This document shows positions 1-64,000 of a stretch of 64,000 bases of DNA, piece after piece (positions within the stretch are counted from its first letter, which is position 1; the number at the start of each line of letters is the position of its first letter). A program made the position numbers and the translations under genes. The notes beneath the pieces were generated by a model, which saw only the letters and a list, made by a program, of their open reading frames with translations, had not been told where the DNA came from and did not search any database. The stretch comes from an uncultured Actinomycetes bacterium (GTDB lineage Bacteria; Actinomycetota; Acidimicrobiia; IMCC26256; BP-133): the NCBI GenBank assembly GCA_963723985.1, contig CAVRTC010000003.1:55914-119913 (forward strand), given 5' to 3'.

Positions 1-1
1 C

Positions 2-570
2 CACGAGAGCCCGGCCCGCCGGGCCCGACTCGGGCTGGGCCGCACCTTCCAGCGGATGGAGCTGTTCGGTTCACTGACGGTGCGGGAAAACGTCGAGCTG
101 GCCGCCGAGGCCGCCCACATCGGCGACGACCCGCTGACCCAGCTCGGGATCGTCGGCGGGCGGGGCAAGGTCCGCCGGGACGTCAGAGCCATCGCCGACG
201 AGCTGATCGAGGAGACGGGGCTGGCAGCGATCCAGAACCGGCTTGCGTCGGAGATCTCGGCCGGCCAGGGCCGCCTCGTCGAGCTGGCCCGGGCACTAGC
301 CAGGGGGCCAACCTGCTCCTCCTCGACGAGCCGTCGTCGGGCCTCGACGTCGCCGAAAGCGCCGAGTTCGCCCAACTGCTCGTCCGCCTCGTGGAAGACC
401 GCGACCTCGGGATCCTCATGGTCGAACACGACATGAGCCTGGTCCTCACGATCTGCCAGTGGATCCACGTCCTCGACTTCGGCAAGCCGTTGATGAACGG
501 CACGCCGGAGCAGGTCCGCAACAGCGACGCGGTCCGAGCCGCTTACCTCGGCCAGGAAGGCGCGGCGTAG
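2..570 (+). CDS. ABC transporter ATP-binding protein, LivG-like (5' end outside window; 1-nt frameshift near 310)
   Basis: Frame starting at 2 reads ..GLGRTFQRMELFGSLTVRENV..ISAGQGRLVELARALARGP. The next frame continues NLLLLDEPSSGLDV..ILMVEHDMSLV..AAYLGQEGAA*. Q-loop, signature, Walker B and H-loop appear in the canonical order across the shift. Confidence 0.8.
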   Translation, partial: REPGPPGPTRAGPHLPADGAVRFTDGAGKRRAGRRGRPHRRRPADPARDRRRAGQGPPGRQSHRRRADRGDGAGSDPEPACVGDLGRPGPPRRAGPGTSQGANLLLLDEPSSGLDVAESAEFAQLLVRLVEDRDLGILMVEHDMSLVLTICQWIHVLDFGKPLMNGTPEQVRNSDAVRAAYLGQEGAA

Positions 571-1412
571 CGCAGGCTCAACCCAGGTGCCACTCCCCGA
601 CGACCTTTACGTAACGGCTGAGCCGTACGAGAATCGACCGTCCTTCCGATAAGTCCGAGGTGCGGATCGTGTCGAACTGAACCATCCGCCCCAGCGAAGG
701 GAACGGTCCCAACGGCGCAATCCTCTACTGGCCCTTCGCTGAACTGGTTGGTGCTGGCGTGCACATTGATTTGTTCCCGGCACCGGGCCTCCGCGACCCG
801 TTCGGGCCGGCAGGAGCGGGCTGGTGATCTGGGGATCTCGGGCGACCTACACCCGCGCGGACCCTCTCGTTAGATGCGCTAGTCCTCTACCTCGCCCAGG
901 AAGACGCCGCGTCACATGGTAACCCGGGTGCCGCTGACCTAAGTCCTTTACGGTAACGCCAACGCCGAACGAGAATCGCCCCTCGCACCCCCATCCATCC
1001 GGGGTGCCGATCGTGGAGACGTTACCCAGCCAGCTCAGACGTTCAGATCCACCGGTATATCGGCCGGTGAGCGATGGGCTGGAGGTGTTCCTCGCCGTCG
1101 CGAGGTGACGATGGAAGGCGCAACCCAGCACCACAGCCGAGGTTGCTGCATAGCTCGAACGACTCACCTCGCCCAGAGGTCGCGGGTCCCTTGACATGTC
1201 GAGGCAGTACGCTATAAGTTCGAACGACGTGATGGACAAACTCAAGGACCGAGAGCCTCGGGAGGCGTCCTTCGGGAGCCGGTGGAGGCCGCGTTACCTC
1301 ATAACGTTTATTGGCTAGTGACCGCGCCACCTCATCCACGATCGGCGTCGACGGCGGCCTCTTGACGACGCGCTAGGCCCCATGCTCGCCGCGACACCGC
1401 CAAGGAGGCTCT
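544..1412. repeat. Three degenerate tandem units (~280-340 bp) seeded by the 3' end of the ABC ATPase gene
   Basis: Unit heads are at 544 (TACCTCGGCCAGGAAGGCGCGGCGTAG), 888 (TACCTCGCCCAGGAAGACGCCGCGTCA) and 1165 (CACCTCGCCCAGAGGTCGCGGG). By eye, units 1 and 2 align at about 70% over ~140 nt (AACCCrGGTGCC..CCTTTACG..CGAACGAGAATCG..GGTGCsGATCGTG). Confidence 0.5.
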
Positions 1413-2622
1413 ATGTCGCAGACCGCCGTCGCCGATCCCGTCCCGGTCATTGAGGACCTCAGCATCTACATCGTGGGGGGGCGTGCCGACCCGAAGTTCG
1501 CCATTCCCCAGGCGATGGAAGCAGAGCGCCTCGGCTTCCGGCGGGTGTGGTTCTGCGAGCGGCTTAACTTAAAGGATGCGGGCGTCGTCCTCGGTGCAAT
1601 CGCGGCCAAGACGAGTCGCATCGAGATCGGTACAGCGCCGGTGACGGCTATGGCGCGTTCGCCGGTCGTCACTGCGTCGATCGGAGCAACGGTCCACACC
1701 GCCTTTGGTCCTCGCTGCATCCTGGGTCTGGGGCGGGGCCCCGCGGGCCACATCGCGGCATACGGCAACCCGGGCGCTACCTATGCCCAGATGGTCGAAT
1801 ACGTGGAAACCATACGGCGGCTGTGGCGAGGCGAAACCGTCTCCTACCACGGCCCGTCCGGCAGCTTCTCGGAGGCGACACTCCCGGACACCTACGACGG
1901 GCCGCCGCCGGAAGTCTGGTATGTCGGCCTGGGTGGACCCAAAGCATCGAGGACGAGCGCGAACACGGTGTTCGACGGAATGATGCTGGGTCCACCGGCT
2001 ACGCCTGAAGCCGTGGCGCAAAGCGTGGCGTGGGCGCGGGAAGAATGTGAGCGCCTCGGACGCGATCCGGCGAGCCTTCGGATTTGTGCGGGGGTGGCCG
2101 CGGCGCCGCGGGTCGAGGCCGTCGGGGAAGATGTGGCGTCGATGACGAACCCCGCGTACGGCTCGCAGGGGTATGTCACCCCCGAAGGCCTTCGGGGTTT
2201 CCTTTGCCTCATCCTCAACACCAAGGACGCGGTCGCGCCCGGCGGCATCATCGAGCGCAACGGTTGGAAGCGCAAGGACATCGACCGGATCGTGGACCAT
2301 CCAGTCGCTCAGGAGATCATGGCCGCGGCTCGCGCCGCCGGAAAGCGCGTCGAACTCGCCGACCAGGCGGTTCGGGACCGAACCCTGCTGGCACAATGGG
2401 CGGCGGAGATCCCGGACTCGTGGCTTCAGGACCGCGTTCGCCATCGGATCGGCACGCGAGTGCGTCGCGAAGCTTCAGGCCTATCGCGACGCCGGCGCCG
2501 ACGAGGTCGCCATCTACGTTGCTAGCCCGGCGCAATGCGCTGAGCTGATCGCCGCCTGGCGGAACCGGCCCCAAGCCACGCCCGTCGGTGCAGCTCCAGC
2601 GTCGATAGGGGGCCGCTCATGA
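1413..2622 (+). CDS. LLM-class (luciferase-like) flavin/F420-dependent oxidoreductase, frameshift near 2432
   Basis: N-terminus reads AMEAERLGFRRVWFCERL..ILGLGRG. The family-typical C-terminus AIGSARECVAKLQAYRDAGADEVAIY lies in the +1 frame (ORF 2173..2622). That frame ends in an ATGA overlap with the next gene at 2619-2622. Confidence 0.85.
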
Positions 2623-3809
2623 CGTCCAGGACGACGGATACCTCCGACCTCGAGCGCAGTCTCGATCCCCTGGCACTCATCAATACCGCCTGCCAACAGA
2701 CCGGGCTTGACGACTACGGCGCCGACGAACGGTTTCTTGAGGCGATGACGCGCTGGCTGTCCTCGGTCGCGTCCGAGGGGCGGCTGAACGCCGTCGGCGT
2801 TGCGGCTGTGCAGGGCAATGTCATGCGGGTGCTGATGACACGCCTGCGCTTCTACGACGACCTCAAGAAGCACCCCGAGATCCTCGAGGAAGACGTCTCC
2901 GACCCCGTGATGATCACCGGATTGCCCCGCACGGGAACCACCAAGTTGCAGCGAATTATGTCGTGCGATCCGACCGTGCGGTTCATCCCACTGTGGCTTC
3001 TGATGTTCCCCGCACCCGAACCGGGTTGGAAGCGTGGGGACCCCGACCCCAGGCTCGACATGGCCAAGGCCGCCACCGAGCAGCAGATCCGGCAATACCC
3101 CGACATCCAGCTCGGCCACCCTGTGGCGGCCGAGCTCGCCGAGGAAGAGGCCTACCTCCTCGATCTGACGTTCGAGTCGCCTTTGGCGATCACGCGCCGC
3201 GCTCCGTCATTCGTTTCCTGGTGGCTCGAGCAGCCTCAGGAGCCGCCGTATGAGTTTCTCCGGAGCATGTTGCAGTACCTCCAATGGCAAGCCGGGGGCA
3301 GGCGCGGTCGCCACTTCCTCCTCAAGGCGGTGACTTCGCATTTCGGGAACCTCGACGTCGCAGCCAAGGTCTTCCCGCAGGCGACGATCGTGGTCACTCA
3401 TCGGGACCTGAAGTCGGTCGTGCCGTCAGGTACTCGCTTGCTCGAGCGGGTCCGGCGCACCGTCAGTGATGACGTCGATCCGCTCGATTGCGGCACGTTC
3501 ATGTTCGATTTCCTCAAGCAGAGCGTGGACCGGCATCTCGCACAACGTGATGCGCTCGGTGATACTGCCCGGATTGTCGACATGGCGTATAAGCAGGTCG
3601 ATGCCGATCCGGTGGACGCAGCGAGGACGATCAGTCGCCGACATGGAACCCCGCTGACCCCAGAAGCCGAGCACGCATTGGCGACCTGGGAACAGCGGGA
3701 CCCTCACGGTGGTTCGCACTCCTACTCGCTCGAGCGACATGGATTCACAGAGGCGCAGATTGACGAAGCCTTCTCGGGATACGTTGAGAGATTCCAGCCG
3801 TACCTATAA
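2619..3809 (+). CDS. Sulfotransferase family protein
   Basis: 396 aa. PAPS-binding P-loop-like motif ITGLPRTGTTKLQRIM and a later THRD motif. Start overlaps the upstream stop. Confidence 0.75.
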   Translation: MTSRTTDTSDLERSLDPLALINTACQQTGLDDYGADERFLEAMTRWLSSVASEGRLNAVGVAAVQGNVMRVLMTRLRFYDDLKKHPEILEEDVSDPVMITGLPRTGTTKLQRIMSCDPTVRFIPLWLLMFPAPEPGWKRGDPDPRLDMAKAATEQQIRQYPDIQLGHPVAAELAEEEAYLLDLTFESPLAITRRAPSFVSWWLEQPQEPPYEFLRSMLQYLQWQAGGRRGRHFLLKAVTSHFGNLDVAAKVFPQATIVVTHRDLKSVVPSGTRLLERVRRTVSDDVDPLDCGTFMFDFLKQSVDRHLAQRDALGDTARIVDMAYKQVDADPVDAARTISRRHGTPLTPEAEHALATWEQRDPHGGSHSYSLERHGFTEAQIDEAFSGYVERFQPYL

Positions 3810-3860
3810 GCGCAAGGGAGTCCCTTTGGCTGCACGGGCTTGTCGCATGGGACATGGACA

Positions 3861-4736
3861 ATGAAAGATCACCTTGTGGCGGCCATGAAGCGCCGGCGGC
3901 GTCGCCTTCCTGGCGTCGGCGAGGCAGATTCGAGCAACGAGGGCAGGGGACGTATCGCACTCGTGACCGGGGCATCGTCCGGCATCGGATGGGCGATGGC
4001 GGAACTCTTGGCCGCCAAGGGCTACGACGTTGTTGCCGTGGCTCGCCGGGAGGCACGGTTGTGCGATCTTCAAAAGCAACTCGAGGGCAGATGGGGGGTC
4101 CGGGTGCACCCTTTGGCCTGTGATCTGGCAGACCAAGGCGCTCCCGCCTATATCAGAGACGAAATGTCCCGACGCTCGCTCGATATCGACTTCCTCGTCA
4201 ACAATGCGGGATACGTCGTGTATTCGCCCTATCAAGCGATGCCATGGGAGGACGGCCTGCGGTACATCCAGGTCACCGCGCTTAGCCCGGCGGAGCTCTG
4301 CCGACACTTTCTGCCCGCCATGGTCGACCGGCGATGGGGACGCATCATCAACGTCGCGTCGATCGCCGCAGTCCTTCCTGGCACCCCCATGACGGTTCTG
4401 TACGGGGCGTCCAAGTCGTTCGTGCTCAAGCTCACGGAAGGCTTAGCGGCCGAAGTCGAGCAATGCGGCGTCAACTGCACGGTCATCATCGTCGGCGCGA
4501 CGGACACGGAGATGGTGGAGACGAGTGTGTCGCCCGAGTTTGCCGACGCCCTCATGATGCAGGCGGCGATGATGCGCCCAGAAGCTGTCGCTCGGAAGAG
4601 CTATTCGGCCTGTATCCGCGGGAAGCGGGTCACAGCGCCCGGCTGGCACAACAAGGTCTGGTCATTCGCGACCGTGCATTCGCCGCCAGCGTTCCGATAC
4701 CAGCTGGCGCAGGCATCCGTGCGGTCCCAACCCTGA
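3861..4736 (+). CDS. Short-chain dehydrogenase/reductase (SDR)
   Basis: ALVTGASSGIGWA (TGxxxGxG), NNAG, and YGASKSFV (YxxxK). The ORF opens at 3840 (TTG); ATG 3861 is preferred. Confidence 0.85.
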   Translation: MKDHLVAAMKRRRRRLPGVGEADSSNEGRGRIALVTGASSGIGWAMAELLAAKGYDVVAVARREARLCDLQKQLEGRWGVRVHPLACDLADQGAPAYIRDEMSRRSLDIDFLVNNAGYVVYSPYQAMPWEDGLRYIQVTALSPAELCRHFLPAMVDRRWGRIINVASIAAVLPGTPMTVLYGASKSFVLKLTEGLAAEVEQCGVNCTVIIVGATDTEMVETSVSPEFADALMMQAAMMRPEAVARKSYSACIRGKRVTAPGWHNKVWSFATVHSPPAFRYQLAQASVRSQP

Positions 4737-4801
4737 GAAACACACTCTTTCGCAGTCGTTGGGCTTGCCGGCCGGGATCGAGTCGGCCCCGTCCGATCGG
4801 A

Positions 4802-6790
4802 TTACCGGGCTGTCGACGCCACCGCCGAGCGCAACCCGGACGCTGGGCTGAATGGCCCCGCAACTGCTTCTTTCGGCGCCACGGTACCGATGGGCTCCAG
4901 GTCGTAATCCTTGAGGTTCACCTCGCGGGTCATCTTCCAGTAGTCGATCAGGCGCCACGGTGAGTTGGTGACGACCCGGCCGCGGGCATTGCGGTACCAC
5001 GTGTCCATGGCCGGATGGGTCCAGACCATCTTCGAGTGGGCTTCGTCGACCCGGCGGTTGTACTCCTCGCACACGTCCTGGCGGACTTCGATCGACCGGA
5101 TGCCGGACTCGATCATGGTGATGAGCATGCTGACGACGTAGCGCACCTGGCACTCGGCGTGGAAGATGATCGTTCCGCCATGACCCAGATTCGTATTCGG
5201 GCCATAGAGCAGGAGAAGGTTCGGAAAGCCGGGAACGGTCATTCCGAGGTATGCCCGAGGATCGTCGTCGCCCCATTCATCCCGCAGCGACCGGCCGTCG
5301 CGACCACGGACGTCGACGCCGGCCAGCATGCGGACGGCGTCGAACCCGGTGGCGTAGATAATCACGTCGATCGCATGGTGCTCACCATCGGCCGTGCGCA
5401 ATCCGTCGGCCTCGATGCGTTCGATCCGCCCGGTGACAACCCGCACGTTTGGGCGCCTGATCGTCCTGTACCAGCCGTTGTCCATCAGTATTCGCTTGCC
5501 GTATGGCGGGTAGTCAGGAACGGCAATCGGCCGCAGGTCGATCCGGTCTCCCAGTTCGCGCTCGATGTGGCGGATCAGGTATCGCCGGTGGCCTTCGTTG
5601 ACCGCGTTGATGGAGAGTCGGCCCGGCCAGTTCGGATCGATCTGGAGCGCCGGATGGATCTTGTCGTTGAACCGCCATACCAGTTGCGCCCTGTAGTAGG
5701 CGGCGAAGTAGGGCACTTCGTTGAAGAGCAGGCGCGTTTCGTCGCTGACGTGCTTCACATAGTTCGGGTTGGGCGCCGCCCACTGCGGCGAGCGCTGGAA
5801 GATCGTGAGGGACGCGACGTCCGGGGCGATGGACGGCACGACCTGCATGGCCGAGGCGCCGGTTCCGACCACCGCCACGCGCTTCCCGACCAGGTCGATG
5901 TCGTCCGGCCAGCGCGCAGTGTGGAAGGCCGGCCCGGCAAACGTTTCGGCGCCTTCGATGGACGGCTCGGCTGGGCGGTTCAACTGTCCAACAGCGCTGA
6001 TGACCGCGTTGGCGTCGTGCGGTTCTTGGTGGCCGTCGGGCCATTGGACCGTTACGGTCCAGCGACTGCTCTCGTCATCGAAGGTCGCCGCCGTCACCTC
6101 GGCCGAGAAACGGATGTCGTTCACCACGTCGTACTCGATGGCGCACCGCACGAGATACTCGTGGATCTCGGGCTGGCGGGCGTAGTGGCTCGACCAGGCG
6201 TGATTCGGCGAGAAGGAGAACGAGTACATGTGGCTGGGGGTGTCGACCCGGCACCCGGGATAACGGTTCTCGAACCAGGTACCCCCCAGCGAGGGATTCT
6301 TGTCGAATACGGTGAAGGCGATGCCCGCCTGCTTGAGCTTGATTGCGGCGCAGATTCCCGACAGACCGGCACCGATGATGATCACTTTGAAGTCGGAGAT
6401 GCTCACGTCACCGGCCGACGACCAGGTCGCCTCCCGCGGAACGACGCCCATCTCCTCGAGCATCATCGTGGCGTACTCGGGTGCCACCGGCTCGCTCAGG
6501 CAGACGCTCAGCATCCTGATCAAGTAGTCGGGCGACGGTGGCGCGGGATCCGGGAGCCGTCCGTCCCGCCAGTCACGGATCACGTCGAAGGCATGCTCGC
6601 GAATGGTGGACTGGACAGACGGGGACAAGCCTCCCGATTCATTGTCCTCGAGACCGCGGCCGCGGCCCGGGGTGAACGGCGGCTCCAGCCAACGGGCGTC
6701 GCCCGTGTAGTGCGCCAACACCATGAGTAACGTCGGGATGTGGGCGTCTTCCAACGCTGCCCGGAGCTGGTCATCGTCGCGGATAGTCAC
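4802..6790 (-). CDS. FAD-dependent Baeyer-Villiger-type monooxygenase (flavin-containing monooxygenase family)
   Basis: IIIGAGLSGICAA..GGTWFENRYPGCRVDTPSHMYSFSF..FAGPAFHTARW..VAVVGTGASAMQ. GTG start at 6790 is preceded by GGAGA. The ORF extension to 6910 overlaps a decayed upstream gene. Confidence 0.85.
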   Translation of the reverse strand: MTIRDDDQLRAALEDAHIPTLLMVLAHYTGDARWLEPPFTPGRGRGLEDNESGGLSPSVQSTIREHAFDVIRDWRDGRLPDPAPPSPDYLIRMLSVCLSEPVAPEYATMMLEEMGVVPREATWSSAGDVSISDFKVIIIGAGLSGICAAIKLKQAGIAFTVFDKNPSLGGTWFENRYPGCRVDTPSHMYSFSFSPNHAWSSHYARQPEIHEYLVRCAIEYDVVNDIRFSAEVTAATFDDESSRWTVTVQWPDGHQEPHDANAVISAVGQLNRPAEPSIEGAETFAGPAFHTARWPDDIDLVGKRVAVVGTGASAMQVVPSIAPDVASLTIFQRSPQWAAPNPNYVKHVSDETRLLFNEVPYFAAYYRAQLVWRFNDKIHPALQIDPNWPGRLSINAVNEGHRRYLIRHIERELGDRIDLRPIAVPDYPPYGKRILMDNGWYRTIRRPNVRVVTGRIERIEADGLRTADGEHHAIDVIIYATGFDAVRMLAGVDVRGRDGRSLRDEWGDDDPRAYLGMTVPGFPNLLLLYGPNTNLGHGGTIIFHAECQVRYVVSMLITMIESGIRSIEVRQDVCEEYNRRVDEAHSKMVWTHPAMDTWYRNARGRVVTNSPWRLIDYWKMTREVNLKDYDLEPIGTVAPKEAVAGPFSPASGLRSAVASTAR

Positions 6791-7440
6791 AATGTCTCCG
6801 TGATCATCAGTTCGGCACCCGCGTAGGGAGCGACCACGTCGTCCTCGAGTTCGGCGGGCTCGCTTGCGCGCATACCCCATCGAAACGTTCGGCGGCTCCG
6901 GAGCACCCACGAACCGCAGACCGGCCCATCACCAGCACGTCGGGGAGCCCGAGGTTGAGCCCGGCGATCGCGTAGATGAGTTCCTTTGCCCGCTGGCGCC
7001 AATCCGGGCCGCCGTCAGCAATGCCAGTCCGAGGATGGCTGCACCGTTCACGGCTGTTGGCAGCCGGAGAGCGATCGGCGCCGGCGCCGGGCGCGAGTCG
7101 TGCAGCTGAATGCGCACCGCACAGTCCACTTGTATTCGGTGCCGGCGGGCGCGGCGAGCTCGGATGAAGCGTCGCCAGCGACCGCCCCGCCCTCCGTCGC
7201 CATCCACAGTTCCAACGCGTCAAGGTTGCGGCCACTCGTCCCGCAGTTCGGCCGAGAGCCAGCGTGAAGGCGATCGGGACGAGGAACACGGCGATGAGGC
7301 CTCCCGAGATCAAGTAGGAATCTTGCCGCCAGGGTTCCTGGCTCGCCCCTGGGGGGGCAAACCACCGCTAGGGGCCAAAACGGCGCCGGCCGCGGCAAAG
7401 GACCGCCGCCGACCGATTCCGCTTGGGTGCGGGCCCCCAT
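6787..7440 (-). pseudogene. Decayed paralog of the 4-TM membrane protein at 39011..39757 (multiple frameshifts)
   Basis: Family motifs are spread over three frames: SYLISGGLIAVFLVPIAFTLA (7299-7316 region), then SAELRDEW in the next frame (7232-7255), then NLDALELW. AILGLALLTAA/DGGPDWRQRAKELIYAIAGLNLGLPDVLV parallels P1 LAILVFGWNHIATDGTAGEAYEGLAVAAAGVLVAGLV. Confidence 0.5.
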
Positions 7441-7565
7441 TCAGACCATCGCCACTTTCTTCGTCCCGGGATTCGATGGCCCGGTCACCGAGCCTTATAA
7501 TATGATCGTCCAGGTAGTCAAATCAAGTAAACTCCCCCGACACGGTCCAGCTCGGCAGTGCATAA

Positions 7566-7940
7566 GTGTCGGGACAGACAACGTTCACCGGTAAAAATTG
7601 GGGGGACTCGGTGCTCCGGACGGCGAAGCGGGTCGTGAAGAAGAGCTCCAAGCTGGCAGGGCGGGCCGTTTCGGAGGTGAGTCTCGCCTTGACCGACGTC
7701 CCGGGAGGCGACACCATCCCCCTCCGCCGACTCGGGTTCGGTATTTCCATGGTCATGGACCCGCGCGGCTCGACGCTGCTCGATGCCCTCGGCGACGACC
7801 TCGACGAGCGGGCCCACACACTCGACCGCTTCCTCAACCGCTGCAGCGACGATGACCTGACGGAGCTGCTGACCGCGTTCCAGGAAGCCGCTGCCCGCCG
7901 TGCCGCCCGGGGCGGCACGAACGAGGATCAGTCGACTTAA
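7566..7940 (+). CDS. Hypothetical protein (124 aa) in a lower-GC segment
   Basis: Protein-like composition with a helical C-terminal half (DLDERAHTLDRFLNRCSDDDLTELLTAFQEAA). A perfect TATAAT lies at 7496-7501 upstream. No family recognised. Confidence 0.4.
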   Translation: MSGQTTFTGKNWGDSVLRTAKRVVKKSSKLAGRAVSEVSLALTDVPGGDTIPLRRLGFGISMVMDPRGSTLLDALGDDLDERAHTLDRFLNRCSDDDLTELLTAFQEAAARRAARGGTNEDQST

Positions 7941-8217
7941 GGCGTGGCGATCCCGGCGAACTCGGCGGACTCGCCACGGAGGGTCGCCCGATGCAGGGTG
8001 GACTTCCGGCAGTCCTGTACCCGCGGACACAAGATCCGGGGGGTTACAGGGTTCAAGTCGAGCATCACTACTGTCCATCAGTGTTGCTGCTGTTGCAACG
8101 CTTTGCGGTCCCAAGGACGACCGCTCAGAGGGATCCTCGACAACGTAATGCGCCGACCCAAATCCGCGACTCGTGGTGGAAGGTGCAGCAACACAGCAAT
8201 CAGCCCCGGAACAGGCC

Positions 8218-8257
8218 GAACACCGACGAACACTGACGAACACCGACGAACACAGTG
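8218..8257. repeat. 10-bp tandem repeat, ~4 copies (GAACACCGAC / GAACACTGAC / GAACACCGAC / GAACACAGTG)
   Basis: Read directly from the sequence, with exact 10-nt periodicity (about one helical turn). Confidence 0.8.
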
Positions 8258-8874
8258 AGCCGAAAACCCATATGCCGCAAAGAATTCGCGCTGATCCGAA
8301 CGGCTGTCGAAAGGCTCAGCGAACTCTAAATCCGCGGGTTCAGGGTTCGTGTGCCTGCGGCCGGGGCTGGATCGCCTGGCCATCAGCCGGGCAGATCGGC
8401 GATCTGCCGGCGAGCATCGGCGACCGCCAGGTAGCCCAGCCCGACCGCCGGTGCCCCGAGGACCGCGAGCATTGTCAGCGCGGCCGGCCGCGACCGCCCA
8501 CTACGGAAAGCGAACCACAGGGAGATCAGGTCGACGGTGTCACGGCCATCCCGAGCCGCAAGGCGACCGGCGCTGCACTCGAGCTCCCGCAGACGCCCGC
8601 CGACATCGCCGCCACGAAGGTCTCGCGTGTTCCCCAGATCCGCAGGACGTACGCGTGATCGACGTCGTCCTCCGGGCGCAGGCCCATGACCCGGACGATC
8701 CCACCGGGCGCGGCGATGGCGTCGATTCCGAACGCGGCACGGGCGGCGTTCAGCACCCTCCCCGCCTCTGATCGGTGGCGGAGGCGTTTCACCTTCGACA
8801 CCCCGAGTCTCATGAGCGAACTGGGCGCGACAGACGTTCGCCACTATGGAGCAACCGCAGCTTCTAGAAGCCAA

Positions 8875-9478
8875 TCAATCGGGGAACTGCTTGTCAGCGC
8901 AGTTCAGCTTGAACCCGTCTACCGAGACCCAGGTTCCATCTTTGATGACGGTGGTGAACCAGCAGGAGTGCTTCTTCGCTGGTTGGCCCTCGACAAACGT
9001 CAATGGCGGCGTGAGACCGCCGAGCGTGTCCCCGTTGATCGTCCAGAGGCCCCGAAGGATAGCTTGGTGGTGGGGGGTTCGACGATGTGGGCGCCAGCCC
9101 TCTCGAGAAGTTTCCCTGAGGCCCACCCCGCAGCGTTTGCACCTGAGGGCTTGACGCCGGTGACGGTTCGGATGGCCTGCTGGAACTCGTCCGTGGCTGG
9201 AGTGCCGGACTGGAATGGAGGGAAGACACCATGACCGACAATCATGTTGTTCAGGTTCGGGTCTTTCGCCAACTCCTCGTGGGCGGTAACCGAAGGTGCG
9301 CTGAAGATCGGACGGTAACCTTGTCTGGCCCGACACGGTGGCCGACGCCGACATCTGGCCGAACACGTAACGGATCACCATCGTCGGCCCACCCGGCGTC
9401 GCCTGCTCCTGGCGCACGACCAGGCCCGGGCTCACGACCCTTCTCCGAGAACCCGACCGTCTGGCCGGCGATCGTCAT
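8875..9478 (-). pseudogene. Fragment (C-terminal ~200 aa) of a LIV-type ABC substrate-binding protein, several frameshifts
   Basis: GTPATDEFQQAIRTVTGVKPSGANAAGWASGKLLERA and ILRGLWTINGDTLGGLTPPLTFVEGQPAKKHSCWFTTVIKDGTW parallel the intact SBP (37451..39001) IIEGLYGLRGETLGGLVPPTTYKRGVPHKDANHCAIPIVIGDGKF. The pieces lie in three frames. Confidence 0.7.
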
Positions 9479-10181
9479 CCGTTGATGACGAACGTCGCTT
9501 CCCGGGTCGGGTCGGCCCCCGGACCCCGGGTGACCTTCGCCTTGGCGTCGACCTGCCCGATCCGCAGCACCCCGCCGATGTTGATGATGTCGGCCATGCC
9601 CGTGGCCTCAGCCGTCACCATCCCTGACGCCGCGTCTCGGCTCGTCACGGCGTTCGCCACCGTGGACCCGATCGCCGAACCGCTCGACCCGCCTCCGGTC
9701 TTGGTCGTCCCTTGCGACGACGATTCACCACTGGTGGCCACCAGTTCGTATCCCGGTTGCACCACCTTCGCCTCCGGCGTCGTCGGATGGCTCGACGACA
9801 CATAGAACGGGTACGTCGGCGGCGACGGCCGACCCGTCAGGCCCGCCAGCAACCCCCGCCCGGAGATGGCCAGATCCCCCGGATAGGGCAGGGAGGCGAA
9901 GGCCCGGGAGTTCCCCAGACCGTCGATCACCGACTGCGACACCGGCCCCCCTACCGTCGATCAACGTCTCCACGACAGCGAATCCCGGCGCCGCAACCGA
10001 AACCCGAATCCCGTCGGCCGAGGCCACCGCCTCATACGACACCGGCGCAGCCGGTGCCTCGGCCCCGCCGGCAACGCCGATGGCCAGCGCCAGCACAGCT
10101 GTGCCAAGTACGCCGGAGGCGCCGGAGCCGAAGCGCCCGCTTCCCGATGGACCGTGGCCTGTGCAATCGGTTCACGGTCAT
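9475..10181 (-). pseudogene. Truncated, frameshifted paralog of the secreted protein at 42694..44106
   Basis: AFASLPYPGDLAISGRGLLAGLTGRPSPPTYPFYVSSS matches AFAALPYPGENGVGGPALVLGLLGQSPPASYPFYVRAD. The signal-peptide-like GVLGTAVLALAIGVAGGAEA is in another frame. One shift sits in a G-run near 9950 and a second near 10125. The reading frame stops at ~240 aa, versus 470 aa in the paralog. Confidence 0.7.
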
Positions 10182-10744
10182 CCCCCCTTCGATTTGACAC
10201 TCCGACCCGGCGGAGCCGCGCCGCCGGACCCAGGCTGACTCCTGCAGATCGGTGTGGCGGGCCATGTCGCTCGAGCTCACGGCGCCCGCTGTGCCAAGGG
10301 GGCGACGGACGGGTCGTTATCGGCTACTCGGCTCCCGCCCAGCCGGCTGAGCCGCTTATCGAAAGCCAACGAGGAGTTTGAGAACAAGAAGAGCGAACGC
10401 CCTGCGACCTGTGACAATTTGTTGGCCAGTGAATTGAGCGAAAGGCAGTGTTGCAGACCCAGCCAGTGCCAGCGAGACTTGCCTTTCCGACGCCATTACT
10501 ACCCCACGGCCTCTGAGAATCTGCCTCAATTTGCCTGAGAGAGCCCCTGAGTTCATCGCAATCGCCTCCGATCCGTCGGAGGTTGAGTTTAACGGGCGCG
10601 TCGGATAAATCAAGCGCTTGGTTTCCATGACCGACCGCGGGAAGTGCGCGCAGCCCCGGAGGGAAGCCGGTCTTGCCGGCGCCGCACATCGACTGACTGC
10701 TCTGTTCATGTCGAAGCCCGATGAACCTACCGGACCAAAGCAGG

Positions 10745-10766
10745 GAGCCGGTCCGAAGACCGGCTC
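10745..10766 (-). terminator. Stable hairpin 19 nt downstream of tRNA-Pro (9-bp stem, UUCG loop on the minus strand)
   Basis: GAGCCGGTC-TTCG-GACCGGCTC on the minus strand, followed by CCTGCTTTGG. There is no strong U-tract. Confidence 0.5.
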
Positions 10767-10784
10767 TGACCTGCACTTTCTCCG

Positions 10785-10859
10785 TCGGGCTGGGGAGATT
10801 TGAACTCCCGACCTCTTGACCCCCAGTCAAGCGCGCTAACCAAGCTGCGCCACAGCCCG
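10785..10859 (-). tRNA. tRNA-Pro(GGG): tRNA-Pro, anticodon GGG
   Basis: Manual cloverleaf, 75 nt with no encoded CCA: acceptor CGGGCTG/CAGCCCG, D stem GCGC/GCGC, anticodon stem CTTGA/TCAAG with loop CTGGGGG, T stem GGGAG/CTCCC with loop TTCAAAT, discriminator A. Confidence 0.95.
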
Positions 10860-10860
10860 T
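10818..10860. repeat. Left copy of a perfect 43-bp direct repeat (tRNA-Pro nt 1-42 plus 1 nt upstream)
   Basis: GACCCCCAGTCAAGCGCGCTAACCAAGCTGCGCCACAGCCCGT is identical to 15406..15448. Confidence 0.95.
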
Positions 10861-10938
10861 TACTTCTGCAACACTCAAAAGCTTACTGGCTAATACACAA
10901 GACTACTCGAACAACATCTGTGTCCGAAGGCCGTCACG

Positions 10939-10963
10939 CAGACGACCATTGAGACGACCACAG
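10939..10963. repeat. 25-nt motif CAGACGACCATTGAGACGACCACAG (contains GACGACCA twice); second copy at 15291
   Basis: 24/25 identical to 15291..15315. Both copies lie just inside the 43-bp repeats, in the same orientation. GGGTGGCTCAGAC also recurs, at 11041-11053 and 15283-15295. Confidence 0.8.
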
Positions 10964-11240
10964 CATACTGAGCGAGCGCGCAGGACGGCCGCGGCCGACA
11001 CCTCGCTACACCGTCGAACCTTCGAGCTCGCCTACGCCGCGGGTGGCTCAGACACCGTTGGTTCCGCTCACCAATAGGTCAAGACTTCGTTGTGCACAAA
11101 GGGATTGAGGGTCCAACCGATCGGACGCGGGCTACCGAGTGGGGGTCGGCGCTTACCCTCTTGTCCGGGCCGCCCGCAGCCGACGCCCGGCGTACCGGGG
11201 CCGAACGCCGGCGCGGCGCGCTTGATGGGAAGTCAAGCGG

Positions 11241-12071
11241 TCAGCCGAAGAGCGGCGCCTGTTCTGTGGAGGCACGTCGGGGCTGGTCCGCCGGAGGCCG
11301 GCTGATCTCGGAAAGCGGCGCCGAAGGCGCTTGGAGCGGAGGTTGTCTGTCCAGGCTGGCTGCCCAGGCCCGGATCTTCCCGTTGGGGTCGCCCGCGGCG
11401 CGGCTGGTGACGGCTTGTGCTCCGTCCCGTACAGCGAGGAGTTGGAGGGCCCGGAGCCGGGCGGGGGCTCCCGGCCAGGAGCAGCCGAGGTCGATCAGTG
11501 CCTCCCGGACCTCGTCCGGGTAGCGATCGGCGGCGTCGAGGAGGCCGGCAAAAACAGCGTCACCGGCCCGGGCGTCCAGTTCTCTGGCCCGGTTGAGAAT
11601 GTCGTGGCTGCGGGACGGGTGGCGACCGACGACCGCTGCTGCCCAGCGCCGCAGGGGCGGGGCGATCAACCGCTCGAGGTGAAGGGGGGTGCCAGGCGGG
11701 AGGGCCGGGCCGTCGATGGTGCCGGCGCGATCCCTGATCCAGGCCTCGGGGACGGGCCAGCGGTACTGGTCCGACCAGAGGAAGCCGTTGGCGAACCCTT
11801 CGAGTTCGGCTTCGGTGAGCAGGCCGCTCTGCTCGACGGCGGCGACGAGTGGAGCGGTGACCCGCCGCCAGCGATGGTCGGTGCAGAGCAGGCCGGCCGT
11901 CTGGATCGCCCCGTCCGGACGGCCGCGGTGGAGCCTTCGCCAGACGGTAATAGCGTCGGTCGGATTGGGGGACGCCCGGAGGTGGGGGTGGAAGACCAGC
12001 CATCGCCACAACTCGTCCGGGGTGGCCGCCGTGAGGATGGCCGCCACGTCCTCCGCCACCGACGGGATCAT
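11241..12071 (-). CDS. Hypothetical protein (276 aa), helical-repeat-like
   Basis: Only the C-terminal 276 codons of ORF 11241..13838 look protein-like (MIPSVAEDVAAILTAATPDELWRWLVFHPHL..DPNGKIRAWAASL). It is divergent from the gene at 12213. Confidence 0.55.
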   Translation of the reverse strand: MIPSVAEDVAAILTAATPDELWRWLVFHPHLRASPNPTDAITVWRRLHRGRPDGAIQTAGLLCTDHRWRRVTAPLVAAVEQSGLLTEAELEGFANGFLWSDQYRWPVPEAWIRDRAGTIDGPALPPGTPLHLERLIAPPLRRWAAAVVGRHPSRSHDILNRARELDARAGDAVFAGLLDAADRYPDEVREALIDLGCSWPGAPARLRALQLLAVRDGAQAVTSRAAGDPNGKIRAWAASLDRQPPLQAPSAPLSEISRPPADQPRRASTEQAPLFG

Positions 12072-12212
12072 CGGCCCAGCACAGTACCGTCGTGGCTCCC
12101 CGCCCGAGCGGTTCATTGCGGGCCGGCAACACCACGACGCGCTCCGTCCACGTCCGAACCCACGCTGTGCCGTCGGCGGGCACGCTCGAGCGGGATCGAT
12201 AGGCTCGGCGTC

Positions 12213-14000
12213 GTGACGCGGAGAGGACGCCACGCCAAGGGCGGTCGGGTGACGCCGAAGGGAACACGACCCCTGGGTTTCCGGCCGCGCCACGAGGAGC
12301 GGCGCCCCGAACCCGACGCCGACGACTTGATGGCGGACGTGCGCCGGGCGCTGGGCGACGACCACCCGCTCGGCCTTTTGGCGTTCGCCAGTTCGCTGTT
12401 GACCGTGGTCGATCCCCGGCGGGTGAGCCCCATGGAGCGGGATCGCCTGGCCGGCCCGTCCCGCGAGGAACTGGTCGGTTCGTTCTTCGAGGCGGAGCAA
12501 CTCGAGACGTCGGCACTGCTGGCGGCGATCGGCGTGCTGGGCGGCGACGAGGTCGAACGGCGCCGGATCACCAGGACGCTCGAACGGCGGGGCCACCCGC
12601 TCCCGGCGTGGATCGCCACCGCCAACGGAGCCGAGGCGACGGGCGCGGTGCAGATGACCCACCTCCTGCGCGACGGCGACAACCTCATGATCGGCGTCCG
12701 TCTCCCAACCGGCGAAGAGCTGAGCGCCGTGATCTACATCGACCACAACCTCGGGACGGTCGTGAAGGATGCCTTCGTCGTTCCCGAACCGCTCCACGAT
12801 CTGGTGGCCTTGACGAAACGCAAGGACACCGATCCGGACATGATCTGGGGCGACGTCGATCCGGCCGACGCCAAGGTCCGGATCACAGAGGCCGTCGCCA
12901 CCGGCGCCATGACCTTCCCGCCGTTCGAGACCGACACCTGGCCCGTCTGCCGACCCCTGGTCGAGTGGATGACGAGCCTGCTCCCCGACGGGGGAACCGG
13001 CTACCAGCGACCAGAGTGGAGCGAGGACGATCGCCTCGCCCTCACCGAGCGGTTCTTCGCCTCGCCGTTCGCCGCCGGACTCGACGACCCCGACCACCGC
13101 GACCTGTTCGACTCGCTCCTGTGGTTCGGCTGCGACTACGGGCCCGGCGACCCGCTCCGGTGGAGCCCCCCGGCGGTCGAGATCATCCTCCTCGACTGGC
13201 TCCCCCGCAAGATCGTCGCCGACACCGACTACCTGGCCAAGGCCCCCGGGCTGCTCCGGGCCTTCGTACGTTTCGCCCACGCCGAGCGAGCCGTCCCCGC
13301 CCACCTCACCGACCAGACGATCGAGGCGGTCGATTCCTTCGAGGCCGAATGCCAGACCACCATCCGCTCTGACCGTCCGCAGGGCCCAGCCGCCCTCCTC
13401 GCCGCGCTCGGCGTCGTCGACCCCGACGGCCCCTGGGGAGCCCCCGCCCCTTGGGAAGCGAAGCTCGCCGACGCCCGAACGGGGCTGCTCGACTGCCTTC
13501 GCCGGGCCGTCGGCGGCGAGGACGGCCTCGCCAACCTGGACGATGCACCACTGCCCGACGAGCCGTTCGACTGGAGCGGGATCGACGATGACATCCGACC
13601 CAAGGTCGCCGAGATCCTGGACCTCTGCGACCGGCACTGCACCGACCTGCTCGACACCGAGTACCGGACGGTCAGTCGCCGGGTCCTGGCCCGCATCGCC
13701 CGCCACGGCCCAGACGCCTTCCGCCGCCGGGGACGGGCCGACACCGCCGCTGCCGCCATCTGCTGGGCGGTCGGCCGGGTCAACGACCTCTTCATCCCCC
13801 GGCGCGGCGGCCTGACCCAGAAGGACTTCTTCGCCCACCTCGGCGTCTCACAGACCAGCATCCCGGCCCGAGCCGCCACGCTGCTCGACGCCGGCGGATT
13901 CCCCCGCCACCCAGCCGACTTCACCCTCGGGTCCTCCGACTACCTCGTCTCCACCCGCCGCCGCCACATCATCGACACACGCGACCGGTACCGCCCCTGA
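12213..14000 (+). CDS. Hypothetical protein (595 aa), basic N-terminus RRGRHAKGGRVTPKGTRP
   Basis: In-frame GTG at 12213 within ORF 11331..14000. The downstream 595 aa have a normal, non-repetitive composition; the upstream part is Arg/Gly/Pro shadow sequence. Confidence 0.65.
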   Translation: MTRRGRHAKGGRVTPKGTRPLGFRPRHEERRPEPDADDLMADVRRALGDDHPLGLLAFASSLLTVVDPRRVSPMERDRLAGPSREELVGSFFEAEQLETSALLAAIGVLGGDEVERRRITRTLERRGHPLPAWIATANGAEATGAVQMTHLLRDGDNLMIGVRLPTGEELSAVIYIDHNLGTVVKDAFVVPEPLHDLVALTKRKDTDPDMIWGDVDPADAKVRITEAVATGAMTFPPFETDTWPVCRPLVEWMTSLLPDGGTGYQRPEWSEDDRLALTERFFASPFAAGLDDPDHRDLFDSLLWFGCDYGPGDPLRWSPPAVEIILLDWLPRKIVADTDYLAKAPGLLRAFVRFAHAERAVPAHLTDQTIEAVDSFEAECQTTIRSDRPQGPAALLAALGVVDPDGPWGAPAPWEAKLADARTGLLDCLRRAVGGEDGLANLDDAPLPDEPFDWSGIDDDIRPKVAEILDLCDRHCTDLLDTEYRTVSRRVLARIARHGPDAFRRRGRADTAAAAICWAVGRVNDLFIPRRGGLTQKDFFAHLGVSQTSIPARAATLLDAGGFPRHPADFTLGSSDYLVSTRRRHIIDTRDRYRP

Positions 14001-14004
14001 CTGC

Positions 14005-14478
14005 TCAGGTCGGCAGGCGACTGGCCATGAGGTCATGGCCGTCCAGTTCGCCGACCCGGATCCAGCCGTCGTCGGAGAGGAGACGCCGGCTTCGGTCGTT
14101 GTCGGGGTGGACGAGGGCGACGATGGCGTCGCCCTCCCTTTCGATGGTGACCAGGTGGGCCTTGGCAGCAGTGAGGACCGCCCGCCCTGTCCCCTGGTGC
14201 TGGTGCTCCAGGGAAACGGCGAGCACCTCCAGCCAGATTCCCTCGACGTCAACCCGGACGATGTCTTGCCAGGCGAACACGGCGATCAGTTCGTTGGCCT
14301 CGTCCTCCACCACGTGCAGGTTCCGGCGCTGGAACGCCGCGTAGGGCAGGTCGTGGAGCCAGGCGAAGGCCTTCCGGTTGATCCAGCGCTCCACGTCGTC
14401 CTCGAATAGCTGGCCAGTCGAGCAGCGGAACCGCTTGAGGCGTCTCGAGTCGGCGGTGACGGCTGGGCGGTGATTCAA
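14005..14478 (-). CDS. GNAT family N-acetyltransferase (157 aa)
   Basis: AcCoA motif A: VLAVSLEHQHQGTGRAVLTAA. C-terminal LVHPDNDRSRRLLSDDGW. N-terminal FRCSTGQLFEDDVERWI. The TTG start at 14478 overlaps the upstream TGA (GTTGA junction). Confidence 0.75.
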   Translation of the reverse strand: MNHRPAVTADSRRLKRFRCSTGQLFEDDVERWINRKAFAWLHDLPYAAFQRRNLHVVEDEANELIAVFAWQDIVRVDVEGIWLEVLAVSLEHQHQGTGRAVLTAAKAHLVTIEREGDAIVALVHPDNDRSRRLLSDDGWIRVGELDGHDLMASRLPT

Positions 14479-15188
14479 CCGACGAGGAGGACGTCCCGAT
14501 CGAACCGGCGCCGTTCGTCGCCCGTCAGCAGCCGAGGCTTTCCCGGAACGCGTACGTGGCGATCGCCCTGAAGTTGCATCGCCGGCCGCACCCACATGAA
14601 GGACGACCGGCCGTCGAGGGTCTCGGCATCGACTGCGACGTGAGCACCGAGCGCCCCCACACTCGCCGGCTCTGCAGGAACCGGTATCCCCAGGCGCAGA
14701 CCGTCCTCCGTTTCCACCACCGCCAACTCGCCGACCCGTCCAACCACCGTCCCCGTCGAGCACCGGACCTGCAAACGGGCCGCCAGTTGCTCACGCCGGC
14801 TCGCCGTGAGCAACGCAAAGCGGCTGAGAGCACCGCCCGTGAGCGCATCCAGTTCGGCACCGTCGGGAACCGATCCCGACGCAACCAGCCCTTCCGAGAC
14901 GAACCGCGCCGCCCGATGGGTAACGAGTTCGTTCGCCTGCCCGAGGACCACCGAGGCGGCGTCAACATCGCCACGCCGGTAGAGGCGGGCAACGTCGAGC
15001 ATCAGCGCCGAATACCAGACGGACCGGCCGCGCGCCGCGCTCTCCGCGCGGGTCACGACGGACAGCCCGACGCCGCCAAGGCCGTTCTCCCGCAAAGTAC
15101 GCAGCGCAGAGTCGGGTCGCAGCCGACCACCGGGCCGCAGGACTGCGGCGATTTCCGCCGAGGTCGTGAGAGGAAAGGGCAGGATCAC
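14475..15188 (-). CDS. Hypothetical protein (237 aa), translationally coupled to the GNAT gene
   Basis: Clean ORF with ordinary composition. Its stop overlaps the GNAT start. No recognisable domain. Confidence 0.6.
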   Translation of the reverse strand: MILPFPLTTSAEIAAVLRPGGRLRPDSALRTLRENGLGGVGLSVVTRAESAARGRSVWYSALMLDVARLYRRGDVDAASVVLGQANELVTHRAARFVSEGLVASGSVPDGAELDALTGGALSRFALLTASRREQLAARLQVRCSTGTVVGRVGELAVVETEDGLRLGIPVPAEPASVGALGAHVAVDAETLDGRSSFMWVRPAMQLQGDRHVRVPGKPRLLTGDERRRFDRDVLLVG

Positions 15189-15290
15189 AACACAAGTCTA
15201 CCCTGAAACAGCGTTTCGCTGGTTCAGAGCCGGCTCGGCCGGACTGGCAAGCCCGAGCGGCGAGGCGCGCCCTGCGAGGAGTGGGTGGCT

Positions 15291-15315
15291 CAGACGACCA
15301 TCGAGACGACCACAG
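15291..15315. repeat. Second copy of the 25-nt GACGACCA-containing motif
   Basis: CAGACGACCATCGAGACGACCACAG, directly preceded by GGGTGGCT. Confidence 0.8.
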
Positions 15316-15405
15316 GGCAACGCTGTGACCTGCGGCGATAGTTACAAGATTGGTATTTTGGCTGCTCAGGGCGGTTCCGGGCTGTCCCTGTCGCCGTGCG
15401 CCTAC

Positions 15406-15448
15406 GACCCCCAGTCAAGCGCGCTAACCAAGCTGCGCCACAGCCCGT
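15406..15448. repeat. Right copy of the 43-bp direct repeat: an orphan 5' half of tRNA-Pro
   Basis: Identical to 10818..10860. The sequence to its left (CCGTGCGCCTAC) does not continue the tRNA 3' half. Confidence 0.95.
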
Positions 15449-15482
15449 GGACCGAAGTCGCCAGCATAGCGCCCGGCCTTTC

Positions 15483-15510
15483 ATGCAGATTCGCATGCTA
15501 AAATGCAGAT
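15483..15510 (+). promoter_or_regulatory. vapB promoter/operator: -10 TAAAAT (15499-15504) 6 nt before the ATG (leaderless), flanked by direct repeats ATGCAGAT
   Basis: tcATGCAGATtcgcatgcTAAAATGCAGATatg. ATGCAGAT occurs at 15483-15490 and 15503-15510. The GCATGC palindrome lies between them. Confidence 0.45.
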
Positions 15511-15756
15511 ATGCCCAAGAGCATTCAAATACGCGACGTGGACGACGAGGTCTATGCCGCTCTCACCCGTCGGGCGGCGGAGGCCGGGTTGTCGGTGCCG
15601 GAGATGCTCCGTCAGGAGGTGACCCGGTTGGCGGCCCGGCCGACGGTGAAGGAGTGGCTCAGCCGAACGCGCCGGCGGCCGTCGGAGATCACGGCGGCGG
15701 AGGTGCACGCCGCGCTCGACGAGTTGCGGGGGCCGTGGCCCGATGATCGTGGTTGA
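15511..15756 (+). CDS. vapB: Type II antitoxin, VapB/FitA-like (ribbon-helix-helix)
   Basis: MPKSIQIRDVDDEVYAALTRRAAEAGLSVPEMLRQEV is typical of plasmid-stability/FitA-type antitoxins. Overlaps the PIN gene by 14 nt. Confidence 0.85.
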   Translation: MPKSIQIRDVDDEVYAALTRRAAEAGLSVPEMLRQEVTRLAARPTVKEWLSRTRRRPSEITAAEVHAALDELRGPWPDDRG

Positions 15757-16135
15757 CGCCTCGGTGCTCTTCGAGGTCGTCGCCGACACGCCCGGAGCCG
15801 AGCCGATCCGGGAACGTCTCGCAGCCGACCCCGACCATGCCGCTCCCCATCTCATCGACGTCGAGGTCTTCGGCGTCATCCGCCGGGAATGGCTCCGGGG
15901 GGCGCTCGACTCGACTGCCGCTGGTCAGGCGGTCGCCGATCTGCGGGACTGGCCCGGCGAGCGGTACGGCCATCGCCAGCTACTGGAGCGGGCCTGGGAG
16001 CTCCGCGACACCGTTCGAGGATGGGACGCCGTCTATGTCGCCCTGGCCGAAGCCCTCGACGTTCCGCTCCTCACCACCGACCGCCGCCTCGCCGCTGCCC
16101 CCGGCCCGGCCTGCACCATCGAAGTCGTTCCCTGA
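15743..16135 (+). CDS. vapC: Type II toxin, VapC (PIN domain ribonuclease)
   Basis: MIVVDASVLFEVV.., with acidic residues at D5, E/D ~40 and D ~95, and ..LLTTDRRL near the C-terminus. Confidence 0.9.
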   Translation: MIVVDASVLFEVVADTPGAEPIRERLAADPDHAAPHLIDVEVFGVIRREWLRGALDSTAAGQAVADLRDWPGERYGHRQLLERAWELRDTVRGWDAVYVALAEALDVPLLTTDRRLAAAPGPACTIEVVP

Positions 16136-16193
16136 ACCACGTCAGCGGTGGACCTGCTCCCGTTGGTCCCCCCGGGCGTTGGTTGGGCTCGAG

Positions 16194-17111
16194 CTACCGG
16201 TACTCCTCCACGACGAGTGACCATCCTTCGTAGGAGCCGGATCCGCCGCTGTTGAAGAAGGCCCGCAGGTTCCACTGGCCGGGAGCGACGTGTCGCTCGG
16301 CCTGCACGACGTCGGGGCAGTCCTGGTAGTACGGGGCCGGCTGGTTGGAGTACAGGGTGGCTGAGGCGCAGCCCGGGCCGCCCTCCGCCGGGTTCGCCAC
16401 CGGCTCTTCCAGCCACACCTCGGCGATGTAGGACGGCGGCTGAGGGCCGAGAGGATCGTGCAGCCATTCCTGCCCGTCGTGGAAGACCCTGAGCCGGACG
16501 TGGCCCGACTGGAGGGTCACCGGCCGCGTGTCGATGTGGAACTCGTTCCACCACGCGAAACGCCCAATCTCCACCCAGGTCGCCGCCGCCGGAACCACCG
16601 TGGTCGTGGTCGTGGTGGTCGGGGCAGCCGTCGTGGTCGTGGTGGACTTCGGCTTCGTCGTCGTCGGCGTCGAATTCGGCGCCCCGGTGGTCGTCGTCGA
16701 CGGCGATGCCGTCGTCATCGTCGGTCCGGCCTGACCCCCGGCCGGTGTCGACGTCTGGGTTGTCGACGATGATGGCGACGAAGGCGATGACGGCGCCGAT
16801 CCCGTCGTGCTCGTGGCCCCACCGCCACCCGGGGACGTTTCCGGTGTGCTCGAGCCGGAGTCCTTCTCCTTCGACGCTCCGCCCTTCGAGCGGTCTTTCT
16901 GCCGCCCCGACGGCGCGTCCGGATCGGGCAGCGTCGTCATCCACGACAGCTCGGAGCTCACCGATGTCGGCGTGGTGCTCCCGCCGAACTCCAAGCCCGT
17001 CTGCACCTGCTCCGACTCCGATTCGTCCGGTACACCGACGGTCAGTGTCAAGCCGACGAGCAGCGCGAACAGAGCGGCAACAACGACGAGAAGCCAACGG
17101 CTGGGGTTCAC
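16194..17111 (-). CDS. Membrane-anchored surface protein with a Thr/Ser/Pro-rich linker and a ~130-aa C-terminal globular domain
   Basis: N-terminal TM WLLVVVAALFALLVGLTL, a long TTTT/PS low-complexity linker, then WVEIGRFAWWNEFHIDTRPVTLQSGHVRLRVFHDGQEW.. Confidence 0.65.
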   Translation of the reverse strand: MNPSRWLLVVVAALFALLVGLTLTVGVPDESESEQVQTGLEFGGSTTPTSVSSELSWMTTLPDPDAPSGRQKDRSKGGASKEKDSGSSTPETSPGGGGATSTTGSAPSSPSSPSSSTTQTSTPAGGQAGPTMTTASPSTTTTGAPNSTPTTTKPKSTTTTTAAPTTTTTTTVVPAAATWVEIGRFAWWNEFHIDTRPVTLQSGHVRLRVFHDGQEWLHDPLGPQPPSYIAEVWLEEPVANPAEGGPGCASATLYSNQPAPYYQDCPDVVQAERHVAPGQWNLRAFFNSGGSGSYEGWSLVVEEYR

Positions 17112-17281
17112 CGGGTGTGTTTCGATAACGCCGTCTTAACATCCTCGGGGGATGAACCACACGAGCCGGCCCAAACACGGCCGACCTCCGCAAAATTCTT
17201 TACAAGCGGCCTTTGCCCACTCGGAAAAGCATGGGTAGATTGACGTGACCGAATGCTCAGTCAGTACCGGGAGGAGCCTTC

Positions 17282-18062
17282 ATGGTTGGCGTCCGGTTGG
17301 TCGAACTCTTCTTCCTGGTGGCGTGGGTGGCGGGGTTCTGGGTGTTTTGGACGCATACCCGGCGCGCTCTCCTCCTCGGGGTGTACGTGGGGTGCACGCT
17401 GTCGTGGACCCACGACTGGGTGTTGGCCGGGCCGGAGATCTGGCGGATGGACTTCCATCCCGACACGATCTGGATCGCCACCTGGGGCTCCCGGCCGGAG
17501 GCACTGTGGGCTCCTTTGTCCTACGGCGCCTTCTTCGGCTTGGCCATCTTCGTGTGGCTCAAGCATTTCGAACCTTCGATGCGGGCCCGCCTCGGCGCCT
17601 GGCGCTACCTGGCGCTGTTCCCGGCGATCTTCGTGGGCAACGCCGTCGTGGAAGGGGCCATCATCGAATGGGCCCACACCAACCGGTACCACCAGCCCGA
17701 CAACTGGCTGGTGCTCAACCTGCCCTGGCTGCACCTGGTCACCACCGGGATGATGGTCACCGGCATCCTGTTCTTCACCGTCGAAGCCCTACGGATACTC
17801 GAGCACTTCGGCTGGCGGGACCTCGAGCCCGCCGGCCAGCCCGCCACCATTCCGGCGGAGCGGGTCCTGGCTCCGGCCGGCGGCGCACTCCAATCACAGC
17901 CGAACAGCCGGCCTGGCGGCGGCACCCGGCCAGGCCGTCGTCCCCCGCCGGGTCCGGACCGCCCTCTTCGTGGTCGGAGTGGCGCTGCCCCAGGCCGGCT
18001 TCACCGCCGCCACCATGGTCGGTCTCTACCTCTACGACTGGGTCGGGGTGCCCCTCCGCTGA
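17282..18062 (+). CDS. Trp-rich polytopic membrane protein, possible frameshift near 17880-17930
   Basis: Several TM segments (LFFLVAWVAGFWVFW, YGAFFGLAIFVWL, TTGMMVTGILFFTV). A final TM-like tail TALFVVGVALPQAGFTAATMVGLYLYDWVGVPLR* lies in another frame ending at 18062, while the original frame turns Arg/Pro/Gly-rich. Confidence 0.5.
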
Positions 18063-18075
18063 GGCTCATCCGGCC

Positions 18076-20352
18076 CTACGCCGCCGGCACCCCTCGCCGG
18101 TTCTCGCCGAAGAGCAGGTCGGTGGCGCCGACCTGGCTGCGGGCCCGAACCAGCGCCACGAACTCGTCGGCCGGCACCGGCTTGCTGAACAGGTAGCCCT
18201 GCATCTCGTCGCAGCCCCGGGCGGCCAGGTAGGCCAGTTGGTCGGCGGTCTCGACCCCTTCGGCGATCACCTTCAGGCCGAGGCTGTGACCAAGGGCGAT
18301 CACGGCGGTGACGATCGTGTCGGAGCCGCCGGACAGCTCGGTGATGAAGGACCGGTCGATCTTCAGGCCGTCGATGGGAAGGCGGTTCAGGTAGCTCAAC
18401 CCGCAGTAGCCCGTCCCGAAGTCGTCGATGGAGCACGTCACGCCCACGGCCCGCAGCTCCTCGATCTGCTGCACCGTCACCTCGAGGCTCTCGAGCGCCG
18501 CGCTCTCGGTCAGCTCCAGCTCCAGGGACCGGCCGGGGATGCAGGCCATGCGCAGAACGCTCGTCACGTACTCGGCCAGGCCCTGACGGAGCTGGCAGGG
18601 CGACACGTTGACCGCCACCGTGAGGTCGGGAAGCCCGTCCATCCGCCAGGCGGCGACCTGCTCGCAGGCGGCGGCGATGACCCACTCGCCCAAGGCCCCG
18701 ATGAGCCCGGTCTGTTCCGCCAGCGGAACGAACGAGTCGGGGAACAGCAGCCCCTTCTCGGGATGGTTCCACCGGACCAGCGCCTCGGCGCCGGTGACAC
18801 GGCCCGTCCGCAGGTCGACCTTCGGCTGGTAGTGCAGGACGAACTCGTCGGCCTCGAGGCCCCGGCGGAGCGCCGCCTCGAGGGCCAGGCGCTCGTTGGC
18901 CTCGTGGCGCAACGCCGGGCTGAAGATCTCGAACGTGTTCCGGCCCCGTTCCTTGGCGACGTACATCGCGGCGTCGGCGCCCTCGACGACGGTGTCGGCC
19001 TCGTCGCCGTCCTGGGGGAAGAGGCTGATCCCGATGCTGGGGCTCACCACCACCGCCTGGCCGGCGATCTCCACCGGGTCGGCCAGGGAGGCCAGGAGCC
19101 GGCGGGCCACGGCCACCGCCCCCTCGATGCCCGCCACGTGCGGGAGCAGGAGGGCGAACTCGTCGCCACCGAGCCGGGCGACGGTGTCCTCGTCCCGCAG
19201 GCACGCTTGCATCCGCTCCGCCACATGGCGGAGCAGCTCGTCGCCGGCGGCGTGACCCAGGCTGTCGTTGACCTCCTTGAACCGGTCGAGGTCGACGACC
19301 ATGACCGCCACCGGCAGGCCGTTGCGACGGGCGTGGGCCAGAGCCCGGGACAGCCGGTCACTGAAGAGCATCCGGTTGGGCAGGCCGGTCAGACCATCGC
19401 GTTCGGCGCGCCGTTCGATGACGCTGCGCTGCAGCAGGAGGCTGCCCAGGTAGGCGGCCAGGACGACCGAGGCCACGCCGGCACCCAGGGCCGGGGCCGG
19501 GGGGATCGCCTGCTGGCGGATGGCATGAATGGCGATCACGGCCGGCGGGGCCAGCATCCCCATCTGGGTGAGCACGAGATGGGCGGCGCTGAAGCGGGCG
19601 GGCTCCCCGATGAGGGGCTCGAACAGCCGCCGGGCGCTGGGGTCGAGTGCCGTGACCGCCAGCAGAGCGAAGGCCACCACCATCAGCGCCGACACAACCC
19701 CGTTGGACAGGCCCTGGCCGTTGAAGAGCGCCAGGGCCGACGCCAGGTGCGCCCCGAAGAGGAACCCCAGCCCGAGGGCCGTACCCCGGTAGACGAAGAT
19801 CCGCTCCCCGGGCAGGAGCAGCAGGTGGACGGCCAGGGTGAGCAGGAGCAGGTCGAGAGCCGCCAGCGCCACCGCCAACTCCGCCCCGCCGAGAGGGATT
19901 CCGAGCCGGATCCGGGCCGGGCTGACCAGCACCCACAGCCCGAGGGCGAACGTGGTGGCCACCAGTCCGGCCTGCACGAGCACGTCGGCCGCCCGGTCGG
20001 GTAGCCGGGCGCTCTGCAGCCGCAGGAGCCCGACGATCAGCAGCGGGTAGGCGACGAGCCCGACCGTGCGCAAGCCCGCTCCGGCGCGGGGGCCGGAGCC
20101 GATGCCGGCGTTGGTGAGCGCCAGCACGGCCACGCCGACGGTGAGGAACAGGCAGGGGTCGATCCAACCGGCGGGGACCCGGGGCGGGCGGGGACGGCGG
20201 TGAAGGACGAGCCCGAAGGCCATGGCGGCCGCGGTCGGGACCCCGGCGGCGGGAATGGGCCCGAACCCCGCCCCGAAGAACAGGCCGGCGGCCAGCACGA
20301 GCGCGCCGGCCACGGCCAGGACCCTCGAGGCAATACCGGAGAGGTTGTCCAC
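18076..20352 (-). CDS. Membrane-bound GGDEF-EAL protein (diguanylate cyclase/phosphodiesterase)
   Basis: About 9 N-terminal TM helices. GGDEF domain (LTGLPNR..VVDLDRFKEVND..ARLGGDEFALL). EAL domain (EALVRWNHP..DDFGTGYCGLSYLNRLPIDGLKIDRSF). Confidence 0.9.
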   Translation of the reverse strand: MDNLSGIASRVLAVAGALVLAAGLFFGAGFGPIPAAGVPTAAAMAFGLVLHRRPRPPRVPAGWIDPCLFLTVGVAVLALTNAGIGSGPRAGAGLRTVGLVAYPLLIVGLLRLQSARLPDRAADVLVQAGLVATTFALGLWVLVSPARIRLGIPLGGAELAVALAALDLLLLTLAVHLLLLPGERIFVYRGTALGLGFLFGAHLASALALFNGQGLSNGVVSALMVVAFALLAVTALDPSARRLFEPLIGEPARFSAAHLVLTQMGMLAPPAVIAIHAIRQQAIPPAPALGAGVASVVLAAYLGSLLLQRSVIERRAERDGLTGLPNRMLFSDRLSRALAHARRNGLPVAVMVVDLDRFKEVNDSLGHAAGDELLRHVAERMQACLRDEDTVARLGGDEFALLLPHVAGIEGAVAVARRLLASLADPVEIAGQAVVVSPSIGISLFPQDGDEADTVVEGADAAMYVAKERGRNTFEIFSPALRHEANERLALEAALRRGLEADEFVLHYQPKVDLRTGRVTGAEALVRWNHPEKGLLFPDSFVPLAEQTGLIGALGEWVIAAACEQVAAWRMDGLPDLTVAVNVSPCQLRQGLAEYVTSVLRMACIPGRSLELELTESAALESLEVTVQQIEELRAVGVTCSIDDFGTGYCGLSYLNRLPIDGLKIDRSFITELSGGSDTIVTAVIALGHSLGLKVIAEGVETADQLAYLAARGCDEMQGYLFSKPVPADEFVALVRARSQVGATDLLFGENRRGVPAA

Positions 20353-20436
20353 GTCCCTTCAGGTATCGGGACCACCACTTCCGGGGCTGAGGACGCCATC
20401 ACCCCACAACGGGCGATCCCGTGAGGACGCAACCGC

Positions 20437-20700
20437 TTAAAAGCGGTGGATCACCCACTCGACGCCCTGGATGAAGCGCCAGCCGAGGTAGACGACCAGG
20501 GCGGCGCCCAGGATCTTCAGGTGCAGGGGGACGGGCGGCTGCTCCTCCTCGGCGGCGGGCATGTCCTCCGTGTCGGTGGTGGGAGCGGCCGGCGGGTGCG
20601 ACCGGCCGGGCTCGACCGGGTGCCCGCAGCTCGGGCAGTGGCCCTCGGGCGTGACCGTCGGCGGAGACAGGAAACGGTCGCAGGTCGGGCACCAGGGCAC
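20437..20700 (-). CDS. Small zinc-ribbon protein with a C-terminal TM helix (87 aa)
   Basis: CPTC..x17..CPSC, an acidic linker, then LKILGAALVVYLGWRFI. The GTG start lies 9 nt after the HMG-CoA lyase stop. Confidence 0.5.
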   Translation of the reverse strand: MPWCPTCDRFLSPPTVTPEGHCPSCGHPVEPGRSHPPAAPTTDTEDMPAAEEEQPPVPLHLKILGAALVVYLGWRFIQGVEWVIHRF

Positions 20701-20709
20701 GACGGTCCT

Positions 20710-21615
20710 CTACCCCGCGGAAGCGAGCTGGGTCCTCGGGCCGGCCCGCATCACCTGGCCGGGGAGGCGCCGGCCGACGATCTCCTCGGCGAGGTGGGCG
20801 GCGGCGATCAGCCCGTCCAGGGAGATCCCGGTGGCGAGACCGAGGTCCTCGATCATGTGCACGAGGTCCTCGGTGGCGACGTTGCCCGACGCGCCGGGGG
20901 CGTAGGGACAACCGCCCAGGCCCCCGATGGAAGCGTCGAAGCGGGACACGCCCCGCCCCAGGGCGGCGTAGGCGTTGGCCAGGCCCGTCCCCCGGGTGTC
21001 ATGGAAGTGGAGCCCGACGAGGCCGAGGTCGATCCCGGCCGCTTCGACGGCGTCGAGCAGCAGCCCGACCCGGCGGGGTGTGCCCATCCCGGTCGTGTCG
21101 CCGAAGAACACGGTGTCGGCGCCGAGGTCGAGGAGGCGCCGGGCGTAGGAGGCCACCACGGCCGGGTCGATGTCGCCCTCGTAGGGGCAGCCGAAGGCGG
21201 TGGCGACGGCGGCATCGACGGGCCGGCCGGCGGCGTGGGCCAGCTCCACGATCCCGGCGATCTCCTCCAGCGTCTCCTCCGGCGTGCGCTTGATGTTCTT
21301 CAGGTTGTGGGTCGTGCTGGCCGACACGAACGCCTCCAGCTCGTCGGCGCCGGCGGCCAGGGCCCGCTCGGCGCCCCGCCGGTTCGGCACCAGCGCGGTG
21401 AAGGCCACGCCCGGCCGGCGCGGCACCGCCGCCAGCACCTCCTCGGCGCCGGCCATGGCCGGGATGGCCGCCGGGTGCACGAAGGACGCGGCCTCGATGC
21501 GGCGCACCCCGGCGTCGACCAGCGCCGCGATCAGGCGGAGGCGGTCGGCCACCGGCACCGGCGCCTCGTTCTGCAACCCGTCGCGGGGCCCCACCTCGCG
21601 GATCTCACACGGCAC
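20710..21615 (-). CDS. Hydroxymethylglutaryl-CoA lyase
   Basis: EIREVGPRDGLQNE..FVHPAAIPAMA..HFHDTRGTGLANAYAAL..GGLGGCPYAPGASGNVATEDLV. GTG at 21615 is preceded by GGGAGA; the ORF extends to 21708. Confidence 0.9.
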   Translation of the reverse strand: MPCEIREVGPRDGLQNEAPVPVADRLRLIAALVDAGVRRIEAASFVHPAAIPAMAGAEEVLAAVPRRPGVAFTALVPNRRGAERALAAGADELEAFVSASTTHNLKNIKRTPEETLEEIAGIVELAHAAGRPVDAAVATAFGCPYEGDIDPAVVASYARRLLDLGADTVFFGDTTGMGTPRRVGLLLDAVEAAGIDLGLVGLHFHDTRGTGLANAYAALGRGVSRFDASIGGLGGCPYAPGASGNVATEDLVHMIEDLGLATGISLDGLIAAAHLAEEIVGRRLPGQVMRAGPRTQLASAG

Positions 21616-21657
21616 GATCGAATTCTCCCACAACTGGCCTCCGAACCTAACGCTTGG

Positions 21658-21663
21658 TAGGGT
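21658..21663 (+). promoter_or_regulatory. Candidate -10 (TAGGGT) 7 nt upstream of the TetR GTG start (leaderless transcript)
   Basis: cttggTAGGGTaaccgatGTG in the 55-bp divergent intergenic region. Confidence 0.3.
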
Positions 21664-21670
21664 AACCGAT

Positions 21671-22254
21671 GTGGTCGTCGTCCGCCGAGCCGACGAGATC
21701 GTCGACATCGCCGCCCGCCTGTTCTACGAGCGGGGCTATCCAGAGCGTCTCGACCCGGGCGCTGGCCCAGGCGGCCGGAATCCAGGGCGGTTCGCTCTAC
21801 CACCACTTCGCCTCCAAGGAGGAGATCCTCTACCGCATCATGCAGTACGGCTCCGGGGGGTTCTTCGCCGGTCTTCTTCCTCACCTCGAGGCCTCCGACG
21901 CCACGCACCGGGAGCGGCTCGAGCGCTTCGTCCGGGCCTACATCACCGACGCCCAGCCCCGCCGCTACGCCATCGCCGTGCTCTTCCGCGACATGGCCCA
22001 TCTCTCCCCGCAGCACTTCGTCGAGCTCCAGGCCGTACGCCGCCGCTTCCAGCAGGCCGTGCAGCGGTTCCTGGCCGACGGCGTGACCGCCGGGCGAGTT
22101 CGCCGTGCCTGACGCCAAGCTGGCGGGCATCGCCGTCCTCGACCTCCTCAAAGGGGTCGACGCCTGGATGCGCGAGCCCGGCCGGCTCGGCCGCCGGCAG
22201 GTGGCCGACACCTACGCCGTCCTCATCCTTCAGCTCATGGGAGCCACCGCGGTC

Positions 22255-22258
<4 letters not shown>
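21671..22258 (+). CDS. TetR-family regulator (liu/atu-type context), 2-3 frameshifts
   Basis: [15 protein letters not shown] (frame a), [33 protein letters not shown] (frame b) and [21 protein letters not shown] (frame c) together rebuild a normal TetR. The 3' end is uncertain. Confidence 0.7.
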
Positions 22259-23859
<1,601 letters not shown>

Positions 23860-23866
23860 AGGTCTC

Positions 23867-25930
23867 ATGGCAACCAACCCCATCCTCAAGAAGAAGAGCC
23901 CGCACCACGTGCCTACGGTCCTCGTCGCCAACCGGGGCGAGATCGCCGTGCGCGTGTTCCGCACCGCCCGGCGCATGGGGCTGCGCTGCGCCGCCGTCTA
24001 CTCCGAGGCCGACTTCGGCGCGCCGTTCGTCCGGATGGCCGACGCCGCCTACTGCATCGGCCCCGCCCCGGCCGCCCAGTCGTACCTCCGGGCCGACCGC
24101 ATCCTGGAAGCGGCCCGGGCGCTGCGGGCCGACCTCATCCATCCCGGCTTCGGGTTCCTGTCGGAAGACGCCGGCTTCGGACGGGCGGTGGAGGCGGCCG
24201 GCTACGGCTTCGTCGGCCCGCCCCCCGACGTGCTCGCCGCCATGGGCGGCAAGGACGAGGCGAAGCGGATCGCCCAAGCGGCCGGCGTCCCGGTGCTGCC
24301 CGGTTACGGGGGGACCGACCAGGACGACGGCGCCCTGGAGCGGGCGGCCAAGGAGATTGGCTACCCGCTGATCGTCAAGCCGGCGGCCGGCGGCGGCGGC
24401 AAGGGCATGGCCGTCGTCCGCTCGGAGGCCGACCTCATCCCCGCCCTGGAGTCGGCCCGCCGGGTGGCGGCCGGCGCCTTCGGCGACACCAAGCTGCTGC
24501 TGGAGCGGTACCTGCCGGCCCCCCGCCACGTCGAGGTCCAGGTGATGGCCGACGCCTTCGGCTCGGTGATCCACCTCGGCGAGCGCGACTGCTCGCTCCA
24601 GCGCCGCCACCAGAAGATCCTGGAGGAGACGCCGTCGCCCATCGTGAGCCCGGCGCTGCGGGAACGCCTGACTGGCGCGGCCGTGGCGCTGTGCCGCCAC
24701 GTCGGCTACCGCAACGCCGGAACCTGCGAGTTCCTCGTCGACGACGATGGTGAGACCTTCGGGTTCATCGAGATGAACGCCCGGCTCCAGGTGGAGCACC
24801 CCGTGACCGAGATGGTCACCGGCCTCGACCTCGTCGAGCTCCAGCTCCGGGTGGCCATGGGTGAGCCACTGCCCCTCACCCAGAACGACGTCACCCCCAC
24901 CGGCCATGCCATCGAGGTCCGCCTCTACGCCGAAGACCCCGACGCCGGCTTCCTGCCGCAGTCGGGCCGGCTCCTGCACGTCCGCTGGCCCGACGAGGCC
25001 CGCGTCGACTCCGGTGTCGACGAGGGCGCCGAGGTCACGACGCACTACGACCCCATGCTGGCCAAGGTGATCGTCCACGCCGACGACCGCCCGGCGGCGC
25101 TGGCGGAACTGGCCGACGCCCTGGCGCAGACCGAGGTGCTCGGAGTGCGCACGAACCTGCCGTTCCTCCGCATGCTGGCCGCCGACGAGACCGTCCAGGC
25201 GGGGCGGGTCACCACGACATGGCTGGAGTCAGCTCATGCGGGCTGGACGTCGGGGCTCGACGACGCGGAGATCCCCGAGCCGGCCATCGCCCTGGCCGGA
25301 GCCGCCGAGGCGGCCCGCATCCTCGTCGAGTCACGCCGTTCCGGACCCGACCCCTGGTCGGCGGCAGGGCCGTGGCGGCACCTTGATCCCGGGCCGACCC
25401 ACGTGGTCGTCCAGGCCGGCGACGACTCGACGGAATCGTCGGCTGTCGCCAAGGGCGAGCACACCATCGACGTCCGGGGGACCGGCCCCTTCCGGGTCGG
25501 CGACCTCACCCTCGTCCCGGCGGACCCCGATCACGAACCCGACGGCGACACTCACGGCTGGGCCGTCTTCGAGGGGCCCGAAGGAGCGGATGGGGTGCGG
25601 GCGGCGGCGGTCGCCATCCCCGGCTCGGTCCATGTCTACTGGAACGGTCAGCCCTACGAGCTGCCCCTCGGCATCCGGCCCCGGCTGGTCGACGCCGAGG
25701 GCGGCCCGGCCCAGCTCGGCGCCCCCATGCCCGGCACGGTCATCGCCGTGAAGGTGGCTGCCGGCGACACCGTCGAGCGGGGCCAGACCCTCGTCGTGGT
25801 CGAGGCGATGAAGATGGAACTCGAGGTCAAGGCCGCCGCCGACGGCATCGTCTCCGCCGTCCTGTGCAACACCGGCGACACCGTCACCAAAGGCCAGCCA
25901 CTGGTCGCCCTGGAGGGTGCCCCGGAATAG
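23867..25930 (+). CDS. Methylcrotonyl/acyl-CoA carboxylase alpha subunit (biotin carboxylase + BCCP)
   Basis: VLVANRGEIAVRVFRTA, an ATP-grasp core, and C-terminal biotinylation EAMKME. Confidence 0.92.
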   Translation: MATNPILKKKSPHHVPTVLVANRGEIAVRVFRTARRMGLRCAAVYSEADFGAPFVRMADAAYCIGPAPAAQSYLRADRILEAARALRADLIHPGFGFLSEDAGFGRAVEAAGYGFVGPPPDVLAAMGGKDEAKRIAQAAGVPVLPGYGGTDQDDGALERAAKEIGYPLIVKPAAGGGGKGMAVVRSEADLIPALESARRVAAGAFGDTKLLLERYLPAPRHVEVQVMADAFGSVIHLGERDCSLQRRHQKILEETPSPIVSPALRERLTGAAVALCRHVGYRNAGTCEFLVDDDGETFGFIEMNARLQVEHPVTEMVTGLDLVELQLRVAMGEPLPLTQNDVTPTGHAIEVRLYAEDPDAGFLPQSGRLLHVRWPDEARVDSGVDEGAEVTTHYDPMLAKVIVHADDRPAALAELADALAQTEVLGVRTNLPFLRMLAADETVQAGRVTTTWLESAHAGWTSGLDDAEIPEPAIALAGAAEAARILVESRRSGPDPWSAAGPWRHLDPGPTHVVVQAGDDSTESSAVAKGEHTIDVRGTGPFRVGDLTLVPADPDHEPDGDTHGWAVFEGPEGADGVRAAAVAIPGSVHVYWNGQPYELPLGIRPRLVDAEGGPAQLGAPMPGTVIAVKVAAGDTVERGQTLVVVEAMKMELEVKAAADGIVSAVLCNTGDTVTKGQPLVALEGAPE

Positions 25931-25963
25931 CCACGACAGCCGCCGCAGCTCATCGGGCCGGCG

Positions 25964-26007
25964 CGAGTGGCGAAGGCCCCCGGAGCTTGGTAGCGACTAC
26001 TCCTGAC
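25964..26007 (+). promoter_or_regulatory. Bipartite conserved element CGAGTGG-N11-GGAGCTTGGTAGCGACTACTCCTGAC upstream of the acyl-CoA synthetase operon
   Basis: Same architecture and spacing as 33115..33158. The 26-nt core is 23/26 identical and contains GTAG-N3-CTAC dyad symmetry. Confidence 0.55.
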
Positions 26008-26038
26008 GGGGTCACCGACGCCGCGGTTTGCTGGGAGC

Positions 26039-27673
26039 ATGGTTCTCGTCCAGAAGTCGGTCGACTCCCAGGAACTCACCATTCCGGGCTTGCTCGAGCG
26101 CCAAGCCGACGCCCAGCCGGACAAGATCTGTATGTACTTCCCGGACGCCGCCGTGACCTACGAGGAGATGCACCGCCGGTCCACGGCGGTGGCCAACCGT
26201 CTCCTCGAACTCGGCACCGGGCCCGGTGACCGGGTGGCGGTCCTGATGTACAACTCGGCCGACGTGCTCTACACATGGTTCGCCACCGCCAAGCTCGGCG
26301 CCCTCTTCGTTCCGATCAACGTCAACTACCAGGGTGAGTACCTCCGCCATCAGCTGGACTCGGCCGGCACGCGGATCGTCGTCGCCGACGAGAGCCTGGC
26401 TCCCCGCGTCCTGAACGTCAGTCCCGGGGTCGAATCCCTCAGCCATGTCGTCGTCCGCCCCGACGGAAGCGACGGCCTCCTCGCCAGCCCCCCGGGCGGA
26501 GACCGGCTGGGCATCCATCCGATGAGCACCCTCCTCGACGGGCCCGACGACAGCCTGAAACAGGGCCGGCGACCCTGCTGGACGGATCCCAACGCCATCA
26601 TGTACACGGCGGGGACGACCGGCCCGTCGAAAGGGGCCGTGCTGACCCAGAACTACCTCGTCCGGTCGGCGGCCCAGGTCTTCGACATGCGGGACGGGCG
26701 ATCCGACGACGTCTGCTACAGCCCGCTGCCGCTGTTCCACCTGAACTCCATGCTCCTGAGCGTCCTAGGCCCGATGACGAAAGGCGCAACCGGTGCGCTC
26801 GACACCTGGTTCAGCGCCTCCGCCTTCTGGGACCGGGTGCGGCACTTCCGGGCGACGCAGATCTCGATCCTGGGGTCGATGATCGTGATGCTCTGGCAGC
26901 GCCCCGAGTCTCCCGACGATGCCGACAACCCGGCCCGGGTGATGCTGGCGGTCCCCGTCCCCGCTGACATCCACCGACGTTTCGAGGAACGGTTCGGCCT
27001 GCGGCTCGTCGTAGCCTATGGGCTCTCCGAAGCGGTCCCGATCCTGGTGTCGTCGTTCGACGACCCTCCCCCGCCGGGATACTCAGGTAAGCCCAACCCG
27101 CTCTTCGACGTCCAACTCGTCGACGAGGCCGACAACCCCGTGCCTCCCGGCACCGTGGGGGAGATCGTGTGCCGGCCCCGCGAACCCCACGTGATGTTCG
27201 AGGGGTACTTCAACAACCCGGAAGCCACCCTCGCCGTGTTCCGGAACCTCTGGTTCCACACCGGAGACCTCGGCCGTGCCGACGACCAGGGTTTCGTCGA
27301 GTTCGTCGACCGGAAGAAGGACTACCTGCGCCGACGGGGCGAGAACATCTCCTCCTTCGAGGTCGAGCAGGCGATCATGCTCCATTCTGCCGTCGCCGAG
27401 GTGGCGGTCCACGCCGTGGAGAGCGACTTCTCGGAAGACGACGTCAAGGCGTGCGTCGTCCTGCAGGACGGGCACGCCCTCGACCCGGTCGAGCTCATGG
27501 ACCACTGCGTGGCCAACATGCCGTACTTCGCCGTTCCCCGCTACCTCGAGTTTATGGACGAACTGCCGAAGAACCCGGTGGGCCGCGTCCTCAAGTATCA
27601 GCTGCGGGAACGGCCCGGAGGCCCCGACACATGGGACCGGGAGGTCGCCGGCTACGAGGTGCGCCGGTTATGA
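26039..27673 (+). CDS. AMP-dependent acyl-CoA synthetase/ligase
   Basis: IMYTAGTTGPSKGAVLTQ (AMP-binding motif I), YGLSE, WFHTGDLGRAD, and RKKDYLRRRGENIS. Confidence 0.9.
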   Translation: MVLVQKSVDSQELTIPGLLERQADAQPDKICMYFPDAAVTYEEMHRRSTAVANRLLELGTGPGDRVAVLMYNSADVLYTWFATAKLGALFVPINVNYQGEYLRHQLDSAGTRIVVADESLAPRVLNVSPGVESLSHVVVRPDGSDGLLASPPGGDRLGIHPMSTLLDGPDDSLKQGRRPCWTDPNAIMYTAGTTGPSKGAVLTQNYLVRSAAQVFDMRDGRSDDVCYSPLPLFHLNSMLLSVLGPMTKGATGALDTWFSASAFWDRVRHFRATQISILGSMIVMLWQRPESPDDADNPARVMLAVPVPADIHRRFEERFGLRLVVAYGLSEAVPILVSSFDDPPPPGYSGKPNPLFDVQLVDEADNPVPPGTVGEIVCRPREPHVMFEGYFNNPEATLAVFRNLWFHTGDLGRADDQGFVEFVDRKKDYLRRRGENISSFEVEQAIMLHSAVAEVAVHAVESDFSEDDVKACVVLQDGHALDPVELMDHCVANMPYFAVPRYLEFMDELPKNPVGRVLKYQLRERPGGPDTWDREVAGYEVRRL

Positions 27674-27686
27674 GGGCGGTCGGCCG

Positions 27687-27929
27687 ATGCGAGTGGTGAT
27701 CGACCGGCAGCGGTGCCAGGGCCACGGCCTCTGCTTCCTGTTCGGCTCCGACCTGTTCGGTCCCGACGAGGAGGGTCACGGCCGGCCCCTGCTCGACGAG
27801 GTCCCCCTAGACCGCCGGGCGGAGTGCGACCGGGTGGCCCAGAACTGCCCCGAGCGAGCCATACGCCTCATCGACGACGAAGTTTTCCGACCGGGAGAGA
27901 GGATCGGCGATGTCCGATACGACGACTGA
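27687..27929 (+). CDS. Ferredoxin (small [3Fe-4S]-type, P450 partner)
   Basis: MRVVIDRQRCQGHGLCFLFGSDLF..AQNCPERAI. In-frame ATG inside ORF 27276..27929. Overlaps the P450 start. Confidence 0.8.
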   Translation: MRVVIDRQRCQGHGLCFLFGSDLFGPDEEGHGRPLLDEVPLDRRAECDRVAQNCPERAIRLIDDEVFRPGERIGDVRYDD

Positions 27930-29163
27930 CCACATCGGGGTCTACGTGGGGGAAGACGACCCGGAGATCGTGAACTTCCACTACTCGAACCCCGAACTGC
28001 AGCAGGATCCGACTCCGTTGTACGAGCGGATCCGCCAGACCTGCCCGGTGGCGAAAAGCGAGCGGTTCGGCGGGTTCTGGATCCTGTCGAAGTACGACGA
28101 CGTCCAGAACGCCTACCACCAGCCGACCGTCTATTCCTCGCGGTCCGTGTCGATCCCCCCATTCTTCGGCAATGAGCGGCAGGCGATCCCGGTCGAGATC
28201 GACCCGCCCGACCACACGAAGTACCGGCAGATCCTGACCCCGCTCTTCACCCCCCAGCGCCTCAAGGCGATGGACGAGCCGATCCGGACCCACACCAATC
28301 TCCTCATCGACGCCTTCATCCACCGGGGCGAATGCGAGTACGTCAGCGAATTCGCCACGGCCCTGCCCACCCGGATCTTCCTCGAGTTGATGGGATGGCC
28401 GGTCGAGGACGCACCGATGTTCCTCGACTGGACGGTCAAGCTCATGCGGGGCGTGCCCGGCGACGACGAGGCCACCCGGCGGCTGCAGGAAGAGTCGGGC
28501 CTGCAGCTCTTCACCTACTTCGCCAGCGCGCTCGACGACCGGGAGGAACTCGGCCCGCCCGCGAGCGGCCCCGACGCCGATTTCATCGACTACCTTCGGG
28601 GCGCCTCCTTCGCCGGCGAGCGGCCGCTGACCCAGTTCGAGATCCTCGACATCATCTTCATCTTCCTGCTGGCCGGCCTGGACACCACCCAGGCGATTCT
28701 CGGCTACAGCACCGAGTTCCTGGCCACCCATCCCCACTACCGCCAGGACCTCCTCGACCACCCCGACGTGCTCGACTCGGCGATCGAAGAACTGCTGCGC
28801 TGGTTCGCCCCCGTGTTCCCCGGCCGGGTGCTGACCGAAGACGTCGCGGTCCGGGGCGTCCCGATGCAGGCCGAGGACCGGGTGCTCCTCCTCATGTCGG
28901 CGGCCAACCGCGATCCCGACGAGTTCGAACAGCCCGACCTCATCGACTTCCGGCGGCATCCCAACCGCCACCTGGCCTTCGGCGCCGGAGCGCACCGTTG
29001 CCTCGGCTCCCATCTCGCCCGGACCATGCTCCACATCGCCTTCGCGGAATGGCACCGTCGAATCCCCCACTACCGGGTAAAGACGGGAACCGAGGTGGTC
29101 CGCCACGCTTGCTCAATCCGCGGCGTCGATGAACTCCACCTCGAGTTCCCCGCTCCCACCTGA
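27910..29163 (+). CDS. Cytochrome P450
   Basis: Heme-binding loop FGAGAHRCLGSHLAR, ExxR (EELLRW), and I-helix LLAGLDTT. Confidence 0.92.
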   Translation: MSDTTTDHIGVYVGEDDPEIVNFHYSNPELQQDPTPLYERIRQTCPVAKSERFGGFWILSKYDDVQNAYHQPTVYSSRSVSIPPFFGNERQAIPVEIDPPDHTKYRQILTPLFTPQRLKAMDEPIRTHTNLLIDAFIHRGECEYVSEFATALPTRIFLELMGWPVEDAPMFLDWTVKLMRGVPGDDEATRRLQEESGLQLFTYFASALDDREELGPPASGPDADFIDYLRGASFAGERPLTQFEILDIIFIFLLAGLDTTQAILGYSTEFLATHPHYRQDLLDHPDVLDSAIEELLRWFAPVFPGRVLTEDVAVRGVPMQAEDRVLLLMSAANRDPDEFEQPDLIDFRRHPNRHLAFGAGAHRCLGSHLARTMLHIAFAEWHRRIPHYRVKTGTEVVRHACSIRGVDELHLEFPAPT

Positions 29164-29921
29164 TGGTCGAAGGTCAGGGGTGGGCGCCCCGGGCGCTCAT
29201 CGTCGGCGGGACCCGCGGCATCGGCCGGGCCACGGGGTTGCGGCTGGCCCGGTCGGGGTCGCCGCTGGCCATCGGGTACCGCCACGACGAGATGCGAGCC
29301 CGGGAGACGGCCCGGGAGATGACCGAGCTCGGTGCGTGCGCCGTGCTCGTCCGGGGGGACGTGGCGACCGAGGCAGCCCGGCTTGTCGACGAGGCCACCG
29401 CCGGGCTTGGCGGCCTGGATCTCGTAATCGTCACGGCCACGCCGGTCATCACCGGCCGCGTCCAGGGGATCAGCCTGGTCGAATTTCGGGCCGCCATGGA
29501 CACGGTCGTGTGGGGCTTTCATCAGACGGTGGTGGCGGCCCGGGCCCATCTCGCCCACGGTGGATCGGCGATCGCGGTCAGCAGCCTCGGGGCCTGGACG
29601 TACGCCAGCTACTACGGCGCTCTCGGCCCGGCCAAGGCGGCCCTGGAGAGCACCGTGCGGTATCTGGCCGCCGAACTGGGCCCCGAGGGCGTCCGGGTCA
29701 ACGCCGTGTCCCCCTGCCTCGTCGAGGACCACCAGCACCTCGTCGCCGAGGCGCCCGAGGTCACCCGGTTCAAGGAGGGGACGGCGAGGCGGACACCGCT
29801 GCGCCGCCTGGCCACCCCGGACGAGATCGCCGGCGCCGTCCTGGCCCTCGCCTCGCCCGCCTGCTCGTTCGTCACCGGCGAGGTCCTCAAGGTCGACGGT
29901 GGCTACAGCCTCATGGCTTAG
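29163..29921 (+). CDS. SDR-family oxidoreductase
   Basis: VGGTRGIGRA, YGALGPAKAAL (YxxxK), and C-terminal GEVLKVDGG. Confidence 0.85.
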   Translation: MVEGQGWAPRALIVGGTRGIGRATGLRLARSGSPLAIGYRHDEMRARETAREMTELGACAVLVRGDVATEAARLVDEATAGLGGLDLVIVTATPVITGRVQGISLVEFRAAMDTVVWGFHQTVVAARAHLAHGGSAIAVSSLGAWTYASYYGALGPAKAALESTVRYLAAELGPEGVRVNAVSPCLVEDHQHLVAEAPEVTRFKEGTARRTPLRRLATPDEIAGAVLALASPACSFVTGEVLKVDGGYSLMA

Positions 29922-29942
29922 TTTCGCGGAGGTTCCCTCGCC

Positions 29943-30452
29943 ATGACTGTGCACGAGCGGCCCTACGGCCGTTACTTCGAAGAGTTCGAGGTCGGCGACG
30001 TCTACCGTCACTGGCCGGGCAAGACGATCACCGAGGCCGACGACCACATCTTCTGCCTGATCACCATGAACCACCATCCGCTCCACCTCGACAATTACTA
30101 CGCCGAGCAGAGCCAGTTCGGGCGCAACGTCGTGGCCGGGCCGGTGGTCTACTCACTGGTGGTCGGCATGAGCATCCCCGACGTGAGCGGCAAGGCCCTC
30201 GCCAACCTGGAGACCGAGCAGCTCCTCCACCGGGCCCCCACCTTCCACGGCGACACCATCTACGCCGAGTCCAAGGTGCTCGACAAGGTCGAATCCAAGA
30301 GCAAGTCCGACCGGGGCATCGTGACCGTCGAGACCCGGGGCTACAACCAGCGCGGCGAAGAAGTCTGCTACTTCCGGCGCAAGGTGCTGATACCCATCAA
30401 GGCGGCGGCCAAGCCCTTCGAGCGCCCCTACTCGTCTCCCAACGGCGACTGA
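29943..30452 (+). CDS. MaoC-like (R)-specific enoyl-CoA hydratase/dehydratase
   Basis: Hot-dog fold pattern YFEEFEVGDVYRH..TITEADDHIFCLITMNHHPLHLD..FHGDTIYAES. Confidence 0.8.
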   Translation: MTVHERPYGRYFEEFEVGDVYRHWPGKTITEADDHIFCLITMNHHPLHLDNYYAEQSQFGRNVVAGPVVYSLVVGMSIPDVSGKALANLETEQLLHRAPTFHGDTIYAESKVLDKVESKSKSDRGIVTVETRGYNQRGEEVCYFRRKVLIPIKAAAKPFERPYSSPNGD

Positions 30453-33088
30453 CCCGGCTGCGGCAGAGGGCCGAGGGCGGCGGCCAGTTCCGTCCGGCTG
30501 GAGATGCCGAGCTTGTGGTAGACGCGCTGCAGGCGGTTCTCCACCGACCGCACGGTGACGAACAACTCGTCGGCGATGTCCTTGTTGGAATGCCCGGCGG
30601 CGGCCAACACCGCCGTCTCGTGCTCGGCCGGCGTGAGGCGAGCGCGGGACTCCACCGCGTGGAGGGCGGGGGTGACCGCCCCCTGGCACCGCTCGGCCAG
30701 GACGCCCGCCCGGACGCCGGCGTTGGCGGCCCGCTTGGGATTGCCGTCCCGCCGCCAGCACACCGCCGCTTCGGCGGCCGCTTCGGCGGCCAGCAGGGTG
30801 GCGCCCATCGTCTCGAAACTCGACGCCACTTCTTCGAGACCGGCGGGGTCGCGCCGGGCGGCGGCGGCGGCGAAGGCGGCCCGGGCGGGCACGAGGTCAC
30901 CTTCGATCTCGCCGGCCAGTTCGGTCAGGCGCCCGACCACTGACTTGGCCTCGCCCAGTCGGGCTACGCCGTGCAGAGCGGCCGCCTCACCGACCCGGTC
31001 GCCGATCCGCCGGCCGAGCGCCGCCGCCTCCCCGAGGCTACGGCGCGCCGCCCGGAGGTCGCCGGCGGCGGCTGTCGTCCACGCCCGAGCCTGCTGGAGG
31101 TCGACGGCCGAGTACATGGTGGCCGACAGCCCGAGGTCATCGACCGCCCGCAACGCCTCGTTCGCTTCCCGGGCCCGCCCCGCCAACGCCAGCGCCATGG
31201 CCACGTAGCCGAGCACCTCGTTGATGAACAGGGGCCGGCCGATCTTGCGGAACAGCGCCAAGGCTTCGCGACCGTGATGGAGCGCGACCTGGACGTGCCC
31301 CCGATCCGCCACCGTCCTCGCCAACCACCACGCCCCCCAGGCCTGCGCTTCGTCCGACCGGTCGGCAAGCGCCTGATGGTATTGGGCCAGGACCAGTGCC
31401 TCGGCCTCTTCGAACCGACCGGCGTGGGCCAGGGCCTCGCAACGGAAGAAGAGATGGACCCACGGATACCAGTCGAGCGGCTGGGTCAGCGCCTGATGGG
31501 CGGCGAAGCCGCGGCTGGTCGCCTCGTGAGCCTCGGCGAAACGACCCAGGCGGCCCAGGCTGTAGCCCGCGACCAGACAGCCCCAGGCCAGCGCCGGGCC
31601 CTCGGCCCGCTTGATGAGCGGGGCCGCCGCTTCGGCCCCGGCCCGGAAACCCTCGGCCGCCAGCAGCAGCGCCGAAGCCCGGGCCGTGACGGAATCGCGG
31701 AGCGCCGGATCCCGAATGGCCGCCTCGGCCTCCTCCGCCACCCGGCGCCCTTCGTCGAGGCGAACGAGGTACACGCCGAGGAGCTCGACACGCGCCACCG
31801 CCACGAGACTGCGCTGGAGGTCGTCGATGGCCTGCTCGGCCAGGCGGGCCAGATCCGCTTCGGCCTGCTCGTGGCGGCCCTGGAGGCTGGCCAGCTGGGC
31901 GATAAGGAGCGCTGCGTCGAACCCGGCCCCGGCGTCGATGGCCGCCCGCGCCAGCCGCTCGGCCAACGGGAAGTCGTACCGCCACCGCGCCATCGTGGCG
32001 CCGGCCAGCATAAGGTCGGGGCGGGCGCCGCCGCCATCCAGGCGCCAGGTGGCGAGCCGGAGGATGTCCTCGCGGCGGCGGGCCCCGGTGGCCTCGACCA
32101 CCCCCGCCAGCGAACCGGCCATGACCCGGCCCGTGATCGTCGGGATCCGGGCCCGGAGCACGTCCCCGTAGATCGGATGCGCCAGACGCACCTCCAGGCG
32201 CCGTCCCTGGCTGGCGCTGCGGATCAGACCTTTCCGTTCGAGGCCTTCGGCCACGGCGGCGTCGGCCAGCGCGTCGAGCTCGGCGGTCCCCAGCGGCTCG
32301 GCGAAGGACAAGAGCTCGAGCAGCCCCCGCTCTTCGGAGGTCAGGCTGCCGAGCCGGGCCTCGACGAGTTCGACGAGACGCTCGGAGGGGGCAAGGGGGC
32401 CGACGAGCCGCCAGATCCCGTCCTCGTCGCGCAGCACGCCGGTATGGACGGCACCCAGCACCAGTTCCCGAAGGAACAGGACGTTGCCCTGGCAGCGGTC
32501 GGCGAGCCGGGCGGCGGTGGCCGGATCCACCGGGCCGCCCAGCGCCGAAGTGAGGAGCTCTTCGATGGCCGGCGATTCGAGCCCCTCCAGTTCCACCCGC
32601 TCGGCCGGACCGTCCTTCCACAAGGCGACGATGGCGTCGGGAGCGGTCTCGCCGGAGCGCAGCGTGGCCACGACCGTGCAGGCGCCAGTGGCCACCAGCT
32701 GATGCACAAGCGTGGCCGACGCATCGTCGAGGAGATGGGCGTCGTCCACGAAGAGGACCAGCCGGCGACCCGAGGCCCGCTCGACGAGCGACGCCGCCGA
32801 ACGGCGGAGCAGGTCGGCCTTGTCGTCGACCGCTCCCGCCTCGCTCTGCACCGCGGGCAGGAGCGGCGCCAGCGCCCCAAAGGGAAGCCGCGAGGCGGAG
32901 CGGGTCGCGGTCACGCGAGCCGTGGACACCCCCGCCGCTTCGGCGAGTTTCAGGCATTCGAGCGCCAGGCGGGTCTTCCCTACCCCGAGCGGCCCAGCCA
33001 GCACCAGCCCGCCCTTCCCCAACGAGAGGAATCGGCGCATCTGGCGAACCTCACCGGCCCGGCCGACCAGCGGCCATTCCGTCTCCAT
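30428..33088 (-). CDS. LAL-type LuxR-family transcriptional regulator (AAA ATPase + TPR-like + HTH)
   Basis: Walker A LAGPLGVGKTRLA, Walker B LVLFVDDAH, and a C-terminal LuxR HTH LTPAEHETAVLAAAGHSNKDIADELFVTVRSVENRLQRVYHKLGI. Confidence 0.9.
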   Translation of the reverse strand: METEWPLVGRAGEVRQMRRFLSLGKGGLVLAGPLGVGKTRLALECLKLAEAAGVSTARVTATRSASRLPFGALAPLLPAVQSEAGAVDDKADLLRRSAASLVERASGRRLVLFVDDAHLLDDASATLVHQLVATGACTVVATLRSGETAPDAIVALWKDGPAERVELEGLESPAIEELLTSALGGPVDPATAARLADRCQGNVLFLRELVLGAVHTGVLRDEDGIWRLVGPLAPSERLVELVEARLGSLTSEERGLLELLSFAEPLGTAELDALADAAVAEGLERKGLIRSASQGRRLEVRLAHPIYGDVLRARIPTITGRVMAGSLAGVVEATGARRREDILRLATWRLDGGGARPDLMLAGATMARWRYDFPLAERLARAAIDAGAGFDAALLIAQLASLQGRHEQAEADLARLAEQAIDDLQRSLVAVARVELLGVYLVRLDEGRRVAEEAEAAIRDPALRDSVTARASALLLAAEGFRAGAEAAAPLIKRAEGPALAWGCLVAGYSLGRLGRFAEAHEATSRGFAAHQALTQPLDWYPWVHLFFRCEALAHAGRFEEAEALVLAQYHQALADRSDEAQAWGAWWLARTVADRGHVQVALHHGREALALFRKIGRPLFINEVLGYVAMALALAGRAREANEALRAVDDLGLSATMYSAVDLQQARAWTTAAAGDLRAARRSLGEAAALGRRIGDRVGEAAALHGVARLGEAKSVVGRLTELAGEIEGDLVPARAAFAAAAARRDPAGLEEVASSFETMGATLLAAEAAAEAAVCWRRDGNPKRAANAGVRAGVLAERCQGAVTPALHAVESRARLTPAEHETAVLAAAGHSNKDIADELFVTVRSVENRLQRVYHKLGISSRTELAAALGPLPQPGQSPLGDE

Positions 33089-33114
33089 CGGCCCATTCTG
33101 CAGCCGGTCGTTGT

Positions 33115-33158
33115 CGAGTGGTAGCCCTCGTCGGAGTTTGGTAGCCGCTACTCCTGAC
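33115..33158 (+). promoter_or_regulatory. Second copy of the bipartite element CGAGTGG-N11-GGAGTTTGGTAGCCGCTACTCCTGAC
   Basis: Lies in the 92-bp divergent region between the LuxR gene (33088) and the ABC/catabolic operon (33181). Confidence 0.55.
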
Positions 33159-33180
33159 CGAATGCGCTTCAGCGGGTTGA

Positions 33181-33941
33181 GTGGTCATGGTGGACGGTCT
33201 CGAGGTCAGCGGCGTGGTGGTCAGATTCGGAGATTCGGGCGCGCTCGACGGCGTATCCTTCGCCGTGCCACGGGGCGGATCACCGGACTGGTCGGGCCTG
33301 TGGGGGCCGGGAAGACAACGGCGTTCAACGTCGCCTGTGGCCTTCAGCTGGCCGACGCAGGCAGCGTCAGGCTGCGGGGAGCCGACATCAGCCACGAGAC
33401 CCCCGCCCGTCGCAGCCAGCTGGGGCTGGGCTGGCTCCATCACCGGACGGAGATCTTTCCGTCGGTCTCCGTCCGGGACAACGTCGCCCTGGCCGTCGAG
33501 TCGGCCTCCGCCGGCGCAGACGGCGCCCCCGCCGAGTGCGACTCGTTCACCGACGAGCTGCTCGAGGCGGTCGGGCTGGCCGCGACGGCCACTCGCCTGG
33601 CCGCCCAACTTCCGCTCCACCTCCGCCGCCGGCTGGAACTCGCCCGCGTGCTGGCCCGGCGCCCGAAGGTCCTCCTGCTCGACGACGCCACGGCCGGCCT
33701 CGACGGCCGGCAACGGGCGGCCTTCGGGCAGATCCTCGCCGACCTGAGGGCCGAACGCGGCACTGGCATTCTCCTGTTCGAACGGGATCCGGGCCTCACG
33801 TTCGAGCTGTGCGACTGGATCCACGCCATCGTCGCCGGCCGGCCGCTGCTCGACGGGCCCGCCGCCCAGGTCCGGTATTCCGATGCTCTGCATCGTGCCT
33901 ACCTGTCCGAGATCCCGACCGCCATTGGGAAAGGACCGTGA
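33181..33941 (+). CDS. ABC-type ATPase homolog with degenerate catalytic motifs (LivG/LivF-like); frameshift in G-run 33272-33275
   Basis: Walker A is intact (GPVGAGKTT). The signature is LPLHLRRRLELARVLA (not LSGGQ), Walker B is LLLDDATAG (no catalytic Glu) and the H-loop position reads ERD. The N-terminal 30 aa are in the adjacent frame. Confidence 0.75.
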
Positions 33942-35149
33942 TGCGTGAAGAGACCAACTGGCTGATCTCGGTCGACGACCACGTGATCGAGCCGCCCGGC
34001 GTCTGGCAGGACCGCGTCCCCCAGCGGTACCGGGACGCCGCGCCCCGCATCGTCCGGGACACCGCCGGAGAGGCCTGGCTGTACGAGGGGAAGCGGTTCC
34101 CCACCCTGGGGCTGGCGGCGGCAGCCGGGAAGAACAAGGAGGACTTCAGCCCGGCTCCGATGACGTACGAGGAGATGCGGCCGGGGTGCTACGACGCCAA
34201 GGCGCGCCTCGACGACATGGACCGCGACGGCGTGCTGGCCTCGTTGTGCTTCCCGTCGTTCCCGCGGTTCTGCGGGCAGACGTTCTACGAAGCCTCGGAC
34301 CGGGACCTCGGGCTGCTCTGCGTCCGGGCCTACAACGACTGGATGATCGACGAGTGGTCGGCCACGGTGCCGGGCCGGTTCATCCCCGCCATCATCCTGC
34401 CGCTGTGGGACCCGGTCGAGGGAGCCCGCGAGATCGAGCGGTGCGCCGCCAATGGCGCCAAGGCCGTGGTCTTCAGCGAGAACCCCGCTCCCCTCGGCCT
34501 GCCGTCGATCCACGACCCCAACCGGTTCTGGGATCCCGTCTTCGGCGCGGCGTCCGACACCGGGCTGCCGCTGTGCACCCACATCGGGTCGTCGTCGAAG
34601 CTGCCGGCCACTTCCGACGACAACCCGCTCATCATCACCTTGGCGCTCACTCCGATGAATGCCATCACCACCTGTGTCGACTGGCTCTTCAGCGGGAACT
34701 TCCTCCGCTTCCCGAATCTGAAGCTCTGCCTCTCCGAGGGCGGCATCGGCTGGATCCCATACGCGCTGGAGCGCTGCGACTACACCCTCGACCGGCAGGG
34801 TGCCTGGGCGGCCAAGGGCGACTTCTCCCTCGATCTCGCCGCCGGGACGATCGACGTCCGATCGGTGGAACGGCTGGAACTCGCAACCCCGAGCCAGCTG
34901 TTCCGCGATCACGTCTTCGGCTGCTTCATCGACGACATCACCGGCGTCGACAACCTGGACCGGATCGGGATCGACAACGTCATGATCGAGACCGACTACC
35001 CGCACACCGACTCCAGCTGGCCGAACTCGATTGCCACCGCCCGCAAGCGACTGGCGTCGCGCACCGAAGACGAGATCTACAAGATCTTCCAGGGCAACGC
35101 CAAGCGGGTCTTCTCCTTCGAGCCCGCACCGATCCCCGAACTCCGCTGA
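33941..35149 (+). CDS. Amidohydrolase-2 family protein (ACMSD-like metal-dependent hydrolase/decarboxylase)
   Basis: ISVDDHVIEPP..LCFPSFPRF..CTHIGSS..IETDYPHTDSSWP. The ATG overlaps the upstream TGA by 1 nt. Confidence 0.8.
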   Translation: MREETNWLISVDDHVIEPPGVWQDRVPQRYRDAAPRIVRDTAGEAWLYEGKRFPTLGLAAAAGKNKEDFSPAPMTYEEMRPGCYDAKARLDDMDRDGVLASLCFPSFPRFCGQTFYEASDRDLGLLCVRAYNDWMIDEWSATVPGRFIPAIILPLWDPVEGAREIERCAANGAKAVVFSENPAPLGLPSIHDPNRFWDPVFGAASDTGLPLCTHIGSSSKLPATSDDNPLIITLALTPMNAITTCVDWLFSGNFLRFPNLKLCLSEGGIGWIPYALERCDYTLDRQGAWAAKGDFSLDLAAGTIDVRSVERLELATPSQLFRDHVFGCFIDDITGVDNLDRIGIDNVMIETDYPHTDSSWPNSIATARKRLASRTEDEIYKIFQGNAKRVFSFEPAPIPELR

Positions 35150-36306
35150 TGGGCGAGAGCACCGACCTCGGCGACTTCACCGAAACCCTATCCCGATGGC
35201 TGGAGAAGGACGTCCGGCCCCAGGTCATCGAATTCGAACAGGCCGATCGGTATCCGACGGAGATGGTCGAACAGATGCGGACGTTCGGGCTCTTCGGCGC
35301 CACGATCCCCAGTGGCTACGGAGGTCTCGGGCTCGGTGCCGGACCCTACGCCGAGATCGTCTCGATGATCTCCGAGGTGTGGATGTCGCTGACCGGCGTC
35401 CTCAACTCCCACTTGATGATGGCGCACCTCGTCCACAAGTTCGGAACCGACGAGCAGCGCGACGAGTTCCTGCCGGCCATGGCTGCCGGCGACCTCCGGG
35501 GCGGGCTGGCGCTCACCGAACCGGACTGCGGGTCGGATCTCCAGGCCATCCGGACGTCGGCCCTCCGACAGGACGACAGCGGCTACGCCATCACGGGCGC
35601 GAAGACGTGGATCACCAATGCCGGTAATGGGAACTGCCTGGCGGTGTTGCTGAAGACCGATTCGGCGGCGGAACCCCGCCACCGCGGCATGTCGGTTTTT
35701 CTCGTCAAGAAGCAGACCGACGGCTATCAGGTGGGCCGCAAGCTCGGGAAGCTCGGGTACCGCGGCGTCGACACGGTCGAGGTCTTCTTCGACGGGATCG
35801 TGGTCCCCGCCGGCCGGCTCCTCGGCGCTGTCGAGGGGCAGGGCTTCGCCCAGGTGCAGGGGGGCCTCGAGCTGGGACGAATCAACGTCGCCGCCAGGGG
35901 GGTGGGCGTGGCCGACGCCGCCCTCCAGGCCGCCTTGCGCTACAGCGTCACCCGCCACACCATGGGCAAGCCGATCGGGCAGCACCAGGCGATCCAGCTG
36001 AAACTGGCCGACATGGCGTGCCGCGTGACGTCGGCCCGCCTGCTGGTGCGGGAAGCGGCGGCCGCTTTCGACGCGGGCCAACGCTGCGATCTGGAAGCGG
36101 GCATGGCCAAGCTCGTGGCGACAGAGGCGGCGCTGGAGAACGCCACCGAAGCGCTGAGGATCCACGGGGCGTACGGCTACTCGACCGAGGAGCACATCGA
36201 GCGGTACTACCGGGATGCGCCCCTGCTCTGCATCGGCGAGGGAACGAACGAGATCCAGCGCCTGGTCATCGCCCGCCAGCTGCTGGCCCGGACGGAACCG
36301 TCGTGA
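35149..36306 (+). CDS. Acyl-CoA dehydrogenase
   Basis: GLALTEPDCGSDL..TGAKTWITNAG..IHGAYGYSTEEHIERYYRDAPLLCIGEGTNEIQ. TGATG junction. Confidence 0.92.
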   Translation: MGESTDLGDFTETLSRWLEKDVRPQVIEFEQADRYPTEMVEQMRTFGLFGATIPSGYGGLGLGAGPYAEIVSMISEVWMSLTGVLNSHLMMAHLVHKFGTDEQRDEFLPAMAAGDLRGGLALTEPDCGSDLQAIRTSALRQDDSGYAITGAKTWITNAGNGNCLAVLLKTDSAAEPRHRGMSVFLVKKQTDGYQVGRKLGKLGYRGVDTVEVFFDGIVVPAGRLLGAVEGQGFAQVQGGLELGRINVAARGVGVADAALQAALRYSVTRHTMGKPIGQHQAIQLKLADMACRVTSARLLVREAAAAFDAGQRCDLEAGMAKLVATEAALENATEALRIHGAYGYSTEEHIERYYRDAPLLCIGEGTNEIQRLVIARQLLARTEPS

Positions 36307-37454
36307 GCCGGCAGATCCCGCGACCCGGGCCGCTCCACGGCATTCGCGTCGTCGACTTCACCACCAACATGGCGGGGCCGCTGGCCACCATGGTCCTCGG
36401 CGACCAGGGTGCCGACGTCGTCAAGGTCGAACCGCCCGCCGGTGACGTCGTCCGGGGCATCGGCACGATGTCGGCCGGCATGTCGGCCTACTTCGCCAAC
36501 CTGAACCGCTCGAAGCGGTCGATCGCGCTGGACCTGACCGATGCGGGCTCCCGGCCGGTCGTCGACGCGCTGCTCGATACGGCCGACATCATGGTGCACA
36601 GCTACCGGCCGGATGTGGCGCGGGCACTCGGCCTCGACGAGCGGCGGGTCCGCGACGGCCGGCCCCGGCTCGTCTACGGCGAGGTGGCCGGCTACGGCTC
36701 GGAGGGCCCCTCTGCCGGACGGCCCGCCTACGACCACGTCATCCAGGCGATGTCGGGCTTCGCCGCCCTGCAGACTCCACCAGGCAGCGGGGAGCCGACC
36801 CTCGTCCGACAGGGCGTCGTCGACAAGCTGACAGCCTACGCCACGGCCCAGGCGCTGGCCGCCGCCCTCGTCGAACGAACCCGGACGGGAGAGGGGCGGG
36901 CCGTCACGATCCGGATGCTCGACGTCGCCATCGCCGTGCTGTGGCCGGACGGGATGATGGACAAGACGATCCTCGCTCCGGAGCAGCCGCGACCGGCCAT
37001 CGACGGCAGCTTCCGGGCTACGCCGACCAAGGACGGGCACATCGTGCTGACCGTGGTCACCGGGCGGCAGCTCCAGCAGCTCCTCGTGGCCACCGGCGTC
37101 GAGGAGACCGGCGCCGGGCCGGAGACCGGGCCCCGAGGCCCGGGCGGGGAGAAGCTCCGGGAGGCGGTGGCCCGGCTGGCGACGATGACGACGGACGAAG
37201 CCGTGGACCGGCTGGCGGCCCACGAGGTTCCCGTCTCGGCCGTGGTGCGCCTGGAGGACCTCCATCGGCACCCCCAGGTCGTGGCCAATCGGAGCATCGA
37301 CGAATTTCCGCATCCGGTGCTAGGCCTGGTCCGCCAGGCGAATCCGGCCGTGCGGTTCGACGGCGAGCACGCCGGCGGTCTCCGGCCGGCGCCTCGCCTG
37401 GGAGAACACGACGAGGAGATCCGGCGCGAACTTCTTCGGGGGGTACGGCAATGA
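36303..37454 (+). CDS. CoA-transferase family III (CaiB/BaiF-like)
   Basis: LHGIRVVDFTTNMAGPLATMVLGDQGADVVKVEPP..YFANLNRSKRSIALDL. GTGA junction. Confidence 0.9.
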   Translation: MSRQIPRPGPLHGIRVVDFTTNMAGPLATMVLGDQGADVVKVEPPAGDVVRGIGTMSAGMSAYFANLNRSKRSIALDLTDAGSRPVVDALLDTADIMVHSYRPDVARALGLDERRVRDGRPRLVYGEVAGYGSEGPSAGRPAYDHVIQAMSGFAALQTPPGSGEPTLVRQGVVDKLTAYATAQALAAALVERTRTGEGRAVTIRMLDVAIAVLWPDGMMDKTILAPEQPRPAIDGSFRATPTKDGHIVLTVVTGRQLQQLLVATGVEETGAGPETGPRGPGGEKLREAVARLATMTTDEAVDRLAAHEVPVSAVVRLEDLHRHPQVVANRSIDEFPHPVLGLVRQANPAVRFDGEHAGGLRPAPRLGEHDEEIRRELLRGVRQ

Positions 37455-39001
37455 GGAAACACGGACCCGTGACGTCAGCCCTGCTGATCCCGCTGGGTGC
37501 CACCCTGCTGGCGACCGCCAGCTGCGGTCTGCGGGTCGACCAGCTTCCGGCGGCTGAGGGTTCCGAGGCGGTCACCACCGAAGTGGCGGCGGCCGGCGAC
37601 ACCTCCGCGTCCGCCGCGGAAACCACGGCCCTGGTGCCCGAGTCGGGGATCCCGGACGCGGCCAGCAGCGCCACCGCCGCACAGGGCCCGAGTCGCGCCG
37701 GTGGATCGGCCCCGACCCCGGCCGGTCAGCCGGCGCCGACCGGCGGCGCGGGAAGCAGGGCCAGCGAAGTCGGTCAACGTCGGGGCGACCCTCGAAGCCA
37801 ACCCGTCCCCGGGCAGGCGGCGGCGCCCCGCGCCCAGAAGGCGTCGACCCAAGGTTCCGGTACGCCCGCCGCCCCCGCGCCCGGCGCGGCGGCCGTGAAG
37901 GCCGAGATCCGCCTGGGTTCCATCGGGATCGGCAGCGGCCCCCTGGGGTTTGTGACCCAACCGATCCGTGACGCCTCGAAGGCCTGGGTGGCGTCGGTGA
38001 ACGGTCGGGGCGGGGTGAACGGCCATCCGGTCCGGCTGCTCTTCGGCGACGACGGGGCCGATCCGGCCCGGGCACTGGCCTTGGCCAAGCGGTTCGTCGA
38101 AGCCGACAAGGTGCAGGCCATGTTCGGGCTGCACATGCCGACCACTGAGCAGGCGATCGTCCCCTACCTGATCGAGAAGAGGATTCCCACGGTCGGTACG
38201 TGCAACTGCAACCCGGCCAGCGACGAGAACCCGCTGGCGTTCAACGTCGGTCCCGGGCCGACGGCGGGCTTCGCCTGGGAGCACCTTCTCTCGGTGCTGG
38301 GACAGACGGGCGCCAAGAAGATCGCCGTCCTGTACTGCCGGGAGGCCACGACCTGCGACGTCGTATTCAAGAACATGCGGCAGTTCACGGACAAGCTCGG
38401 GGTGGAGATTGTGCAGGGCTCCCAGGTGTCGCTGGCCCAACCGGACTACACCGCCGAGGTGCTCGCCGCCCGCAATGCCGGCGCCGAGGGGATCATCGGC
38501 GTCGTCGAGAACCAGTCGGCCGTCCGGATCCTCCGGGCGGCCCGGCGCCAAGGATGGGGCGTCCCGGTCGGCTCCCAGCACTCGGTCATGGACGATCGCA
38601 TGCTGGCGCTCCCCGACGCCAAGGGCCTGCTGGGCGCCGTGATCACCGCCGACTACCAGACCCATCCCGGCTTCGAGGAATACCGCCAGGCGATGGCCCG
38701 CCTGCCGGGCTCCATCAAGGGCAACACCGGGTCGATCCAGTGGGCCGCCGGCCTGATGCTCGAAAAGGCCAGCACCCAGTTCGGCGACACGGTGACGCCG
38801 GACGACATCATCGAAGGCCTCTACGGTCTGCGGGGCGAGACGCTCGGCGGCCTCGTCCCCCCGACGACGTACAAGCGGGGCGTCCCCCACAAGGACGCCA
38901 ACCACTGCGCCATCCCGATCGTGATCGGCGACGGGAAATTCGACTTCCCGAAGGGTCCCGACTTCCAGTGTGCGCCGGGGTGGCAGCCGGCGCAGCCGTA
39001 G
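37451..39001 (+). CDS. LIV-type ABC transporter substrate-binding lipoprotein with a long disordered N-terminal linker
   Basis: Lipobox LLATASCG, a ~120-aa Ala/Pro/Gly/Ser linker, then a periplasmic-binding fold (IRLGSIGIGSGPLG..VNGHPVRLLFGDDGADP..). ATGA junction. Confidence 0.85.
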   Translation: MRKHGPVTSALLIPLGATLLATASCGLRVDQLPAAEGSEAVTTEVAAAGDTSASAAETTALVPESGIPDAASSATAAQGPSRAGGSAPTPAGQPAPTGGAGSRASEVGQRRGDPRSQPVPGQAAAPRAQKASTQGSGTPAAPAPGAAAVKAEIRLGSIGIGSGPLGFVTQPIRDASKAWVASVNGRGGVNGHPVRLLFGDDGADPARALALAKRFVEADKVQAMFGLHMPTTEQAIVPYLIEKRIPTVGTCNCNPASDENPLAFNVGPGPTAGFAWEHLLSVLGQTGAKKIAVLYCREATTCDVVFKNMRQFTDKLGVEIVQGSQVSLAQPDYTAEVLAARNAGAEGIIGVVENQSAVRILRAARRQGWGVPVGSQHSVMDDRMLALPDAKGLLGAVITADYQTHPGFEEYRQAMARLPGSIKGNTGSIQWAAGLMLEKASTQFGDTVTPDDIIEGLYGLRGETLGGLVPPTTYKRGVPHKDANHCAIPIVIGDGKFDFPKGPDFQCAPGWQPAQP

Positions 39002-39010
39002 GCGGCGGCC

Positions 39011-39757
39011 GTGCACCGTCGAGCGGTCCTCGGGTTGCTGCGGGCGCAGGGCGACCGGGTCCTGGCGTTCGGCTGCCTCGGCGGCGGCGGCCTCCTGGTC
39101 TTCCTCGCCTACTGGAGGCTCAGCGCCAAGGCCGACCCGGCGCAAGGCATGGCTTACCTGGCGTCCGGCGGCATCGGCGGCCTGTTCCTCATCGGGCTCG
39201 GTGCCACGCTCGTCGTCTCCGCCGACCTCCGGGACAGCTGGCGGAAGCTGCGCCTCCTCGAACACAGCGCGACCGGCGACACGGGCGCACCGTTGGCTCG
39301 CTCAGCCGGCCATCTCGGAGGGCGAGAGTTCCCGGCCAGCGGGTTCACCCGGGGAGCCGCCGGGTTCGGCCTGGGGGCCGGCCTGGCGATCCTGGTGTTC
39401 GGCTGGAACCACATCGCCACCGACGGGACGGCCGGCGAAGCCTACGAAGGCCTGGCGGTGGCCGCCGCCGGGGTGCTGGTTGCCGGCCTCGTGGCCGGAT
39501 GCTTCATCGTCGTCATGCGGAAGGCCGTCGAGGACCGGGCGGCAGCGCTGCTGGCTCCCTGGCTCCCCTCTACCGCCGTACCGGTCGCGGACCATCGCCT
39601 CGCCCCCGGGGGCCGCGTGCTCGTCGCCGAAGGCCTCCGCCGCTACCACTCCGAAGGGTGCCTGGCCGTCGCCGGCGTCGCCACCGAATCCGTCGAGGTC
39701 ACGGCGGTCCCGGCCGGTCTGGTGCCCTGCCTCCTCTGCCAGGAGGTTTCGGTGTGA
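39011..39757 (+). CDS. P1: 4-TM membrane protein with the YLASGGIGGL..SADLRDSW motif and a C-terminal H-x3-C-x22-C-x2-C cluster
   Basis: TM segments VLAFGCLGGGGLLVFLAYW, YLASGGIGGLFLIGLGATLVV, FGLGAGLAILVFGW and LAVAAAGVLVAGLVAGCFIVV. Tail RRYHSEGC..PCLLCQ. Its stop overlaps the permease ATG. Confidence 0.7.
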   Translation: MHRRAVLGLLRAQGDRVLAFGCLGGGGLLVFLAYWRLSAKADPAQGMAYLASGGIGGLFLIGLGATLVVSADLRDSWRKLRLLEHSATGDTGAPLARSAGHLGGREFPASGFTRGAAGFGLGAGLAILVFGWNHIATDGTAGEAYEGLAVAAAGVLVAGLVAGCFIVVMRKAVEDRAAALLAPWLPSTAVPVADHRLAPGGRVLVAEGLRRYHSEGCLAVAGVATESVEVTAVPAGLVPCLLCQEVSV

Positions 39758-41676
39758 TGGACGACTATTTCCCGTTCATCGTGGTAGGGCTCACGACCGG
39801 ATCGGTCTTCGCCGTCGCCGCCATGGGTCTCACCGTCACCTACACCACCTCCGGCGTGTTCAACTTCGCCCATGGCGCGGTGGCCATGGTCGCCACCTAC
39901 GTGTACTACTCGCTGCACGTCGACCTCGGGCTCCCGACCGCGGCGGCGATGGCGGTGGCCGTGCTCGGCGTGGGTCCGGTGGTGGGTCTCTGTGTCGACC
40001 GGCTGCTGTTCCGCCGTCTGCACGGCGCACCGGCGGCCACGTACGTGGTGGTGTCGCTCGGACTGCTGATCGCCTTACAGGGCTTGATCATCATCATTTA
40101 CGGAGCCGACCTCCGGCCGCTCGAACCGATCTTCCCCCGCGAAACTTTCGGGCTGGCCGGCGTGCGGGTGGGCTACGACCAGGCGATCGTCGTCGCCATC
40201 TCCGTGGTCGTCGCCCTGGCCCTGGCGGTCTTCTTCAAACGGAGTTCGCTCGGGGTCAAGACGAGAGCGGTGGTCGACGACCCGAATCTCACCGAGCTGG
40301 TCGGGGTCAACTCGTCGCTGGTCACCACGTTCAGCTGGATGCTCGGCTGCTCGTTCGCCGCCCTGTCCGGGCTCCTCCTCGCCCCGCTGGTCGGCTCGCT
40401 CGACGCCGTGTTCCTCACGCTCCTCGTGATCCAGTCGTTCGGCGCAGCCGTGGTCGGCCGGCTCGTCGACCTTCGCTGGACGTACCTCGGCGGCCTCGGC
40501 ATCGGTGTCGCCGCCGAGGTGTCGAAGAAGATCTTCGCCGGCGAGCCGTCGCTGTCGGGGTTGCCGACCAGCCTGCCGTTCATCGTCCTGTTGGCGGTGC
40601 TCGTCCTCAGCCGCCGGGGCCGGTTCACGGAGGTGGTGAAGATCTCCCAACGGGTGACCGCCCGCCAGAGCCTCGGGACCCGGCCGTTTCCCTGGGCGAC
40701 CATCGGTCTCGGAACCGTGATCGCCGTCGGCCTGGGGTTTACCCTCGACGGCGCGCCGTTGCTCACGGCGGCGGCGACCGTGATCTTCGTCCTGCTCTTC
40801 TCCAGCCTCAGCCTGTTGGTGGGGTTGTCACGGCAGGTGTCGCTGAGCCACGCCGTCTTCTTCGTGATCGGCGCCACCACGCTGTCGGGACTGCAGGATG
40901 CCGGGGTTCCCTACCTGCTGGCGCTGCTGCTGTCGGGAGCCGTTCTGGTTCCGATCGGCGCCTGCGTGGCCATCCCCGCCCTCCGGCTCTCGGGGCTGTT
41001 CCTGGCCCTCGGCACCTTCGCCTTCGGGATCCTCGGCCAGCAGCTCCTATACACGACCGTGCTGGCCGGCGCCAAGGCGACACGCGTGATCACCCGACCC
41101 GAGTTCCTGGGCGTCAGCCTGAAGGGCGACCGGGCCTTCTACCTCTTCGTCGTGGCCGTCGTCCTGACCGGGGTGGTCGCCGTCGAGATCGTCCGGGTGA
41201 CGCGTCTCGGGCGGATGCTGCGCGCCCTGGCCGACTCGCCCGCCGCGGTTCAGATCCTGGGCGTCAATCCGATGGCGTCGCAGGTCCTCGTGTTCTGCCT
41301 GAGCGCCTTCCTGGCCGGGATCGCCGGTGCGCTGATCGGCACGCTCACCGCCGCCATCAACGCCGAAGCCTACGGCTTCCTGGAATCGCTGATCTGGGTG
41401 ACGGTGCTGATCGCCGCCGGGCGAGAGACGCTCCTCGGGACGATCGTCGCCGCGGTGCTGCTCTTCGCGCTCCCCAGCGTCTTCACTTCGCCGACGGTGC
41501 GGGAATGGCAGCCGGTGGCCTTCGGGCTGGGGGCGATCGTGCTGGCTCAGGCCCCGAACGGGCTCGTCGGGCTGCTGCGGCCCCGGTGGCCGCAGTTCGC
41601 CCGGCTGGCCGCCGCCAGCCGCTGGCGACTGGAGGACGGACCGCTGCGCCACCGGCTGGCCGAGGGGGCACGGTGA
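39757..41676 (+). CDS. Fused LivH-LivM-type branched-chain amino acid ABC permease (639 aa)
   Basis: The N-terminal half is LivH-like (GLTVTYTTSGVFNFAHGAVAMV) and the C-terminal half LivM-like (LLVGLSRQVSLSHAVFFVIGA..MLRALADSPAAVQILGVN). Confidence 0.9.
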   Translation: MDDYFPFIVVGLTTGSVFAVAAMGLTVTYTTSGVFNFAHGAVAMVATYVYYSLHVDLGLPTAAAMAVAVLGVGPVVGLCVDRLLFRRLHGAPAATYVVVSLGLLIALQGLIIIIYGADLRPLEPIFPRETFGLAGVRVGYDQAIVVAISVVVALALAVFFKRSSLGVKTRAVVDDPNLTELVGVNSSLVTTFSWMLGCSFAALSGLLLAPLVGSLDAVFLTLLVIQSFGAAVVGRLVDLRWTYLGGLGIGVAAEVSKKIFAGEPSLSGLPTSLPFIVLLAVLVLSRRGRFTEVVKISQRVTARQSLGTRPFPWATIGLGTVIAVGLGFTLDGAPLLTAAATVIFVLLFSSLSLLVGLSRQVSLSHAVFFVIGATTLSGLQDAGVPYLLALLLSGAVLVPIGACVAIPALRLSGLFLALGTFAFGILGQQLLYTTVLAGAKATRVITRPEFLGVSLKGDRAFYLFVVAVVLTGVVAVEIVRVTRLGRMLRALADSPAAVQILGVNPMASQVLVFCLSAFLAGIAGALIGTLTAAINAEAYGFLESLIWVTVLIAAGRETLLGTIVAAVLLFALPSVFTSPTVREWQPVAFGLGAIVLAQAPNGLVGLLRPRWPQFARLAAASRWRLEDGPLRHRLAEGAR

Positions 41677-42377
41677 GCCTGCTCCTCGACGTGCGGGGCC
41701 TCCGAGCCGGTTACGGACGGACCGAGGTGCTGCACGGTGCCGAGCTCCGGGTCCCGACCGGCGCGGCCGTCGCCGTCCTCGGCGCCAACGGCGCGGGAAA
41801 GACGACTTTGCTCAACACCATCGCCGGCGTGCTCCGGGCCTGGGACGGCCGGATCACCTTCCGGGGCCAACCGATCCAGAACTGGGCGGCGCACGCCCGC
41901 ACCCGGGCCGGTGTCTGCCTCGTGCCGGAGGGCCGGGGCATCTTCCGGGGTCTCACGGTCCGGGAGAACCTGAGGCTCCAGGCCGGGGAGGGTGCGTTCG
42001 CCGAAGCACTCGAGGCGGCGGTCGTGGCGTTCCCGATGCTGAAGGAGCGGCTCGACCAGCCGGCGGGCACCCTGTCGGGCGGTCAGCAGCAGATGCTGTC
42101 GGTGGCGAGGGCCTTGATCACCGACGCGCCGCTGGTGCTGGCCGACGAGTTGTCGGTGGGTCTGGCCCCGGTGGTCGTCGACGAGATCTTCGCCGCCGTC
42201 GAGCTCCTGAAGCGGCAGGGTCGATCGCTGGTCCTCGTGGAGCAGTACGTCGAACGGGCGGTGGCCGTGGCCGACTACGTCTACATCCTCCACAAGGGGG
42301 TCACGGTCTTCGCCGGTGAACCGGCGCAGTGCCGGTCGGGCGATGTCTTCGAGCGTTACCTCGGCGGAGCGGCCTGA
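41673..42377 (+). CDS. ABC transporter ATP-binding protein, LivF-like (canonical motifs)
   Basis: GANGAGKTT, LSGGQQQMLSVARAL, LVLADELSVGLAP, LVEQY. GTGA junction. Confidence 0.92.
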   Translation: MSLLLDVRGLRAGYGRTEVLHGAELRVPTGAAVAVLGANGAGKTTLLNTIAGVLRAWDGRITFRGQPIQNWAAHARTRAGVCLVPEGRGIFRGLTVRENLRLQAGEGAFAEALEAAVVAFPMLKERLDQPAGTLSGGQQQMLSVARALITDAPLVLADELSVGLAPVVVDEIFAAVELLKRQGRSLVLVEQYVERAVAVADYVYILHKGVTVFAGEPAQCRSGDVFERYLGGAA

Positions 42378-42691
42378 TGCCGCGAAACAAAGGGGGTGCC
42401 ATCGTGCGGTGGCCAAGGCTTCGGGCGGCGTGGGACCGGGCGCTGGGCGTCGGCCTGATCGCCGGCGGAGGAGTGTGCGTGATGGGCGGCTACCTCGGGG
42501 TGAGCGGGACCCGCCGCCTCTCCGAACAGGCCGCCTATCTCGCCTCCGGGGGCCTGGGAGGGCTGTTCCTCCTGGGGTGTGGAGCGACGTTGCTGGTGTC
42601 GGCCGACCTGTCGGACCTGTGGCGGCAACTCGAGATAACGGAGGAAGCGGTCGACCGGCGTGAGATCGAGCTGGTTCGAGGGGGGCGATAG
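42377..42691 (+). CDS. P2: small 2-TM membrane protein, paralog of the P1 N-terminus
   Basis: ALGVGLIAGGGVCVMGGYLGV then AAYLASGGLGGLFLLGCGATLLVSADLSDLWRQLEITEE. TGATG junction with the ATPase gene. Confidence 0.7.
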   Translation: MPRNKGGAIVRWPRLRAAWDRALGVGLIAGGGVCVMGGYLGVSGTRRLSEQAAYLASGGLGGLFLLGCGATLLVSADLSDLWRQLEITEEAVDRREIELVRGGR

Positions 42692-42693
42692 GG

Positions 42694-44106
42694 ATGGGCA
42701 GACAGACGCGGAGCCGGCTGGGCAGCCTCGTGGCCGGGGCGGCGGTGATGATCCTCGGCCTGACCGTGCTGCCCGACTCCGGGGCGGCGGACACCCGACC
42801 GGGTCAGGGCCCGACGACGGCTCTTCTGGGGACGGCGACCGCGCAGGGAATGCGGATCACCTACACGGTGCCCGACTTCCTCGTTGTCACCGAGGTCATG
42901 GACGGGGGTGGGCCGGTTGCCCAGGCGGTGCTCGAAACGGGCGGCCAGTCCACGGCGTTCGCCGCCCTGCCCTATCCCGGGGAGAACGGAGTCGGTGGGC
43001 CGGCTCTCGTGCTCGGGCTCCTCGGCCAGTCGCCGCCGGCGAGCTACCCGTTCTACGTCCGGGCCGACTCTACGGTGAATCCCAGCACCGAACTGAAGGA
43101 TCCGAGCGGCTCGTACACCTTGCGGGCCGCGGCCGAAGTCCGGAAATCCGTCGGGACTGCCGACGTGGCCTTCGGGCCGCCCGACCACCCGGCGTCGTCG
43201 GCCACGGCGCACACCGAGGTACTCAGCGCCGCCGACGGCACGATGACCGTGACGGCGGAATCGCGGTTCTCGGGCCTGGCGCTGGGGGAGGGGCTGTTAC
43301 GGATCGCCTCCGTCGAAAGCCGCTCCGTCTCGGTCTACGGGCCGGCCGACGCCGAACCCCGGACCACAACCGCGCTGCTCATCGACGGTGCCCGGATCGG
43401 CGATCAAGCCGTCACGATCGGCCCGGACGGCGTCCACGCCGCGGGAGTGCCCTCACCGGTGCCCACCGGTGGCCCCGGTCCGCTCAACCAGGCGCTGGCC
43501 CAGGCCGGTTTGACCGTGCGGACCGTGTCCGCCGGTCCCGTCGAGGGTGGTGCGACGGCCGATGCCCTCGAGATCAGCCGCGATCAGGGACCCCCCGTTC
43601 CCGGGATGCCCCGGAGCACGCTGAGCCTGCGCATCGGCGGGGCCACCACGGCGGTGAGCGCCGGCAGCACGTCGGCCCTCGTGGGTACCCCTGAGCTTGC
43701 GGCGGACACGCCGGAAGCTCAGGGGAACGCCGACCGTTCCCCGGCCCCGTCCGGCGCCGACCCCGTCGTGGCGGCCCCGCCCCCCAACACCGCCAAGGAC
43801 AACGAGCCCGCAACGACCGGAGCCCGGCCCGCTGCCCCGTCGCCGCGGTCGGCGGCTGGTCCGACCAACGACTTCGGAACCGAGTTCTCCGACAGCTCGA
43901 CGGGGCTCGGTCTGACACCTCCCCCAACGGCCCAGGTCTCCGCATCGCCATCCCCGGCACCATCCCTGCCGCGACCATCGCGCCCGGCGAGTTCCTCGCG
44001 AGCCCTCGCACCGGAGGCCAGGGCCCTGTACGTCCTGCTCGGCCTGGCGGCGGTGGGGACGATCGGGCTCTCGCTCGTCTCCCGCACCCGGACGGCCCCG
44101 TCGTGA
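42694..44106 (+). CDS. Secreted protein with a signal peptide, ~330-aa domain, Pro/Ala-rich stalk and C-terminal TM anchor
   Basis: Signal LVAGAAVMILGLTVLPDSGAA, stalk PAPSGADPVVAAPPPNTAKDNEP.., and tail APEARALYVLLGLAAVGTIGLSLVSRTRTAPS. A paralog fragment lies at 9475..10181. Confidence 0.75.
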   Translation: MGRQTRSRLGSLVAGAAVMILGLTVLPDSGAADTRPGQGPTTALLGTATAQGMRITYTVPDFLVVTEVMDGGGPVAQAVLETGGQSTAFAALPYPGENGVGGPALVLGLLGQSPPASYPFYVRADSTVNPSTELKDPSGSYTLRAAAEVRKSVGTADVAFGPPDHPASSATAHTEVLSAADGTMTVTAESRFSGLALGEGLLRIASVESRSVSVYGPADAEPRTTTALLIDGARIGDQAVTIGPDGVHAAGVPSPVPTGGPGPLNQALAQAGLTVRTVSAGPVEGGATADALEISRDQGPPVPGMPRSTLSLRIGGATTAVSAGSTSALVGTPELAADTPEAQGNADRSPAPSGADPVVAAPPPNTAKDNEPATTGARPAAPSPRSAAGPTNDFGTEFSDSSTGLGLTPPPTAQVSASPSPAPSLPRPSRPASSSRALAPEARALYVLLGLAAVGTIGLSLVSRTRTAPS

Positions 44107-44462
44107 TGGACGACCACTCCCCGTCGGGGGCGGAACGGTGCCGCACCGCCGCCGTGGTCCTGATCGTCACCGGGGCGTTGTTCATCGTCGTCGGCTTCGT
44201 GCGCGTCACCGGCTCGCTCACGTTGGCCGAGATGATCGCCTACATCGTGTCCGGCGGCATCGGCGGGCTCGCCCTGGTCGGGTCCGGTGTCGTGCTCCGG
44301 TCCTCGGCCCAGTTCCGTGACCAGTGGGACGCGATCGATCGGGCCCGCGCCGACCTCCGGACCCGCCACCAAGGAAAGGAAACCGGCGACGCCTCATGGA
44401 CAATCCCTTCTTCCCGCACCTGCTCGTCGAAGACCGTGATGGCGTCAAGGTCGTCGTCCTGA
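44103..44462 (+). CDS. P3: small 2-TM membrane protein, third paralog
   Basis: AAVVLIVTGALFIVVGFVRV then IAYIVSGGIGGLALVGSGVVLRSSAQFRDQWDAIDRARADL. GTGA junction. The 3' end overlaps the next gene by 67 nt, so the true stop is uncertain. Confidence 0.6.
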   Translation: MMDDHSPSGAERCRTAAVVLIVTGALFIVVGFVRVTGSLTLAEMIAYIVSGGIGGLALVGSGVVLRSSAQFRDQWDAIDRARADLRTRHQGKETGDASWTIPSSRTCSSKTVMASRSSS

Positions 44463-45169
44463 ACCGACCCGAGAACTTCAACGCCGTCGACACGGAGCTG
44501 CACGGTGCCCTCGCCGGCATCTGGCGTCACCTGGCCGGTGACCAGACCGCTCGGGCCGTGGTACTGACGGGGGCCGGATCGGCATTCTCCGCCGGGGGCG
44601 ACATGCCCATGCTGCAGCGGCTGCGGGAAGACGTCGCCCAACGGCGCATCATGATCGAAGAGGCGCGCCAGATCATCCGGGAGATGCTCGAATTCCCACT
44701 CCCGGTGGTGGCGGCGGTCAACGGCCCCGCCGTCGGCCTCGGCTGCAGCCTGGCGCTGCTCTGCGACATCGTGTACATCTCCCACACGGCCTACCTGGCC
44801 GATCCGCACGTCGCCGTCGGGCTCACGGCCGGGGACGGCGGCGCGGCGACCTGGCCGCTCCTCACCAGCATCCTGCGGGCCAAGGAGTACCTCTTCACCG
44901 GCGAGCGGATCCCGGCCGCGACGGCCGTCACCCTCGGCCTGGCCAACCGGTGCATCGACGCCGACCAGCTGATGCCCGAGGCCCTGGCGCTCGGTGAGCG
45001 ACTGGCCGCCCTCCCGCCGCAGGCCGTCCGGACCACCAAGCGGGCGCTGAACATCCACCTCCTGCGAGCGGCGGAGGGTGTGCTGGAGTACGCCCTGGCG
45101 GCCGAGCACGACTCCTTCAGCACTCCCGAGCACCGGGCCATCGTCGACGGTTTCCTAACCCGCCGCTGA
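44396..45169 (+). CDS. Enoyl-CoA hydratase/isomerase (crotonase family)
   Basis: VVVLNRPENFNAVD..VLTGAGSAFSAGGDM..VAAVNGPAVGLGCSLALLCD. AAGGAAAGGAAA lies upstream of the ATG. Confidence 0.9.
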   Translation: MDNPFFPHLLVEDRDGVKVVVLNRPENFNAVDTELHGALAGIWRHLAGDQTARAVVLTGAGSAFSAGGDMPMLQRLREDVAQRRIMIEEARQIIREMLEFPLPVVAAVNGPAVGLGCSLALLCDIVYISHTAYLADPHVAVGLTAGDGGAATWPLLTSILRAKEYLFTGERIPAATAVTLGLANRCIDADQLMPEALALGERLAALPPQAVRTTKRALNIHLLRAAEGVLEYALAAEHDSFSTPEHRAIVDGFLTRR

Positions 45170-45221
45170 TCGGGTCGTGACGGCGCCGGAGCCCAACCCG
45201 GCGCTCGTACCCCGAAAACCC

Positions 45222-45269
45222 AACCGGCGTTCGCCACCGCAGCTAGCCCTGCAGTGATGAACGCCGGTT
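45222..45269 (+). terminator. Hairpin after the operon (11-bp stem AACCGGCGTTC/GAACGCCGGTT, 26-nt loop) followed by TTGGG
   Basis: Read from the sequence. The large loop and weak T-tract make this tentative. Confidence 0.3.
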
Positions 45270-45273
45270 TTGG

Positions 45274-46302
45274 GTGAGGCAGGCTGAGTCGGTGACTCTA
45301 GTACCTGATCCAGACGACGTGCTCGAACTCTTCCTGGGATTCTGGATTTCCCGGACGGTGATGGCCGCGGTGCAGCTCGGAGTGTTCGAGGCGCTGGGGT
45401 CGCCGCCCGCTCTGGAGGGGCTCACGCTGGAGCAGGCCCAGGCGGCGCTCAGCCTGCCGGCCCGTCCCGCCCGGGCCCTGCTCGACACCTGCGTGGCCAC
45501 CGGGTTGCTCGAGAAGGAGGCCGGTCGATACCGCAACTCCCCGCTGGGCGCCCGTTACCTCGCCGCCGGTTCCGAGTACTCACTCCGGAACTACGTCCTC
45601 GACGAGCGGTGGTGCTGGTCCGACTGGGGGAAGCTGGAGGACGCGCTGCGGGCTGACCACCAGCTGCTGCCCGAGGACGCCGAGGGGTATCACGCCTTCC
45701 CCGAGGATTTCTTCCTCGACTTCCTCCACGGCCACTCCCTGGCCATGGGTGAGCGGCTGGCCGCGGCCGTGGACTTCGGCGCCGCCCGGCGGATCATGGA
45801 CGTCGGCGGCGGCTCCGGCGCCGTCTCCATCGCCCTGTGCCGGCGCTTTCCCCACCTCGAGGCCATCCTGGTCGACCAGCCGCCGGTGGCGGCCCGGGCG
45901 GCCGTCCACATCGACGACGCCGGGCTCGGCGGCCGCATCACCACCTGCCCGGCCAATATCTTCGAAAGCGTCCTGCCCGGCGGCTGCGACACGGCCGTCC
46001 TGGCCAATGTCCTCCACGACTTCTCGCCGAGCCGGGCCCAGGAGATCCTCGGCCGGGTGGTGGCCGCCCTGCCGCCGGGCGGCCGCGTCGTCATCCTGGA
46101 GATCGTCCCCGACGAGGATCGGCGGTCCCCGCCCCTGGCTGTGGCGTTCTCGGTGGCCATGATCGTCAACACCGCCGGAGGCGACGCCCACACCGCCTCG
46201 CAGTACCGGGCCTGGCTGGAGGCCGCCGGCCTCACAGGGGTGGTCGTGACCCCGATTCCAGGCCGGATGGTCACGACAGTCCTGGAGGCAATCAAGCCGT
46301 AA
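45274..46302 (+). CDS. Class I SAM-dependent O-methyltransferase (dimerisation domain + MTase)
   Basis: N-terminal winged-helix-like VLELFLGFWISRTVMAAVQLGVFEAL, SAM motif I RIMDVGGGSGAVSIAL, and later LANVLHDF. Confidence 0.85.
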   Translation: MRQAESVTLVPDPDDVLELFLGFWISRTVMAAVQLGVFEALGSPPALEGLTLEQAQAALSLPARPARALLDTCVATGLLEKEAGRYRNSPLGARYLAAGSEYSLRNYVLDERWCWSDWGKLEDALRADHQLLPEDAEGYHAFPEDFFLDFLHGHSLAMGERLAAAVDFGAARRIMDVGGGSGAVSIALCRRFPHLEAILVDQPPVAARAAVHIDDAGLGGRITTCPANIFESVLPGGCDTAVLANVLHDFSPSRAQEILGRVVAALPPGGRVVILEIVPDEDRRSPPLAVAFSVAMIVNTAGGDAHTASQYRAWLEAAGLTGVVVTPIPGRMVTTVLEAIKP

Positions 46303-46459
46303 ACGGCCGGCCAATTGTAAGGGGCATGAATCTGAATTACCCCCTTGCGTCCTCTGATGCCAGTGGTAGCGTAGCCACGGTTGTTCCTTACGAGGCCTCT
46401 GGGGACCGTGGCCTGCGCCAGGTTCCCAGGCGTCGGAAATCCATCGCACGGGATTCGAG

Positions 46460-47659
46460 ATGGACCTGCGGAGACGCACCACCCAAGCCCTTGCCACCGG
46501 CGGGGGCCTCCTCATCGTGGCCGGCCTTTCGCTCGGCGGCGGCGTGGCCCTGGCCGGGCCGAGCCCGGCGGCCGCCGGGCCGGCGGCCGACGCCCCTACG
46601 GCATCCTCGGACGACAAGTCGGATGACCGGTCGGACGGCAAGTCCGACAAGTCGTCGAAGCGTCGCCGATCGAAGGACGCCAACGAGGCCAAGGACGGCA
46701 ACGGCACCACCGACAGCGACAGCAACACCGACAGCGGCACCGGCGACCGCGACAGCTCGGCTGACACGACACCGGCGACGTCGACTCCCACGACCTCGAC
46801 GCCGCCGACGAGATCCACCCCGACTTCGACGGCCACAACGGCTCCCCCCCGCGCCACCCCCACGACGAGGCCGGCGGCGACCGCCTCCACCGCGCCGCCG
46901 ACGACCGCCACCACTGCCCCGCAACCGTCCGACGGCACGACGGAGTCGGACGACACGACCGGCTCCACCTTCAGCTACAACGGCCGGCCCGGTGGTGACC
47001 CGGACGAGTCGGAGGTCTCGCCGCAGCAGACGGGGTCGACGCCGGACGCGCCGCCCCCGAACGTTCCAGCGGCCCGCAACGGCTCAGGGTCCGAATCCGG
47101 CTCCGACTCCGACTCACCCCCCGGAATCGATCCGAGCGACCCGAACAGCCGGCCGGCGGGGTCGTCAACCGGTCCCAGGACTGCCTCCGCCCCCGGTCCC
47201 GCTCCCAGCTACGGCGCCCCCGGGCCGCCGGGGGCGGTGGCGGCGACCGAGACGCAGCCCGCCCACGAGACCACGAGCGCCACGGCCGCACCCGGCGCAG
47301 CCGTTCCGGTCTTCGCCCCGGCGCCCGGCACGGATGTCGACGCCGCCGGGACGGAGCGCCGGGACCCGGCCGCGGCCCCGAAGGGCGAGCTGGTGGTGAC
47401 CGGCGACGCCACCCGCCGGCTGCTGCTCTTCGGCGGCGTGGCCCTGCTGGTCGGCGCCGTCGTCGTCGGGTTGACGGGTCGGGATCGACCCCGCCTGGCC
47501 GTGGCGGCTGCCCTCCCCGTCGGGCCCCGCCGCAGTCCCCGGCCCCGCCAGGAGCTCGACGGTTGGGAGGAGGGCGTTCCGCTGGCCCCGAGCAAGCGGG
47601 AGCTGGCCCGCCTCCGCCTCGGGATCACCTCTGGTTTCGACGACGAACCCGGAGCTTGA
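46460..47659 (+). CDS. Secreted, highly disordered Asp/Ser/Thr/Pro-rich protein with a C-terminal TM segment
   Basis: Signal LATGGGLLIVAGLSLGGGVALAGP, low-complexity SDDKSDDRSDGKSDKSSK / TPTTSTPPT, and TM LLLFGGVALLVGAVVVGL followed by a ~60-aa tail. Confidence 0.6.
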   Translation: MDLRRRTTQALATGGGLLIVAGLSLGGGVALAGPSPAAAGPAADAPTASSDDKSDDRSDGKSDKSSKRRRSKDANEAKDGNGTTDSDSNTDSGTGDRDSSADTTPATSTPTTSTPPTRSTPTSTATTAPPRATPTTRPAATASTAPPTTATTAPQPSDGTTESDDTTGSTFSYNGRPGGDPDESEVSPQQTGSTPDAPPPNVPAARNGSGSESGSDSDSPPGIDPSDPNSRPAGSSTGPRTASAPGPAPSYGAPGPPGAVAATETQPAHETTSATAAPGAAVPVFAPAPGTDVDAAGTERRDPAAAPKGELVVTGDATRRLLLFGGVALLVGAVVVGLTGRDRPRLAVAAALPVGPRRSPRPRQELDGWEEGVPLAPSKRELARLRLGITSGFDDEPGA

Positions 47660-49010
47660 TCGGCGTCGGGCCGATCGAGAACGCCTCCCGGATCTTCCGC
47701 TCCAGATACCGGAGATAGCCGGCGGGGAGCTCCCGGGTGGTGAAGAGCGTGAACGTCGGCGGGTCCGTGGCCCCCTGGGTGGCGTAGAGGATCCGGGGCC
47801 GATGTCCCCGCTCGGCCGGCGGCGGATGGGCCAGCTGCGCCGCCTGCAGCACCTCGTTGAGGGCCCGGGTCGGCACCCGCCGGTGGTACTCGTCGCGGGC
47901 CTGGAAGAGCGCCGGCAGGAGCCTGGTCACGTTGCGGCCGGTCAGCGCCGAGGTCTTGAGGACGGGGGCGTAGGACAGGAACGACAGCCGGTCAGCCACG
48001 TCGACCAGGACGCCGTCGCGGTCGTCGGGGCTGAGCACGTCCCACTTGTTGAGCACCACCACGACGGCGCAGCCCGAGGCGTCGATCCGCTCGGCCAGCC
48101 GCTGGTCCTGGTGGGTCACGCCTTCGGTGGCGGCGATGACGAGGAGGGCGGCGTCGGCCCGGTCGATGGCCTGCAACGCCCGGACCAGGCTGTAGTACTC
48201 GGTGTTCTCGTCGATGCGGCTCTTCCGCCGCATGCCGGCGGTGTCGATGAACCGGAGCCAACCGTCGTCGGTCTCGACCACGGTGTCGATCGTGTCCCGG
48301 GTGGTGCCGGGGGCGTCGTGGACGACGGCCCGATCCTCCCCCACCAGCCGGTTGAACAGCGTCGACTTCCCGACGTTGGGCCGCCCGACGATGGCCACGG
48401 AGAACGGCTTGTCGGCCGTACCGAGACCCTCCCCGTCGACGGCGAGACCCTCCCCGTCGAGATCGACGGTGACGTCGGGGGCCTCCTCCCCTTCGGGGGG
48501 CAGCTGCTCCACGATCAGGTCCAGCAACTCCCCACTGCCGCGGCCGTGCAGCGCCGAGACCGCGATCGGATCCCCCAGGCCGAGGCGGGTGAAGTCCCAG
48601 GCGTCGGACTCCCGGTTGGCGTCGTCGACCTTGTTGACCGCCAGCAGCACCGGCTTGGTCGAGCGGCGGAGAATCCCGGCCACGGCGGCGTCCTCGTCGA
48701 CGGGGCCGACTGCACCGTCGACGACCAGCACCACCACGTCGGCCTCGTCGATGGCCCGTTCGGCCTGGAGGCTGACCTGCCGGGCCAGCGCCTCGTCGCT
48801 GCGGATCCACCCGCCGGTGTCGACCACGGAGAACGCCCGCCCCACCCATTCGGCGTCGAGGACCTTGCGGTCGCGGGTGACCCCCGGCCGTTCCTCGACG
48901 ATCGCCTCCCGCCGCCCGACGATGCGGTTCACGAGCGTGCTCTTGCCGACGTTGGGCCGGCCGACAACCGCCACGACCGGCACCCCGTTCCTCCTCACGC
49001 TGATGCTCAC
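47625..49010 (-). CDS. der: Ribosome-biogenesis GTPase Der (EngA), tandem GTPase domains + KH
   Basis: Two G1 motifs (GRPNVGKST twice), DTGG/DTAG, NKVD/NKWD, and C-terminal ILYATQGATDPPTFTLF. Confidence 0.95.
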   Translation of the reverse strand: MSISVRRNGVPVVAVVGRPNVGKSTLVNRIVGRREAIVEERPGVTRDRKVLDAEWVGRAFSVVDTGGWIRSDEALARQVSLQAERAIDEADVVVLVVDGAVGPVDEDAAVAGILRRSTKPVLLAVNKVDDANRESDAWDFTRLGLGDPIAVSALHGRGSGELLDLIVEQLPPEGEEAPDVTVDLDGEGLAVDGEGLGTADKPFSVAIVGRPNVGKSTLFNRLVGEDRAVVHDAPGTTRDTIDTVVETDDGWLRFIDTAGMRRKSRIDENTEYYSLVRALQAIDRADAALLVIAATEGVTHQDQRLAERIDASGCAVVVVLNKWDVLSPDDRDGVLVDVADRLSFLSYAPVLKTSALTGRNVTRLLPALFQARDEYHRRVPTRALNEVLQAAQLAHPPPAERGHRPRILYATQGATDPPTFTLFTTRELPAGYLRYLERKIREAFSIGPTPIKLRVRRRNQR

Positions 49011-50406
49011 GATCGCAGCGCCTCCACCAGAGCGTCGCCGCCGGTGCCCACGACCTCGACCGGCCGGGGAAGTTCGCCAGGACCCGTCCCGTCGAGGAAC
49101 ACGCCCCGGGAGAGGGCCACGTCCGGCAGCAGGTAGCGGACACCCTGCGCCGGCTCTGCGTCGAGGACGGCGGCGATGTCGGCGCCGGCCAGCAGCCCGG
49201 TGACGGCGATGTTCCCGCCGAAGAGCCGGTTGGGGACGGGCAGGGCCCGCACCGGCCGCCCGGCGACCTCGGCCAGCCCGGGCAGCACCGGCTCGAGCAC
49301 CCGGGCGCCGTACTCCCCCGTCAGCAACGCCACCTTGTCCGCGGGCCCTTCGACTCGGTGCGGCGCCATCGCCAGGCCGACGGCGCCCTCCCGCCGCGGG
49401 GACCGGTAGCCCTCAGCCGGGGCGCCGTCCACCCATTGGAAGAATCCGCCTCGATGGGGAACCTCGACCTTTATGGCGAGCCGGCCAGGGCCGCCTCCAC
49501 CTCGGCATAGAAGGTGCGGGCCATGCCGATGCCGTTCTCGTGCTGGGGGAAGCCTTCGTACTCACCGGCTGCGGGGAAGGGCCGGCCGGCCATCAGGTAG
49601 TACTCGTCGGCGGCGAAGACCATCCGCCGGCCGAGGACATCGAGGAAGGTCTGCTGCCACCGGTCGATGACAGCCATCACCGCCGTGGCCTCGCCCGGGG
49701 CGTGGAGGCGCATGTCGGGCTCGGTGTTGTGGTCGCTCAACCCGAGCGGCACGACGCCGACGCTGGCTAGTTCCGGGAACCGGTCGAGGACGCCGAGGAA
49801 CGTCTCGTCGAGCGCAGGCCCGTCGTTCACACCGGGGCAGAGGACCACCTGGCCGTGGACCTCGACGCCGTGGTCGAGCAGCAGCCGCAGCCACCGGAGG
49901 CTGGTGGCCCCCCGCCGGTTCCGCAGCAGCCGGGCCCGCAGCTCCGGGTCGGTCGAGTGGATGCTGACGTAGAGCGGGCCGAGCCCCTCGTCGAGAATGC
50001 GCTCGAGGTCCGCCTCGGTGAAGCGGGTCAACGTGGTGAAGTTTCCGTAGAGAAACGACAGGCGGTAGTCGTCGTCCTTGACGTAGAGGCTCTTCCGCAT
50101 GCCCTTGGGCAGCTGGTAGATGAAGCAGAACGGGCAGTGGTTGTCGCAGGTGCGGACCCGGTCGAACAGGGCGCTGTGGACCTCGGCGCCCAGCGGCTCC
50201 CCGGCCCGTTTCTCCACCCGCACAGCCCGTTCCAGGCCACCTCTCCGGACGTCGAGGTCGACCACCGCCTCGTCGGCCAGCACCCGGTAGCGGATGACGT
50301 CGCGTGGCGCCTCGCCGTTGAGGGTGAGCAGCTCGTCGCCCGGGCGCAGACCGGCGCGCTCGGCCGGCGAACCGGGCGCCACGCTGACCACCCTGGGCGA
50401 GGACAT
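49007..50406 (-). CDS. PDZ + radical-SAM-like DUF512-type protein, frameshift near 49480
   Basis: PDZ (VAPGSPAERAGLRPGDELLTLNG), then CDNHCPFCFIYQLPKG. The ORFs 49471..50406 and 49007..49432 are joined by the frame AIKVEVPHRGGFFQWVDGAP. Confidence 0.75.
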
Positions 50407-50447
50407 GCAGCCGAGTGTAGGAGCGCGACCCGGTAGCCTCGTAAGAG

Positions 50448-51509
50448 ATGGATGTGGAGAAGGTGCTGCTGGCCCGCCCCCGGGGTTTCTGCGCCGGCGT
50501 GGAGATGGCCATCAAGGCCCTGGCCTGGATGGTCCGGGTGTTCGAGCCGCCCGTCTACTGCTACCACGAGATCGTCCACAACCGGCTCGTCGTCGAACGG
50601 TTCCGGAACCTCGGCGTGGTGTTCGTCGACTCCATCGACGAGGTGCCCGCCGGAGCGCCGGTGATGCTCTCGGCCCACGGCTCGGCGCCCGATGTGGTGT
50701 CGGCCGCCCGCGACCGGGGCCGGTTCGTGGTCGACGCCGTCTGCCCGCTGGTGACCAAGGTCCACCACGAGGCCCGGGTGCGGGCCGGGAAGGGATACAC
50801 GATCCTCTACGTCGGCCACGCCGGCCACGACGAGGCGATCGGCACGCTGGCCGAGGCGCCCGCCGCCATGCGGCTCGTGGAGCACGAGGGCGACGTCGAC
50901 GGCGCCGCGGTCGACGACCCGACGAAGGTCGCCGTCCTGGCCCAGACCACCCTGTCGCTCGGCGACTGGAAGGGGGTGGTGGAACGGGCCCGGTCGAAGT
51001 ACCCCGGCCTGTGGACGGCGACGCGCGACGACCTCTGCTTCGCCACCACCAACCGTCAGGCGGCGCTCACCGCCATCGCCAGCCGGGCCGACGCCGTTCT
51101 GGTCATCGGCAGCGCCAACTCGTCGAACACGCTGGCCCTGGAAAAGGTGGCCAGGAACGTCGGCTGCCCGGTGGTGCAGCGCATCAACGGCGTGGAGGAG
51201 CTCGACGAGGCGGCCCTGGCCGGGGCCCGGATCGTCGGGGTGACCGCCGGCGCCAGCGCTCCCGAAGACGTCGTCCAGGCCGTCATTTCCCGGCTCGCCC
51301 CCCGCTCGGGGGTCGAGGAGGTCGACGTGACCGACGAGGAGGAGTACTTCCCGCCGCCCCGCACCCTCCGAGAGGTCATGCCGGTGCTCGACGCCGTCGC
51401 CGCCCTGGCCACCGGCGGGAGCGTCCCGGCGGCGGCCGCCCTGGGCGGCTCGTTCTCCACCGACCGGTCGGTCAACGCCTCCGACACCCTGGCCGCTCTC
51501 AAGGGGTGA
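50448..51509 (+). CDS. ispH: 4-hydroxy-3-methylbut-2-enyl diphosphate reductase
   Basis: ARPRGFCAGVEMAI..YCYHEIVHN..SAHGSAP..DAVCPLVTKVH..FATTNRQ..IGSANSSN. Confidence 0.95.
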   Translation: MDVEKVLLARPRGFCAGVEMAIKALAWMVRVFEPPVYCYHEIVHNRLVVERFRNLGVVFVDSIDEVPAGAPVMLSAHGSAPDVVSAARDRGRFVVDAVCPLVTKVHHEARVRAGKGYTILYVGHAGHDEAIGTLAEAPAAMRLVEHEGDVDGAAVDDPTKVAVLAQTTLSLGDWKGVVERARSKYPGLWTATRDDLCFATTNRQAALTAIASRADAVLVIGSANSSNTLALEKVARNVGCPVVQRINGVEELDEAALAGARIVGVTAGASAPEDVVQAVISRLAPRSGVEEVDVTDEEEYFPPPRTLREVMPVLDAVAALATGGSVPAAAALGGSFSTDRSVNASDTLAALKG

Positions 51510-51527
51510 GCGGTCAGGGCCCGCATC

Positions 51528-52148
51528 ATGACCGTCGACACCGTCTCGCTCTTCTTGGCCCTGCTGGCCGTGGTCGCCGAGCTGGCCACCACGGCCGCGC
51601 TCGTTCTGGCCGTCGGCGGCCGCTTCTCACCCGCCCTGCGCCGGCTGCGACAGCAGGCGGTTGCGGCGGTGGCGCCCTCGGCACTCACATTGGCGGCCCT
51701 GGTGGCGGCAGTCTGCATGGTCGGCAGCCTCTACTTCTCCGAAGTGGCGAACTTCCCGCCCTGCAAGCTGTGCTGGTACCAGCGCTACGCGATGTACCCG
51801 CTGGTCCCCCTCCTCGCCATCGTCGCCTGGAAGAGCTTCACCCGGGTTCGGCCGTTGGCGTTGGGTCTGGCGTCGATCGGCGCAATGATCAGCACCTACC
51901 ACATTCTGGTGGAGCAGGGCATCGTGAAGGAGAGCACCAGCTGCGACCCCACGAACCCCTGCTCCCTCATCTGGGTCGAGCGGCTCGGCTACCTGACGAT
52001 CCCGACCATGGCCCTATCCGGCTTCCTGTTGATCATTACGCTGCTGGTGATCTCCCGGGCCGGTGACCACGGAGTCCCCGGGGGACACCCCCGGACCCCC
52101 GGGGATCCCTCCGATCTCTTGAGGAGCGAAGTACATGGCCACCACTAA
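51528..52148 (+). CDS. DsbB/BdbC-family disulfide bond formation protein
   Basis: Four TM helices, with CKLCWYQRYAMYP (CxxC) and a second pair SCDPTNPC. Confidence 0.8.
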   Translation: MTVDTVSLFLALLAVVAELATTAALVLAVGGRFSPALRRLRQQAVAAVAPSALTLAALVAAVCMVGSLYFSEVANFPPCKLCWYQRYAMYPLVPLLAIVAWKSFTRVRPLALGLASIGAMISTYHILVEQGIVKESTSCDPTNPCSLIWVERLGYLTIPTMALSGFLLIITLLVISRAGDHGVPGGHPRTPGDPSDLLRSEVHGHH

Positions 52149-52812
52149 GCCCAAGCGCAAGGGGAGCGCCGTCGCCGCCGCCCGGAAGAAGCAGCCGCCG
52201 TGGTTGTGGATCGGCACCGCCGCCCTCGTGCTCATCCTGGCCGTGGCGGCCATCGCCACCTCCGGCGGCTCCGGCGACGACAAGGAGTCGGCCGAGGGTC
52301 TCGCCGAGACCCAAGCGGTGACGGTGACCGGCACCGCCCTGCCCGGGTACGAACCGGGCGGCGGAACCGACTCGGCGGTTGGCACGGCGGCGCCCGAGGT
52401 GAGCGGGCAATCCTTCGACGGCAGCCCGGTCGAGATCCGCAACGACGGCCGGGCGAAGCTCGTGGTCTTCGTCGCCCACTGGTGCCCCCACTGCCAGAAG
52501 GAGATCCCGATCCTGGCCGACTACCTGAAGTCGAACCAGCTTCCGGCTGGTGTCGACCTCTACACCGTGTCGACGGGCGTGGCGTCGAATCGGCCGAACT
52601 ACCCGCCGTCGGCCTGGCTGGAGAAGGAAGGGTGGACGGCCAAGACCCTGGCCGACTCCGATGACGGCAAGGCGGCCGACGCCTTCGGCCTGAGCGCCTT
52701 CCCCTACTTCGTCGCCCTGGACGGGTCGGGCAAGGTTGCCGTCCGCACCAGCGGCGAGATCTCCACCGGCGTCTTCGGGGACCTGGCCCGGCGGGCGGCC
52801 GGCAACCAGTAG
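52135..52812 (+). CDS. TlpA/ResA-like membrane-anchored thioredoxin-fold thiol:disulfide oxidoreductase
   Basis: N-terminal [21 protein letters not shown] and active site [12 protein letters not shown]. Confidence 0.85.
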
Positions 52813-52894
52813 CGCCTCGGCGCTGTCCCCCGTTCAGGGAATCGGGGGCGGCCCTCCTTACAATCCCCCTGGGGGATGGAACGGGAGGGCACCG

Positions 52895-54390
52895 ATGCCG
52901 GCAGACCGAATCGTCATCGCCAACTGCGGCGGCTTCTGGGGAGACGATCCGACCGCGGCACGCCGCCAGGTGGAGGGTGGCCCCGTCGACTACCTCGTCA
53001 TGGACTACCTGGCCGAGGTGACCATGGCGATCCTCCAGAAGCAGCGCCAGCGCAAACCCGACGCCGGCTACGCCACCGACTTCGTCACCCAGCTCCGCGA
53101 CGTGCTGCCGGCCTGCGTGGAGCGGAACATCAAGGTCATCTCCAACGCCGGCGGGGTGAACCCCCTGGGGTGCAAGGCGGCGGTGGAGAAGCTGGCCGGA
53201 GAGCTCGGCATCGGTGACCGGGTGCGGGTCGGCGTTGTCCTCGGCGACGACATCTTCGAGCGCCTCGACGACCTCATCGGCGGCGGCCAGCCGCTGGCCA
53301 ACATGGAGACCGGCCGGCCCCTGTCCGACGAGCGGGACAACGTCATGTCGGCCAACGTCTATCTCGGCGCGGCGCCGGTGGTGAAGGCGCTCGAGATGGG
53401 CGCCAACGTCGTCATCACCGGGCGGGTGACCGACACCGGCGTGACCCTGGCCCCGATGATCCACGAGTTCGGCTGGGCGGCCGACGACTGGGACCGGCTC
53501 GCCGCCGGGATCGTGGCCGGCCACATCATCGAGTGCGGCACGCAATGCACCGGCGGCAACTTCACCGACTGGCACAAGGTGAAGAGCCACTCCAACCTCG
53601 GGTACCCCCTCGTCGAGGCCTTCCCCGACGGCACGTTCACGGTGACGAAGCACCCGGGGACGGGCGGTCTCTGCAGCGTCCACACCGTCAGCGAGCAGCT
53701 CCTCTACGAGATGGGCGCGCCGCAGTACCTGGCACCGGACTGCATCGCCCGCTTCGACTCCATCCGACTCACCCAGGACGGATCCGACCGCGTCAAGGTC
53801 AGCGGGATCGTGGGCGAGCCGCCGCCGGAGAAGCTCAAGGTGTCGGTCAGCTTCTCCCACGGCTACCGGGCCTTCGGCCGCCTCGTCGTCACCGGCCCCG
53901 ATTCGCTGGCCAAGGCCGAGAAGGTGGCCCAGCTGGTCTGGGAGTGCGCCGGCGGCACCGATCTGTTCGAGGACACCTGCACGCAGTTCCTGGCCTGGAA
54001 CGCCACCCACCCGCCGCTCACCGATTCCGAACCGAGCGAGATCATGGTCCAGCTGGCGGTCCGCGACTCCGACGCCGACAAGATCAACAACCGCTTCGGC
54101 GTGCAGGTGGTGCCCCGGGTGCTCGGATCGGTCCCCGGGATCACCGTGCTGGCCGACCAGGGGCGGCCCCGGGCCTCCGAGGTCGTCGGGTACTGGCCGG
54201 CTCTGATCGACCGCGCCAGCGTGCCGATGCGGGTGGTGGTCGGCGACGACGAGGTCGACGTCCCCCAACCGGAGGTCCCTGTGGGGGGCCAGGTGAAGCC
54301 GCCGAATCTGGCCGCCGCCGCACCGGCCGGCGCCGCCGTTCACACCCGATCCTCCGCCTCCCCGACCCGCCGGGGGCGGCGCCACCGTGA
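52895..54390 (+). CDS. AtuA-like (DUF1446) acyclic terpene utilisation family protein; 3' end/frame uncertain
   Basis: [53 protein letters not shown]. The main frame lacks a stop and runs into pta. An alternative frame ends at TGA 54388-54390, overlapping the next GTG. Confidence 0.75.
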
Positions 54391-54725
54391 AGGTGCCCCT
54401 CAGCCGGCTGTGCCTGGCCCGTTCGGGCGACAAGGGCGACACCTGCAACGTCGGCGTCCTGGCCCGCAGCGAGGCGATCCACGGCTGGATGGTCGAGCAT
54501 CTCACGCCGGCCTTCGTCAAGAAGCGCTTCGCCGGCATCTGCCAGGGCGAGGTGGAGCGCCACGAGGTGCCGAACCTCCTGGCCGTCAACTTCCTTCTCC
54601 ACGAGAGCCTCGGCGGCGGCGGGACGATGTCGCTGATCCTCGACCCCCAGGGCAAGACCTACGCGCAGTACCTCCTGGCCACCGAGGTCGAGGTCGAGGC
54701 CGGCCTCCTCGACGGGGTCGAATGA
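54387..54725 (+). CDS. Small AtuA-associated protein (DUF4387-like), or the C-terminal domain of AtuA if fused
   Basis: [43 protein letters not shown] junction with pta. Confidence 0.65.
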
Positions 54726-55690
54726 CGGCAGCGCAAACGCAAACGACATCGGCTCCGGCCGCCAACGCCGTCCTCACCCGAATCCGCGACCGGGCCCGCG
54801 CCCATCCCCGCCGGATCGCCCTGCCGGAGTGCGACGACCCCCGGGTGAAGGAGGCGGCCCGCATCCTGGCCGGCGAAGGGCTGGCCGAACCCATCCTCGT
54901 CGAACCCGACCTCATCGCTGCACGGCGTGATGCCTTCGCCGAGCGGTACCTCGAGCTCCGCCGCCAGTGCGAGCTGACCGAGGAGGGCGCCCGCGCCGCG
55001 GTCGCCAACCCGCTGCTGTTCGCCTCGCTCATGGTCACGGGTGGCGAGGCGGACGGGTGCGTGGCCGGGTGCGCCACCACCACCGCCGCCACCGTGCGGG
55101 CCGCACTGCACGGCATCGGCCCGGCCAAGGGCGTCACCAGCGTGTCGGGCTGCTTCGTGATGGTCTTCCCCAACACCGGGGTCGGCGCCGGTGGGGCGCT
55201 CGTCTTCGCCGACTGCGGCGTCATCCCCGACCCCACCGCCGAGCAGCTGGCCGATGTCGCCATCGCCTCGGCCGGCACGGCCGCCGCCTTCCTCGAGGTC
55301 GAGCCCAGGGTGGCCCTCCTCAGCTTCTCGACCAAGGGCAGCGCGGTGCACGCCAAGGTCGACAAGGTGGTGCGGGCGACGCAGCTTATTTTGGCCCGGC
55401 GGCCGGCACTCAGCGTCGACGGCGAGCTGCAGGTCGACGCGGCGATCGTCCCCGAGGTGGCCGCCAGCAAAGCGCCGGGCAGCCCCATCGCCGGTCAGGC
55501 CAACGTGCTGGTCTTCCCCGACCTCGACGCCGGCAACATCGGCTACAAGCTGGCCCAGCGGCTCGGCGGGGCGGCCGCCATCGGCCCGCTCCTCCAGGGC
55601 CTGGCCCGGCCGATGAACGACCTGTCCCGGGGGTGTTCGGTCAGCGACATCGTCGACCTGGCCTGTCTCACCGCCGTCCAGGCCGGATAG
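54722..55690 (+). CDS. pta: Phosphate acetyl/butyryltransferase
   Basis: [57 protein letters not shown]. Confidence 0.9.
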
Positions 55691-55746
55691 GGGCCGCCGG
55701 GTGGGGCGCGTAAACCCACCGCCGGAGGCCGGAAAGGGGCAGACTT

Positions 55747-56343
55747 GTGGCCGCGATGGCGCGACCGACCGCCCCCGACCACGACGACAAGGCTGCGGCC
55801 GTCCTGGGCGCCGCCGGTCAGGTGTTCGCTCAGCGGGGTTACGAGGGCGCGACCATGCTCGACGTGGCCCAGGCGGCCGGGTTCTCCAAGGCCGGCGTGT
55901 ACCACTACTTCGCCTCCAAGGAACACCTCCTCCACGGCCTGCTCCAGGGGTCGCTCCAGCAGGTGGTGGCCGATCTGGCGGCGGCCGATCCCGGCGACGA
56001 GGTCGAGCCCGGCGACCGGCTGGCCGCCCTGGTCGACGCCTACGTCCGGTCGTTCTCCACCCGGCTGCGGGTCGTCACCCCGCTGTTGCTCCGCCTCGAC
56101 CTGCTCCGGCCCGAGTGGCGGGCGGAGGTCAAGGCGTTGGAGCGCCAGATCGTCGACCGTTTCGCCGATGCCGCCGGCGCCCTCGGCCACCCCATCTCGC
56201 CCCGGGCGGCCGCCTTCCTGGTGCTGGGGGCGGCCAACTGGACCTACTACTGGTACGACCCTGACGGCGACCTGAGCATCGAGGACCTGGCCCGGGGGGC
56301 GGCGGCCGTCTTCACCGGCGGGCCGGTCAAGGCGAACTCCTAG
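55747..56343 (+). CDS. TetR-family transcriptional regulator
   Basis: GYEGATMLDVAQAAGFSKAGVYHYFASKEHLL. Confidence 0.85.
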   Translation: MAAMARPTAPDHDDKAAAVLGAAGQVFAQRGYEGATMLDVAQAAGFSKAGVYHYFASKEHLLHGLLQGSLQQVVADLAAADPGDEVEPGDRLAALVDAYVRSFSTRLRVVTPLLLRLDLLRPEWRAEVKALERQIVDRFADAAGALGHPISPRAAAFLVLGAANWTYYWYDPDGDLSIEDLARGAAAVFTGGPVKANS

Positions 56344-57019
56344 CGAGCCCTTCGGCCTCGTCGAAGAGCACCTGCACGGCCGCCCGCAGCTGCTCGGTGA
56401 GGGCGGCGACGTCGCCCCGGCGGACGCTGGCGCCGGGCTCCCGGGCCGGCGGGTGGATGGGCTCGCCGACCACCATGACGACCCGCGTCAGCCGGGGCAG
56501 CTTCCGGCCCCGGGCCAGGATGCGCTCGCTGCCGCCGATCCCGATCGGCACGATCGGCACCCCCCGGCGGGCGGCGACGAAGGCCACGCCGTCGTGCAGG
56601 TCCTCCACCAGCGGGCCCGACCGCCGGGTGCCCTCGGGGAACATGCCGAGCGGCTCGCCCCCGGCCAGGGCCGCCTCGGCGGACCGCATGGCCGCCCGGT
56701 CGGGGGCTCCCCGGTCGACAGGGAAGCCCCCCAGAGTGGAAAAGAACCGGGCCGACCAGCCGTACTTCCACAGCTCCGCCTTCCCCATGAAGCGGATGCG
56801 CCGCCGGGTCACGCAGGAGAGGAACGGCGTGTCGAGGAGCGACCGGTGCGATGGTGCCAGCACGCAGGCGCCCCGGGCCGGCACCCGCTCCGGATGCACG
56901 ACCTTGATGCGCCAGAGAAGCTTGCTCACGCCGGCCACCAACGACCGGACGAACCAGTAGGCGAAGAGCTCCCAACGCGTCGGAGGGCTCGGAGTCAGGG
57001 TGGCGGTCGTATCGCTCAC
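56327..57019 (-). CDS. plsC: 1-acyl-sn-glycerol-3-phosphate acyltransferase
   Basis: APSHRSLLD (HxxxxD), FPEGTR, VPIVPIGI. The GTG at 57019 overlaps the cmk stop (GTGA). The upstream part of ORF 56327..57418 is shadow sequence. Confidence 0.85.
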   Translation of the reverse strand: MSDTTATLTPSPPTRWELFAYWFVRSLVAGVSKLLWRIKVVHPERVPARGACVLAPSHRSLLDTPFLSCVTRRRIRFMGKAELWKYGWSARFFSTLGGFPVDRGAPDRAAMRSAEAALAGGEPLGMFPEGTRRSGPLVEDLHDGVAFVAARRGVPIVPIGIGGSERILARGRKLPRLTRVVMVVGEPIHPPAREPGASVRRGDVAALTEQLRAAVQVLFDEAEGLARSSP

Positions 57020-57762
57020 GGCCGCTGTCGTTCCGGGGGATGCCCCCGAACCCCCGGGGCCCAATCCAGCGCCTGGCGGTAGCGGCGGAGCACTTCCTCC
57101 ACGACGCCCTCCACGGACAGGCCGGTGGTGTCGAGCACGACGGCGTCCGCCGCCACTGCCAGCGGTGAAGCGGCCCGCCCCGAGTCGATGGCGTCCCGGC
57201 GCCGGATGGCCTCCTGCGTGGCGTCGAGGCCGCCGCCACCCTCGCTCGCCGGTCTGCCACCCTCGCCGGCCACGCCGGCGGAATCGTCCTGGTGCTGGCG
57301 GCGTCGGGCCCGCTCCTCCTCGCTGGCCACCAGATAGATCTTGAGCAGCGCGTCGGGGGCCACCACCGTGCCGATGTCCCGTCCCTCCACCACGCCGCCG
57401 CCGTGAACCTCGATCCACTCCCGCTGGGCTCCCACCAGCACGACCCTGACCTCCGGGACCGCCGCCACCACCGACACGGCCCCGCTCACCTCGGCCGTGC
57501 GGATGGCGTCGTTCACGTCCCGGCCGCCGACGCGCACCGGCGGGCCGACGTCGAGGTCGAGCCGCTCGGTCAAAGCCGTGACCGAGGGGGCGTCAGCCGG
57601 ATCGAGCCCGGCGTCGAGCACGGCCCAGGTCACGGCCCGGTACATGGCGCCGGTGTCGAGGGCCGGGAGGCCGAGCGCCTCGGCCACCGCCCGGGCCACG
57701 GTCGACTTGCCCGACCCCGCCGGGCCGTCGATGGCGACGACGGGGATCTTCGGCGTGGTCAC
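57016..57762 (-). CDS. cmk: Cytidylate kinase
   Basis: VVAIDGPAGSGKSTVARAVAEALGLPALDTGAMYRAV..VVEGRDIGTVV. Confidence 0.93.
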   Translation of the reverse strand: MTTPKIPVVAIDGPAGSGKSTVARAVAEALGLPALDTGAMYRAVTWAVLDAGLDPADAPSVTALTERLDLDVGPPVRVGGRDVNDAIRTAEVSGAVSVVAAVPEVRVVLVGAQREWIEVHGGGVVEGRDIGTVVAPDALLKIYLVASEEERARRRQHQDDSAGVAGEGGRPASEGGGGLDATQEAIRRRDAIDSGRAASPLAVAADAVVLDTTGLSVEGVVEEVLRRYRQALDWAPGVRGHPPERQRP

Positions 57763-59126
57763 GCCGTCACCGAGGCCAGGTCGCCGGCAAAGCCGGGGTA
57801 CGACGAGGCGACGGCCCGCCAGCCCCGCACGGTGGACGGGCCGTCGCAGGCGTTGGCGGCGATGGCCGCCGCCATGGCGATCCGGTGGTCGCCGTGACTC
57901 TTGAGCAGGGCGGGGCGGGGGGCGCCGCCGGTGATCACGAGTCCGTCCGCCCTGGATTCGACGGCCACGCCCAACTGGGAGAGCTCCTGGGCGATCGTGC
58001 CGATCCGGTCCGATTCCTTCACCCGCAGCTCGGCGGCGTCGGCCACTTCGGTGGCGCCGGCGGCGAAGGCGGCCGCCACCGCCAGGGCGGGGATCTCGTC
58101 GATCACCCGGGGGATCTCGTCGCCCGACATCGTCGTGGCCCGCAGCGGCGAGGCGACAGCCCGGATGTCGCCCACCGGCTCGCCGCCCCGCTCCTCCTTC
58201 ACGGCGACCTCGACGTCGGCGCCCATCCGCCGGAGCACGTCGATGAAACCGATGCGGGTGGGGTTGAGGCAGACGTCTTCCACCACGAGGTCGGAGCCGG
58301 GGGTGATGCAGGCCCCGACGACGAAGAAGGCCGCCGCCGACGGGTCACCGGGGACGGCCAGGTCGATCGGGGTCAGCCCCCCGGCCGCCACCGGCTCGAC
58401 CCGCACGCCGCCGGCCACGGCCTCGAGGCGGGCGCCCATGACCGGGAGCAGCCGTTCGGTGTGGTCGCGGGACAGCGCCGGCTCGGTCACCTCGGTGGCG
58501 CCGGTGGCCTGGAGGCCGGCCAGCAACAGGGCGGTCTTGACCTGGGCGCTGGCCACGGCCAGCTCGTGGCGGAGGCCCCGCAGGCCGCCGCCCCGGATCG
58601 TCAGGGGCGCCAGACGGCCGCCGTCGCGCCCGTCGATATGGGCGCCCATCCGCCGGAGGGGATCCACGACCCGGCCCATCGGCCGGCGGGCGATCGACGA
58701 GTCGCCGGTGAGCACGCTGTGAAACGGCCGCCCGGCCAGGACCCCGGCCAGCAGCCGGATCGAGGTGCCGGAGTTGCCGCAGTCGATCACGGTCTCAGGC
58801 TCGACCAGGCCGCCGAACCCGGCGCCCCGGACGATCAGCACGGGACCGATCCGCTCGCCGGCGACCGCCGCTTCGCCCGGCGAGCCCGCTCCGGCGCGGA
58901 CCTTGGCGCCCAGGGCCTCGATGGCCAGACGGGAGCGGACAACGTCGTCGCCGTCGGCCAGCCACCACAGGCGGCTGGTCCCCGAGGCCAGGGCGGAGAA
59001 GAGCAGGGCCCGGTGCGAGATCGACTTGTCCCCCGGCACCCGCAGCCGTCCCCGCAGCGGCCGGGGGCCGGTGACCGCCAGCTCGGCCGGCAGCCCGTCG
59101 GTGGGCATCGCTTCCGTGGCGGTCAC
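57759..59126 (-). CDS. aroA: 3-phosphoshikimate 1-carboxyvinyltransferase (EPSP synthase)
   Basis: LRVPGDKSISHRALLFSALASG..NSGTSIRLLAGVLA..KESDRI..DHRIAMAAA. Confidence 0.95.
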   Translation of the reverse strand: MTATEAMPTDGLPAELAVTGPRPLRGRLRVPGDKSISHRALLFSALASGTSRLWWLADGDDVVRSRLAIEALGAKVRAGAGSPGEAAVAGERIGPVLIVRGAGFGGLVEPETVIDCGNSGTSIRLLAGVLAGRPFHSVLTGDSSIARRPMGRVVDPLRRMGAHIDGRDGGRLAPLTIRGGGLRGLRHELAVASAQVKTALLLAGLQATGATEVTEPALSRDHTERLLPVMGARLEAVAGGVRVEPVAAGGLTPIDLAVPGDPSAAAFFVVGACITPGSDLVVEDVCLNPTRIGFIDVLRRMGADVEVAVKEERGGEPVGDIRAVASPLRATTMSGDEIPRVIDEIPALAVAAAFAAGATEVADAAELRVKESDRIGTIAQELSQLGVAVESRADGLVITGGAPRPALLKSHGDHRIAMAAAIAANACDGPSTVRGWRAVASSYPGFAGDLASVTA

Positions 59127-60244
59127 CCCAGCTCCCGGCGGGTGGTGTGATAGCCGAGCTCGCCGAGGCCGGTCACGATGGCGTCGGCCCCCGACGCCGG
59201 CACGACCATCAGCAGGACGCCGCCGGTCGGGCCGTGGCTGATGTCGAGGTCGACGATGTTGACGCCGCGGCGGCCGGCCAGAGTGGTCACCTCGGCCAGA
59301 ACACCGGGCCGGTCGGGCACCGGCATCGACAGCTCCACCAGCGGCCCGGCGCTGGCCGCCCGTTCCGGCAGGTTCGACACCTCGGCCCGGGCGATCTCGA
59401 AGAAGTCGAGCAGGGGCCCCCGCTCCTCCGCCGCGACGAGTTCCCGGACCCGCTCCAGCTCCTTCATGTAGCGGTCGAGGACGCCGAGGATCGCCGCCCG
59501 GTTCTCGACACAGATGTCGGGCCAGATGCCGGCTGACCGTCCCGACACCCGCGTCAACGCCCGGAAACTGCCGGCGGCCAACCGGCGCAGCGTCTCGTGG
59601 TTGGCTTCGTCGTCGGTCGCCAGGTGCATGACGGCGCTGGCAGCCAGGTGCGGCAGGTGGCTGACGATGGCCACCAGCTCATCGTGCAGCTCCGGCTCGA
59701 CGGCCATGATCTTGGCCCCGGTGAGGGCGACGAGGTCCCGCACCGCGGTGAACGCCCCAGGATCGGTGGTGGCGGTCGGGGTCAGAACCCAGGCGGCGCC
59801 GACGAACAGATCGGCGTCGGCCCCCTCGATGCCCTCCTCCCCGGCTGAACCGGCCATCGGATGGCCGCCGACGAATCGGGAGGCGGCCCCGCCCACCTGG
59901 GCCTCGACGGCCCGGACGACCGGTGCCTTGACGGATCCGACGTCGGACACGGCTCCGACCCCAGCGTCGAGGGCCGCAGCCACGGCGTCGGCCACCGCCG
60001 ACACGGTGACGGCGACGAAGGCCGCGTCGGCACCGGCGTAGGCCTCGGCCAGGGAGCCGGCGCCGACGTCGATCACGCCCCGATCCACCGCCCGGGCCAG
60101 CCGTTGGGCGTCGGCGTCGTAACCCTGCACCCGCAGCCCGGCCCGCCGCAGGGCGAGAGCGAGCGACCCGCCGATCAGGCCGGTGCCGACCACCGCAACC
60201 GTGCCCGGTGAGTACTCGAATTTCATGCTGCTACTGCTGGCCAT
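59123..60244 (-). CDS. tyrA: Prephenate dehydrogenase with a C-terminal ACT domain (start at 60244 or 60226)
   Basis: VAVVGTGLIGGSLALAL (Rossmann), GGHPMAGS, and an ACT-like tail VPDRPGVLAEVTTLAGRRGVNIVDL. Confidence 0.9.
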   Translation of the reverse strand: MASSSSMKFEYSPGTVAVVGTGLIGGSLALALRRAGLRVQGYDADAQRLARAVDRGVIDVGAGSLAEAYAGADAAFVAVTVSAVADAVAAALDAGVGAVSDVGSVKAPVVRAVEAQVGGAASRFVGGHPMAGSAGEEGIEGADADLFVGAAWVLTPTATTDPGAFTAVRDLVALTGAKIMAVEPELHDELVAIVSHLPHLAASAVMHLATDDEANHETLRRLAAGSFRALTRVSGRSAGIWPDICVENRAAILGVLDRYMKELERVRELVAAEERGPLLDFFEIARAEVSNLPERAASAGPLVELSMPVPDRPGVLAEVTTLAGRRGVNIVDLDISHGPTGGVLLMVVPASGADAIVTGLGELGYHTTRRELG

Positions 60245-60265
60245 CGAATGAAATTCGAGTACTCA
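60209..60265 (-). promoter_or_regulatory. Perfect 18-bp inverted repeat (AT-rich) with a 21-nt loop spanning the aroH stop / tyrA start region
   Basis: TGAGTACTCGAATTTCAT (60209-60226) is the exact reverse complement of ATGAAATTCGAGTACTCA (60248-60265). One arm encodes tyrA MKFEYS; the other begins 1 nt after the aroH stop. Confidence 0.8.
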
Positions 60266-60266
60266 T

Positions 60267-60644
60267 TTATTCCGGAAGGTCGTCCCGCAGGACGCGGGCG
60301 CCTTCGAGGTAGACGTGGTGCAGCTCGTCGCGGCCGCGCTCGCTGTAGAGGTGCATCAGCACCCTCACGCACAACGGCATGCCGTGGGCGATGCCCAGCT
60401 CCCGGGCGCACAGCAGCGGCACGTCGCCGAGCCCCAGTGCCCGGGCCGCCGTCGCCGGGAACTCGCTGGTGACGTCGTCCGTGGCCGTGAAGATGATGCT
60501 GACGAGGTCGTCGTGGTTGACGTCGTTGCGGGCCAGCATCTCCTTCACCAGCCGCTGGGTCTTCTCGGAGACCTCGTCGCGCGTGTCGGCTTCGAGCGTG
60601 ATCGCTCCCCGCAGCGCGAGCAGACGAGGTTCCCGTGCCGTCAT
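60267..60644 (-). CDS. aroH: Chorismate mutase, AroH class
   Basis: LLALRGAITLEADTRDEV..DDLVSIIFTATDDVTSEFPA..PLLCARE.. Internal ATG at 60644 within ORF 60267..60737. Confidence 0.85.
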   Translation of the reverse strand: MTAREPRLLALRGAITLEADTRDEVSEKTQRLVKEMLARNDVNHDDLVSIIFTATDDVTSEFPATAARALGLGDVPLLCARELGIAHGMPLCVRVLMHLYSERGRDELHHVYLEGARVLRDDLPE

Positions 60645-60675
60645 GGCGCGAGCGTATGCGATGACGCCTGGCGGT

Positions 60676-60993
60676 TCAGGCGCTGTGGTTGTCGGGTTGA
60701 ACGGTCGGGGTGGCGCGCCGGGCCAGGAACGCGCCACCCCGCCGTTCTATGTCGAGCGCCTGCTGGAAGGCACGCTGCTGACGCACCTGCGCTCGATCTT
60801 GGGAGCGGTCCTCGAGCCCGGCGATCAAGGCGAACGACCGCTCGGCGGGGACCGGCATCAAGCGGGCACCGGCCAGAGCCTCGTCGCAGCGGTGCCGAGC
60901 CCACCGACTCGCCCACTCTGCAGCGACAACTGCGACTCCGATGCCCACTCCCCACATGACTCCTGCCACGCCACAATGGTACGCAATTCGCAC
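60676..60993 (-). CDS. Hypothetical small membrane protein (105 aa)
   Basis: One TM (GVAGVMWGVGIGVAVVAAEW), then a charged helical tail. Divergent from the XRE gene. TTGACA lies at 60996-61001 in the intergenic region. Confidence 0.35.
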   Translation of the reverse strand: MRIAYHCGVAGVMWGVGIGVAVVAAEWASRWARHRCDEALAGARLMPVPAERSFALIAGLEDRSQDRAQVRQQRAFQQALDIERRGGAFLARRATPTVQPDNHSA

Positions 60994-61141
60994 CTCATTG
61001 ACAAGAACTTCGTCGAAATCAGGTAAATCGAGCCAAAGCTCCGGGGCCGCTCGGCGAAGTGTGCGGGAATGCTTGTAGAAGGACTTACTTTCAAGCAGTA
61101 TCGGAGGGAGTCAACACGGAGAGCGCACGGCGACAGGAGAG

Positions 61142-61549
61142 GTGGGACGCATCGTGGCCGAACCGTCGAAGAGCGAGCAGACGGACGGGGTCGATTGGGC
61201 CGCGGTCGGCCAGTACATCGGTGAGCACCGCCGTCGTCTGGGCCTATCGAAGAACGAGGCCTCCCGGCGTGCCCGGGTGTCGAACACCACCTGGCGCCAA
61301 ATCGAGGCCGGCCAGAACGATCACCCCACCGACGAGACGCTCGTCCGCATGGCCCGGGCGCTCCTCCTCGACCCGGGCGAGCTCATGCGCCAGTGCCAGC
61401 GGCGCTACGTGGAGGCGCCGTCCGTGCGGGATCTGCCGCCGCTCGGGCCGCCGATGGCCCTGCTCGAGGTCCTGGAGTCCGACCGGCGCCTCGACCCCCG
61501 GGCCCGACGGGTCCTCATGGAGCTGTACGACCTGCTGTCCTCACGCTGA
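61142..61549 (+). CDS. XRE-family helix-turn-helix protein (135 aa)
   Basis: IGEHRRRLGLSKNEASRRARVSNTTWRQIEAGQN, the classic Cro/C1-type HTH pattern. Confidence 0.7.
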   Translation: MGRIVAEPSKSEQTDGVDWAAVGQYIGEHRRRLGLSKNEASRRARVSNTTWRQIEAGQNDHPTDETLVRMARALLLDPGELMRQCQRRYVEAPSVRDLPPLGPPMALLEVLESDRRLDPRARRVLMELYDLLSSR

Positions 61550-61958
61550 CCGGGCGTTTCGCCGGCGCCGCCCGGCGCCCTGACGGCAACTCGTCGGGAG
61601 GCGCCATCGACGCCGCCAGACGCATGCGGAGGCGGTTGATCTGGGTGCGGAGCTGGCGGACCTTGCGGTCATGTTCGGTCTCGACGACGGCGACGATCAT
61701 GTCGACCTCGTCGGACTCCGCCGAGTCGGCCGTGTCGCGGAGGTCGACGACCCGCAACACAGCGCGTCGCTCGGGCTCGGGACCGGTGTCGGTCTCGGCG
61801 TCGGTCTCGTAGTCGTATCCGACCGTCCCCACGTTTCGGTCGAGGGTGTCCTGCTGCTCCTCGCACCATTCCTCGAGGAACGCAACATTGTCCTCAATAG
61901 CAGCTACACGCATCGCTAATGCTCTCAGCTGCTGCTGATCCTCGTAAGTTTCGTCCAT
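61515..61958 (-). CDS. Hypothetical acidic coiled-coil protein (147 aa)
   Basis: MDETYEDQQQLRALAMRVAAIEDNVAFLEEWCEEQQD.., a DE-rich centre and a basic helical tail. An AT-rich upstream region lies at 61960-62120. Confidence 0.45.
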   Translation of the reverse strand: MDETYEDQQQLRALAMRVAAIEDNVAFLEEWCEEQQDTLDRNVGTVGYDYETDAETDTGPEPERRAVLRVVDLRDTADSAESDEVDMIVAVVETEHDRKVRQLRTQINRLRMRLAASMAPPDELPSGRRAAPAKRPVSVRTAGRTAP

Positions 61959-62123
61959 CCCCGTCTGCCCGTTGCAGCGAACAGTGCCCCAACACACTCT
62001 TTATCCAACCAGTGCCGCTGTCAACCCAAAAGCCACGACAAACAAATAGGACAGGAAAGAACGATCCATCAACAAATGATTGAGATTCACACAGTGGCGA
62101 CACTCTTGTGCCACAAGGGAATC

Positions 62124-62939
62124 TTAAACCTCAGTGCCATCTCCGGCCTCGGAAATTACAGGCTCGATTGCAGCGTAGAGCGCTCGAATTTCGGCTTGTG
62201 TAAGAGGCCTCCATTGACCCGGAGCGAGGCGGTTCTCGTGCAGTGGCCCGAAACGGGTGCGGACGAGGCGACGAACCGGGTGACCGACCGCCTCGCACAT
62301 CCGCCGCACCTGGTGGTTGCGGCCCTCGTGGATGACGATCTCCAGAGCGGCCCCGGTCGGTGTCGCCTGGGCCAGGCGGGCCCGGGCCGGAGCGGTGCGG
62401 CCGTCGTCGAGGTCGACGCCCTCCCGGAGGCGCCGGAGGGCGGCCCGCCCCGGCACCCCGGTCACCTCCGCCAGGTACGTCTTCGGCACCCCGCGGCTCG
62501 GATGGGCGAGCCCCTGGGCGAGGTCTCCGTCGTTGGTCAGGAGGAGGAGCCCTTCGGTGTCCCAGTCGAGCCGCCCGACGGGGAACACGCGGGGGTCGGT
62601 GGGGACGAGATCGACCACGGTCGGGCGGCCCTCAGGATCGTGGGCGGTGGTGACCACCCTGACCGGCTTGTTGAGCAGGTAGTAGACGAACCCCGACCGG
62701 ACGGGGATGGTGACGCCGTCAACCATCACGTGGTCATGCTCCGGGTCCACCCGCCGCCCCAGCGAGGCCACCTCCCCGTTGACGGCGACCCGGCCTTCCT
62801 CGATCAGGGCTTCGGAGGCCCGCCGGGATCCGAACCCGGCCCGGGCCAGGACCTTCTGGAGCCGCTCACCGCCCTCCGGGGGGACCGCCGGCCCCGGGCC
62901 CTCGGACCCTGGCCCGGTCAATCCACCGGGGCGTCCCAC
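62124..62939 (-). CDS. rluB: 23S rRNA pseudouridine synthase RluB-type (S4 domain + RsuA family)
   Basis: RLQKVLARAGFGSRRASEALIEEGRVAVNG..VGRLDWDTEGLLLLTNDGDLA..KTYLAEV. Confidence 0.92.
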   Translation of the reverse strand: MGRPGGLTGPGSEGPGPAVPPEGGERLQKVLARAGFGSRRASEALIEEGRVAVNGEVASLGRRVDPEHDHVMVDGVTIPVRSGFVYYLLNKPVRVVTTAHDPEGRPTVVDLVPTDPRVFPVGRLDWDTEGLLLLTNDGDLAQGLAHPSRGVPKTYLAEVTGVPGRAALRRLREGVDLDDGRTAPARARLAQATPTGAALEIVIHEGRNHQVRRMCEAVGHPVRRLVRTRFGPLHENRLAPGQWRPLTQAEIRALYAAIEPVISEAGDGTEV

Positions 62940-63835
62940 GCCGGGTCGACGTCGCTCAAGGTCGCCTGACCCGCGCCGGGCCGGGCGGGAGCGGTCCGCC
63001 GCCGGCGGACCGGATCGAACCGGATACCGCCCCGGGAGGACTCGGCCAGCCGGGCCTCGAGCTCCTCCATGACACCTGGATCGGGGACGAGATCGGCCAG
63101 CGCCGGGAGCTTCTCCAGCGATTCCAGCCCCAGGCGCTCGAGGAACAGGCGGGTCGTCCCGTACTGGACCGGATGCCCGACCCCCTCGGTCCGGCCGACC
63201 TCCTCGATGTACCCCCGGTCGAGCAGGCTGCGGACGACGCCGTCAACGTCGACGCCCCGCACCGCCGAGAGCTGGGAGCGGGTCACCGGCTGCTTGTAGG
63301 CGATGACCGCCAGTGTCTCGAGGGCGGCGGCCGACAGCCGGGCGTGGCGGCCTTCGAGGAGGTAGCGCTCGACGTAGGGCGCCAGTTCGGGGTGAGTCTG
63401 GAAGCGGTAGCCGCCGGCCACCTTGACCAGAATGAAGCCGCGGCCGGCGCATTCTGCGGCCAGCAGGGCGCACAGGCCCTCAACCTCGGCGACCGGCCGC
63501 TCGATCAGCTGGGCCAGCACCTGCGGCTCGACCGGTTCGGTGGCGGCCATGAGCACGGCCTCGATGGCCCGCCGCCACTCGTCCGGCTGGCGGGAAGCCT
63601 CCGGCTCCGGTGCCGGTGGCGCGGTGTGGACTGCCACCTCTGGCTCAGGTGTCGCCGGTTCGAAGGCAGCCTCCGGCGCCGCCTCCGTCCCCGCCTCATC
63701 GCCCTCGGGGGGGGCGCCCTCCGACGCCGGGTACTCCCAGTCGTCCAGGTCGTCGTCGTCTGCTCGCACCTCAGCAACGTGCGAGGCCGCGCTCTCGAGA
63801 CCCTCCGGCTCGCCGTTGCTTCGGTGCTCGGTCAT
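62918..63835 (-). CDS. scpB: Segregation and condensation protein B
   Basis: AIEAVLMAATEPV..GFILVKVAGGYRFQT..LSAAALETLAVIAYKQPVTRSQLSAVRGVDVDGVVRSLLDRGYI. ATGA junction with scpA. Confidence 0.92.
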   Translation of the reverse strand: MTEHRSNGEPEGLESAASHVAEVRADDDDLDDWEYPASEGAPPEGDEAGTEAAPEAAFEPATPEPEVAVHTAPPAPEPEASRQPDEWRRAIEAVLMAATEPVEPQVLAQLIERPVAEVEGLCALLAAECAGRGFILVKVAGGYRFQTHPELAPYVERYLLEGRHARLSAAALETLAVIAYKQPVTRSQLSAVRGVDVDGVVRSLLDRGYIEEVGRTEGVGHPVQYGTTRLFLERLGLESLEKLPALADLVPDPGVMEELEARLAESSRGGIRFDPVRRRRTAPARPGAGQATLSDVDPAWDAPVD

Positions 63836-64000
63836 GGCCGGGCCGGCTCCTCCCAACCCGGGGGAGCCTCGTCGATGGTGGGCTCTTCGGGCGGGGCGGC
63901 CCGGACGACGAGGTCGCCGAAGGCGTCGATCTGCTCGATCTCCACCAGCCCCCGCTTGAAGAGCTCGAGGACGGCCAGGAAGCGGACGATGTACTCCAGC
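63832..64000 (-). CDS. scpA: Segregation and condensation protein A (3' end only; continues beyond the window)
   Basis: The reverse-strand translation ends ..LEYIVRFLAVLELFKRGLVEIEQIDAFGDLVV..*, with the stop overlapping the scpB ATG. Confidence 0.8.
   Translation of the reverse strand, partial: LEYIVRFLAVLELFKRGLVEIEQIDAFGDLVVRAAPPEEPTIDEAPPGWEEPARP

Follow-up and report, generated by a model that had tools for sequence, protein, structure and literature searches.

The question raised by this locus is what occupies the ~4 kb between a tRNA-Pro gene and a monooxygenase (BVMO) gene in the window, as the whole 64-kb stretch of analyzed DNA is called here. The preliminary description regarded it as a second copy of the transporter module that lies intact at 37451-44462, duplicated and now eroding. 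The interval is probably a patch of gene decay, and the decay is of the ordinary bacterial kind, with no new kind of element involved. It contains the leftovers of a broken amino-acid-type ABC transporter cluster alongside an unrelated gene that is almost whole and a second gene that is undamaged (Table 1). The relics of the gene types named earlier are real, but their boundaries and part of their interpretation had to be revised. Nor is the interval module debris only, since two of its five coding features, the DUF4267-family gene and the intact small gene, bear no relation to the core of the transporter module. In frameshift-tolerant alignments the similarity of the Sec, SBP, and P-core remnants is significant, but that of a second transmembrane (TM) pair proposed for the P remnant is not.

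Table 1. Features of the interval and its flank in window coordinates.
Feature	Coordinates	Strand	Description or basis
GC-rich stretch	6791..7121	-	Between P remnant and BVMO start codon
P-family pseudogene core	7122..7316	-	Motif YLISGG…(W)LSAELRDEW…NLDAL over three frames
Intact small gene, 109 aa	7611..7940	+	124-aa longer ORF starts at 7566
Non-coding spacer	7941..8382	.	Between convergent small gene and DUF4267 gene
DUF4267-family gene, ~140 aa	8383..8813	-	One 1-nt deletion near 8539-8541 (GTGGAC to GTGAC)
SBP stump, Peripla_BP_6 (LIV-type)	8875..9329	-	Last ~150 codons and stop; P0060 alignment
Sec1 pseudogene	9328..10181	-	Residues 1-327; intact protein ~380 aa, all-beta, with signal peptide and C-terminal anchor
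Sec1 116-nt deletion scar	9437..9439	-	At 9438; ~39 codons lost, frame shifted
Sec1 1-nt deletion	9475..9480	-	Creates TGA/ATG overlap; orthologs AACGG(C/G)ATGACG, window AACGG-ATGACG
Sec1 1-nt insertion	9948..9953	-	A before G6 run, near 9951; DNA alignment with L001 and L004, P0001 frameshift positions
Sec1 2-nt deletion	10121..10126	-	Approximate position; DNA alignment with L001 and L004, P0001 frameshift positions
tRNA-Pro(GGG)	10784..10859	-	ARAGORN and Rfam

Sec1 is the remnant of a secreted-protein gene, of which 85% is retained; it stops at codon 327, and the C-terminal linker and TM anchor are missing. In a frameshift-aware alignment, residues 1-327 of the intact ortholog P0001 (386 aa) cover the whole Sec1 interval with a score of 974, and the database E-value is 2e-96. 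Orthologs that are intact in other Acidimicrobiia share 73-82% identity with the remnant; at the nucleotide level the identity is 75-84% (DNA alignment to L001, L002, and L004; blastn to L090-L097), ending exactly at 9328/9329. Four frame-breaking lesions were mapped, three of them deletions (of 2, 1, and 116 nt) and one a 1-nt insertion; the blocks that abut at the scar of the 116-nt deletion are separated by 115-117 nt in 11 of 11 orthologous loci (L001, L002/L003, L004, and L090-L097). The remnant had earlier been placed at 9475-10181, where the N-terminus of a paralog was rightly recognized, but it was taken for the N-terminal half only and credited with two frameshifts. The TGA at 9475-9477 and the ATG at 9478, previously read as a gene boundary, are produced by the 1-nt deletion within Sec1, and the orthologs are uninterrupted at this point (...INGMTIAGQ...). 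GC3 is 0.86, as in live genes, and a single substitution (P108R) is found among 53 conserved family columns. Because small indels and the 116-nt deletion are accompanied by almost no amino acid changes, we infer that Sec1 died recently.

The homology to Sec1 ends at 9328, and the homology to an SBP begins at 9329, on the same strand and without any spacer, at Sec1 codon 327. Residues 106-249 of P0060 align to 9329..8899 of the minus strand with 59% identity and a score of 420, compared with 35±5 for shuffles, and the stump reaches an E-value of 5e-44 to PF13458-annotated (Peripla_BP_6) proteins. A LIV-type SBP C-terminus had been described at 8875-9478 in three frames; the assignment stands as far as 9329, whereas 9330-9478 belongs to the Sec paralog, and two frames were found, with one frameshift within 9064-9077 beside the C6 run at 9072-9077. 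The N-terminal two-thirds of the SBP were not found anywhere in the 64-kb window, and a search with the module proteins revealed no permease, ATPase, or Sec2 remnant in 6788-9330.

The Sec1::SBP fusion is best explained by one internal deletion, which would have removed the segment from Sec1 codon 328 up to the last ~150 codons of a downstream SBP gene on the same strand. Such an event would weld the two stumps at 9328/9329, and the dead Sec1 stump would later gain its three small indels and the 116-nt deletion. Operons of the type Sec-P-Pz-perm-(G)-F-SBP occur in L115, L117, L125, L147, L153, and L154, and one internal deletion in them gives exactly a Sec(N)::SBP(C) fusion. However, this SBP-tailed architecture is confined to remoter members of the family, whose identity to Sec1 is 32-39%, and the closest Sec1 operons (L001, L002, L004, and L090-L097) have no SBP after the ATPases or before Sec1. 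It also counts against a single deletion that the SBPs nearest to the stump (50-59% identity) are encoded among catabolic genes, outside Sec/P modules. The GC3 of the stump (0.74), lower than that of Sec1, suggests a different age or origin. The exact 29-mer of the junction was not found in the metagenome collection.

A single deletion also leaves unexplained the position of the P fragment, which sits beyond two unrelated genes. P-family motifs in three frames had been reported at 6787-7440, and the core is significant: residues 43-111 of L002 P112 align over it with a score of 98 against 33-35±4 for shuffles (p about 1e-8 to 1e-10), 45 nt are 87% identical by blastn, and the reconstructed peptide matches 49 P genes in related loci (47-59% identity, E down to 2.5e-15). 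The N-terminal TM segment is not recognizable in the fragment. The "P1-like second TM pair" at 7120-6790 did not survive, as the adjoining GC-rich stretch has a weak, collinear, and non-significant resemblance to the second small membrane protein (Pz/P149; p = 0.05-0.17 with three Pz queries) and no Pfam match in any frame. A single origin for all three remnants is not upheld either, since the P remnant resembles the P gene of the Sec1 operon (48-55%) no more than it does other P paralogs. Being far more degraded than the Sec remnant, the fragment, 2 kb from the stumps, may be an older or separate relic.

The two unrelated genes are of a different nature. The stretch 8383-8874, formerly considered uninterpretable, holds a DUF4267-family gene which is 61% identical to P0172 over 121 residues (74 identical positions in the frameshift-aware alignment), with one frameshift near 8540; the P0172 match has an E-value of 1e-20 (phmmer, 1.8 billion representatives). 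The gene resembles the DUF4267 family (PF14087) in aligning end to end with 125-135-aa proteins, but the best member, P0172, lies just under the Pfam cut-off (27.6 bits versus 27.8), and the window copy, which is frameshifted, scores 19 bits. Either it became a pseudogene very recently, or it is live and its sequence carries a consensus error; for this gene alone, with its one lesion, such an error is plausible, if somewhat unlikely. Nothing was found to connect it with the transporter module. The "lower-GC insert" of the preliminary description holds the intact and highly conserved small gene, which has 93 database homologs of ~100-125 aa with 65-85% identity and a codon-position GC of 0.70/0.49/0.85 (GC3 0.85). 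No Pfam or NCBIfam family was found for it. It is a distant homolog of ORF116, the last gene of the Sec1 operon in relatives (blastp E 5e-6 and 5e-8; frameshift-aware p about 1e-6). In the spacer that follows, GC drops to 0.61 and a 10-nt unit is tandemly repeated at 8217-8253; this spacer contains neither a Pfam match nor a module-protein remnant.

On the other side, a 600-nt non-coding gap (10182-10783) separates Sec1 from the tRNA-Pro. The location of the decayed region, directly downstream of the 3′ end of this tRNA, would suit a horizontally acquired island whose fragments arrived broken or were broken through integration and excision, and so would the lower-GC patches (7450-7600, 8050-8350, and 10300-11050), the atypical GC3 of the SBP stump, and the flanks of Sec1 and the small gene, which are not syntenic with those of relatives, with no tRNA adjoining Sec1 in any of them. 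This origin is nevertheless improbable: integrase, transposase, and other mobile-element domains are absent from all six frames, the tRNA 3′ end has no direct repeat in the window, the codon usage of Sec1 and of P is host-like, and related Acidimicrobiia carry the Sec1 operon as a normal part of the chromosome.

Even less probable is a duplication of the 37451-44462 module within the genome, followed by erosion and rearrangement of the second copy. The two sites do share Sec, P, and Peripla_BP_6 SBP genes, and a differing gene order is expected after rearrangement; that rearrangement or deletion took place is clear. However, the identity of the Sec remnant is 34% to the intact Sec of the window (42694-44106; tblastn E=3.8e-13) but 73-82% to orthologs in other genomes, and for the SBP remnant the values are ~33% to the intact SBP and 59% to P0060. 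In these other genomes, the Sec1 ortholog leads the intact operon Sec1-P-Pz-LivHM-LivG-LivF-Sec2-ORF116. This operon contains a pair of Sec genes, LivG, ORF116, and P and Pz as distinct genes, and lacks an SBP, whereas the intact module (SBP-P1-LivHM-LivF-P2-Sec-P3) has P and Pz fused as P1, Sec at its tail, and no ORF116. These identities and compositions indicate that the split of the two modules long predates the genome. Since the Sec remnant is far nearer to the orthologs heading the intact operon elsewhere, it is a decayed ortholog from an ancient paralogous operon and not a recent duplicate.

Least credible is the view that the frames are truly intact and the remnants live paralogs. In its favor, L001 and L004, which are related contigs from a project of the same kind, are full of frameshifts, Sec1 is otherwise well conserved, and three of the 1-nt lesions coincide with short homopolymers (the C6 run, GG at 9478, and GG near 8540) and could be consensus errors. 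However, base-calling errors cannot produce the 116-nt deletion or the loss of the Sec1 C-terminus and of two-thirds of the SBP, and neither the A inserted near 9951 nor the 2 nt missing near 10125 is an error of homopolymer length. In addition, about nine frame-breaking lesions are packed into ~2.4 kb, whereas ORFs of 300-1000 codons amounting to ~29 kb are unbroken elsewhere in the window, a clustering which counts against random consensus error.

Gene decay in the interval follows a familiar course. Bacterial pseudogenes are known to be subject to deletional bias and to be lost rapidly (Kuo & Ochman, PMC2817411, PMC2916853; Danneels et al., PMC6054270), and the pseudogenes and operon remnants described there share with this interval multiple frameshifts, internal deletions, truncation, neighboring genes fused by deletion, enlarged non-coding spacers, and adjacent relics of mixed age. 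The difference lies in the setting, which is here a high-GC and otherwise gene-dense Acidimicrobiia genome of free-living type, not a host-restricted reduced genome, and in the extent, as the decay is local and covers about 4 kb.

The claim that the Sec, P, and SBP gene types form a functional unit is borne out by 80 metagenomic loci identified through the Sec family, in which Sec, P, permease, ATPase, and SBP genes cluster tightly. A P gene, then Pz and a permease, comes after 30 of the 41 Sec genes having enough downstream sequence; SBP and LivF each precede Sec in 11 of 45 cases, and LivF is followed by SBP or Sec in 20 of 24. LIV-I/HAAT-family importers consist of a LivJ/K SBP (Pfam Peripla_BP_6), LivH/LivM permeases (BPD_transp_2), and LivG/LivF ATPases. 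The parent operon type belongs with them through its fused LivHM permease, its LivG/LivF ATPases, and, often, a Peripla_BP_6 SBP; homology makes the stump a bona fide member of the Peripla_BP_6 family. The parent operon type differs in that the closest Sec1 operons lack any SBP gene and in the added Sec, P, and Pz genes, which have no Pfam or NCBIfam family and are not known from the classical E. coli liv operon. The ancestor would have had a Sec-P-Pz-LivHM-LivG/F(-SBP) operon, an ancient paralog of the 37-44 kb module. Today the interval encodes no working transporter part, and its pseudogenes are non-functional and on their way to deletion.

Judged from its sequence, the roughly 4-kb interval between the BVMO (Baeyer-Villiger-type monooxygenase) gene and tRNA-Pro holds one paralogous transporter operon in pseudogene decay of an ordinary, well-documented kind, together with its neighbours. 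With respect to the preliminary description, the gene boundaries are corrected and the history is corrected in part. The window is rich in GC (70%) and resembles Acidimicrobiia, and the nearest database relatives of its genes are found in Acidimicrobiia MAGs. In the list of long ORFs the BVMO gene runs to 6910; its homolog alignments begin near the GTG at 6790, so the start coordinate of the finding is the BVMO start codon. This GTG overlaps a TGA that belongs to the decayed frame upstream (GTGA, 6788-6790). No RNA besides tRNA-Pro was found with Rfam. A stretch of 27 nt at 11216-11242 is 81% complementary to the tRNA-Pro anticodon arm (10810-10836); neither ARAGORN nor Rfam detects a second tRNA there, and the resemblance may come from a tRNA fragment or from chance.

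Features of the decayed interval, its borders and the intact module of the window
Feature	Position	Strand	Description
BVMO gene	4802-6790	-	Pfam FMO-like and Pyr_redox_3 matches
P remnant	7316..7122	-	Aligned with residues 43-111 of P112, the P gene of locus L002, in three frames
Small gene	7566/7611-7940	+	Clear coding periodicity by codon-position GC
DUF4267-type gene	8383-8813	-	Coding by codon-position GC, single frame switch
SBP stump	9329-8875	-	C-terminal part, fused to Sec1
Sec1 (secreted-protein pseudogene)	10181..9328	-	Aligned with residues 1-327 of P0001, four frame changes
tRNA-Pro(GGG)	10784-10859	-	Borders the interval opposite the BVMO gene
Intact module	37451-39001 (SBP); 42694-44106 (Sec)		SBP, P1, fused LivHM, one ATPase, P2, Sec, P3

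Sec1 belongs to the Sec family, uncharacterised secreted or anchored all-beta proteins of Sec-P-Liv operons, with homology across the conserved beta domain of ~280 residues, the invariant PYP…YPFY motifs included. In a database of 5.8 billion proteins, its intact ortholog P0001 (386 aa) spans 100% of the reconstructed Sec1 translation at 73% identity (E=2e-96). The two were aligned by a purpose-written protein-versus-DNA Smith-Waterman procedure in which frameshifts are allowed, and Sec1 breaks off at codon 327 out of about 380. A DNA alignment against three orthologous loci gives the type of each lesion in Sec1: 2 nt are lost near 10125 and 1 nt at 9478, an extra A stands near 9951, and 116 nt are deleted at 9438. 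The missing ~116 nt are present in all of eight further orthologs from Illumina metagenomes, and in the same eight of eight the similarity to the window is lost at 9328/9329. At 9475-9478, the TGA/ATG that the preliminary description took for the border between two genes results from the 1-nt deletion inside Sec1, where the orthologs read INGMTIAGQ through. An SBP-like assignment of 9328-9400 was ruled out, as this segment is Sec1 by tblastn and DNA alignments.

The codon usage of the Sec1 stump is host-like (GC3 0.86). Leaving the deleted block aside, one substitution (P108R) is found over 53 family-conserved columns; the comparison with P0001 and a 35-sequence alignment (A1) shows that the invariant residues P98, Y99, P100, G113, G116, Y123, P124 and Y126 are kept, and the 116-nt deletion costs seven conserved columns. 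The host-like GC3 and the single change at conserved columns outside the deletion argue that Sec1 was inactivated recently.

No P, Pz, permease or ATPase sequence adjoins Sec1. Directly at 9329 lies the SBP stump, where Peripla_BP_6 homology starts exactly and on the same strand as Sec1. Residues 106-249 of the SBP homolog P0060 align on 9329..8899 with 59% identity and one frameshift in 9064-9077, with a score of 420 as compared with 35±5 for dinucleotide shuffles. In the database search (E=5e-44), the best matches bear PF13458, are named branched-chain amino acid transport SBP and are 48-59% identical over 95% of the fragment. Searched by itself, it has no direct Pfam match, as all that survives is the extreme C-terminal part. 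The N-terminal two-thirds of the SBP were not found anywhere in the window, and the complete two-lobe binding domain with export signal, which is required for function, is absent, the equivalent of P0060 106-249 being all that is left. Since the 3′ part of Sec1 joins the 3′ end of the SBP, the ORF at 8875-9435 is a chimera. The 29-mer across the junction is absent from metagenome contigs.

The operon organization of the relatives bears on how this junction arose. In three longer relatives (L001, L002 and L004), the order is Sec1-P-Pz-LivHM-LivG-LivF-Sec2-ORF116. Of these operons, that of L002 is fully intact, and numerous frameshifts interrupt those of L001 and L004. The contigs L001, L004 and L085-L088 (ENA ERZ250395xx) contain many genes broken into several frames, among them the L001 permease and ATPases; an indel-rich long-read consensus typically looks like this, so short database proteins from those contigs are unreliable. 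When metagenomes were scanned with the Sec alignment, 80 loci (L090-L169) were recovered, and their genes were labelled by tblastn. P, then Pz and the permease, lie downstream of 30 of the 41 informative Sec genes; upstream of Sec stands SBP in 11/45 and LivF in 11/45, and LivF is followed by Sec in 16 and by SBP in 4 of 24 cases. The recurring orders are SBP-Sec-P-Pz-perm-G-F, Sec-P-Pz-perm-F-SBP and SBP-P-Pz-perm-G-F-Sec. Given this tight linkage of Sec, P and Pz to fused LivHM, LivG/F and often Peripla_BP_6 genes, the idea that the Sec, P and SBP gene types form a functional unit, already put forward in the preliminary description, is well supported. The sole ATPase gene of the intact module is LivF-like (41673-42377); LivG-like ATPase genes occur apart from it at 8-558 and 33270-33905.

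One deletion within an operon of the order Sec-P-Pz-perm-(G)-F-SBP, which is present in several loci, would produce precisely the Sec1(N)::SBP(C) weld. A frameshift-aware search of 6788-9330 and 10182-10783 gave no significant permease, ATPase, Sec2 or Pz remnant. Three points speak against a single deletion: the nearest Sec1 operons, which have two Sec genes, contain no SBP, the nearest relatives of the SBP stump are orphans among catabolic genes, and the GC3 of the stump (0.74) is below that of Sec1.

A tRNA-linked genomic island, with which the non-syntenic flanks would agree, is unlikely. Against it, no integrase, nor any other Pfam domain, appears in the six frames of 6791-10783, and in an att repeat search the 3′ 25-mer of tRNA-Pro has no second copy with up to 3 mismatches. 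Synteny via the BVMO gene is uninformative, the best relatives being 52% identical and none having Sec, P or SBP nearby in the scan of genome contigs. Consensus errors are very unlikely to account for the 116-nt deletion, the truncations or the non-homopolymer indels. Indirectly, the clustering of the lesions within ~2.4 kb, against ~29 kb of long ORFs without a break, also favours lesions that are real. A recent duplication of the intact module at 37451-44462, of which the remnants had been considered a decayed copy, is contradicted by the identity values, as Sec1 (tblastn match of the intact Sec at 9951-9478 on the minus strand, E=3.8e-13) and the SBP stump are only 34% and 33% identical to their intact counterparts in the window, whereas Sec1 is far closer to P0001.

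Besides Sec1 and the SBP stump, the interval holds a P remnant. P proteins are small, have two TM segments and share the motif SGG…LWLSADLRDEWRKLD; of these features the remnant keeps the second TM segment as well as the core motif (YLISGGLIAVFLVPIAFT / WLSAELRDEW / RNLDAL over three frames). The alignment with P112 has p of about 1e-8 to 1e-10, and the reconstructed peptide matches 49 P genes at 47-59% identity (best E=2.5e-15). The remnant carries 2-3 frameshifts and has no N-terminus; for the first TM segment, N-terminal queries are not significant (p=0.11-0.42). A P1-like second half, which in a P1-type fusion would be the Pz part with a C-terminus containing Cys, had been proposed at 7120-6790, where Pz and P1 C-half queries likewise fail to reach significance (p=0.05-0.17). 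The relic is no nearer to the P gene of the Sec1 operon, which is 82-89% identical among L001, L004 and L087, than to other paralogs. It is far more degraded than Sec1 and is therefore probably an older or separate relic.

The remaining two genes of the interval correct the earlier picture of an uninterpretable coding stretch and a lower-GC insert. The former is a DUF4267-type gene with homologs of 123-151 aa, the best being P0172 (E=1e-20 when 1.8 billion representatives were scanned in full with HMMER). P0172 can be aligned over its whole length, with 74/121 identical residues and one 1-nt deletion near 8540; this position replaced a frameshift formerly placed near residue 75. Against the PF14087 gathering threshold of 27.8, the ORF of the window scores 18.8-19.3 bits and P0172 27.6 bits (profile positions 3-107 of 110). 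The gene is nearly intact and unrelated to the transporter module, and its single frameshift could still be a consensus error. Between it and the small gene, at 8217-8253, there is a 10-nt tandem repeat of three and a half copies (CGAACACCGA/CGAACACTGA).

The supposed insert holds the very widely conserved, coding-periodic small gene on the plus strand, which on its sequence features is a live gene. It has 93 homologs/clusters of ~100-125 aa with 65-85% identity, and no family assignment was obtained from Pfam or NCBIfam; in the source database it is annotated with a length of 109 aa. Its relationship to ORF116, which ends the Sec1 operon of the relatives, is distant, and the true orthologs of the small gene lie elsewhere in those genomes with other neighbours.

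The finding itself is ordinary, being a local pseudogene cluster. For annotation, neither the 155-codon nor the 186-codon ORF should be listed as a gene; the 109-aa gene of the opposite strand should be. A clean example of operon dismantling by deletion is provided by the 116-nt deletion together with the Sec1::SBP junction, each of them backed by 11 orthologous loci. The relic is also independent support that Sec, P and SBP belong with LivHM/G/F. This association is more interesting and is better pursued on the intact module and the 80 related loci.

The uncharacterised Sec/P/Pz set is the sole lead beyond the ordinary, and intact copies are better for its study. No relatives of Sec, P or Pz were found in Pfam, NCBIfam or solved structures, and the Pfam families in the intact module are SBP, permease and ATPase only. 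The AlphaFold2 model of P0001 is all-beta, with pLDDT above 90 for 205 residues, and comprises a confident beta domain at ~49-325 followed by a disordered linker; Foldseek of this model against the PDB gave no meaningful match, only low-TM porin-like ones. Some Sec1 orthologs have a C-terminal TM anchor. It is conceivable, though rather unlikely, that a LIV-type ABC importer subfamily widespread in soil Acidimicrobiia has Sec, P and Pz as undescribed but obligatory accessory subunits, and that in some operons the surface-anchored all-beta Sec even replaces the classical SBP. If this were true, the relic would show that such modules disappear as a whole, with the two ends of the operon marked by the clean Sec1::SBP weld.

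Follow-up and report, generated by a model that had tools for sequence, protein, structure and literature searches.

A translationally coupled gene pair encoding a multidomain protein and a GNAT acetyltransferase is a candidate toxin–antitoxin module on small mobile islets in Actinomycetota

The 64-kb stretch of DNA analyzed here (the window) carries, on its minus strand, a gene for a 237-aa protein, which we call gene A, followed by a gene encoding a GNAT acetyltransferase (Table 1). On the plus strand, positions 14475-14479 read tcaac, that is, GTTGA on the minus strand, in which the TGA stop codon of gene A and the TTG start codon of the GNAT gene share 4 nt. This confirms the overlapping TTG start that had been proposed in the original prediction. 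The GNAT frame is open from 14763, conservation starting only at the TTG codon in 14478..14476, and homologs are 156-157 aa long. The start can be regarded as fixed since, of the 46 related loci holding both genes, 37 retain an RTGA (GTGA or TTGA) stop/start overlap, far above chance expectation. The predicted translational coupling of the two genes is thereby borne out, not only in the window but across the family. Literature searches returned no description of this pair, which is a tightly coupled, previously undescribed two-gene module found on small mobile islets in Actinomycetota.

Table 1. Features of the gene pair and of its surroundings, in window coordinates
Feature	Position	Strand	Evidence and remarks
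Intact tRNA-Pro(GGG), proximal islet boundary	10785..10860	-	ARAGORN (10784..10859); Rfam, 65 bits
5' 43 nt of tRNA-Pro(GGG), proximal copy of the direct repeat	10818..10860	-	Repeat comparison
Repeat-bounded islet, ~4.5 kb	10861..15405	.	Direct repeats; holds GNAT gene and gene A at its edge
Gene of no assigned family, in islet	~11241..12200	-	ORF
DUF6398-domain gene, in islet	~12330..14000	+	ORF, Pfam
GNAT acetyltransferase, 157 aa	14005..14478	-	TTG start 14478..14476, stop 14007..14005; Pfam, homologs, AF2
4-nt stop/start overlap, TTGA (TGA of gene A over TTG of GNAT gene)	14475..14478	-	Sequence; candidate termination-reinitiation site
Gene A, 237-aa partner (putative autorepressor/antitoxin)	14475..15188	-	GTG start at 15188, TGA stop 14477..14475; ORF
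Protein A residues 206-237, flexible linker and C-terminal helix	14573..14478	-	AF2 prediction
Protein A residues 141-205, β-barrel	14768..14574	-	AF2 prediction
Protein A residues 62-139, helical	15005..14772	-	AF2 prediction
Protein A residues 1-60, winged-helix-like	15188..15009	-	AF2 prediction
-10-like hexamer TAGACT	15195..15200	-	2 nt past palindrome, 6 nt before GTG start; TAnnnT conserved here across loci
25-bp palindrome (11-3-11), CTGAACCAGCG-AAA-CGCTGTTTCAG on minus strand, putative operator of gene A over -35/spacer region	15203..15227	.	Conservation
43-nt exact copy of position -1 and 5' 42 nt of tRNA-Pro(GGG) (through anticodon loop), distal boundary	15406..15448	-	Repeat comparison
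vapBC, just outside islet	15511..16135		ORFs, Pfam

The pair lies at the edge of a repeat-bounded islet since tRNA-Pro is present at one end and a 43-nt copy of its 5' portion at the other. The original prediction, a tRNA-flanked islet beside vapBC, holds as far as the islet and the proximity of vapBC are concerned, but tRNA-Pro(GGG) is the sole tRNA found by ARAGORN, and vapBC is located beyond the boundary. A tRNA-like RNA upstream of gene A was also considered and rejected; it corresponds to the exact 43-nt tRNA-Pro copy at the repeat boundary, where Rfam and ARAGORN find nothing. The islet arrangement is the same in a 93%-identical locus (L020), and the flanks of the module are not conserved among related loci. 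Neighbors across loci include integrases, a relaxase, Fic, VapBC-like pairs, DUF262, and a canonical DUF1778-type GNAT toxin. Together with the mobile islets, these neighbors bear out the context typical of toxin–antitoxin (TA) and defense genes that had been anticipated. Searches of phage and plasmid collections with protein A and two distant relatives (tblastn) returned no match, nor did IMG/VR scans with the GNAT family (alignment A2) and a distant A-like family (alignment A7), and there is thus no evidence for a phage- or plasmid-borne module.

The pairing of the two genes is well conserved. Of 67 related loci, ~46 have the GNAT gene directly downstream of gene A and in the same orientation, and all six GNAT homologs that were looked up independently are preceded by an A homolog, the two genes overlapping by 4 nt. 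Co-occurrence in other genomes, on which the prediction hinged, is therefore strong. As for the question of whether A homologs are always followed by a GNAT gene, this is what is seen in most loci, but some have gene A and no intact GNAT gene. The module displays one generic feature of type II TA systems, a bicistronic operon of overlapping genes that stay together while their surroundings vary. With gene A intact, the GNAT gene is frameshifted, truncated, or deleted in ~10 loci and absent from 7 (~17 in all), these losses being scattered among close relatives (L047 versus L049, for example). There is no clear case of the converse, a clearly intact GNAT gene next to a destroyed gene A, among the loci compared. 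Repeated loss of the GNAT gene while gene A stays argues for a TA system, but would also appear if the GNAT gene were a harmless accessory. Regarding possible gene fusions, L034 carries a genuine in-frame deletion that joins gene A to the 3' portion of the GNAT gene; the long ORFs in L058 (504 aa) and L004 (297 aa), considered as Rosetta-stone fusions, are frame artefacts of high-GC DNA.

The downstream protein is a member of the GNAT superfamily. It matches the Pfam family Acetyltransf_1 (PF00583; E 1.4e-5, 25.8 bits against a cut-off of 20.7), and its AF2 model (pLDDT 91) exhibits a GNAT fold, with the Q/R-x-x-G-x-G/A acetyl-CoA loop, that matches >500 PDB GNAT chains at E<=1e-3. The acetyl-CoA motif, QHQGTG, is present and normal as originally described, Q93, H94, G96, and G98 being invariant in the family (alignment A2; 32 homologs were retrieved). 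Acceptor-side residues are also highly conserved, and both C19 and S20 are invariant in the N-terminal motif FRCSTGQLFEDDVERWI, which reads FRCSTG...EDDVERWI. The position of the usual catalytic tyrosine is occupied by Leu134 in the window and by Leu or Met in all 20 family members aligned. Moreover, the family is acidic, with a median pI of 5.0 and a net charge of -11, versus a pI of 8.7 for the sampled toxins.

These features bear directly on the original prediction that the GNAT is a TacT/AtaT/KacT-type toxin acetylating aminoacyl-tRNA, whose DUF1778 antitoxin has been swapped for a new partner, a scenario that we now consider improbable. Replacement of the antitoxin is documented in this toxin family (PMC9177977), and the predicted likeness of the N-terminal segment has a basis, F-x-C-[GS] and the following helix aligning in hhalign with FDCG...L-x-x-W/F-L of DUF1778-linked toxins (FRCSTG...VERWI against FDCG...LxxWL). 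This is a resemblance only, as the overall alignment of A2 with five real DUF1778-linked plasmid GNATs is not significant (probability 2.3%, E 0.02), and the A2 HMM found no TacT, AtaT, KacT, ItaT, or GmvT match at E<=10 among all PDB sequences. Toxins of this type are characterized by an N-x-x-A-x-x-F-Y-x-x-x-G-F motif, whose F-Y pair is invariant in these five, and L134 of the window GNAT is aligned with its tyrosine. The catalytic tyrosine of KacT is Y145, and a Y145F mutant served as the inactive form of that toxin (PMC6698736). As for structure, TacT3, AtaT, GmvT, and TacT are among the matches (TM 0.65-0.73) and have the lowest rmsd values (3.4-3.9 Å). However, their scores are no better than those of SpeG, phosphinothricin acetyltransferase, or RimI, and thus do not separate GNAT toxins from housekeeping GNATs. 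The best Foldseek matches are SpeG, phosphinothricin acetyltransferase, a Hpa2-like enzyme, and RimI, which are small-molecule or protein N-acetyltransferases. No DUF1778/RHH or DUF4065 antitoxin gene is adjacent, the upstream gene having no Pfam or NCBIfam match, and canonical GNAT toxins of the DUF1778 type, FY motif included, occur separately in the same islands. On sequence criteria, the GNAT thus appears to fall outside detectable kinship with the known tRNA-acetylating toxins, contrary to what had been proposed.

Protein A matches no entry in Pfam, NCBIfam, PADLOC, or PHROG. Likewise, neither protein A nor the GNAT has a match at E<=1 in PADLOC-DB v2, which covers known and candidate defense proteins, and PHROG has no family matching the module. 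The 71 homologs of protein A (alignment A1) are all unannotated and come from Acidimicrobiia-type MAGs and metagenomes. The AF2 model (pLDDT 84, pTM 0.78) predicts an architecture in four parts, starting with a β-β-α-α-β-β unit in the N-terminal 60 residues that may be read, from its predicted topology, as winged-helix-like. Because of this topology, the original statement that the partner has no recognizable DNA-binding motif looks doubtful, and considering also the conserved palindrome that accompanies gene A, it is probably wrong. Comparisons of this N terminus with helix-turn-helix (HTH) families were not significant, whether by PDB profile search, by Pfam scan of 24 N-terminal domains, or in an hhalign comparison with HTH sequences of the excisionase type taken from the same loci. 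A weak profile match of residues 126-189 to Rpp29/MTH11 of archaeal RNase P (E 0.055 and 0.12), which could have hinted at a connection with tRNA, was discarded as nonsignificant and no more specific than other small-barrel matches. The C-terminal tail is as well conserved in loci lacking the GNAT gene, with tail/body identity ratios of 0.96-0.98 in all three groups, which rules out a weaker conservation of the tail where the GNAT is missing. Large, composed of several domains, and with a tail just as conserved when alone, protein A may play a role independent of the GNAT.

The palindrome upstream of gene A has a single match to its pattern in the 64-kb window, where 0.19 would be expected. 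It is found exactly once, immediately upstream of gene A, in 52 loci. Among 53 distinct upstream regions, 51 carry it at a constant distance from the start codon, and these include loci with gene A alone. Distant A-like families keep the geometry of the palindrome with a different half-site, which varies along with the protein subfamily. This conservation and covariation, and the winged-helix-like N terminus that is predicted, would be consistent with autoregulation, with HTH matches remaining nonsignificant. A scan of the region for consensus sigma-70 promoters and terminators found nothing, the former being explained by the lack of a TTGACA-type -35 box. The position of the -10 box relative to the GTG start suggests that the bicistronic mRNA would be leaderless.

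The location of gene A brings up another scenario, in which protein A would be an excisionase-like recombination directionality factor, or a repressor of the integrated islet, located beside the att site, and the GNAT incidental cargo. In the window, 217 nt separate gene A from the boundary of the islet that contains it; the gene directly follows tRNA genes in three loci (L012, L024, and L031) and belongs to tRNA-bounded direct-repeat islets in five further loci (L020, L026, L050, L054, and L055). The modeled topology of its N terminus would also resemble excisionase/MerR-type winged helices. We nevertheless judge this scenario very unlikely since the palindrome is on the promoter of gene A rather than at the att repeats, the hhalign comparison with excisionase-type sequences is nonsignificant, and the conserved coupling with the GNAT gene is left unexplained. 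Furthermore, many loci have no integrase near gene A, including the islet in the window, where none was recognized within 10861..15405.

Distant relatives extend this picture. A library search for A-like proteins retrieved 173 cluster representatives at E<=1e-3, in which every member named by its source is called "hypothetical protein." Three distant subfamilies of ~260 aa, which match the A1 profile with E values of 1e-13 to 1e-18 and share 22-29% identity with one another (alignment A7), likewise overlap by 4 nt with a GNAT gene downstream; the encoded GNATs are homologs, at 24-32% identity, that share the F-x-C-S-x-G...ED-V-E motif. In two other proteins, P0116 and P0129, the match to the A profile spans positions 1-207 (E 3e-24 and 3e-16), and the C terminus is formed by a VbhA antitoxin domain, scoring 27.2 and 33.3 bits (Pfam cut-off, 25.9), with the S-x-x-x-E-G inhibitory motif. 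In both, VbhA occupies the position of the tail of protein A, and each gene is found beside a Fic gene. One distant relative is solitary and adjoins glpK. A-like proteins might form an Actinomycetota-wide, not yet described superfamily of modular antitoxin/autorepressor chassis, a generalization that we put forward tentatively. Its members would combine a winged helix with a helical linker, a small β-barrel, and an exchangeable C-terminal tail, each controlling a leaderless operon via an 11-3-11 palindrome of its own. Most members would be coupled to an acidic, Tyr-less GNAT clade acting as a toxin on a target other than aminoacyl-tRNA, and in some, a VbhA helix would be directed at a Fic toxin instead.

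A further possibility must be weighed, that protein A is an autoregulated DNA-binding transcription factor with its own function, such as control of islet genes or sensing via the β-barrel and the helical domain. The GNAT translated along with it would then be a harmless accessory acetyltransferase for a small molecule (antibiotic, polyamine, or phosphinothricin-like) or a protein. The top structural matches fit this, as do the acidic pI and the absence of the toxin-type catalytic tyrosine. Loci without a GNAT gene, in which gene A is intact and both operator and tail are conserved, and the solitary A-like relative, point the same way. However, a strict 4-nt coupling behind a repressor would be unexpected across subfamilies sharing ~25% identity, and a metabolic or resistance enzyme is not expected to always need a repressor partner, as was seen for all six GNAT homologs. 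In addition, an antitoxin role for the scaffold is suggested by the VbhA-fused relatives that neighbor Fic toxins, and TA and defense genes consistently abound in the genomic context. On balance, we view this possibility as rather unlikely.

The module has most genomic hallmarks of a TA pair, and we consider the chances about even that gene A and the GNAT gene constitute a new type II-like TA module, for addiction or defense, with a putatively toxic GNAT and putative binding by protein A. This proposal is based on the conserved operon with its RTGA overlap, the association with A of all six GNAT homologs looked up, the distant coupled subfamilies, and the asymmetric loss of the GNAT gene. It is also based on the operator-like palindrome, the VbhA-bearing relatives, the mobile context, the invariant acetyl-CoA motif, and the conserved acceptor-side residues. 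In the mechanism that we envisage for such a TA module, a dimer of protein A would bind the 25-bp palindrome over its own promoter via the winged-helix-like domain and repress the leaderless bicistronic mRNA. The GNAT would be made only by ribosomes ending at the stop codon of gene A and restarting at the overlapping TTG or GTG, and consequently never without A, nor in excess of A. Protein A would bind and silence the GNAT, the most likely contact being its C-terminal tail (residues 206-237), since the same position bears the Fic-inhibiting VbhA module in two relatives. When A is no longer replenished, upon loss of the islet, transcription shut-off, or proteolysis, the free GNAT would draw on acetyl-CoA to acetylate a cellular target and halt growth. 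Aminoacyl-tRNA is not our default guess for this target because the GNAT is acidic, lacks the Tyr general acid, and has no detectable TacT kinship; acetylation of a basic protein or of a polyamine-like amine is no less probable.

Should the GNAT prove toxic, the module would add to DUF1778 and DUF4065 a third way of pairing acetyltransferase toxins with an antitoxin, and the GNAT would belong to a toxin clade whose chemistry (no Tyr general acid, an invariant Cys-Ser, and an acidic surface) hints at a novel target. The modularity of antitoxins would be usefully illustrated by the partner family, whose putative DNA-binding chassis occurs either in coupling with a GNAT gene or in fusion with the Fic inhibitor VbhA. 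Both families are unannotated in public databases, and they can now be recognized by a simple diagnostic consisting of the palindrome, the leaderless start, and the RTGA overlap. Moreover, the module marks small, integrase-poor tRNA-gene islets in poorly studied Acidimicrobiia.

Among known systems, the DUF1778(RHH)-GNAT pairs (TacAT, AtaRT, KacAT, ItaRT, and GmvAT) show a similar layout, with an upstream partner gene overlapping that of a ~160-aa GNAT, a palindromic promoter site, a mobile location, and an N-terminal F-x-C-[GS] segment that can be aligned, within an overall alignment that is not significant. In these systems, the antitoxin neutralizes the toxin via its C-terminal region (PMC6698736), which is the role that we propose for the tail of protein A. 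In contrast, the partner here is 237 aa long, with a different multidomain predicted fold and no RHH/DUF1778 domain, and the GNAT, which is acidic and has Leu at the position of the catalytic Tyr, shows no significant sequence relation to those toxins. A precedent for a GNAT toxin with a non-RHH partner is provided by DUF4065 (PanA/SocA-like)-GNAT pairs, in clade C, where the antitoxin was gained by gene shuffling (PMC9177977). Protein A, however, has no DUF4065 match, and the GNATs of those pairs are inside the TacT-type "true TA clade," to which the GNAT described here has no detectable relation. The link with VbhA-VbhT/FicTA comes from P0116 and P0129, which bear their VbhA domain, S-x-x-x-E-G motif included, where protein A has its tail, and adjoin Fic genes. 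In the window, by contrast, protein A lacks a VbhA domain and is paired with a GNAT instead of a Fic protein, and the Fic genes next to P0116 and P0129 differ from those of FicTA systems in being convergent rather than downstream in an operon. Finally, in the AbiEi-AbiEii system (type IV TA/abortive infection), the antitoxin exceeds 200 aa and combines an N-terminal winged helix, responsible for autorepression via inverted repeats, with a separate C-terminal neutralizing part, and the toxin is an enzyme, a nucleotidyltransferase. Protein A would resemble this organization, but it has no AbiEi Pfam match and is paired with a GNAT instead of a nucleotidyltransferase.

On the evidence assembled here, the chances are about even that gene A, encoding a 237-aa protein, and the acetyltransferase (GNAT) gene coupled downstream of it form a type II toxin-antitoxin or addiction module. 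We hold this reading because an upstream partner is strictly coupled to a downstream enzyme, the operator on the promoter travels with A, the enzyme has been lost repeatedly while its partner was kept, the contexts are mobile and rich in toxin-antitoxin genes, and relatives of A bear a validated antitoxin domain. The overlap described in the original prediction, with the TTG start of the GNAT lying over the TGA stop of A, is seen in the sequence: the forward strand reads tcaac at 14475-14479, and on the minus strand the two codons share four bases. We assign the GNAT 157 residues because its homologs are 156-157 aa long and conserved exactly from the overlapping TTG. It matches Pfam Acetyltransf_1 above the cut-off (E = 1.4e-5); A has no match in Pfam, NCBIfam, PADLOC or PHROGs. 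Both GNAT motifs quoted in that prediction are present, and in the family alignment Q93, H94, G96 and G98 of QHQGTG, as well as C19 and S20 of FRCSTG...EDDVERWI, are invariant. Relatives of either protein are solely unannotated sequences in Acidimicrobiia-type MAGs and metagenomes, and both families are undescribed.

Features of the A/GNAT module and its surroundings (window coordinates unless a locus is named)
Feature	Coordinates	Strand	Details
tRNA-Pro(GGG)	10784..10859	-	sole tRNA gene present
tRNA-Pro(GGG) repeat copies	10818..10860 and 15406..15448	-	43-nt exact copy of tRNA 5' part
Islet gene without family match	~11241..12200	-	~319 aa
DUF6398 gene	~12330..14000	+	~556 aa, C-terminal DUF6398 domain, E 1.9e-14
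GNAT	14005..14478	-	157 aa, TTG start
A	14475..15188	-	237-aa ORF, GTG start
TAGACT hexamer (-10-like)	15195..15200		upstream of GTG at 15188
Palindrome	15203..15227		25 bp, putative operator of A
VapBC-like pair	15511..15756, 15743..16135	+	FitA-like RHH antitoxin E 5.6e-7; PIN toxin E 1.6e-10
Thr/Pro-rich protein	16194..17111	-	305 aa, N-terminal hydrophobic segment, no Pfam match
GGDEF-EAL membrane protein	18076..20352	-	E 5e-50 and 1e-75
Hypoth_Ymh gene	L068 3959..4588 (also L069, L070)		209 aa, PF09509 E 5.4e-12, 8-nt overlap with GNAT end

Among 67 loci gathered with an alignment of A homologs, a GNAT homolog lies directly downstream of A on the same strand in about 46, and in 37 of these 46 it starts at a GTG or TTG that shares four bases with the TGA stop codon of A, an arrangement kept even where protein identity falls to about 47%. 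In the reverse direction, six GNAT homologs were traced to their own contigs, and each has upstream of it, with the 4-nt overlap, a gene for about 235 aa; this gene is an A homolog wherever the DNA could be compared. The proposed co-occurrence of the two proteins is thus borne out, but A is not always followed by a GNAT. Loci in which the A ORF is intact and enough sequence follows it were classified by the state of the GNAT: about 29 have it intact, in about 10 it is frameshifted, truncated or partly deleted (an in-frame deletion in L034 fuses A to the GNAT C terminus), and in seven it is wholly absent. No clearly intact GNAT was found beside a destroyed A among the classified loci; L015 shows one frameshift, and the contig names of its MAG resemble, at a guess, those of a long-read assembly; L060 is decayed in both genes. 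The GNAT losses are scattered among close relatives and are therefore repeated and recent.

The AlphaFold2 model of A, built on the family alignment (pLDDT 84, pTM 0.78), consists of a β-β-α-α-β-β unit (residues 1-60) with the invariant R30 and R33 on its second helix, a helical region (62-139), a small β-barrel (141-205) and a low-confidence linker leading to a C-terminal helix (223-236). The first unit can be read in this model as an excisionase/MerR-like winged helix. Foldseek found no whole-chain match in the PDB, the best matches being ModE, a regulator with a winged helix and a β-barrel (E = 0.014), and OB/SH3-like barrels; a weak match to Rpp29 was set aside. Since neither profile searches nor hhalign gave a significant match to HTH families, A is predicted to bind DNA from the topology of the model and from its putative operator. 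The latter is a palindrome, CTGAnnCnGCn-N3-nGCnGnnTCAG, present in 51 of the 53 distinct upstream regions in a DNA alignment and followed by 2-4 nt, a TAnnnT hexamer, 6-8 nt and the start codon. A single copy of the palindrome, immediately 5' of A, is present in each of 52 loci, among them loci without a GNAT, and the window copy is the sole match in 64 kb (0.19 expected). This spacing would imply a leaderless mRNA, with the palindrome covering the -35/spacer region. In distant A-like families the half-site differs (CCGAcnCCGCA), but the 11-3-11 geometry is preserved along with the -10 box and the spacing, as would be expected were the site recognized by the A-like protein itself.

An exhaustive profile search with A returned, at E ≤ 1e-3, 173 cluster representatives; most are about 260 aa long, align with the profile from position 1 to about 210 and differ in their tails. 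The named members (Baekduia alba, a Baekduia sp. MAG, a Streptosporangiaceae MAG) are each a "hypothetical protein." In the distant subfamilies P0121, P0140 and P0143, a 4-nt overlap leads into a GNAT homologous to that of the window (24-32% identity, shared F-x-C-S-x-G...ED-V-E and VH-x-D-N-x-R-S motifs), one of which passes Pfam Acetyltransf_3, while P0119 is solitary, beside glpK. In P0116 and P0129, which both adjoin Fic genes, the tail is replaced by a VbhA antitoxin domain (27.2 and 33.3 bits vs. a Pfam gathering threshold of 25.9) containing SLAAEG or SLRAEG, that is, the Fic-inhibitory motif S/T-x-x-x-E-G/N. Judging from this domain content, the A scaffold appears to have been adopted as an antitoxin chassis alongside at least one other toxin. 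Since the C-terminal tail is the exchangeable part among relatives, we propose that in A it would neutralize the GNAT, with the caution that it is equally conserved in loci without a GNAT. The main rival, in which A is a transcription factor regulating its own gene and the GNAT a harmless accessory enzyme, would explain why A survives where the GNAT is gone, as well as the solitary relative and the acidic, Tyr-less enzyme, but it leaves both the ancient A-GNAT coupling and the VbhA/Fic relatives unaccounted for, and we consider it unlikely though not negligible. For a toxin-antitoxin module, antitoxin replacement in GNAT toxins has a precedent in DUF4065 (PMC9177977).

The genes for the A-like::VbhA fusions and their Fic partners are convergent, with overlapping ends (130 nt in L086, at 442..1362 and 1232..1882), and P0116 on a JGI contig is likewise convergent; this layout is unusual for a toxin-antitoxin pair, and the low-complexity end of the fusion ORF may be over-called. 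At another locus (L077), an RVT_1 reverse transcriptase gene (152..1642, 496 aa) and a 112-aa ORF (1650..1988) are divergent from a solitary A-like gene and may belong to a group II intron or retron-type element.

In the window, the two repeat copies, which run from position -1 to the anticodon loop of the tRNA, enclose an islet of about 4.5 kb holding the ~319-aa gene, the DUF6398 gene, the GNAT and A, the last starting 217 nt inside the distal repeat. Boundary repeats derived from tRNA genes usually copy the 3' part. No integrase is recognizable within the islet, and its 889-aa and 865-aa ORFs, overlapping on opposite strands, are probably over-extended. Of the tRNA-flanked islet next to vapBC originally described, the repeat-bounded islet stands, with a single tRNA gene; the VapBC-like pair, whose genes overlap by 14 nt, lies just outside it, divergent from A. 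The Thr/Pro-rich and GGDEF-EAL proteins are encoded by neighboring chromosomal genes. The same islet arrangement recurs in L020, and in four loci (L026, L050, L054 and L055) A, with or without the GNAT, sits in islets delimited by a gene for tRNA-Arg or tRNA-Gly and a 43-57-nt copy of the 3' end of that gene, in contrast to the 5' part in the window. Flanking genes are not conserved between loci and include tyrosine integrases, a relaxase, Fic proteins, PIN/CcdA and PhdYeFM genes, IS1595, DUF262 and DndB; searches of phage, plasmid and IMG/VR collections did not find the module. The Hypoth_Ymh gene that overlaps the GNAT end in one lineage may give the module an additional effector or sensor. 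In L016, an A homolog whose match to A begins at residue 39 is separated by 224 nt from an opposite-strand tmRNA gene (8001..8654, 8877..9261), which suggests an element integrated at ssrA.

The GNAT model (pLDDT 91) adopts a standard GNAT fold, matched by Foldseek to SpeG, phosphinothricin acetyltransferase, an Hpa2-like enzyme, RimI and Naa10/50, and also to TacT3, AtaT, GmvT and TacT, with E-values (1e-7 to 4e-6) indistinguishable from those of the other matches. The kinship with TacT/AtaT/KacT originally suggested did not withstand closer comparison: the family HMM matched no solved GNAT toxin, and hhalign against five GNATs found on plasmids beside annotated DUF1778 genes gave a probability of 2.3% (E = 0.02). 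A possible motif resemblance apart, every membership test run went against a TacT-like toxin, which we regard as very improbable. From these sequence comparisons, we conclude that the window GNAT lies outside the TacT clade, and aminoacyl-tRNA is not a substrate to be taken for granted. Canonical DUF1778-type toxins with the FY motif are separate genes in the same islands; TacT-like genes (FDSG...LDDWI, FYERFGF) share an island with the module in L047 (1374..2081), L054 (12530..13213) and L010 (1530..2177); in L047, 256 nt separate the toxin gene from an upstream A gene whose own GNAT has been lost. In the alignment with the DUF1778-linked toxins (probability 2.3%), FRCS of the window GNAT corresponds to their FDCG, whereas L134 takes the place of the invariant Tyr of their F-Y-x-x-x-G-F motif, the position changed in the inactive KacT variant Y145F (PMC6698736), and the window family is strongly acidic (median pI 5.0, net charge -11) in contrast to the five toxins, whose median pI is 8.7.

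Follow-up and report, generated by a model that had tools for sequence, protein, structure and literature searches.

A stretch of DNA from a high-GC actinobacterium carries twelve genes that combine CoA-dependent oxidation enzymes with an import pump, which raises the question of whether enzymes and pump form one unit and what that unit would take up. We assessed this in a window of 64,000 nucleotides from an uncultured Actinomycetes bacterium. With moderate confidence, we read the locus as one LAL-controlled catabolic operon for the import and first CoA-dependent oxidation of a hydrophobic carboxylic acid, most likely a terpenoid or methyl-branched one.

Operon layout, control region and conservation

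The third-position GC frame plot and start-codon listing placed twelve consecutive genes on the plus strand between 33190 and 45169 (Table 1), with high third-position GC throughout all of them. The original prediction of a twelve-gene same-strand operon was confirmed by the frame plot, the start codons and the Pfam/NCBIfam content, and all eight of the start/stop overlaps it listed are present where it placed them. The overlap motif is not special by itself, since 4-base overlaps are frequent elsewhere in the window, but the frame switch at every junction, together with equal packing in the orthologous contigs L011 and L017 (short overlaps or gaps ≤14 nt), is beyond chance. All genes lie on one strand with overlaps or gaps ≤10 nt at each junction, and the packing is kept in orthologues. 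The P3/crotonase junction was rejected as a coupling overlap given its length; P3 runs into the crotonase gene because its stop codon was lost relative to L011. A scan for consensus promoters and terminators gave nothing above chance. These features point to one real, tightly packed operon, for which translational coupling and a single transcript are predicted.

Table 1 Coordinates of genes, junctions and other features in the window.
Feature	Position	Strand	Remarks
Carboxyl_trans	22105-23859		Pfam
Biotin carboxylase with biotinyl domain	23867-25930		Pfam
Upstream operon	26039-30452	+	Pfam, NCBIfam
Acyl-CoA synthetase	26039-27673	+	upstream operon
4Fe-4S ferredoxin	27696-27929	+	upstream operon
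P450	27910-29163	+	upstream operon
SDR	29163-29921	+	upstream operon
MaoC/RipB-Ich-like hydratase	29949-30452	+	upstream operon
LAL-type regulator, 886 aa	30428-33088	-	divergent from operon (Pfam)
Divergent intergenic control region	33089-33189		two TGGTAGCC copies 20 bp apart
LivG*, LivG-type ABC ATPase paralogue (gene 1)	33190-33941	+
ARO, amidohydrolase-related dinuclear oxygenase, predicted DitZ/PtmU3-like (gene 2)	33941-35149	+	DDH, DYPHTD motifs
Acyl-CoA dehydrogenase (ACAD), FadE3-like	35149-36306	+	PDB 4iv6, E 7e-120
Family III CoA-transferase	36303-37454	+	Pfam, NCBIfam, solved-structure match
Substrate-binding lipoprotein (SBP)	37451-39001	+	Peripla_BP_6
P1, long P-family protein	39011-39757	+	four long helices
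Fused LivH-LivM permease, 639 aa	39757-41676	+
LivF-type ATPase	41673-42377	+	canonical motifs
P2, short P-family protein	42377-42691	+	two transmembrane helices; dN/dS 0.23
Sec protein	42694-44106	+	signal peptide, C-terminal membrane anchor
P3, short P-family protein	44103-44462	+
Crotonase-family enoyl-CoA hydratase/isomerase	44396-45169	+	last operon gene; start ATG 44396 conserved
O-methyltransferase	45319-46302
AtuA family protein fused to PTA_PTB	52895-55690		PF07287, E 3e-148
Overlap GTGATG, genes 1/2	33938-33943		gene 1 stop 33941, gene 2 ATG 33941
Overlap TGATG	35147-35151
Overlap GTGA	36303-36306
Overlap ATGA	37451-37454
SBP/P1 gap, 9 nt	39001/39011
Overlap TGATG	39755-39759
Overlap GTGA	41673-41676
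Overlap TGATG	42375-42379
P2/Sec gap, 2 nt	42691/42694
Overlap GTGA	44103-44106
P3/crotonase overlap, 67 nt	44396-44462		P3 stop 44462, crotonase ATG 44396

The control region is 87% identical to that of contig L016, whereas synonymous sites in the genes on either side are ~55% identical (pS ~0.43-0.45). The divergent regulator, unchanged in position and orientation in L016, has the features by which we defined a LAL protein, namely a length of ~900 aa with an AAA/NTPase domain at the N-terminus and a LuxR/GerE HTH at the C-terminus: AAA_16 covers residues 6-134 and GerE covers 818-869.

L016 and L011, two metagenomic contigs of one sample, together carry the block from P450 to crotonase in the order Fdx-P450-SDR-LAL(-)-LivG*-ARO ... 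ACAD-CoA transferase-SBP-P1-permease-LivF-P2-sec-P3-crotonase, after which the next called gene in L011 is on the opposite strand, and L017 carries LivG*-ARO-ACAD. The linkage of enzymes and transporter in relatives, on which the original prediction had staked itself, was thus found in this block and in wider loci. Comparison of 88 loci indicated a conserved Actinomycetota module made up of the tethered all-beta sec, P-family membrane proteins of two to four helices, fused LivHM, LivF and the tethered SBP: sec is followed by a P gene in 24 of 29 loci, then by LivHM in 15 of 17 and LivF in 13 of 15, and 18 of 21 loci include a binding protein. In 7 of the 11 loci with long flanks, the module has a crotonase or acyl-CoA synthetase ≤10 kb away, and in L014 and L018 an RPE65 carotenoid-oxygenase-type gene, ACAD, synthetase and crotonase adjoin it. 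Two module loci, L012 and L019, have no acyl-CoA enzymes nearby, which counts against the main reading.

Transporter and accessory proteins

The predicted gene content held at the level of Pfam and NCBIfam domain families (ABC_tran, Amidohydro_2, ACAD, CoA_transf_3, Peripla_BP_6, fused LivH+LivM permease, LivF-type ATPase, ECH_1), while the functional label "amidohydrolase" did not. The binding protein is of the HAAT type (PF13458 at E 5e-43, residues 152-467) and has a low-complexity tether of ~125 aa following the lipobox Cys; its nearest solved relatives are generic HAAT receptors with weak E-values. Two BPD_transp_2 domains make up the permease (LivH/UrtB at residues 8-263, LivM/UrtC at 407-610), which is 91% identical in L011 and 59-62% identical in distant module loci. 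LivF best matched UrtE/LivF and contains GANGAGKTT, LSGGQQQ and LADE, as in HAAT systems. From gene context, we infer that the transporter is a non-amino-acid importer.

LivG* lacks the canonical catalytic motifs of a HAAT LivG: Walker A is intact, but the Q-loop Gln, STGQ signature, Walker B Glu and H-loop His are all replaced. Orthologues (P0119-P0122 and those in L016 and L017) keep identical losses, so LivG* is not a private pseudogene, whereas LivG proteins linked to the module in other lineages have canonical motifs. The gene has a dN/dS of 0.26-0.39. In the window copy, a 1-nt deletion near 33267, seen against two orthologues, breaks the frame and leaves the body in another frame than the N-terminus (start codon GTG 33190 or ATG 33187). 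Because LivG* lost catalytic residues and signature, a LivG*-LivF dimer would be without a fully canonical ATP site, and this and the frameshift count against the main reading.

None of P1, P2, P3 and sec matched a Pfam family even at E ≤10, and the P proteins and sec had no solved structural match. P1 ends in a small His/Cys domain (YH..GC...PC..C), and sec comprises an all-beta ectodomain of ~290 aa and a Pro-rich tether of ~100 aa before its membrane anchor. In the single protein P0350, a P-domain is joined to a Liv-type BPD_transp_2 permease. The accessory genes are all under purifying selection (dN/dS 0.23-0.38). In the proposed mechanism, the binding protein and surface protein would capture substrate outside the cell and hand it to LivHM, of which P1-P3 may be additional membrane subunits, with ATP hydrolyzed by LivF and LivG* serving as a non-catalytic partner or regulator.

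Oxidative enzymes and the likely substrate

The second gene has the fold that underlies the amidohydrolase label (PF04909 at E 2.6e-29, a TIM barrel), but that label is wrong as a function. The hallmark of AROs (here DitZ, PtmU3, SfbO and AibH2) is an N-terminal D-x-H and a C-terminal D-x-P-H-x-D/E metal-binding motif; the characterised hydrolases and decarboxylases of PF04909 do not have the latter (PMC13154177). The protein carries DDH around residue 12 and DYPHTD around residue 350, and the two motifs align with their RrDitZ counterparts, and its best solved relative is the diiron diterpenoid hydroxylase DitZ (full-length match to RrDitZ 8UYR, E 5e-71). We therefore predict an O2-dependent C-H hydroxylase of the ARO type, working at a dinuclear Fe/Mn cofactor, though identity to DitZ is only ~36% and the gene calls scanned lack the remainder of a dit-type pathway; both points count against the main reading.

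The suggestion of a hydrophobic or branched acyl substrate gained support from this oxygenase, the P450, the acyl-CoA carboxylase, HMG-CoA lyase and AtuA. The solved proteins nearest to the P450 are CYP143, P450cin, CYP101D and P450cam, and its relatives are terpene hydroxylases, which favors the main reading. Genes for alpha and beta subunits of a biotin-dependent acyl-CoA carboxylase, putatively of the Atu/Liu type, and for HMG-CoA lyase (above the NCBIfam cut-off) are present, and AtuA is encoded outside the operon, 7.7 kb downstream. Judged from their sequences, these neighbours indicate a hydrophobic carboxylic acid, probably a terpenoid. Inside the cell, the CoA-transferase or the upstream synthetase would turn the acid into a CoA thioester, the DitZ-like diiron oxygenase and the P450/ferredoxin pair would then hydroxylate unactivated carbons, and ACAD, crotonase, MaoC hydratase and SDR would carry processing further, with beta-methyl branches handled by the neighbouring carboxylase and HMG-CoA lyase.

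The same architecture and mechanism could instead serve lignin-derived acids, aromatic or alicyclic, or else short branched dicarboxylates of the mesaconate, itaconate or glutarate kind, which we consider rather unlikely. The substrate could be a C5 dicarboxylate or another acid because the best matches of the CoA-transferase (succinate-glutarate and succinyl-CoA:mesaconate transferases, with SUGCT among the solved structures) and of MaoC (RipB/Ich itaconyl-CoA hydratase) are dicarboxylate enzymes; ACAD matches include glutaryl-CoA and cyclohexanecarboxyl-CoA dehydrogenases, and protocatechuate dioxygenase genes occur close to one of the related loci. These CoA-transferase, MaoC and ACAD matches are, however, all far under family cut-offs, a small polar dicarboxylate would not need two C-H hydroxylases (DitZ-like and P450cam/cin-like), and AtuA, carboxylase and HMG-CoA lyase indicate methyl-branched isoprenoid chains.

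That the operon is decaying in this genome, with LivG* a frameshifted pseudogene, the P3 stop codon lost and the transporter non-functional, is improbable. A TetR gene and a DUF512 radical-SAM gene are also split in the window, in line with decay, but three or more indel-broken genes per 64 kb match assembly indel errors at least equally well, and against decay stand the high third-position GC of every gene, dN/dS well below 1 for all of them, LivG* included, and the conservation of the degenerate LivG* motifs in intact orthologues. We give very little credence to a biosynthetic locus, in which a tailoring cassette like that of the PtmU3-containing platensimycin pathway would be paired with an ABC system exporting or recycling the product. 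In its favour, the LAL regulator, P450, O-methyltransferase and PtmU3-like oxygenase are all of kinds typically found in actinomycete gene clusters, and IspH lies 5 kb downstream, but none of the ~58 gene calls scanned is a PKS, an NRPS, a terpene synthase or a prenyltransferase, the flanks are housekeeping (Der, Cmk, AroA, TyrA, chorismate mutase, ScpB), a LivHM system with binding-protein dependence is of the importer type, and the O-methyltransferase after crotonase is not kept in L011.

Likeness to known catabolic and transport systems

For the main reading, import and oxidation of a terpenoid or methyl-branched acid, one parallel is the Pseudomonas Atu/Liu clusters for acyclic terpene and leucine catabolism, with which the window shares biotin carboxylase and carboxyltransferase, HMG-CoA lyase, TetR regulators, AtuA, ACAD, crotonase, SDR and acyl-CoA synthetase. 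It differs in that no single atu operon gathers these genes, which fall into three or more units, and in that its AtuA carries a fused phosphotransacetylase domain; the P450, ARO and ABC importer genes fall outside atu/liu. The window is unlike a dit-type cluster for abietane diterpenoid degradation, as no Rieske or extradiol dioxygenase domains were found among its ~58 gene calls and dit-type ring-cleavage genes are missing. ARO shares fold and both metal-binding motifs with DitZ and PtmU3, but unlike DitZ it is encoded within a CoA-transferase/ACAD/crotonase operon, so it may act on a CoA thioester; for PtmU3, activity on CoA esters has been reported.

The catabolic logic is ordinary and the pump unusual, with four membrane and surface proteins that lack a Pfam family and a conserved, catalytically dead ATPase. 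HAAT importers (LivJ/K-LivHMGF, TC 3.A.1.4) can sit beside CoA ligase and beta-oxidation genes, as in Rhodopseudomonas palustris for aromatic and aliphatic acids. The window transporter resembles them in its Peripla_BP_6 SBP, LivH- and LivM-type BPD_transp_2 domains and LivF, and resembles the acid-linked systems in that its genes are tied to acyl-CoA rather than amino-acid metabolism, but its permease halves are fused, its LivG is catalytically dead in this clade, it incorporates a tethered all-beta surface protein along with three membrane proteins of the P family, and SBP and surface protein each have a low-complexity tether of ~100 aa or longer. In asymmetric ABC ATPase dimers such as TM287/288, CFTR and TAP, one nucleotide site is degenerate, but the degenerate subunit classically retains a canonical signature, such that one site is complete. 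LivG* is similar in lacking the catalytic Glu and H-loop His while keeping Walker A, but its signature is also gone while that of LivF is kept, leaving neither composite site fully canonical. The Mce lipid and steroid importers of Actinobacteria, which have Mam/Mas/LucA accessory proteins, show no sequence or fold kinship to this transporter (LivHM rather than YrbE, a class I periplasmic binding fold rather than an MlaD/Mce domain), but by analogy only they are, as the window system is proposed to be, ABC importers for hydrophobic substrates in a thick envelope, with several small membrane accessories, extracytoplasmic parts and beta-oxidation-type genes alongside.

Operon structure and conservation of the locus

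Because G+C content is ~70% across the window, raw ORFs over-extend; genes were called using third-position GC and the start codons at each frame switch. Twelve consecutive genes were placed on the + strand between 33190 and 45169, with products backed by Pfam and NCBIfam. The twelve-gene operon of the original prediction was confirmed as an observation, with corrections needed for the degenerate ATPase (LivG*, g1), the gene labeled amidohydrolase (g2) and the last junction. All eight start/stop overlaps on which it was based were present, with positions unchanged, and of the remaining three junctions, two are gaps (9 nt and 2 nt) and one is a 67-nt overlap. Overlaps of four bases are common elsewhere in the window, such that the motif on its own is weak evidence. 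From g1 to g12 the coding frame switches at every junction, and tight gene packing was retained in the orthologous contigs L011 and L017. At the last junction, P3 lacks the stop codon that L011 keeps and extends 67 nt into the crotonase gene, for which GTG 44324 was rejected as the start in favor of an ATG at 44396 that is conserved in L011. Scanning for promoters and terminators gave chance-level results, and the Rfam search returned only a distant tRNA.

Coordinates and products of the operon genes, the downstream AtuA fusion and the TetR that follows it
Feature	Position	Strand	Product or description
g1	33190-33941	+	LivG-like ATPase (LivG*)
g2	33941-35149	+	PF04909 protein
g3	35149-36306	+	acyl-CoA dehydrogenase (ACAD)
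g4	36303-37454	+	family III CoA-transferase
g5	37451-39001	+	binding protein (SBP)
g6	39011-39757	+	P1
g7	39757-41676	+	fused LivH-LivM permease (LivHM)
g8	41673-42377	+	LivF
g9	42377-42691	+	P2
g10	42694-44106	+	secreted protein (sec)
g11	44103-44462	+	P3
g12	44396-45169	+	crotonase
AtuA fusion	52895-55690		AtuA (acyclic terpene utilization)-phosphotransacetylase fusion, 931 aa, 7.7 kb beyond the operon
TetR	55756-56343		TetR regulator following the AtuA fusion

The operon block was reproduced by two contigs of one sample, L016 (ACAD-Fdx-P450-SDR-LAL(-)-LivG*-ARO, where ARO is the putative oxygenase g2 and LAL a large LuxR-family regulator) and L011 (ACAD-CoA transferase-SBP-P1-LivHM-LivF-P2-sec-P3-crotonase), while L017 carried LivG*-ARO-ACAD. 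Core genes shared 78–91% identity (ARO and ACAD compared with L017; CoA-transferase, SBP, permease, LivF and crotonase with L011). P1, P3 and sec each had 64% identity to L011 and P2 had 77%, and the dN/dS of these accessory genes was 0.23–0.38.

Genome and metagenome scans yielded 88 distinct loci, in which the transporter module usually follows the order [SBP]-sec-long P-[short P]-LivHM-LivF-SBP-[LivG]. Counting only those of the 88 with enough flank, a P gene occurred ≤2 kb after sec in 24 of 29 loci, LivHM within 4 kb in 15 of 17, LivF within 6 kb in 13 of 15, a binding protein in 18 of 21, and a crotonase or synthetase within 10 kb in 7 of 11. Pfam-annotated neighbors of the module were crotonase, synthetase and ACAD, an RPE65-type oxygenase, and P450 and TetR genes. 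The crotonase/synthetase count and these neighborhoods therefore indicate that transporter and acyl-CoA enzymes are linked repeatedly, with the particular enzymes differing by locus. Comparative genomics, proposed earlier as a check on the locus, accordingly found the linkage both in L016/L011 and in the wider set.

Individual loci differed in their surroundings. In two MAG lineages (L014/L015 and L018), the module adjoins an RPE65-type carotenoid/stilbene cleavage oxygenase, ACAD, synthetase and crotonase, with a luciferase-like monooxygenase also beside it in L014/L015; these neighbors hint at apocarotenoid-like substrates. In an Acidimicrobiia MAG (L001/L005), neither a permease nor LivF lies within 10 kb of sec, a long P protein and SBP, and their flanking genes encode DUF7064 and PEP-utilizer/Rph_4th proteins as well as a synthetase. 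The window also encodes an RHH/PIN toxin-antitoxin pair at 15538-16135, and similar RHH-PIN pairs occur near the module in L014 and L018.

Degenerate ATPase and proposed importer accessory proteins

The N-terminus of g1 (VDGLEVSGVVVRFG...) and the gene body occupy different frames, and DNA alignment against two orthologues showed one base missing near 33267, in the window copy only. ATG 33162 was rejected as the g1 start, as the true N-terminus occupies the other frame. This frameshift may be an assembly error; a TetR gene (near 22100) is likewise split in the window, as is a DUF512 radical-SAM gene (near 49450). LivG* of the window shares four losses with four orthologues (68–72% identity), L016 and L017: the Q-loop Gln is gone, the STGQ signature is replaced by LPLHL, LSLPL or LPPDL, Walker B reads D-D, not D-E, and the H-loop residue is R or E, not H. 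LivG proteins at 41–50% identity were canonical, including those beside the same transporter module in other lineages. The dN/dS of LivG* was 0.26–0.39 (0.27 between two intact orthologues). Judged by these low values and by the motif losses that orthologues share, LivG* is a maintained paralogue predicted to be non-catalytic, and the same evidence led us to reject a private pseudogene. Since the signature is also lost, a LivG*-LivF dimer would lack any fully canonical composite ATP site. The view that LivF must form a homodimer, as the first loci hinted at a module always lacking LivG, was withdrawn after 80 more loci, when canonical LivG adjoined the module in 5 of the 11 loci of sufficient length.

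P1, P2 and P3 are paralogous membrane proteins sharing two transmembrane helices and the motif Y..SGG.GG...G.G....SADL.D.W..L. P1 carries a further pair of helices and a small C-terminal domain (pattern YH..GC...PC..C), and its AlphaFold model (pLDDT 82) consists of four long helices and a small beta unit. No Pfam family was found for P1–P3 at E ≤ 10, and Foldseek against PDB returned generic helical bundles for P1 and no real match. At E ≤ 1e-3 the P-family profile recovered 2,773 cluster representatives, of which 232 reached E ≤ 1e-30. Among members looked up, the sole organism name was an Actinomycetota MAG, the other names being "hypothetical protein", and one closer P1 homologue, on a partial contig, was labeled as an Opitutaceae MAG. 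With that contig excepted, all P-family and sec relatives with a source name came from uncultured Actinomycetota. One homologue (P0350, 613 aa) fuses a P-domain (residues 3–212) to a Liv-type permease domain, BPD_transp_2 (residues 244–504), which is direct evidence that P proteins work with the permease. This link makes accessory subunits of a Gram-positive type I ABC importer a specific proposition open to testing. Multi-repeat proteins matching only the C-terminal part of P1 had Pfam matches to DUF6233 and Ada_Zn_binding, and three proteins of 487–899 aa (P0279, P0288 and P0291) carry 7–10 tandem copies of its terminal small His/Cys module.

The secreted protein has a signal peptide and an all-beta ectodomain (residues ~40–330, confidently modeled with pLDDT mostly >90), which a Pro-rich tether of ~100 residues connects to a C-terminal anchor. 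SBP is likewise tethered, by a low-complexity stretch of ~125 residues. About 93 relatives of sec were found. It matched no Pfam family at E ≤ 10, its family profile found nothing credible among PDB sequences, and Foldseek against PDB gave no real match (query-normalized TM ≤ 0.17), returning only outer-membrane barrels with long beta-sheets. The module thus adds two protein families, P and sec, without a Pfam entry or solved structural relative.

Putative oxygenase and gene neighborhood

The original label of g2 as "amidohydrolase-2" was correct as to family (PF04909) and was replaced on the basis of its motifs and its match to DitZ. g2 gave a full-length match to RrDitZ (PDB 8UYR, E 5e-71), also matched PtmU3 (E 3e-31), and carries an N-terminal D-x-H (DDH) and a C-terminal D-x-P-H-x-D (DYPHTD) motif. 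Together these motifs are the signature of amidohydrolase-related dinuclear oxygenases, and the C-terminal one is missing from characterized PF04909 hydrolases and decarboxylases (PMC13154177). DitZ itself is described as a hydroxylase of diterpenoids that depends on diiron and was used with dehydroabietic acid (PMC13154177). As identity to DitZ is ~36%, g2 is classified by homology as DitZ-like, not DitZ. A putative DitZ/PtmU3-like diiron C-H hydroxylase amid CoA-transferase, ACAD and crotonase genes could help define the part this oxygenase family plays in soil carbon turnover of terpenoid-like compounds.

The predicted upstream operon was recovered in the order synthetase-ferredoxin-P450-SDR-MaoC, and the LAL regulator is present and transcribed divergently from the twelve genes. 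Nearest solved structures to the P450 were CYP143, P450cin, CYP101D and P450cam. The LAL-g1 intergenic region (33089-33189) is 87% identical to that of L016, whose flanking genes differ at ~45% of synonymous sites, and contains two TGGTAGCC copies 20 bp apart and the inverted repeat GTAGC-C-GCTAC; the region is a candidate LAL operator. Other upstream genes encode a TetR, an HMG-CoA lyase that scored above its NCBIfam cut-off, and an acyl-CoA carboxylase in the form of its carboxyltransferase and biotin carboxylase subunits. Downstream lie an O-methyltransferase, absent after crotonase in L011, and then housekeeping genes.

Several other gene calls in the window were irregular. The TetR gene at 21669-22300 is divided between two frames near 22090-22110, and no stop codon separates its C-terminal part from the carboxyltransferase ORF, a pattern that points to at least one indel (assembly error or pseudogene). 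The radical-SAM/PDZ/DUF512 gene (49007-50406, − strand) is broken near 49432-49471 into two ORFs in different frames that separate DUF512 positions 1–91 and 97–189. An SDR ORF at 4164-4736, whose match to the adh_short model is confined to the C-terminal half (positions 77–190), may likewise be truncated or frameshifted. A 399-aa ORF (46460-47659), located between the O-methyltransferase and the Der GTPase, has coding-type composition and no Pfam match at E ≤ 10.

Proposed uptake route, substrate and known systems

We propose that the LAL regulator would control divergent promoters within 33089-33189. A hydrophobic carboxylic acid would be caught outside the membrane by tethered SBP, possibly aided by the tethered beta-rich sec, and handed to LivHM bearing P1–P3 as extra membrane subunits. 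LivF would hydrolyze ATP, with LivG* acting as its structural non-catalytic partner or in a regulatory role. Inside the cell, either the CoA-transferase or the synthetase encoded upstream would convert the acid to a CoA thioester. The DitZ-like oxygenase and the P450/ferredoxin pair would hydroxylate unactivated carbons, and beta-oxidation-type steps would then be carried out by ACAD, crotonase, MaoC hydratase and SDR.

The prediction of an uptake and degradation locus for a hydrophobic or branched acyl substrate was supported, given the revised reading of LivG*, g2 and the P3/crotonase junction. Our best guess from the gene content is a terpenoid or methyl-branched acid, and the substrate may instead be an acid of aromatic or alicyclic type or a dicarboxylate. 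A natural-product gene cluster was rejected, since the ~58 gene calls in the window include no scaffold synthase (PKS, NRPS and terpene synthase were all absent) and the flanks are housekeeping genes. The same calls include no Rieske protein. For the importer as a whole, we tentatively entertain a doubtful possibility: that the P family and tethered all-beta sec are obligatory subunits of an undescribed SBP-dependent ABC importer sub-type of monoderm Actinomycetota, specialized to pull hydrophobic acids through the cell wall and run in the window clade with the conserved pseudo-ATPase LivG*, which lacks catalytic residues and signature.

Under the preferred reading of a terpenoid or methyl-branched acid, methyl branches could go through the neighboring carboxylase and HMG-CoA lyase, both encoded near the operon, and it is in this use of the two enzymes that the locus would resemble Atu/Liu pathways. 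The logic of the operon is familiar, as catabolic operons pairing a Liv-type importer with CoA-dependent enzymes have been described before. The real interest lies in the uncharacterized importer accessory proteins, the putative diiron oxygenase in a CoA-pathway setting and the conserved dead ATPase, as a LivG* retained without any catalytic motif, signature included, is not predicted by current asymmetric ABC dimer models.
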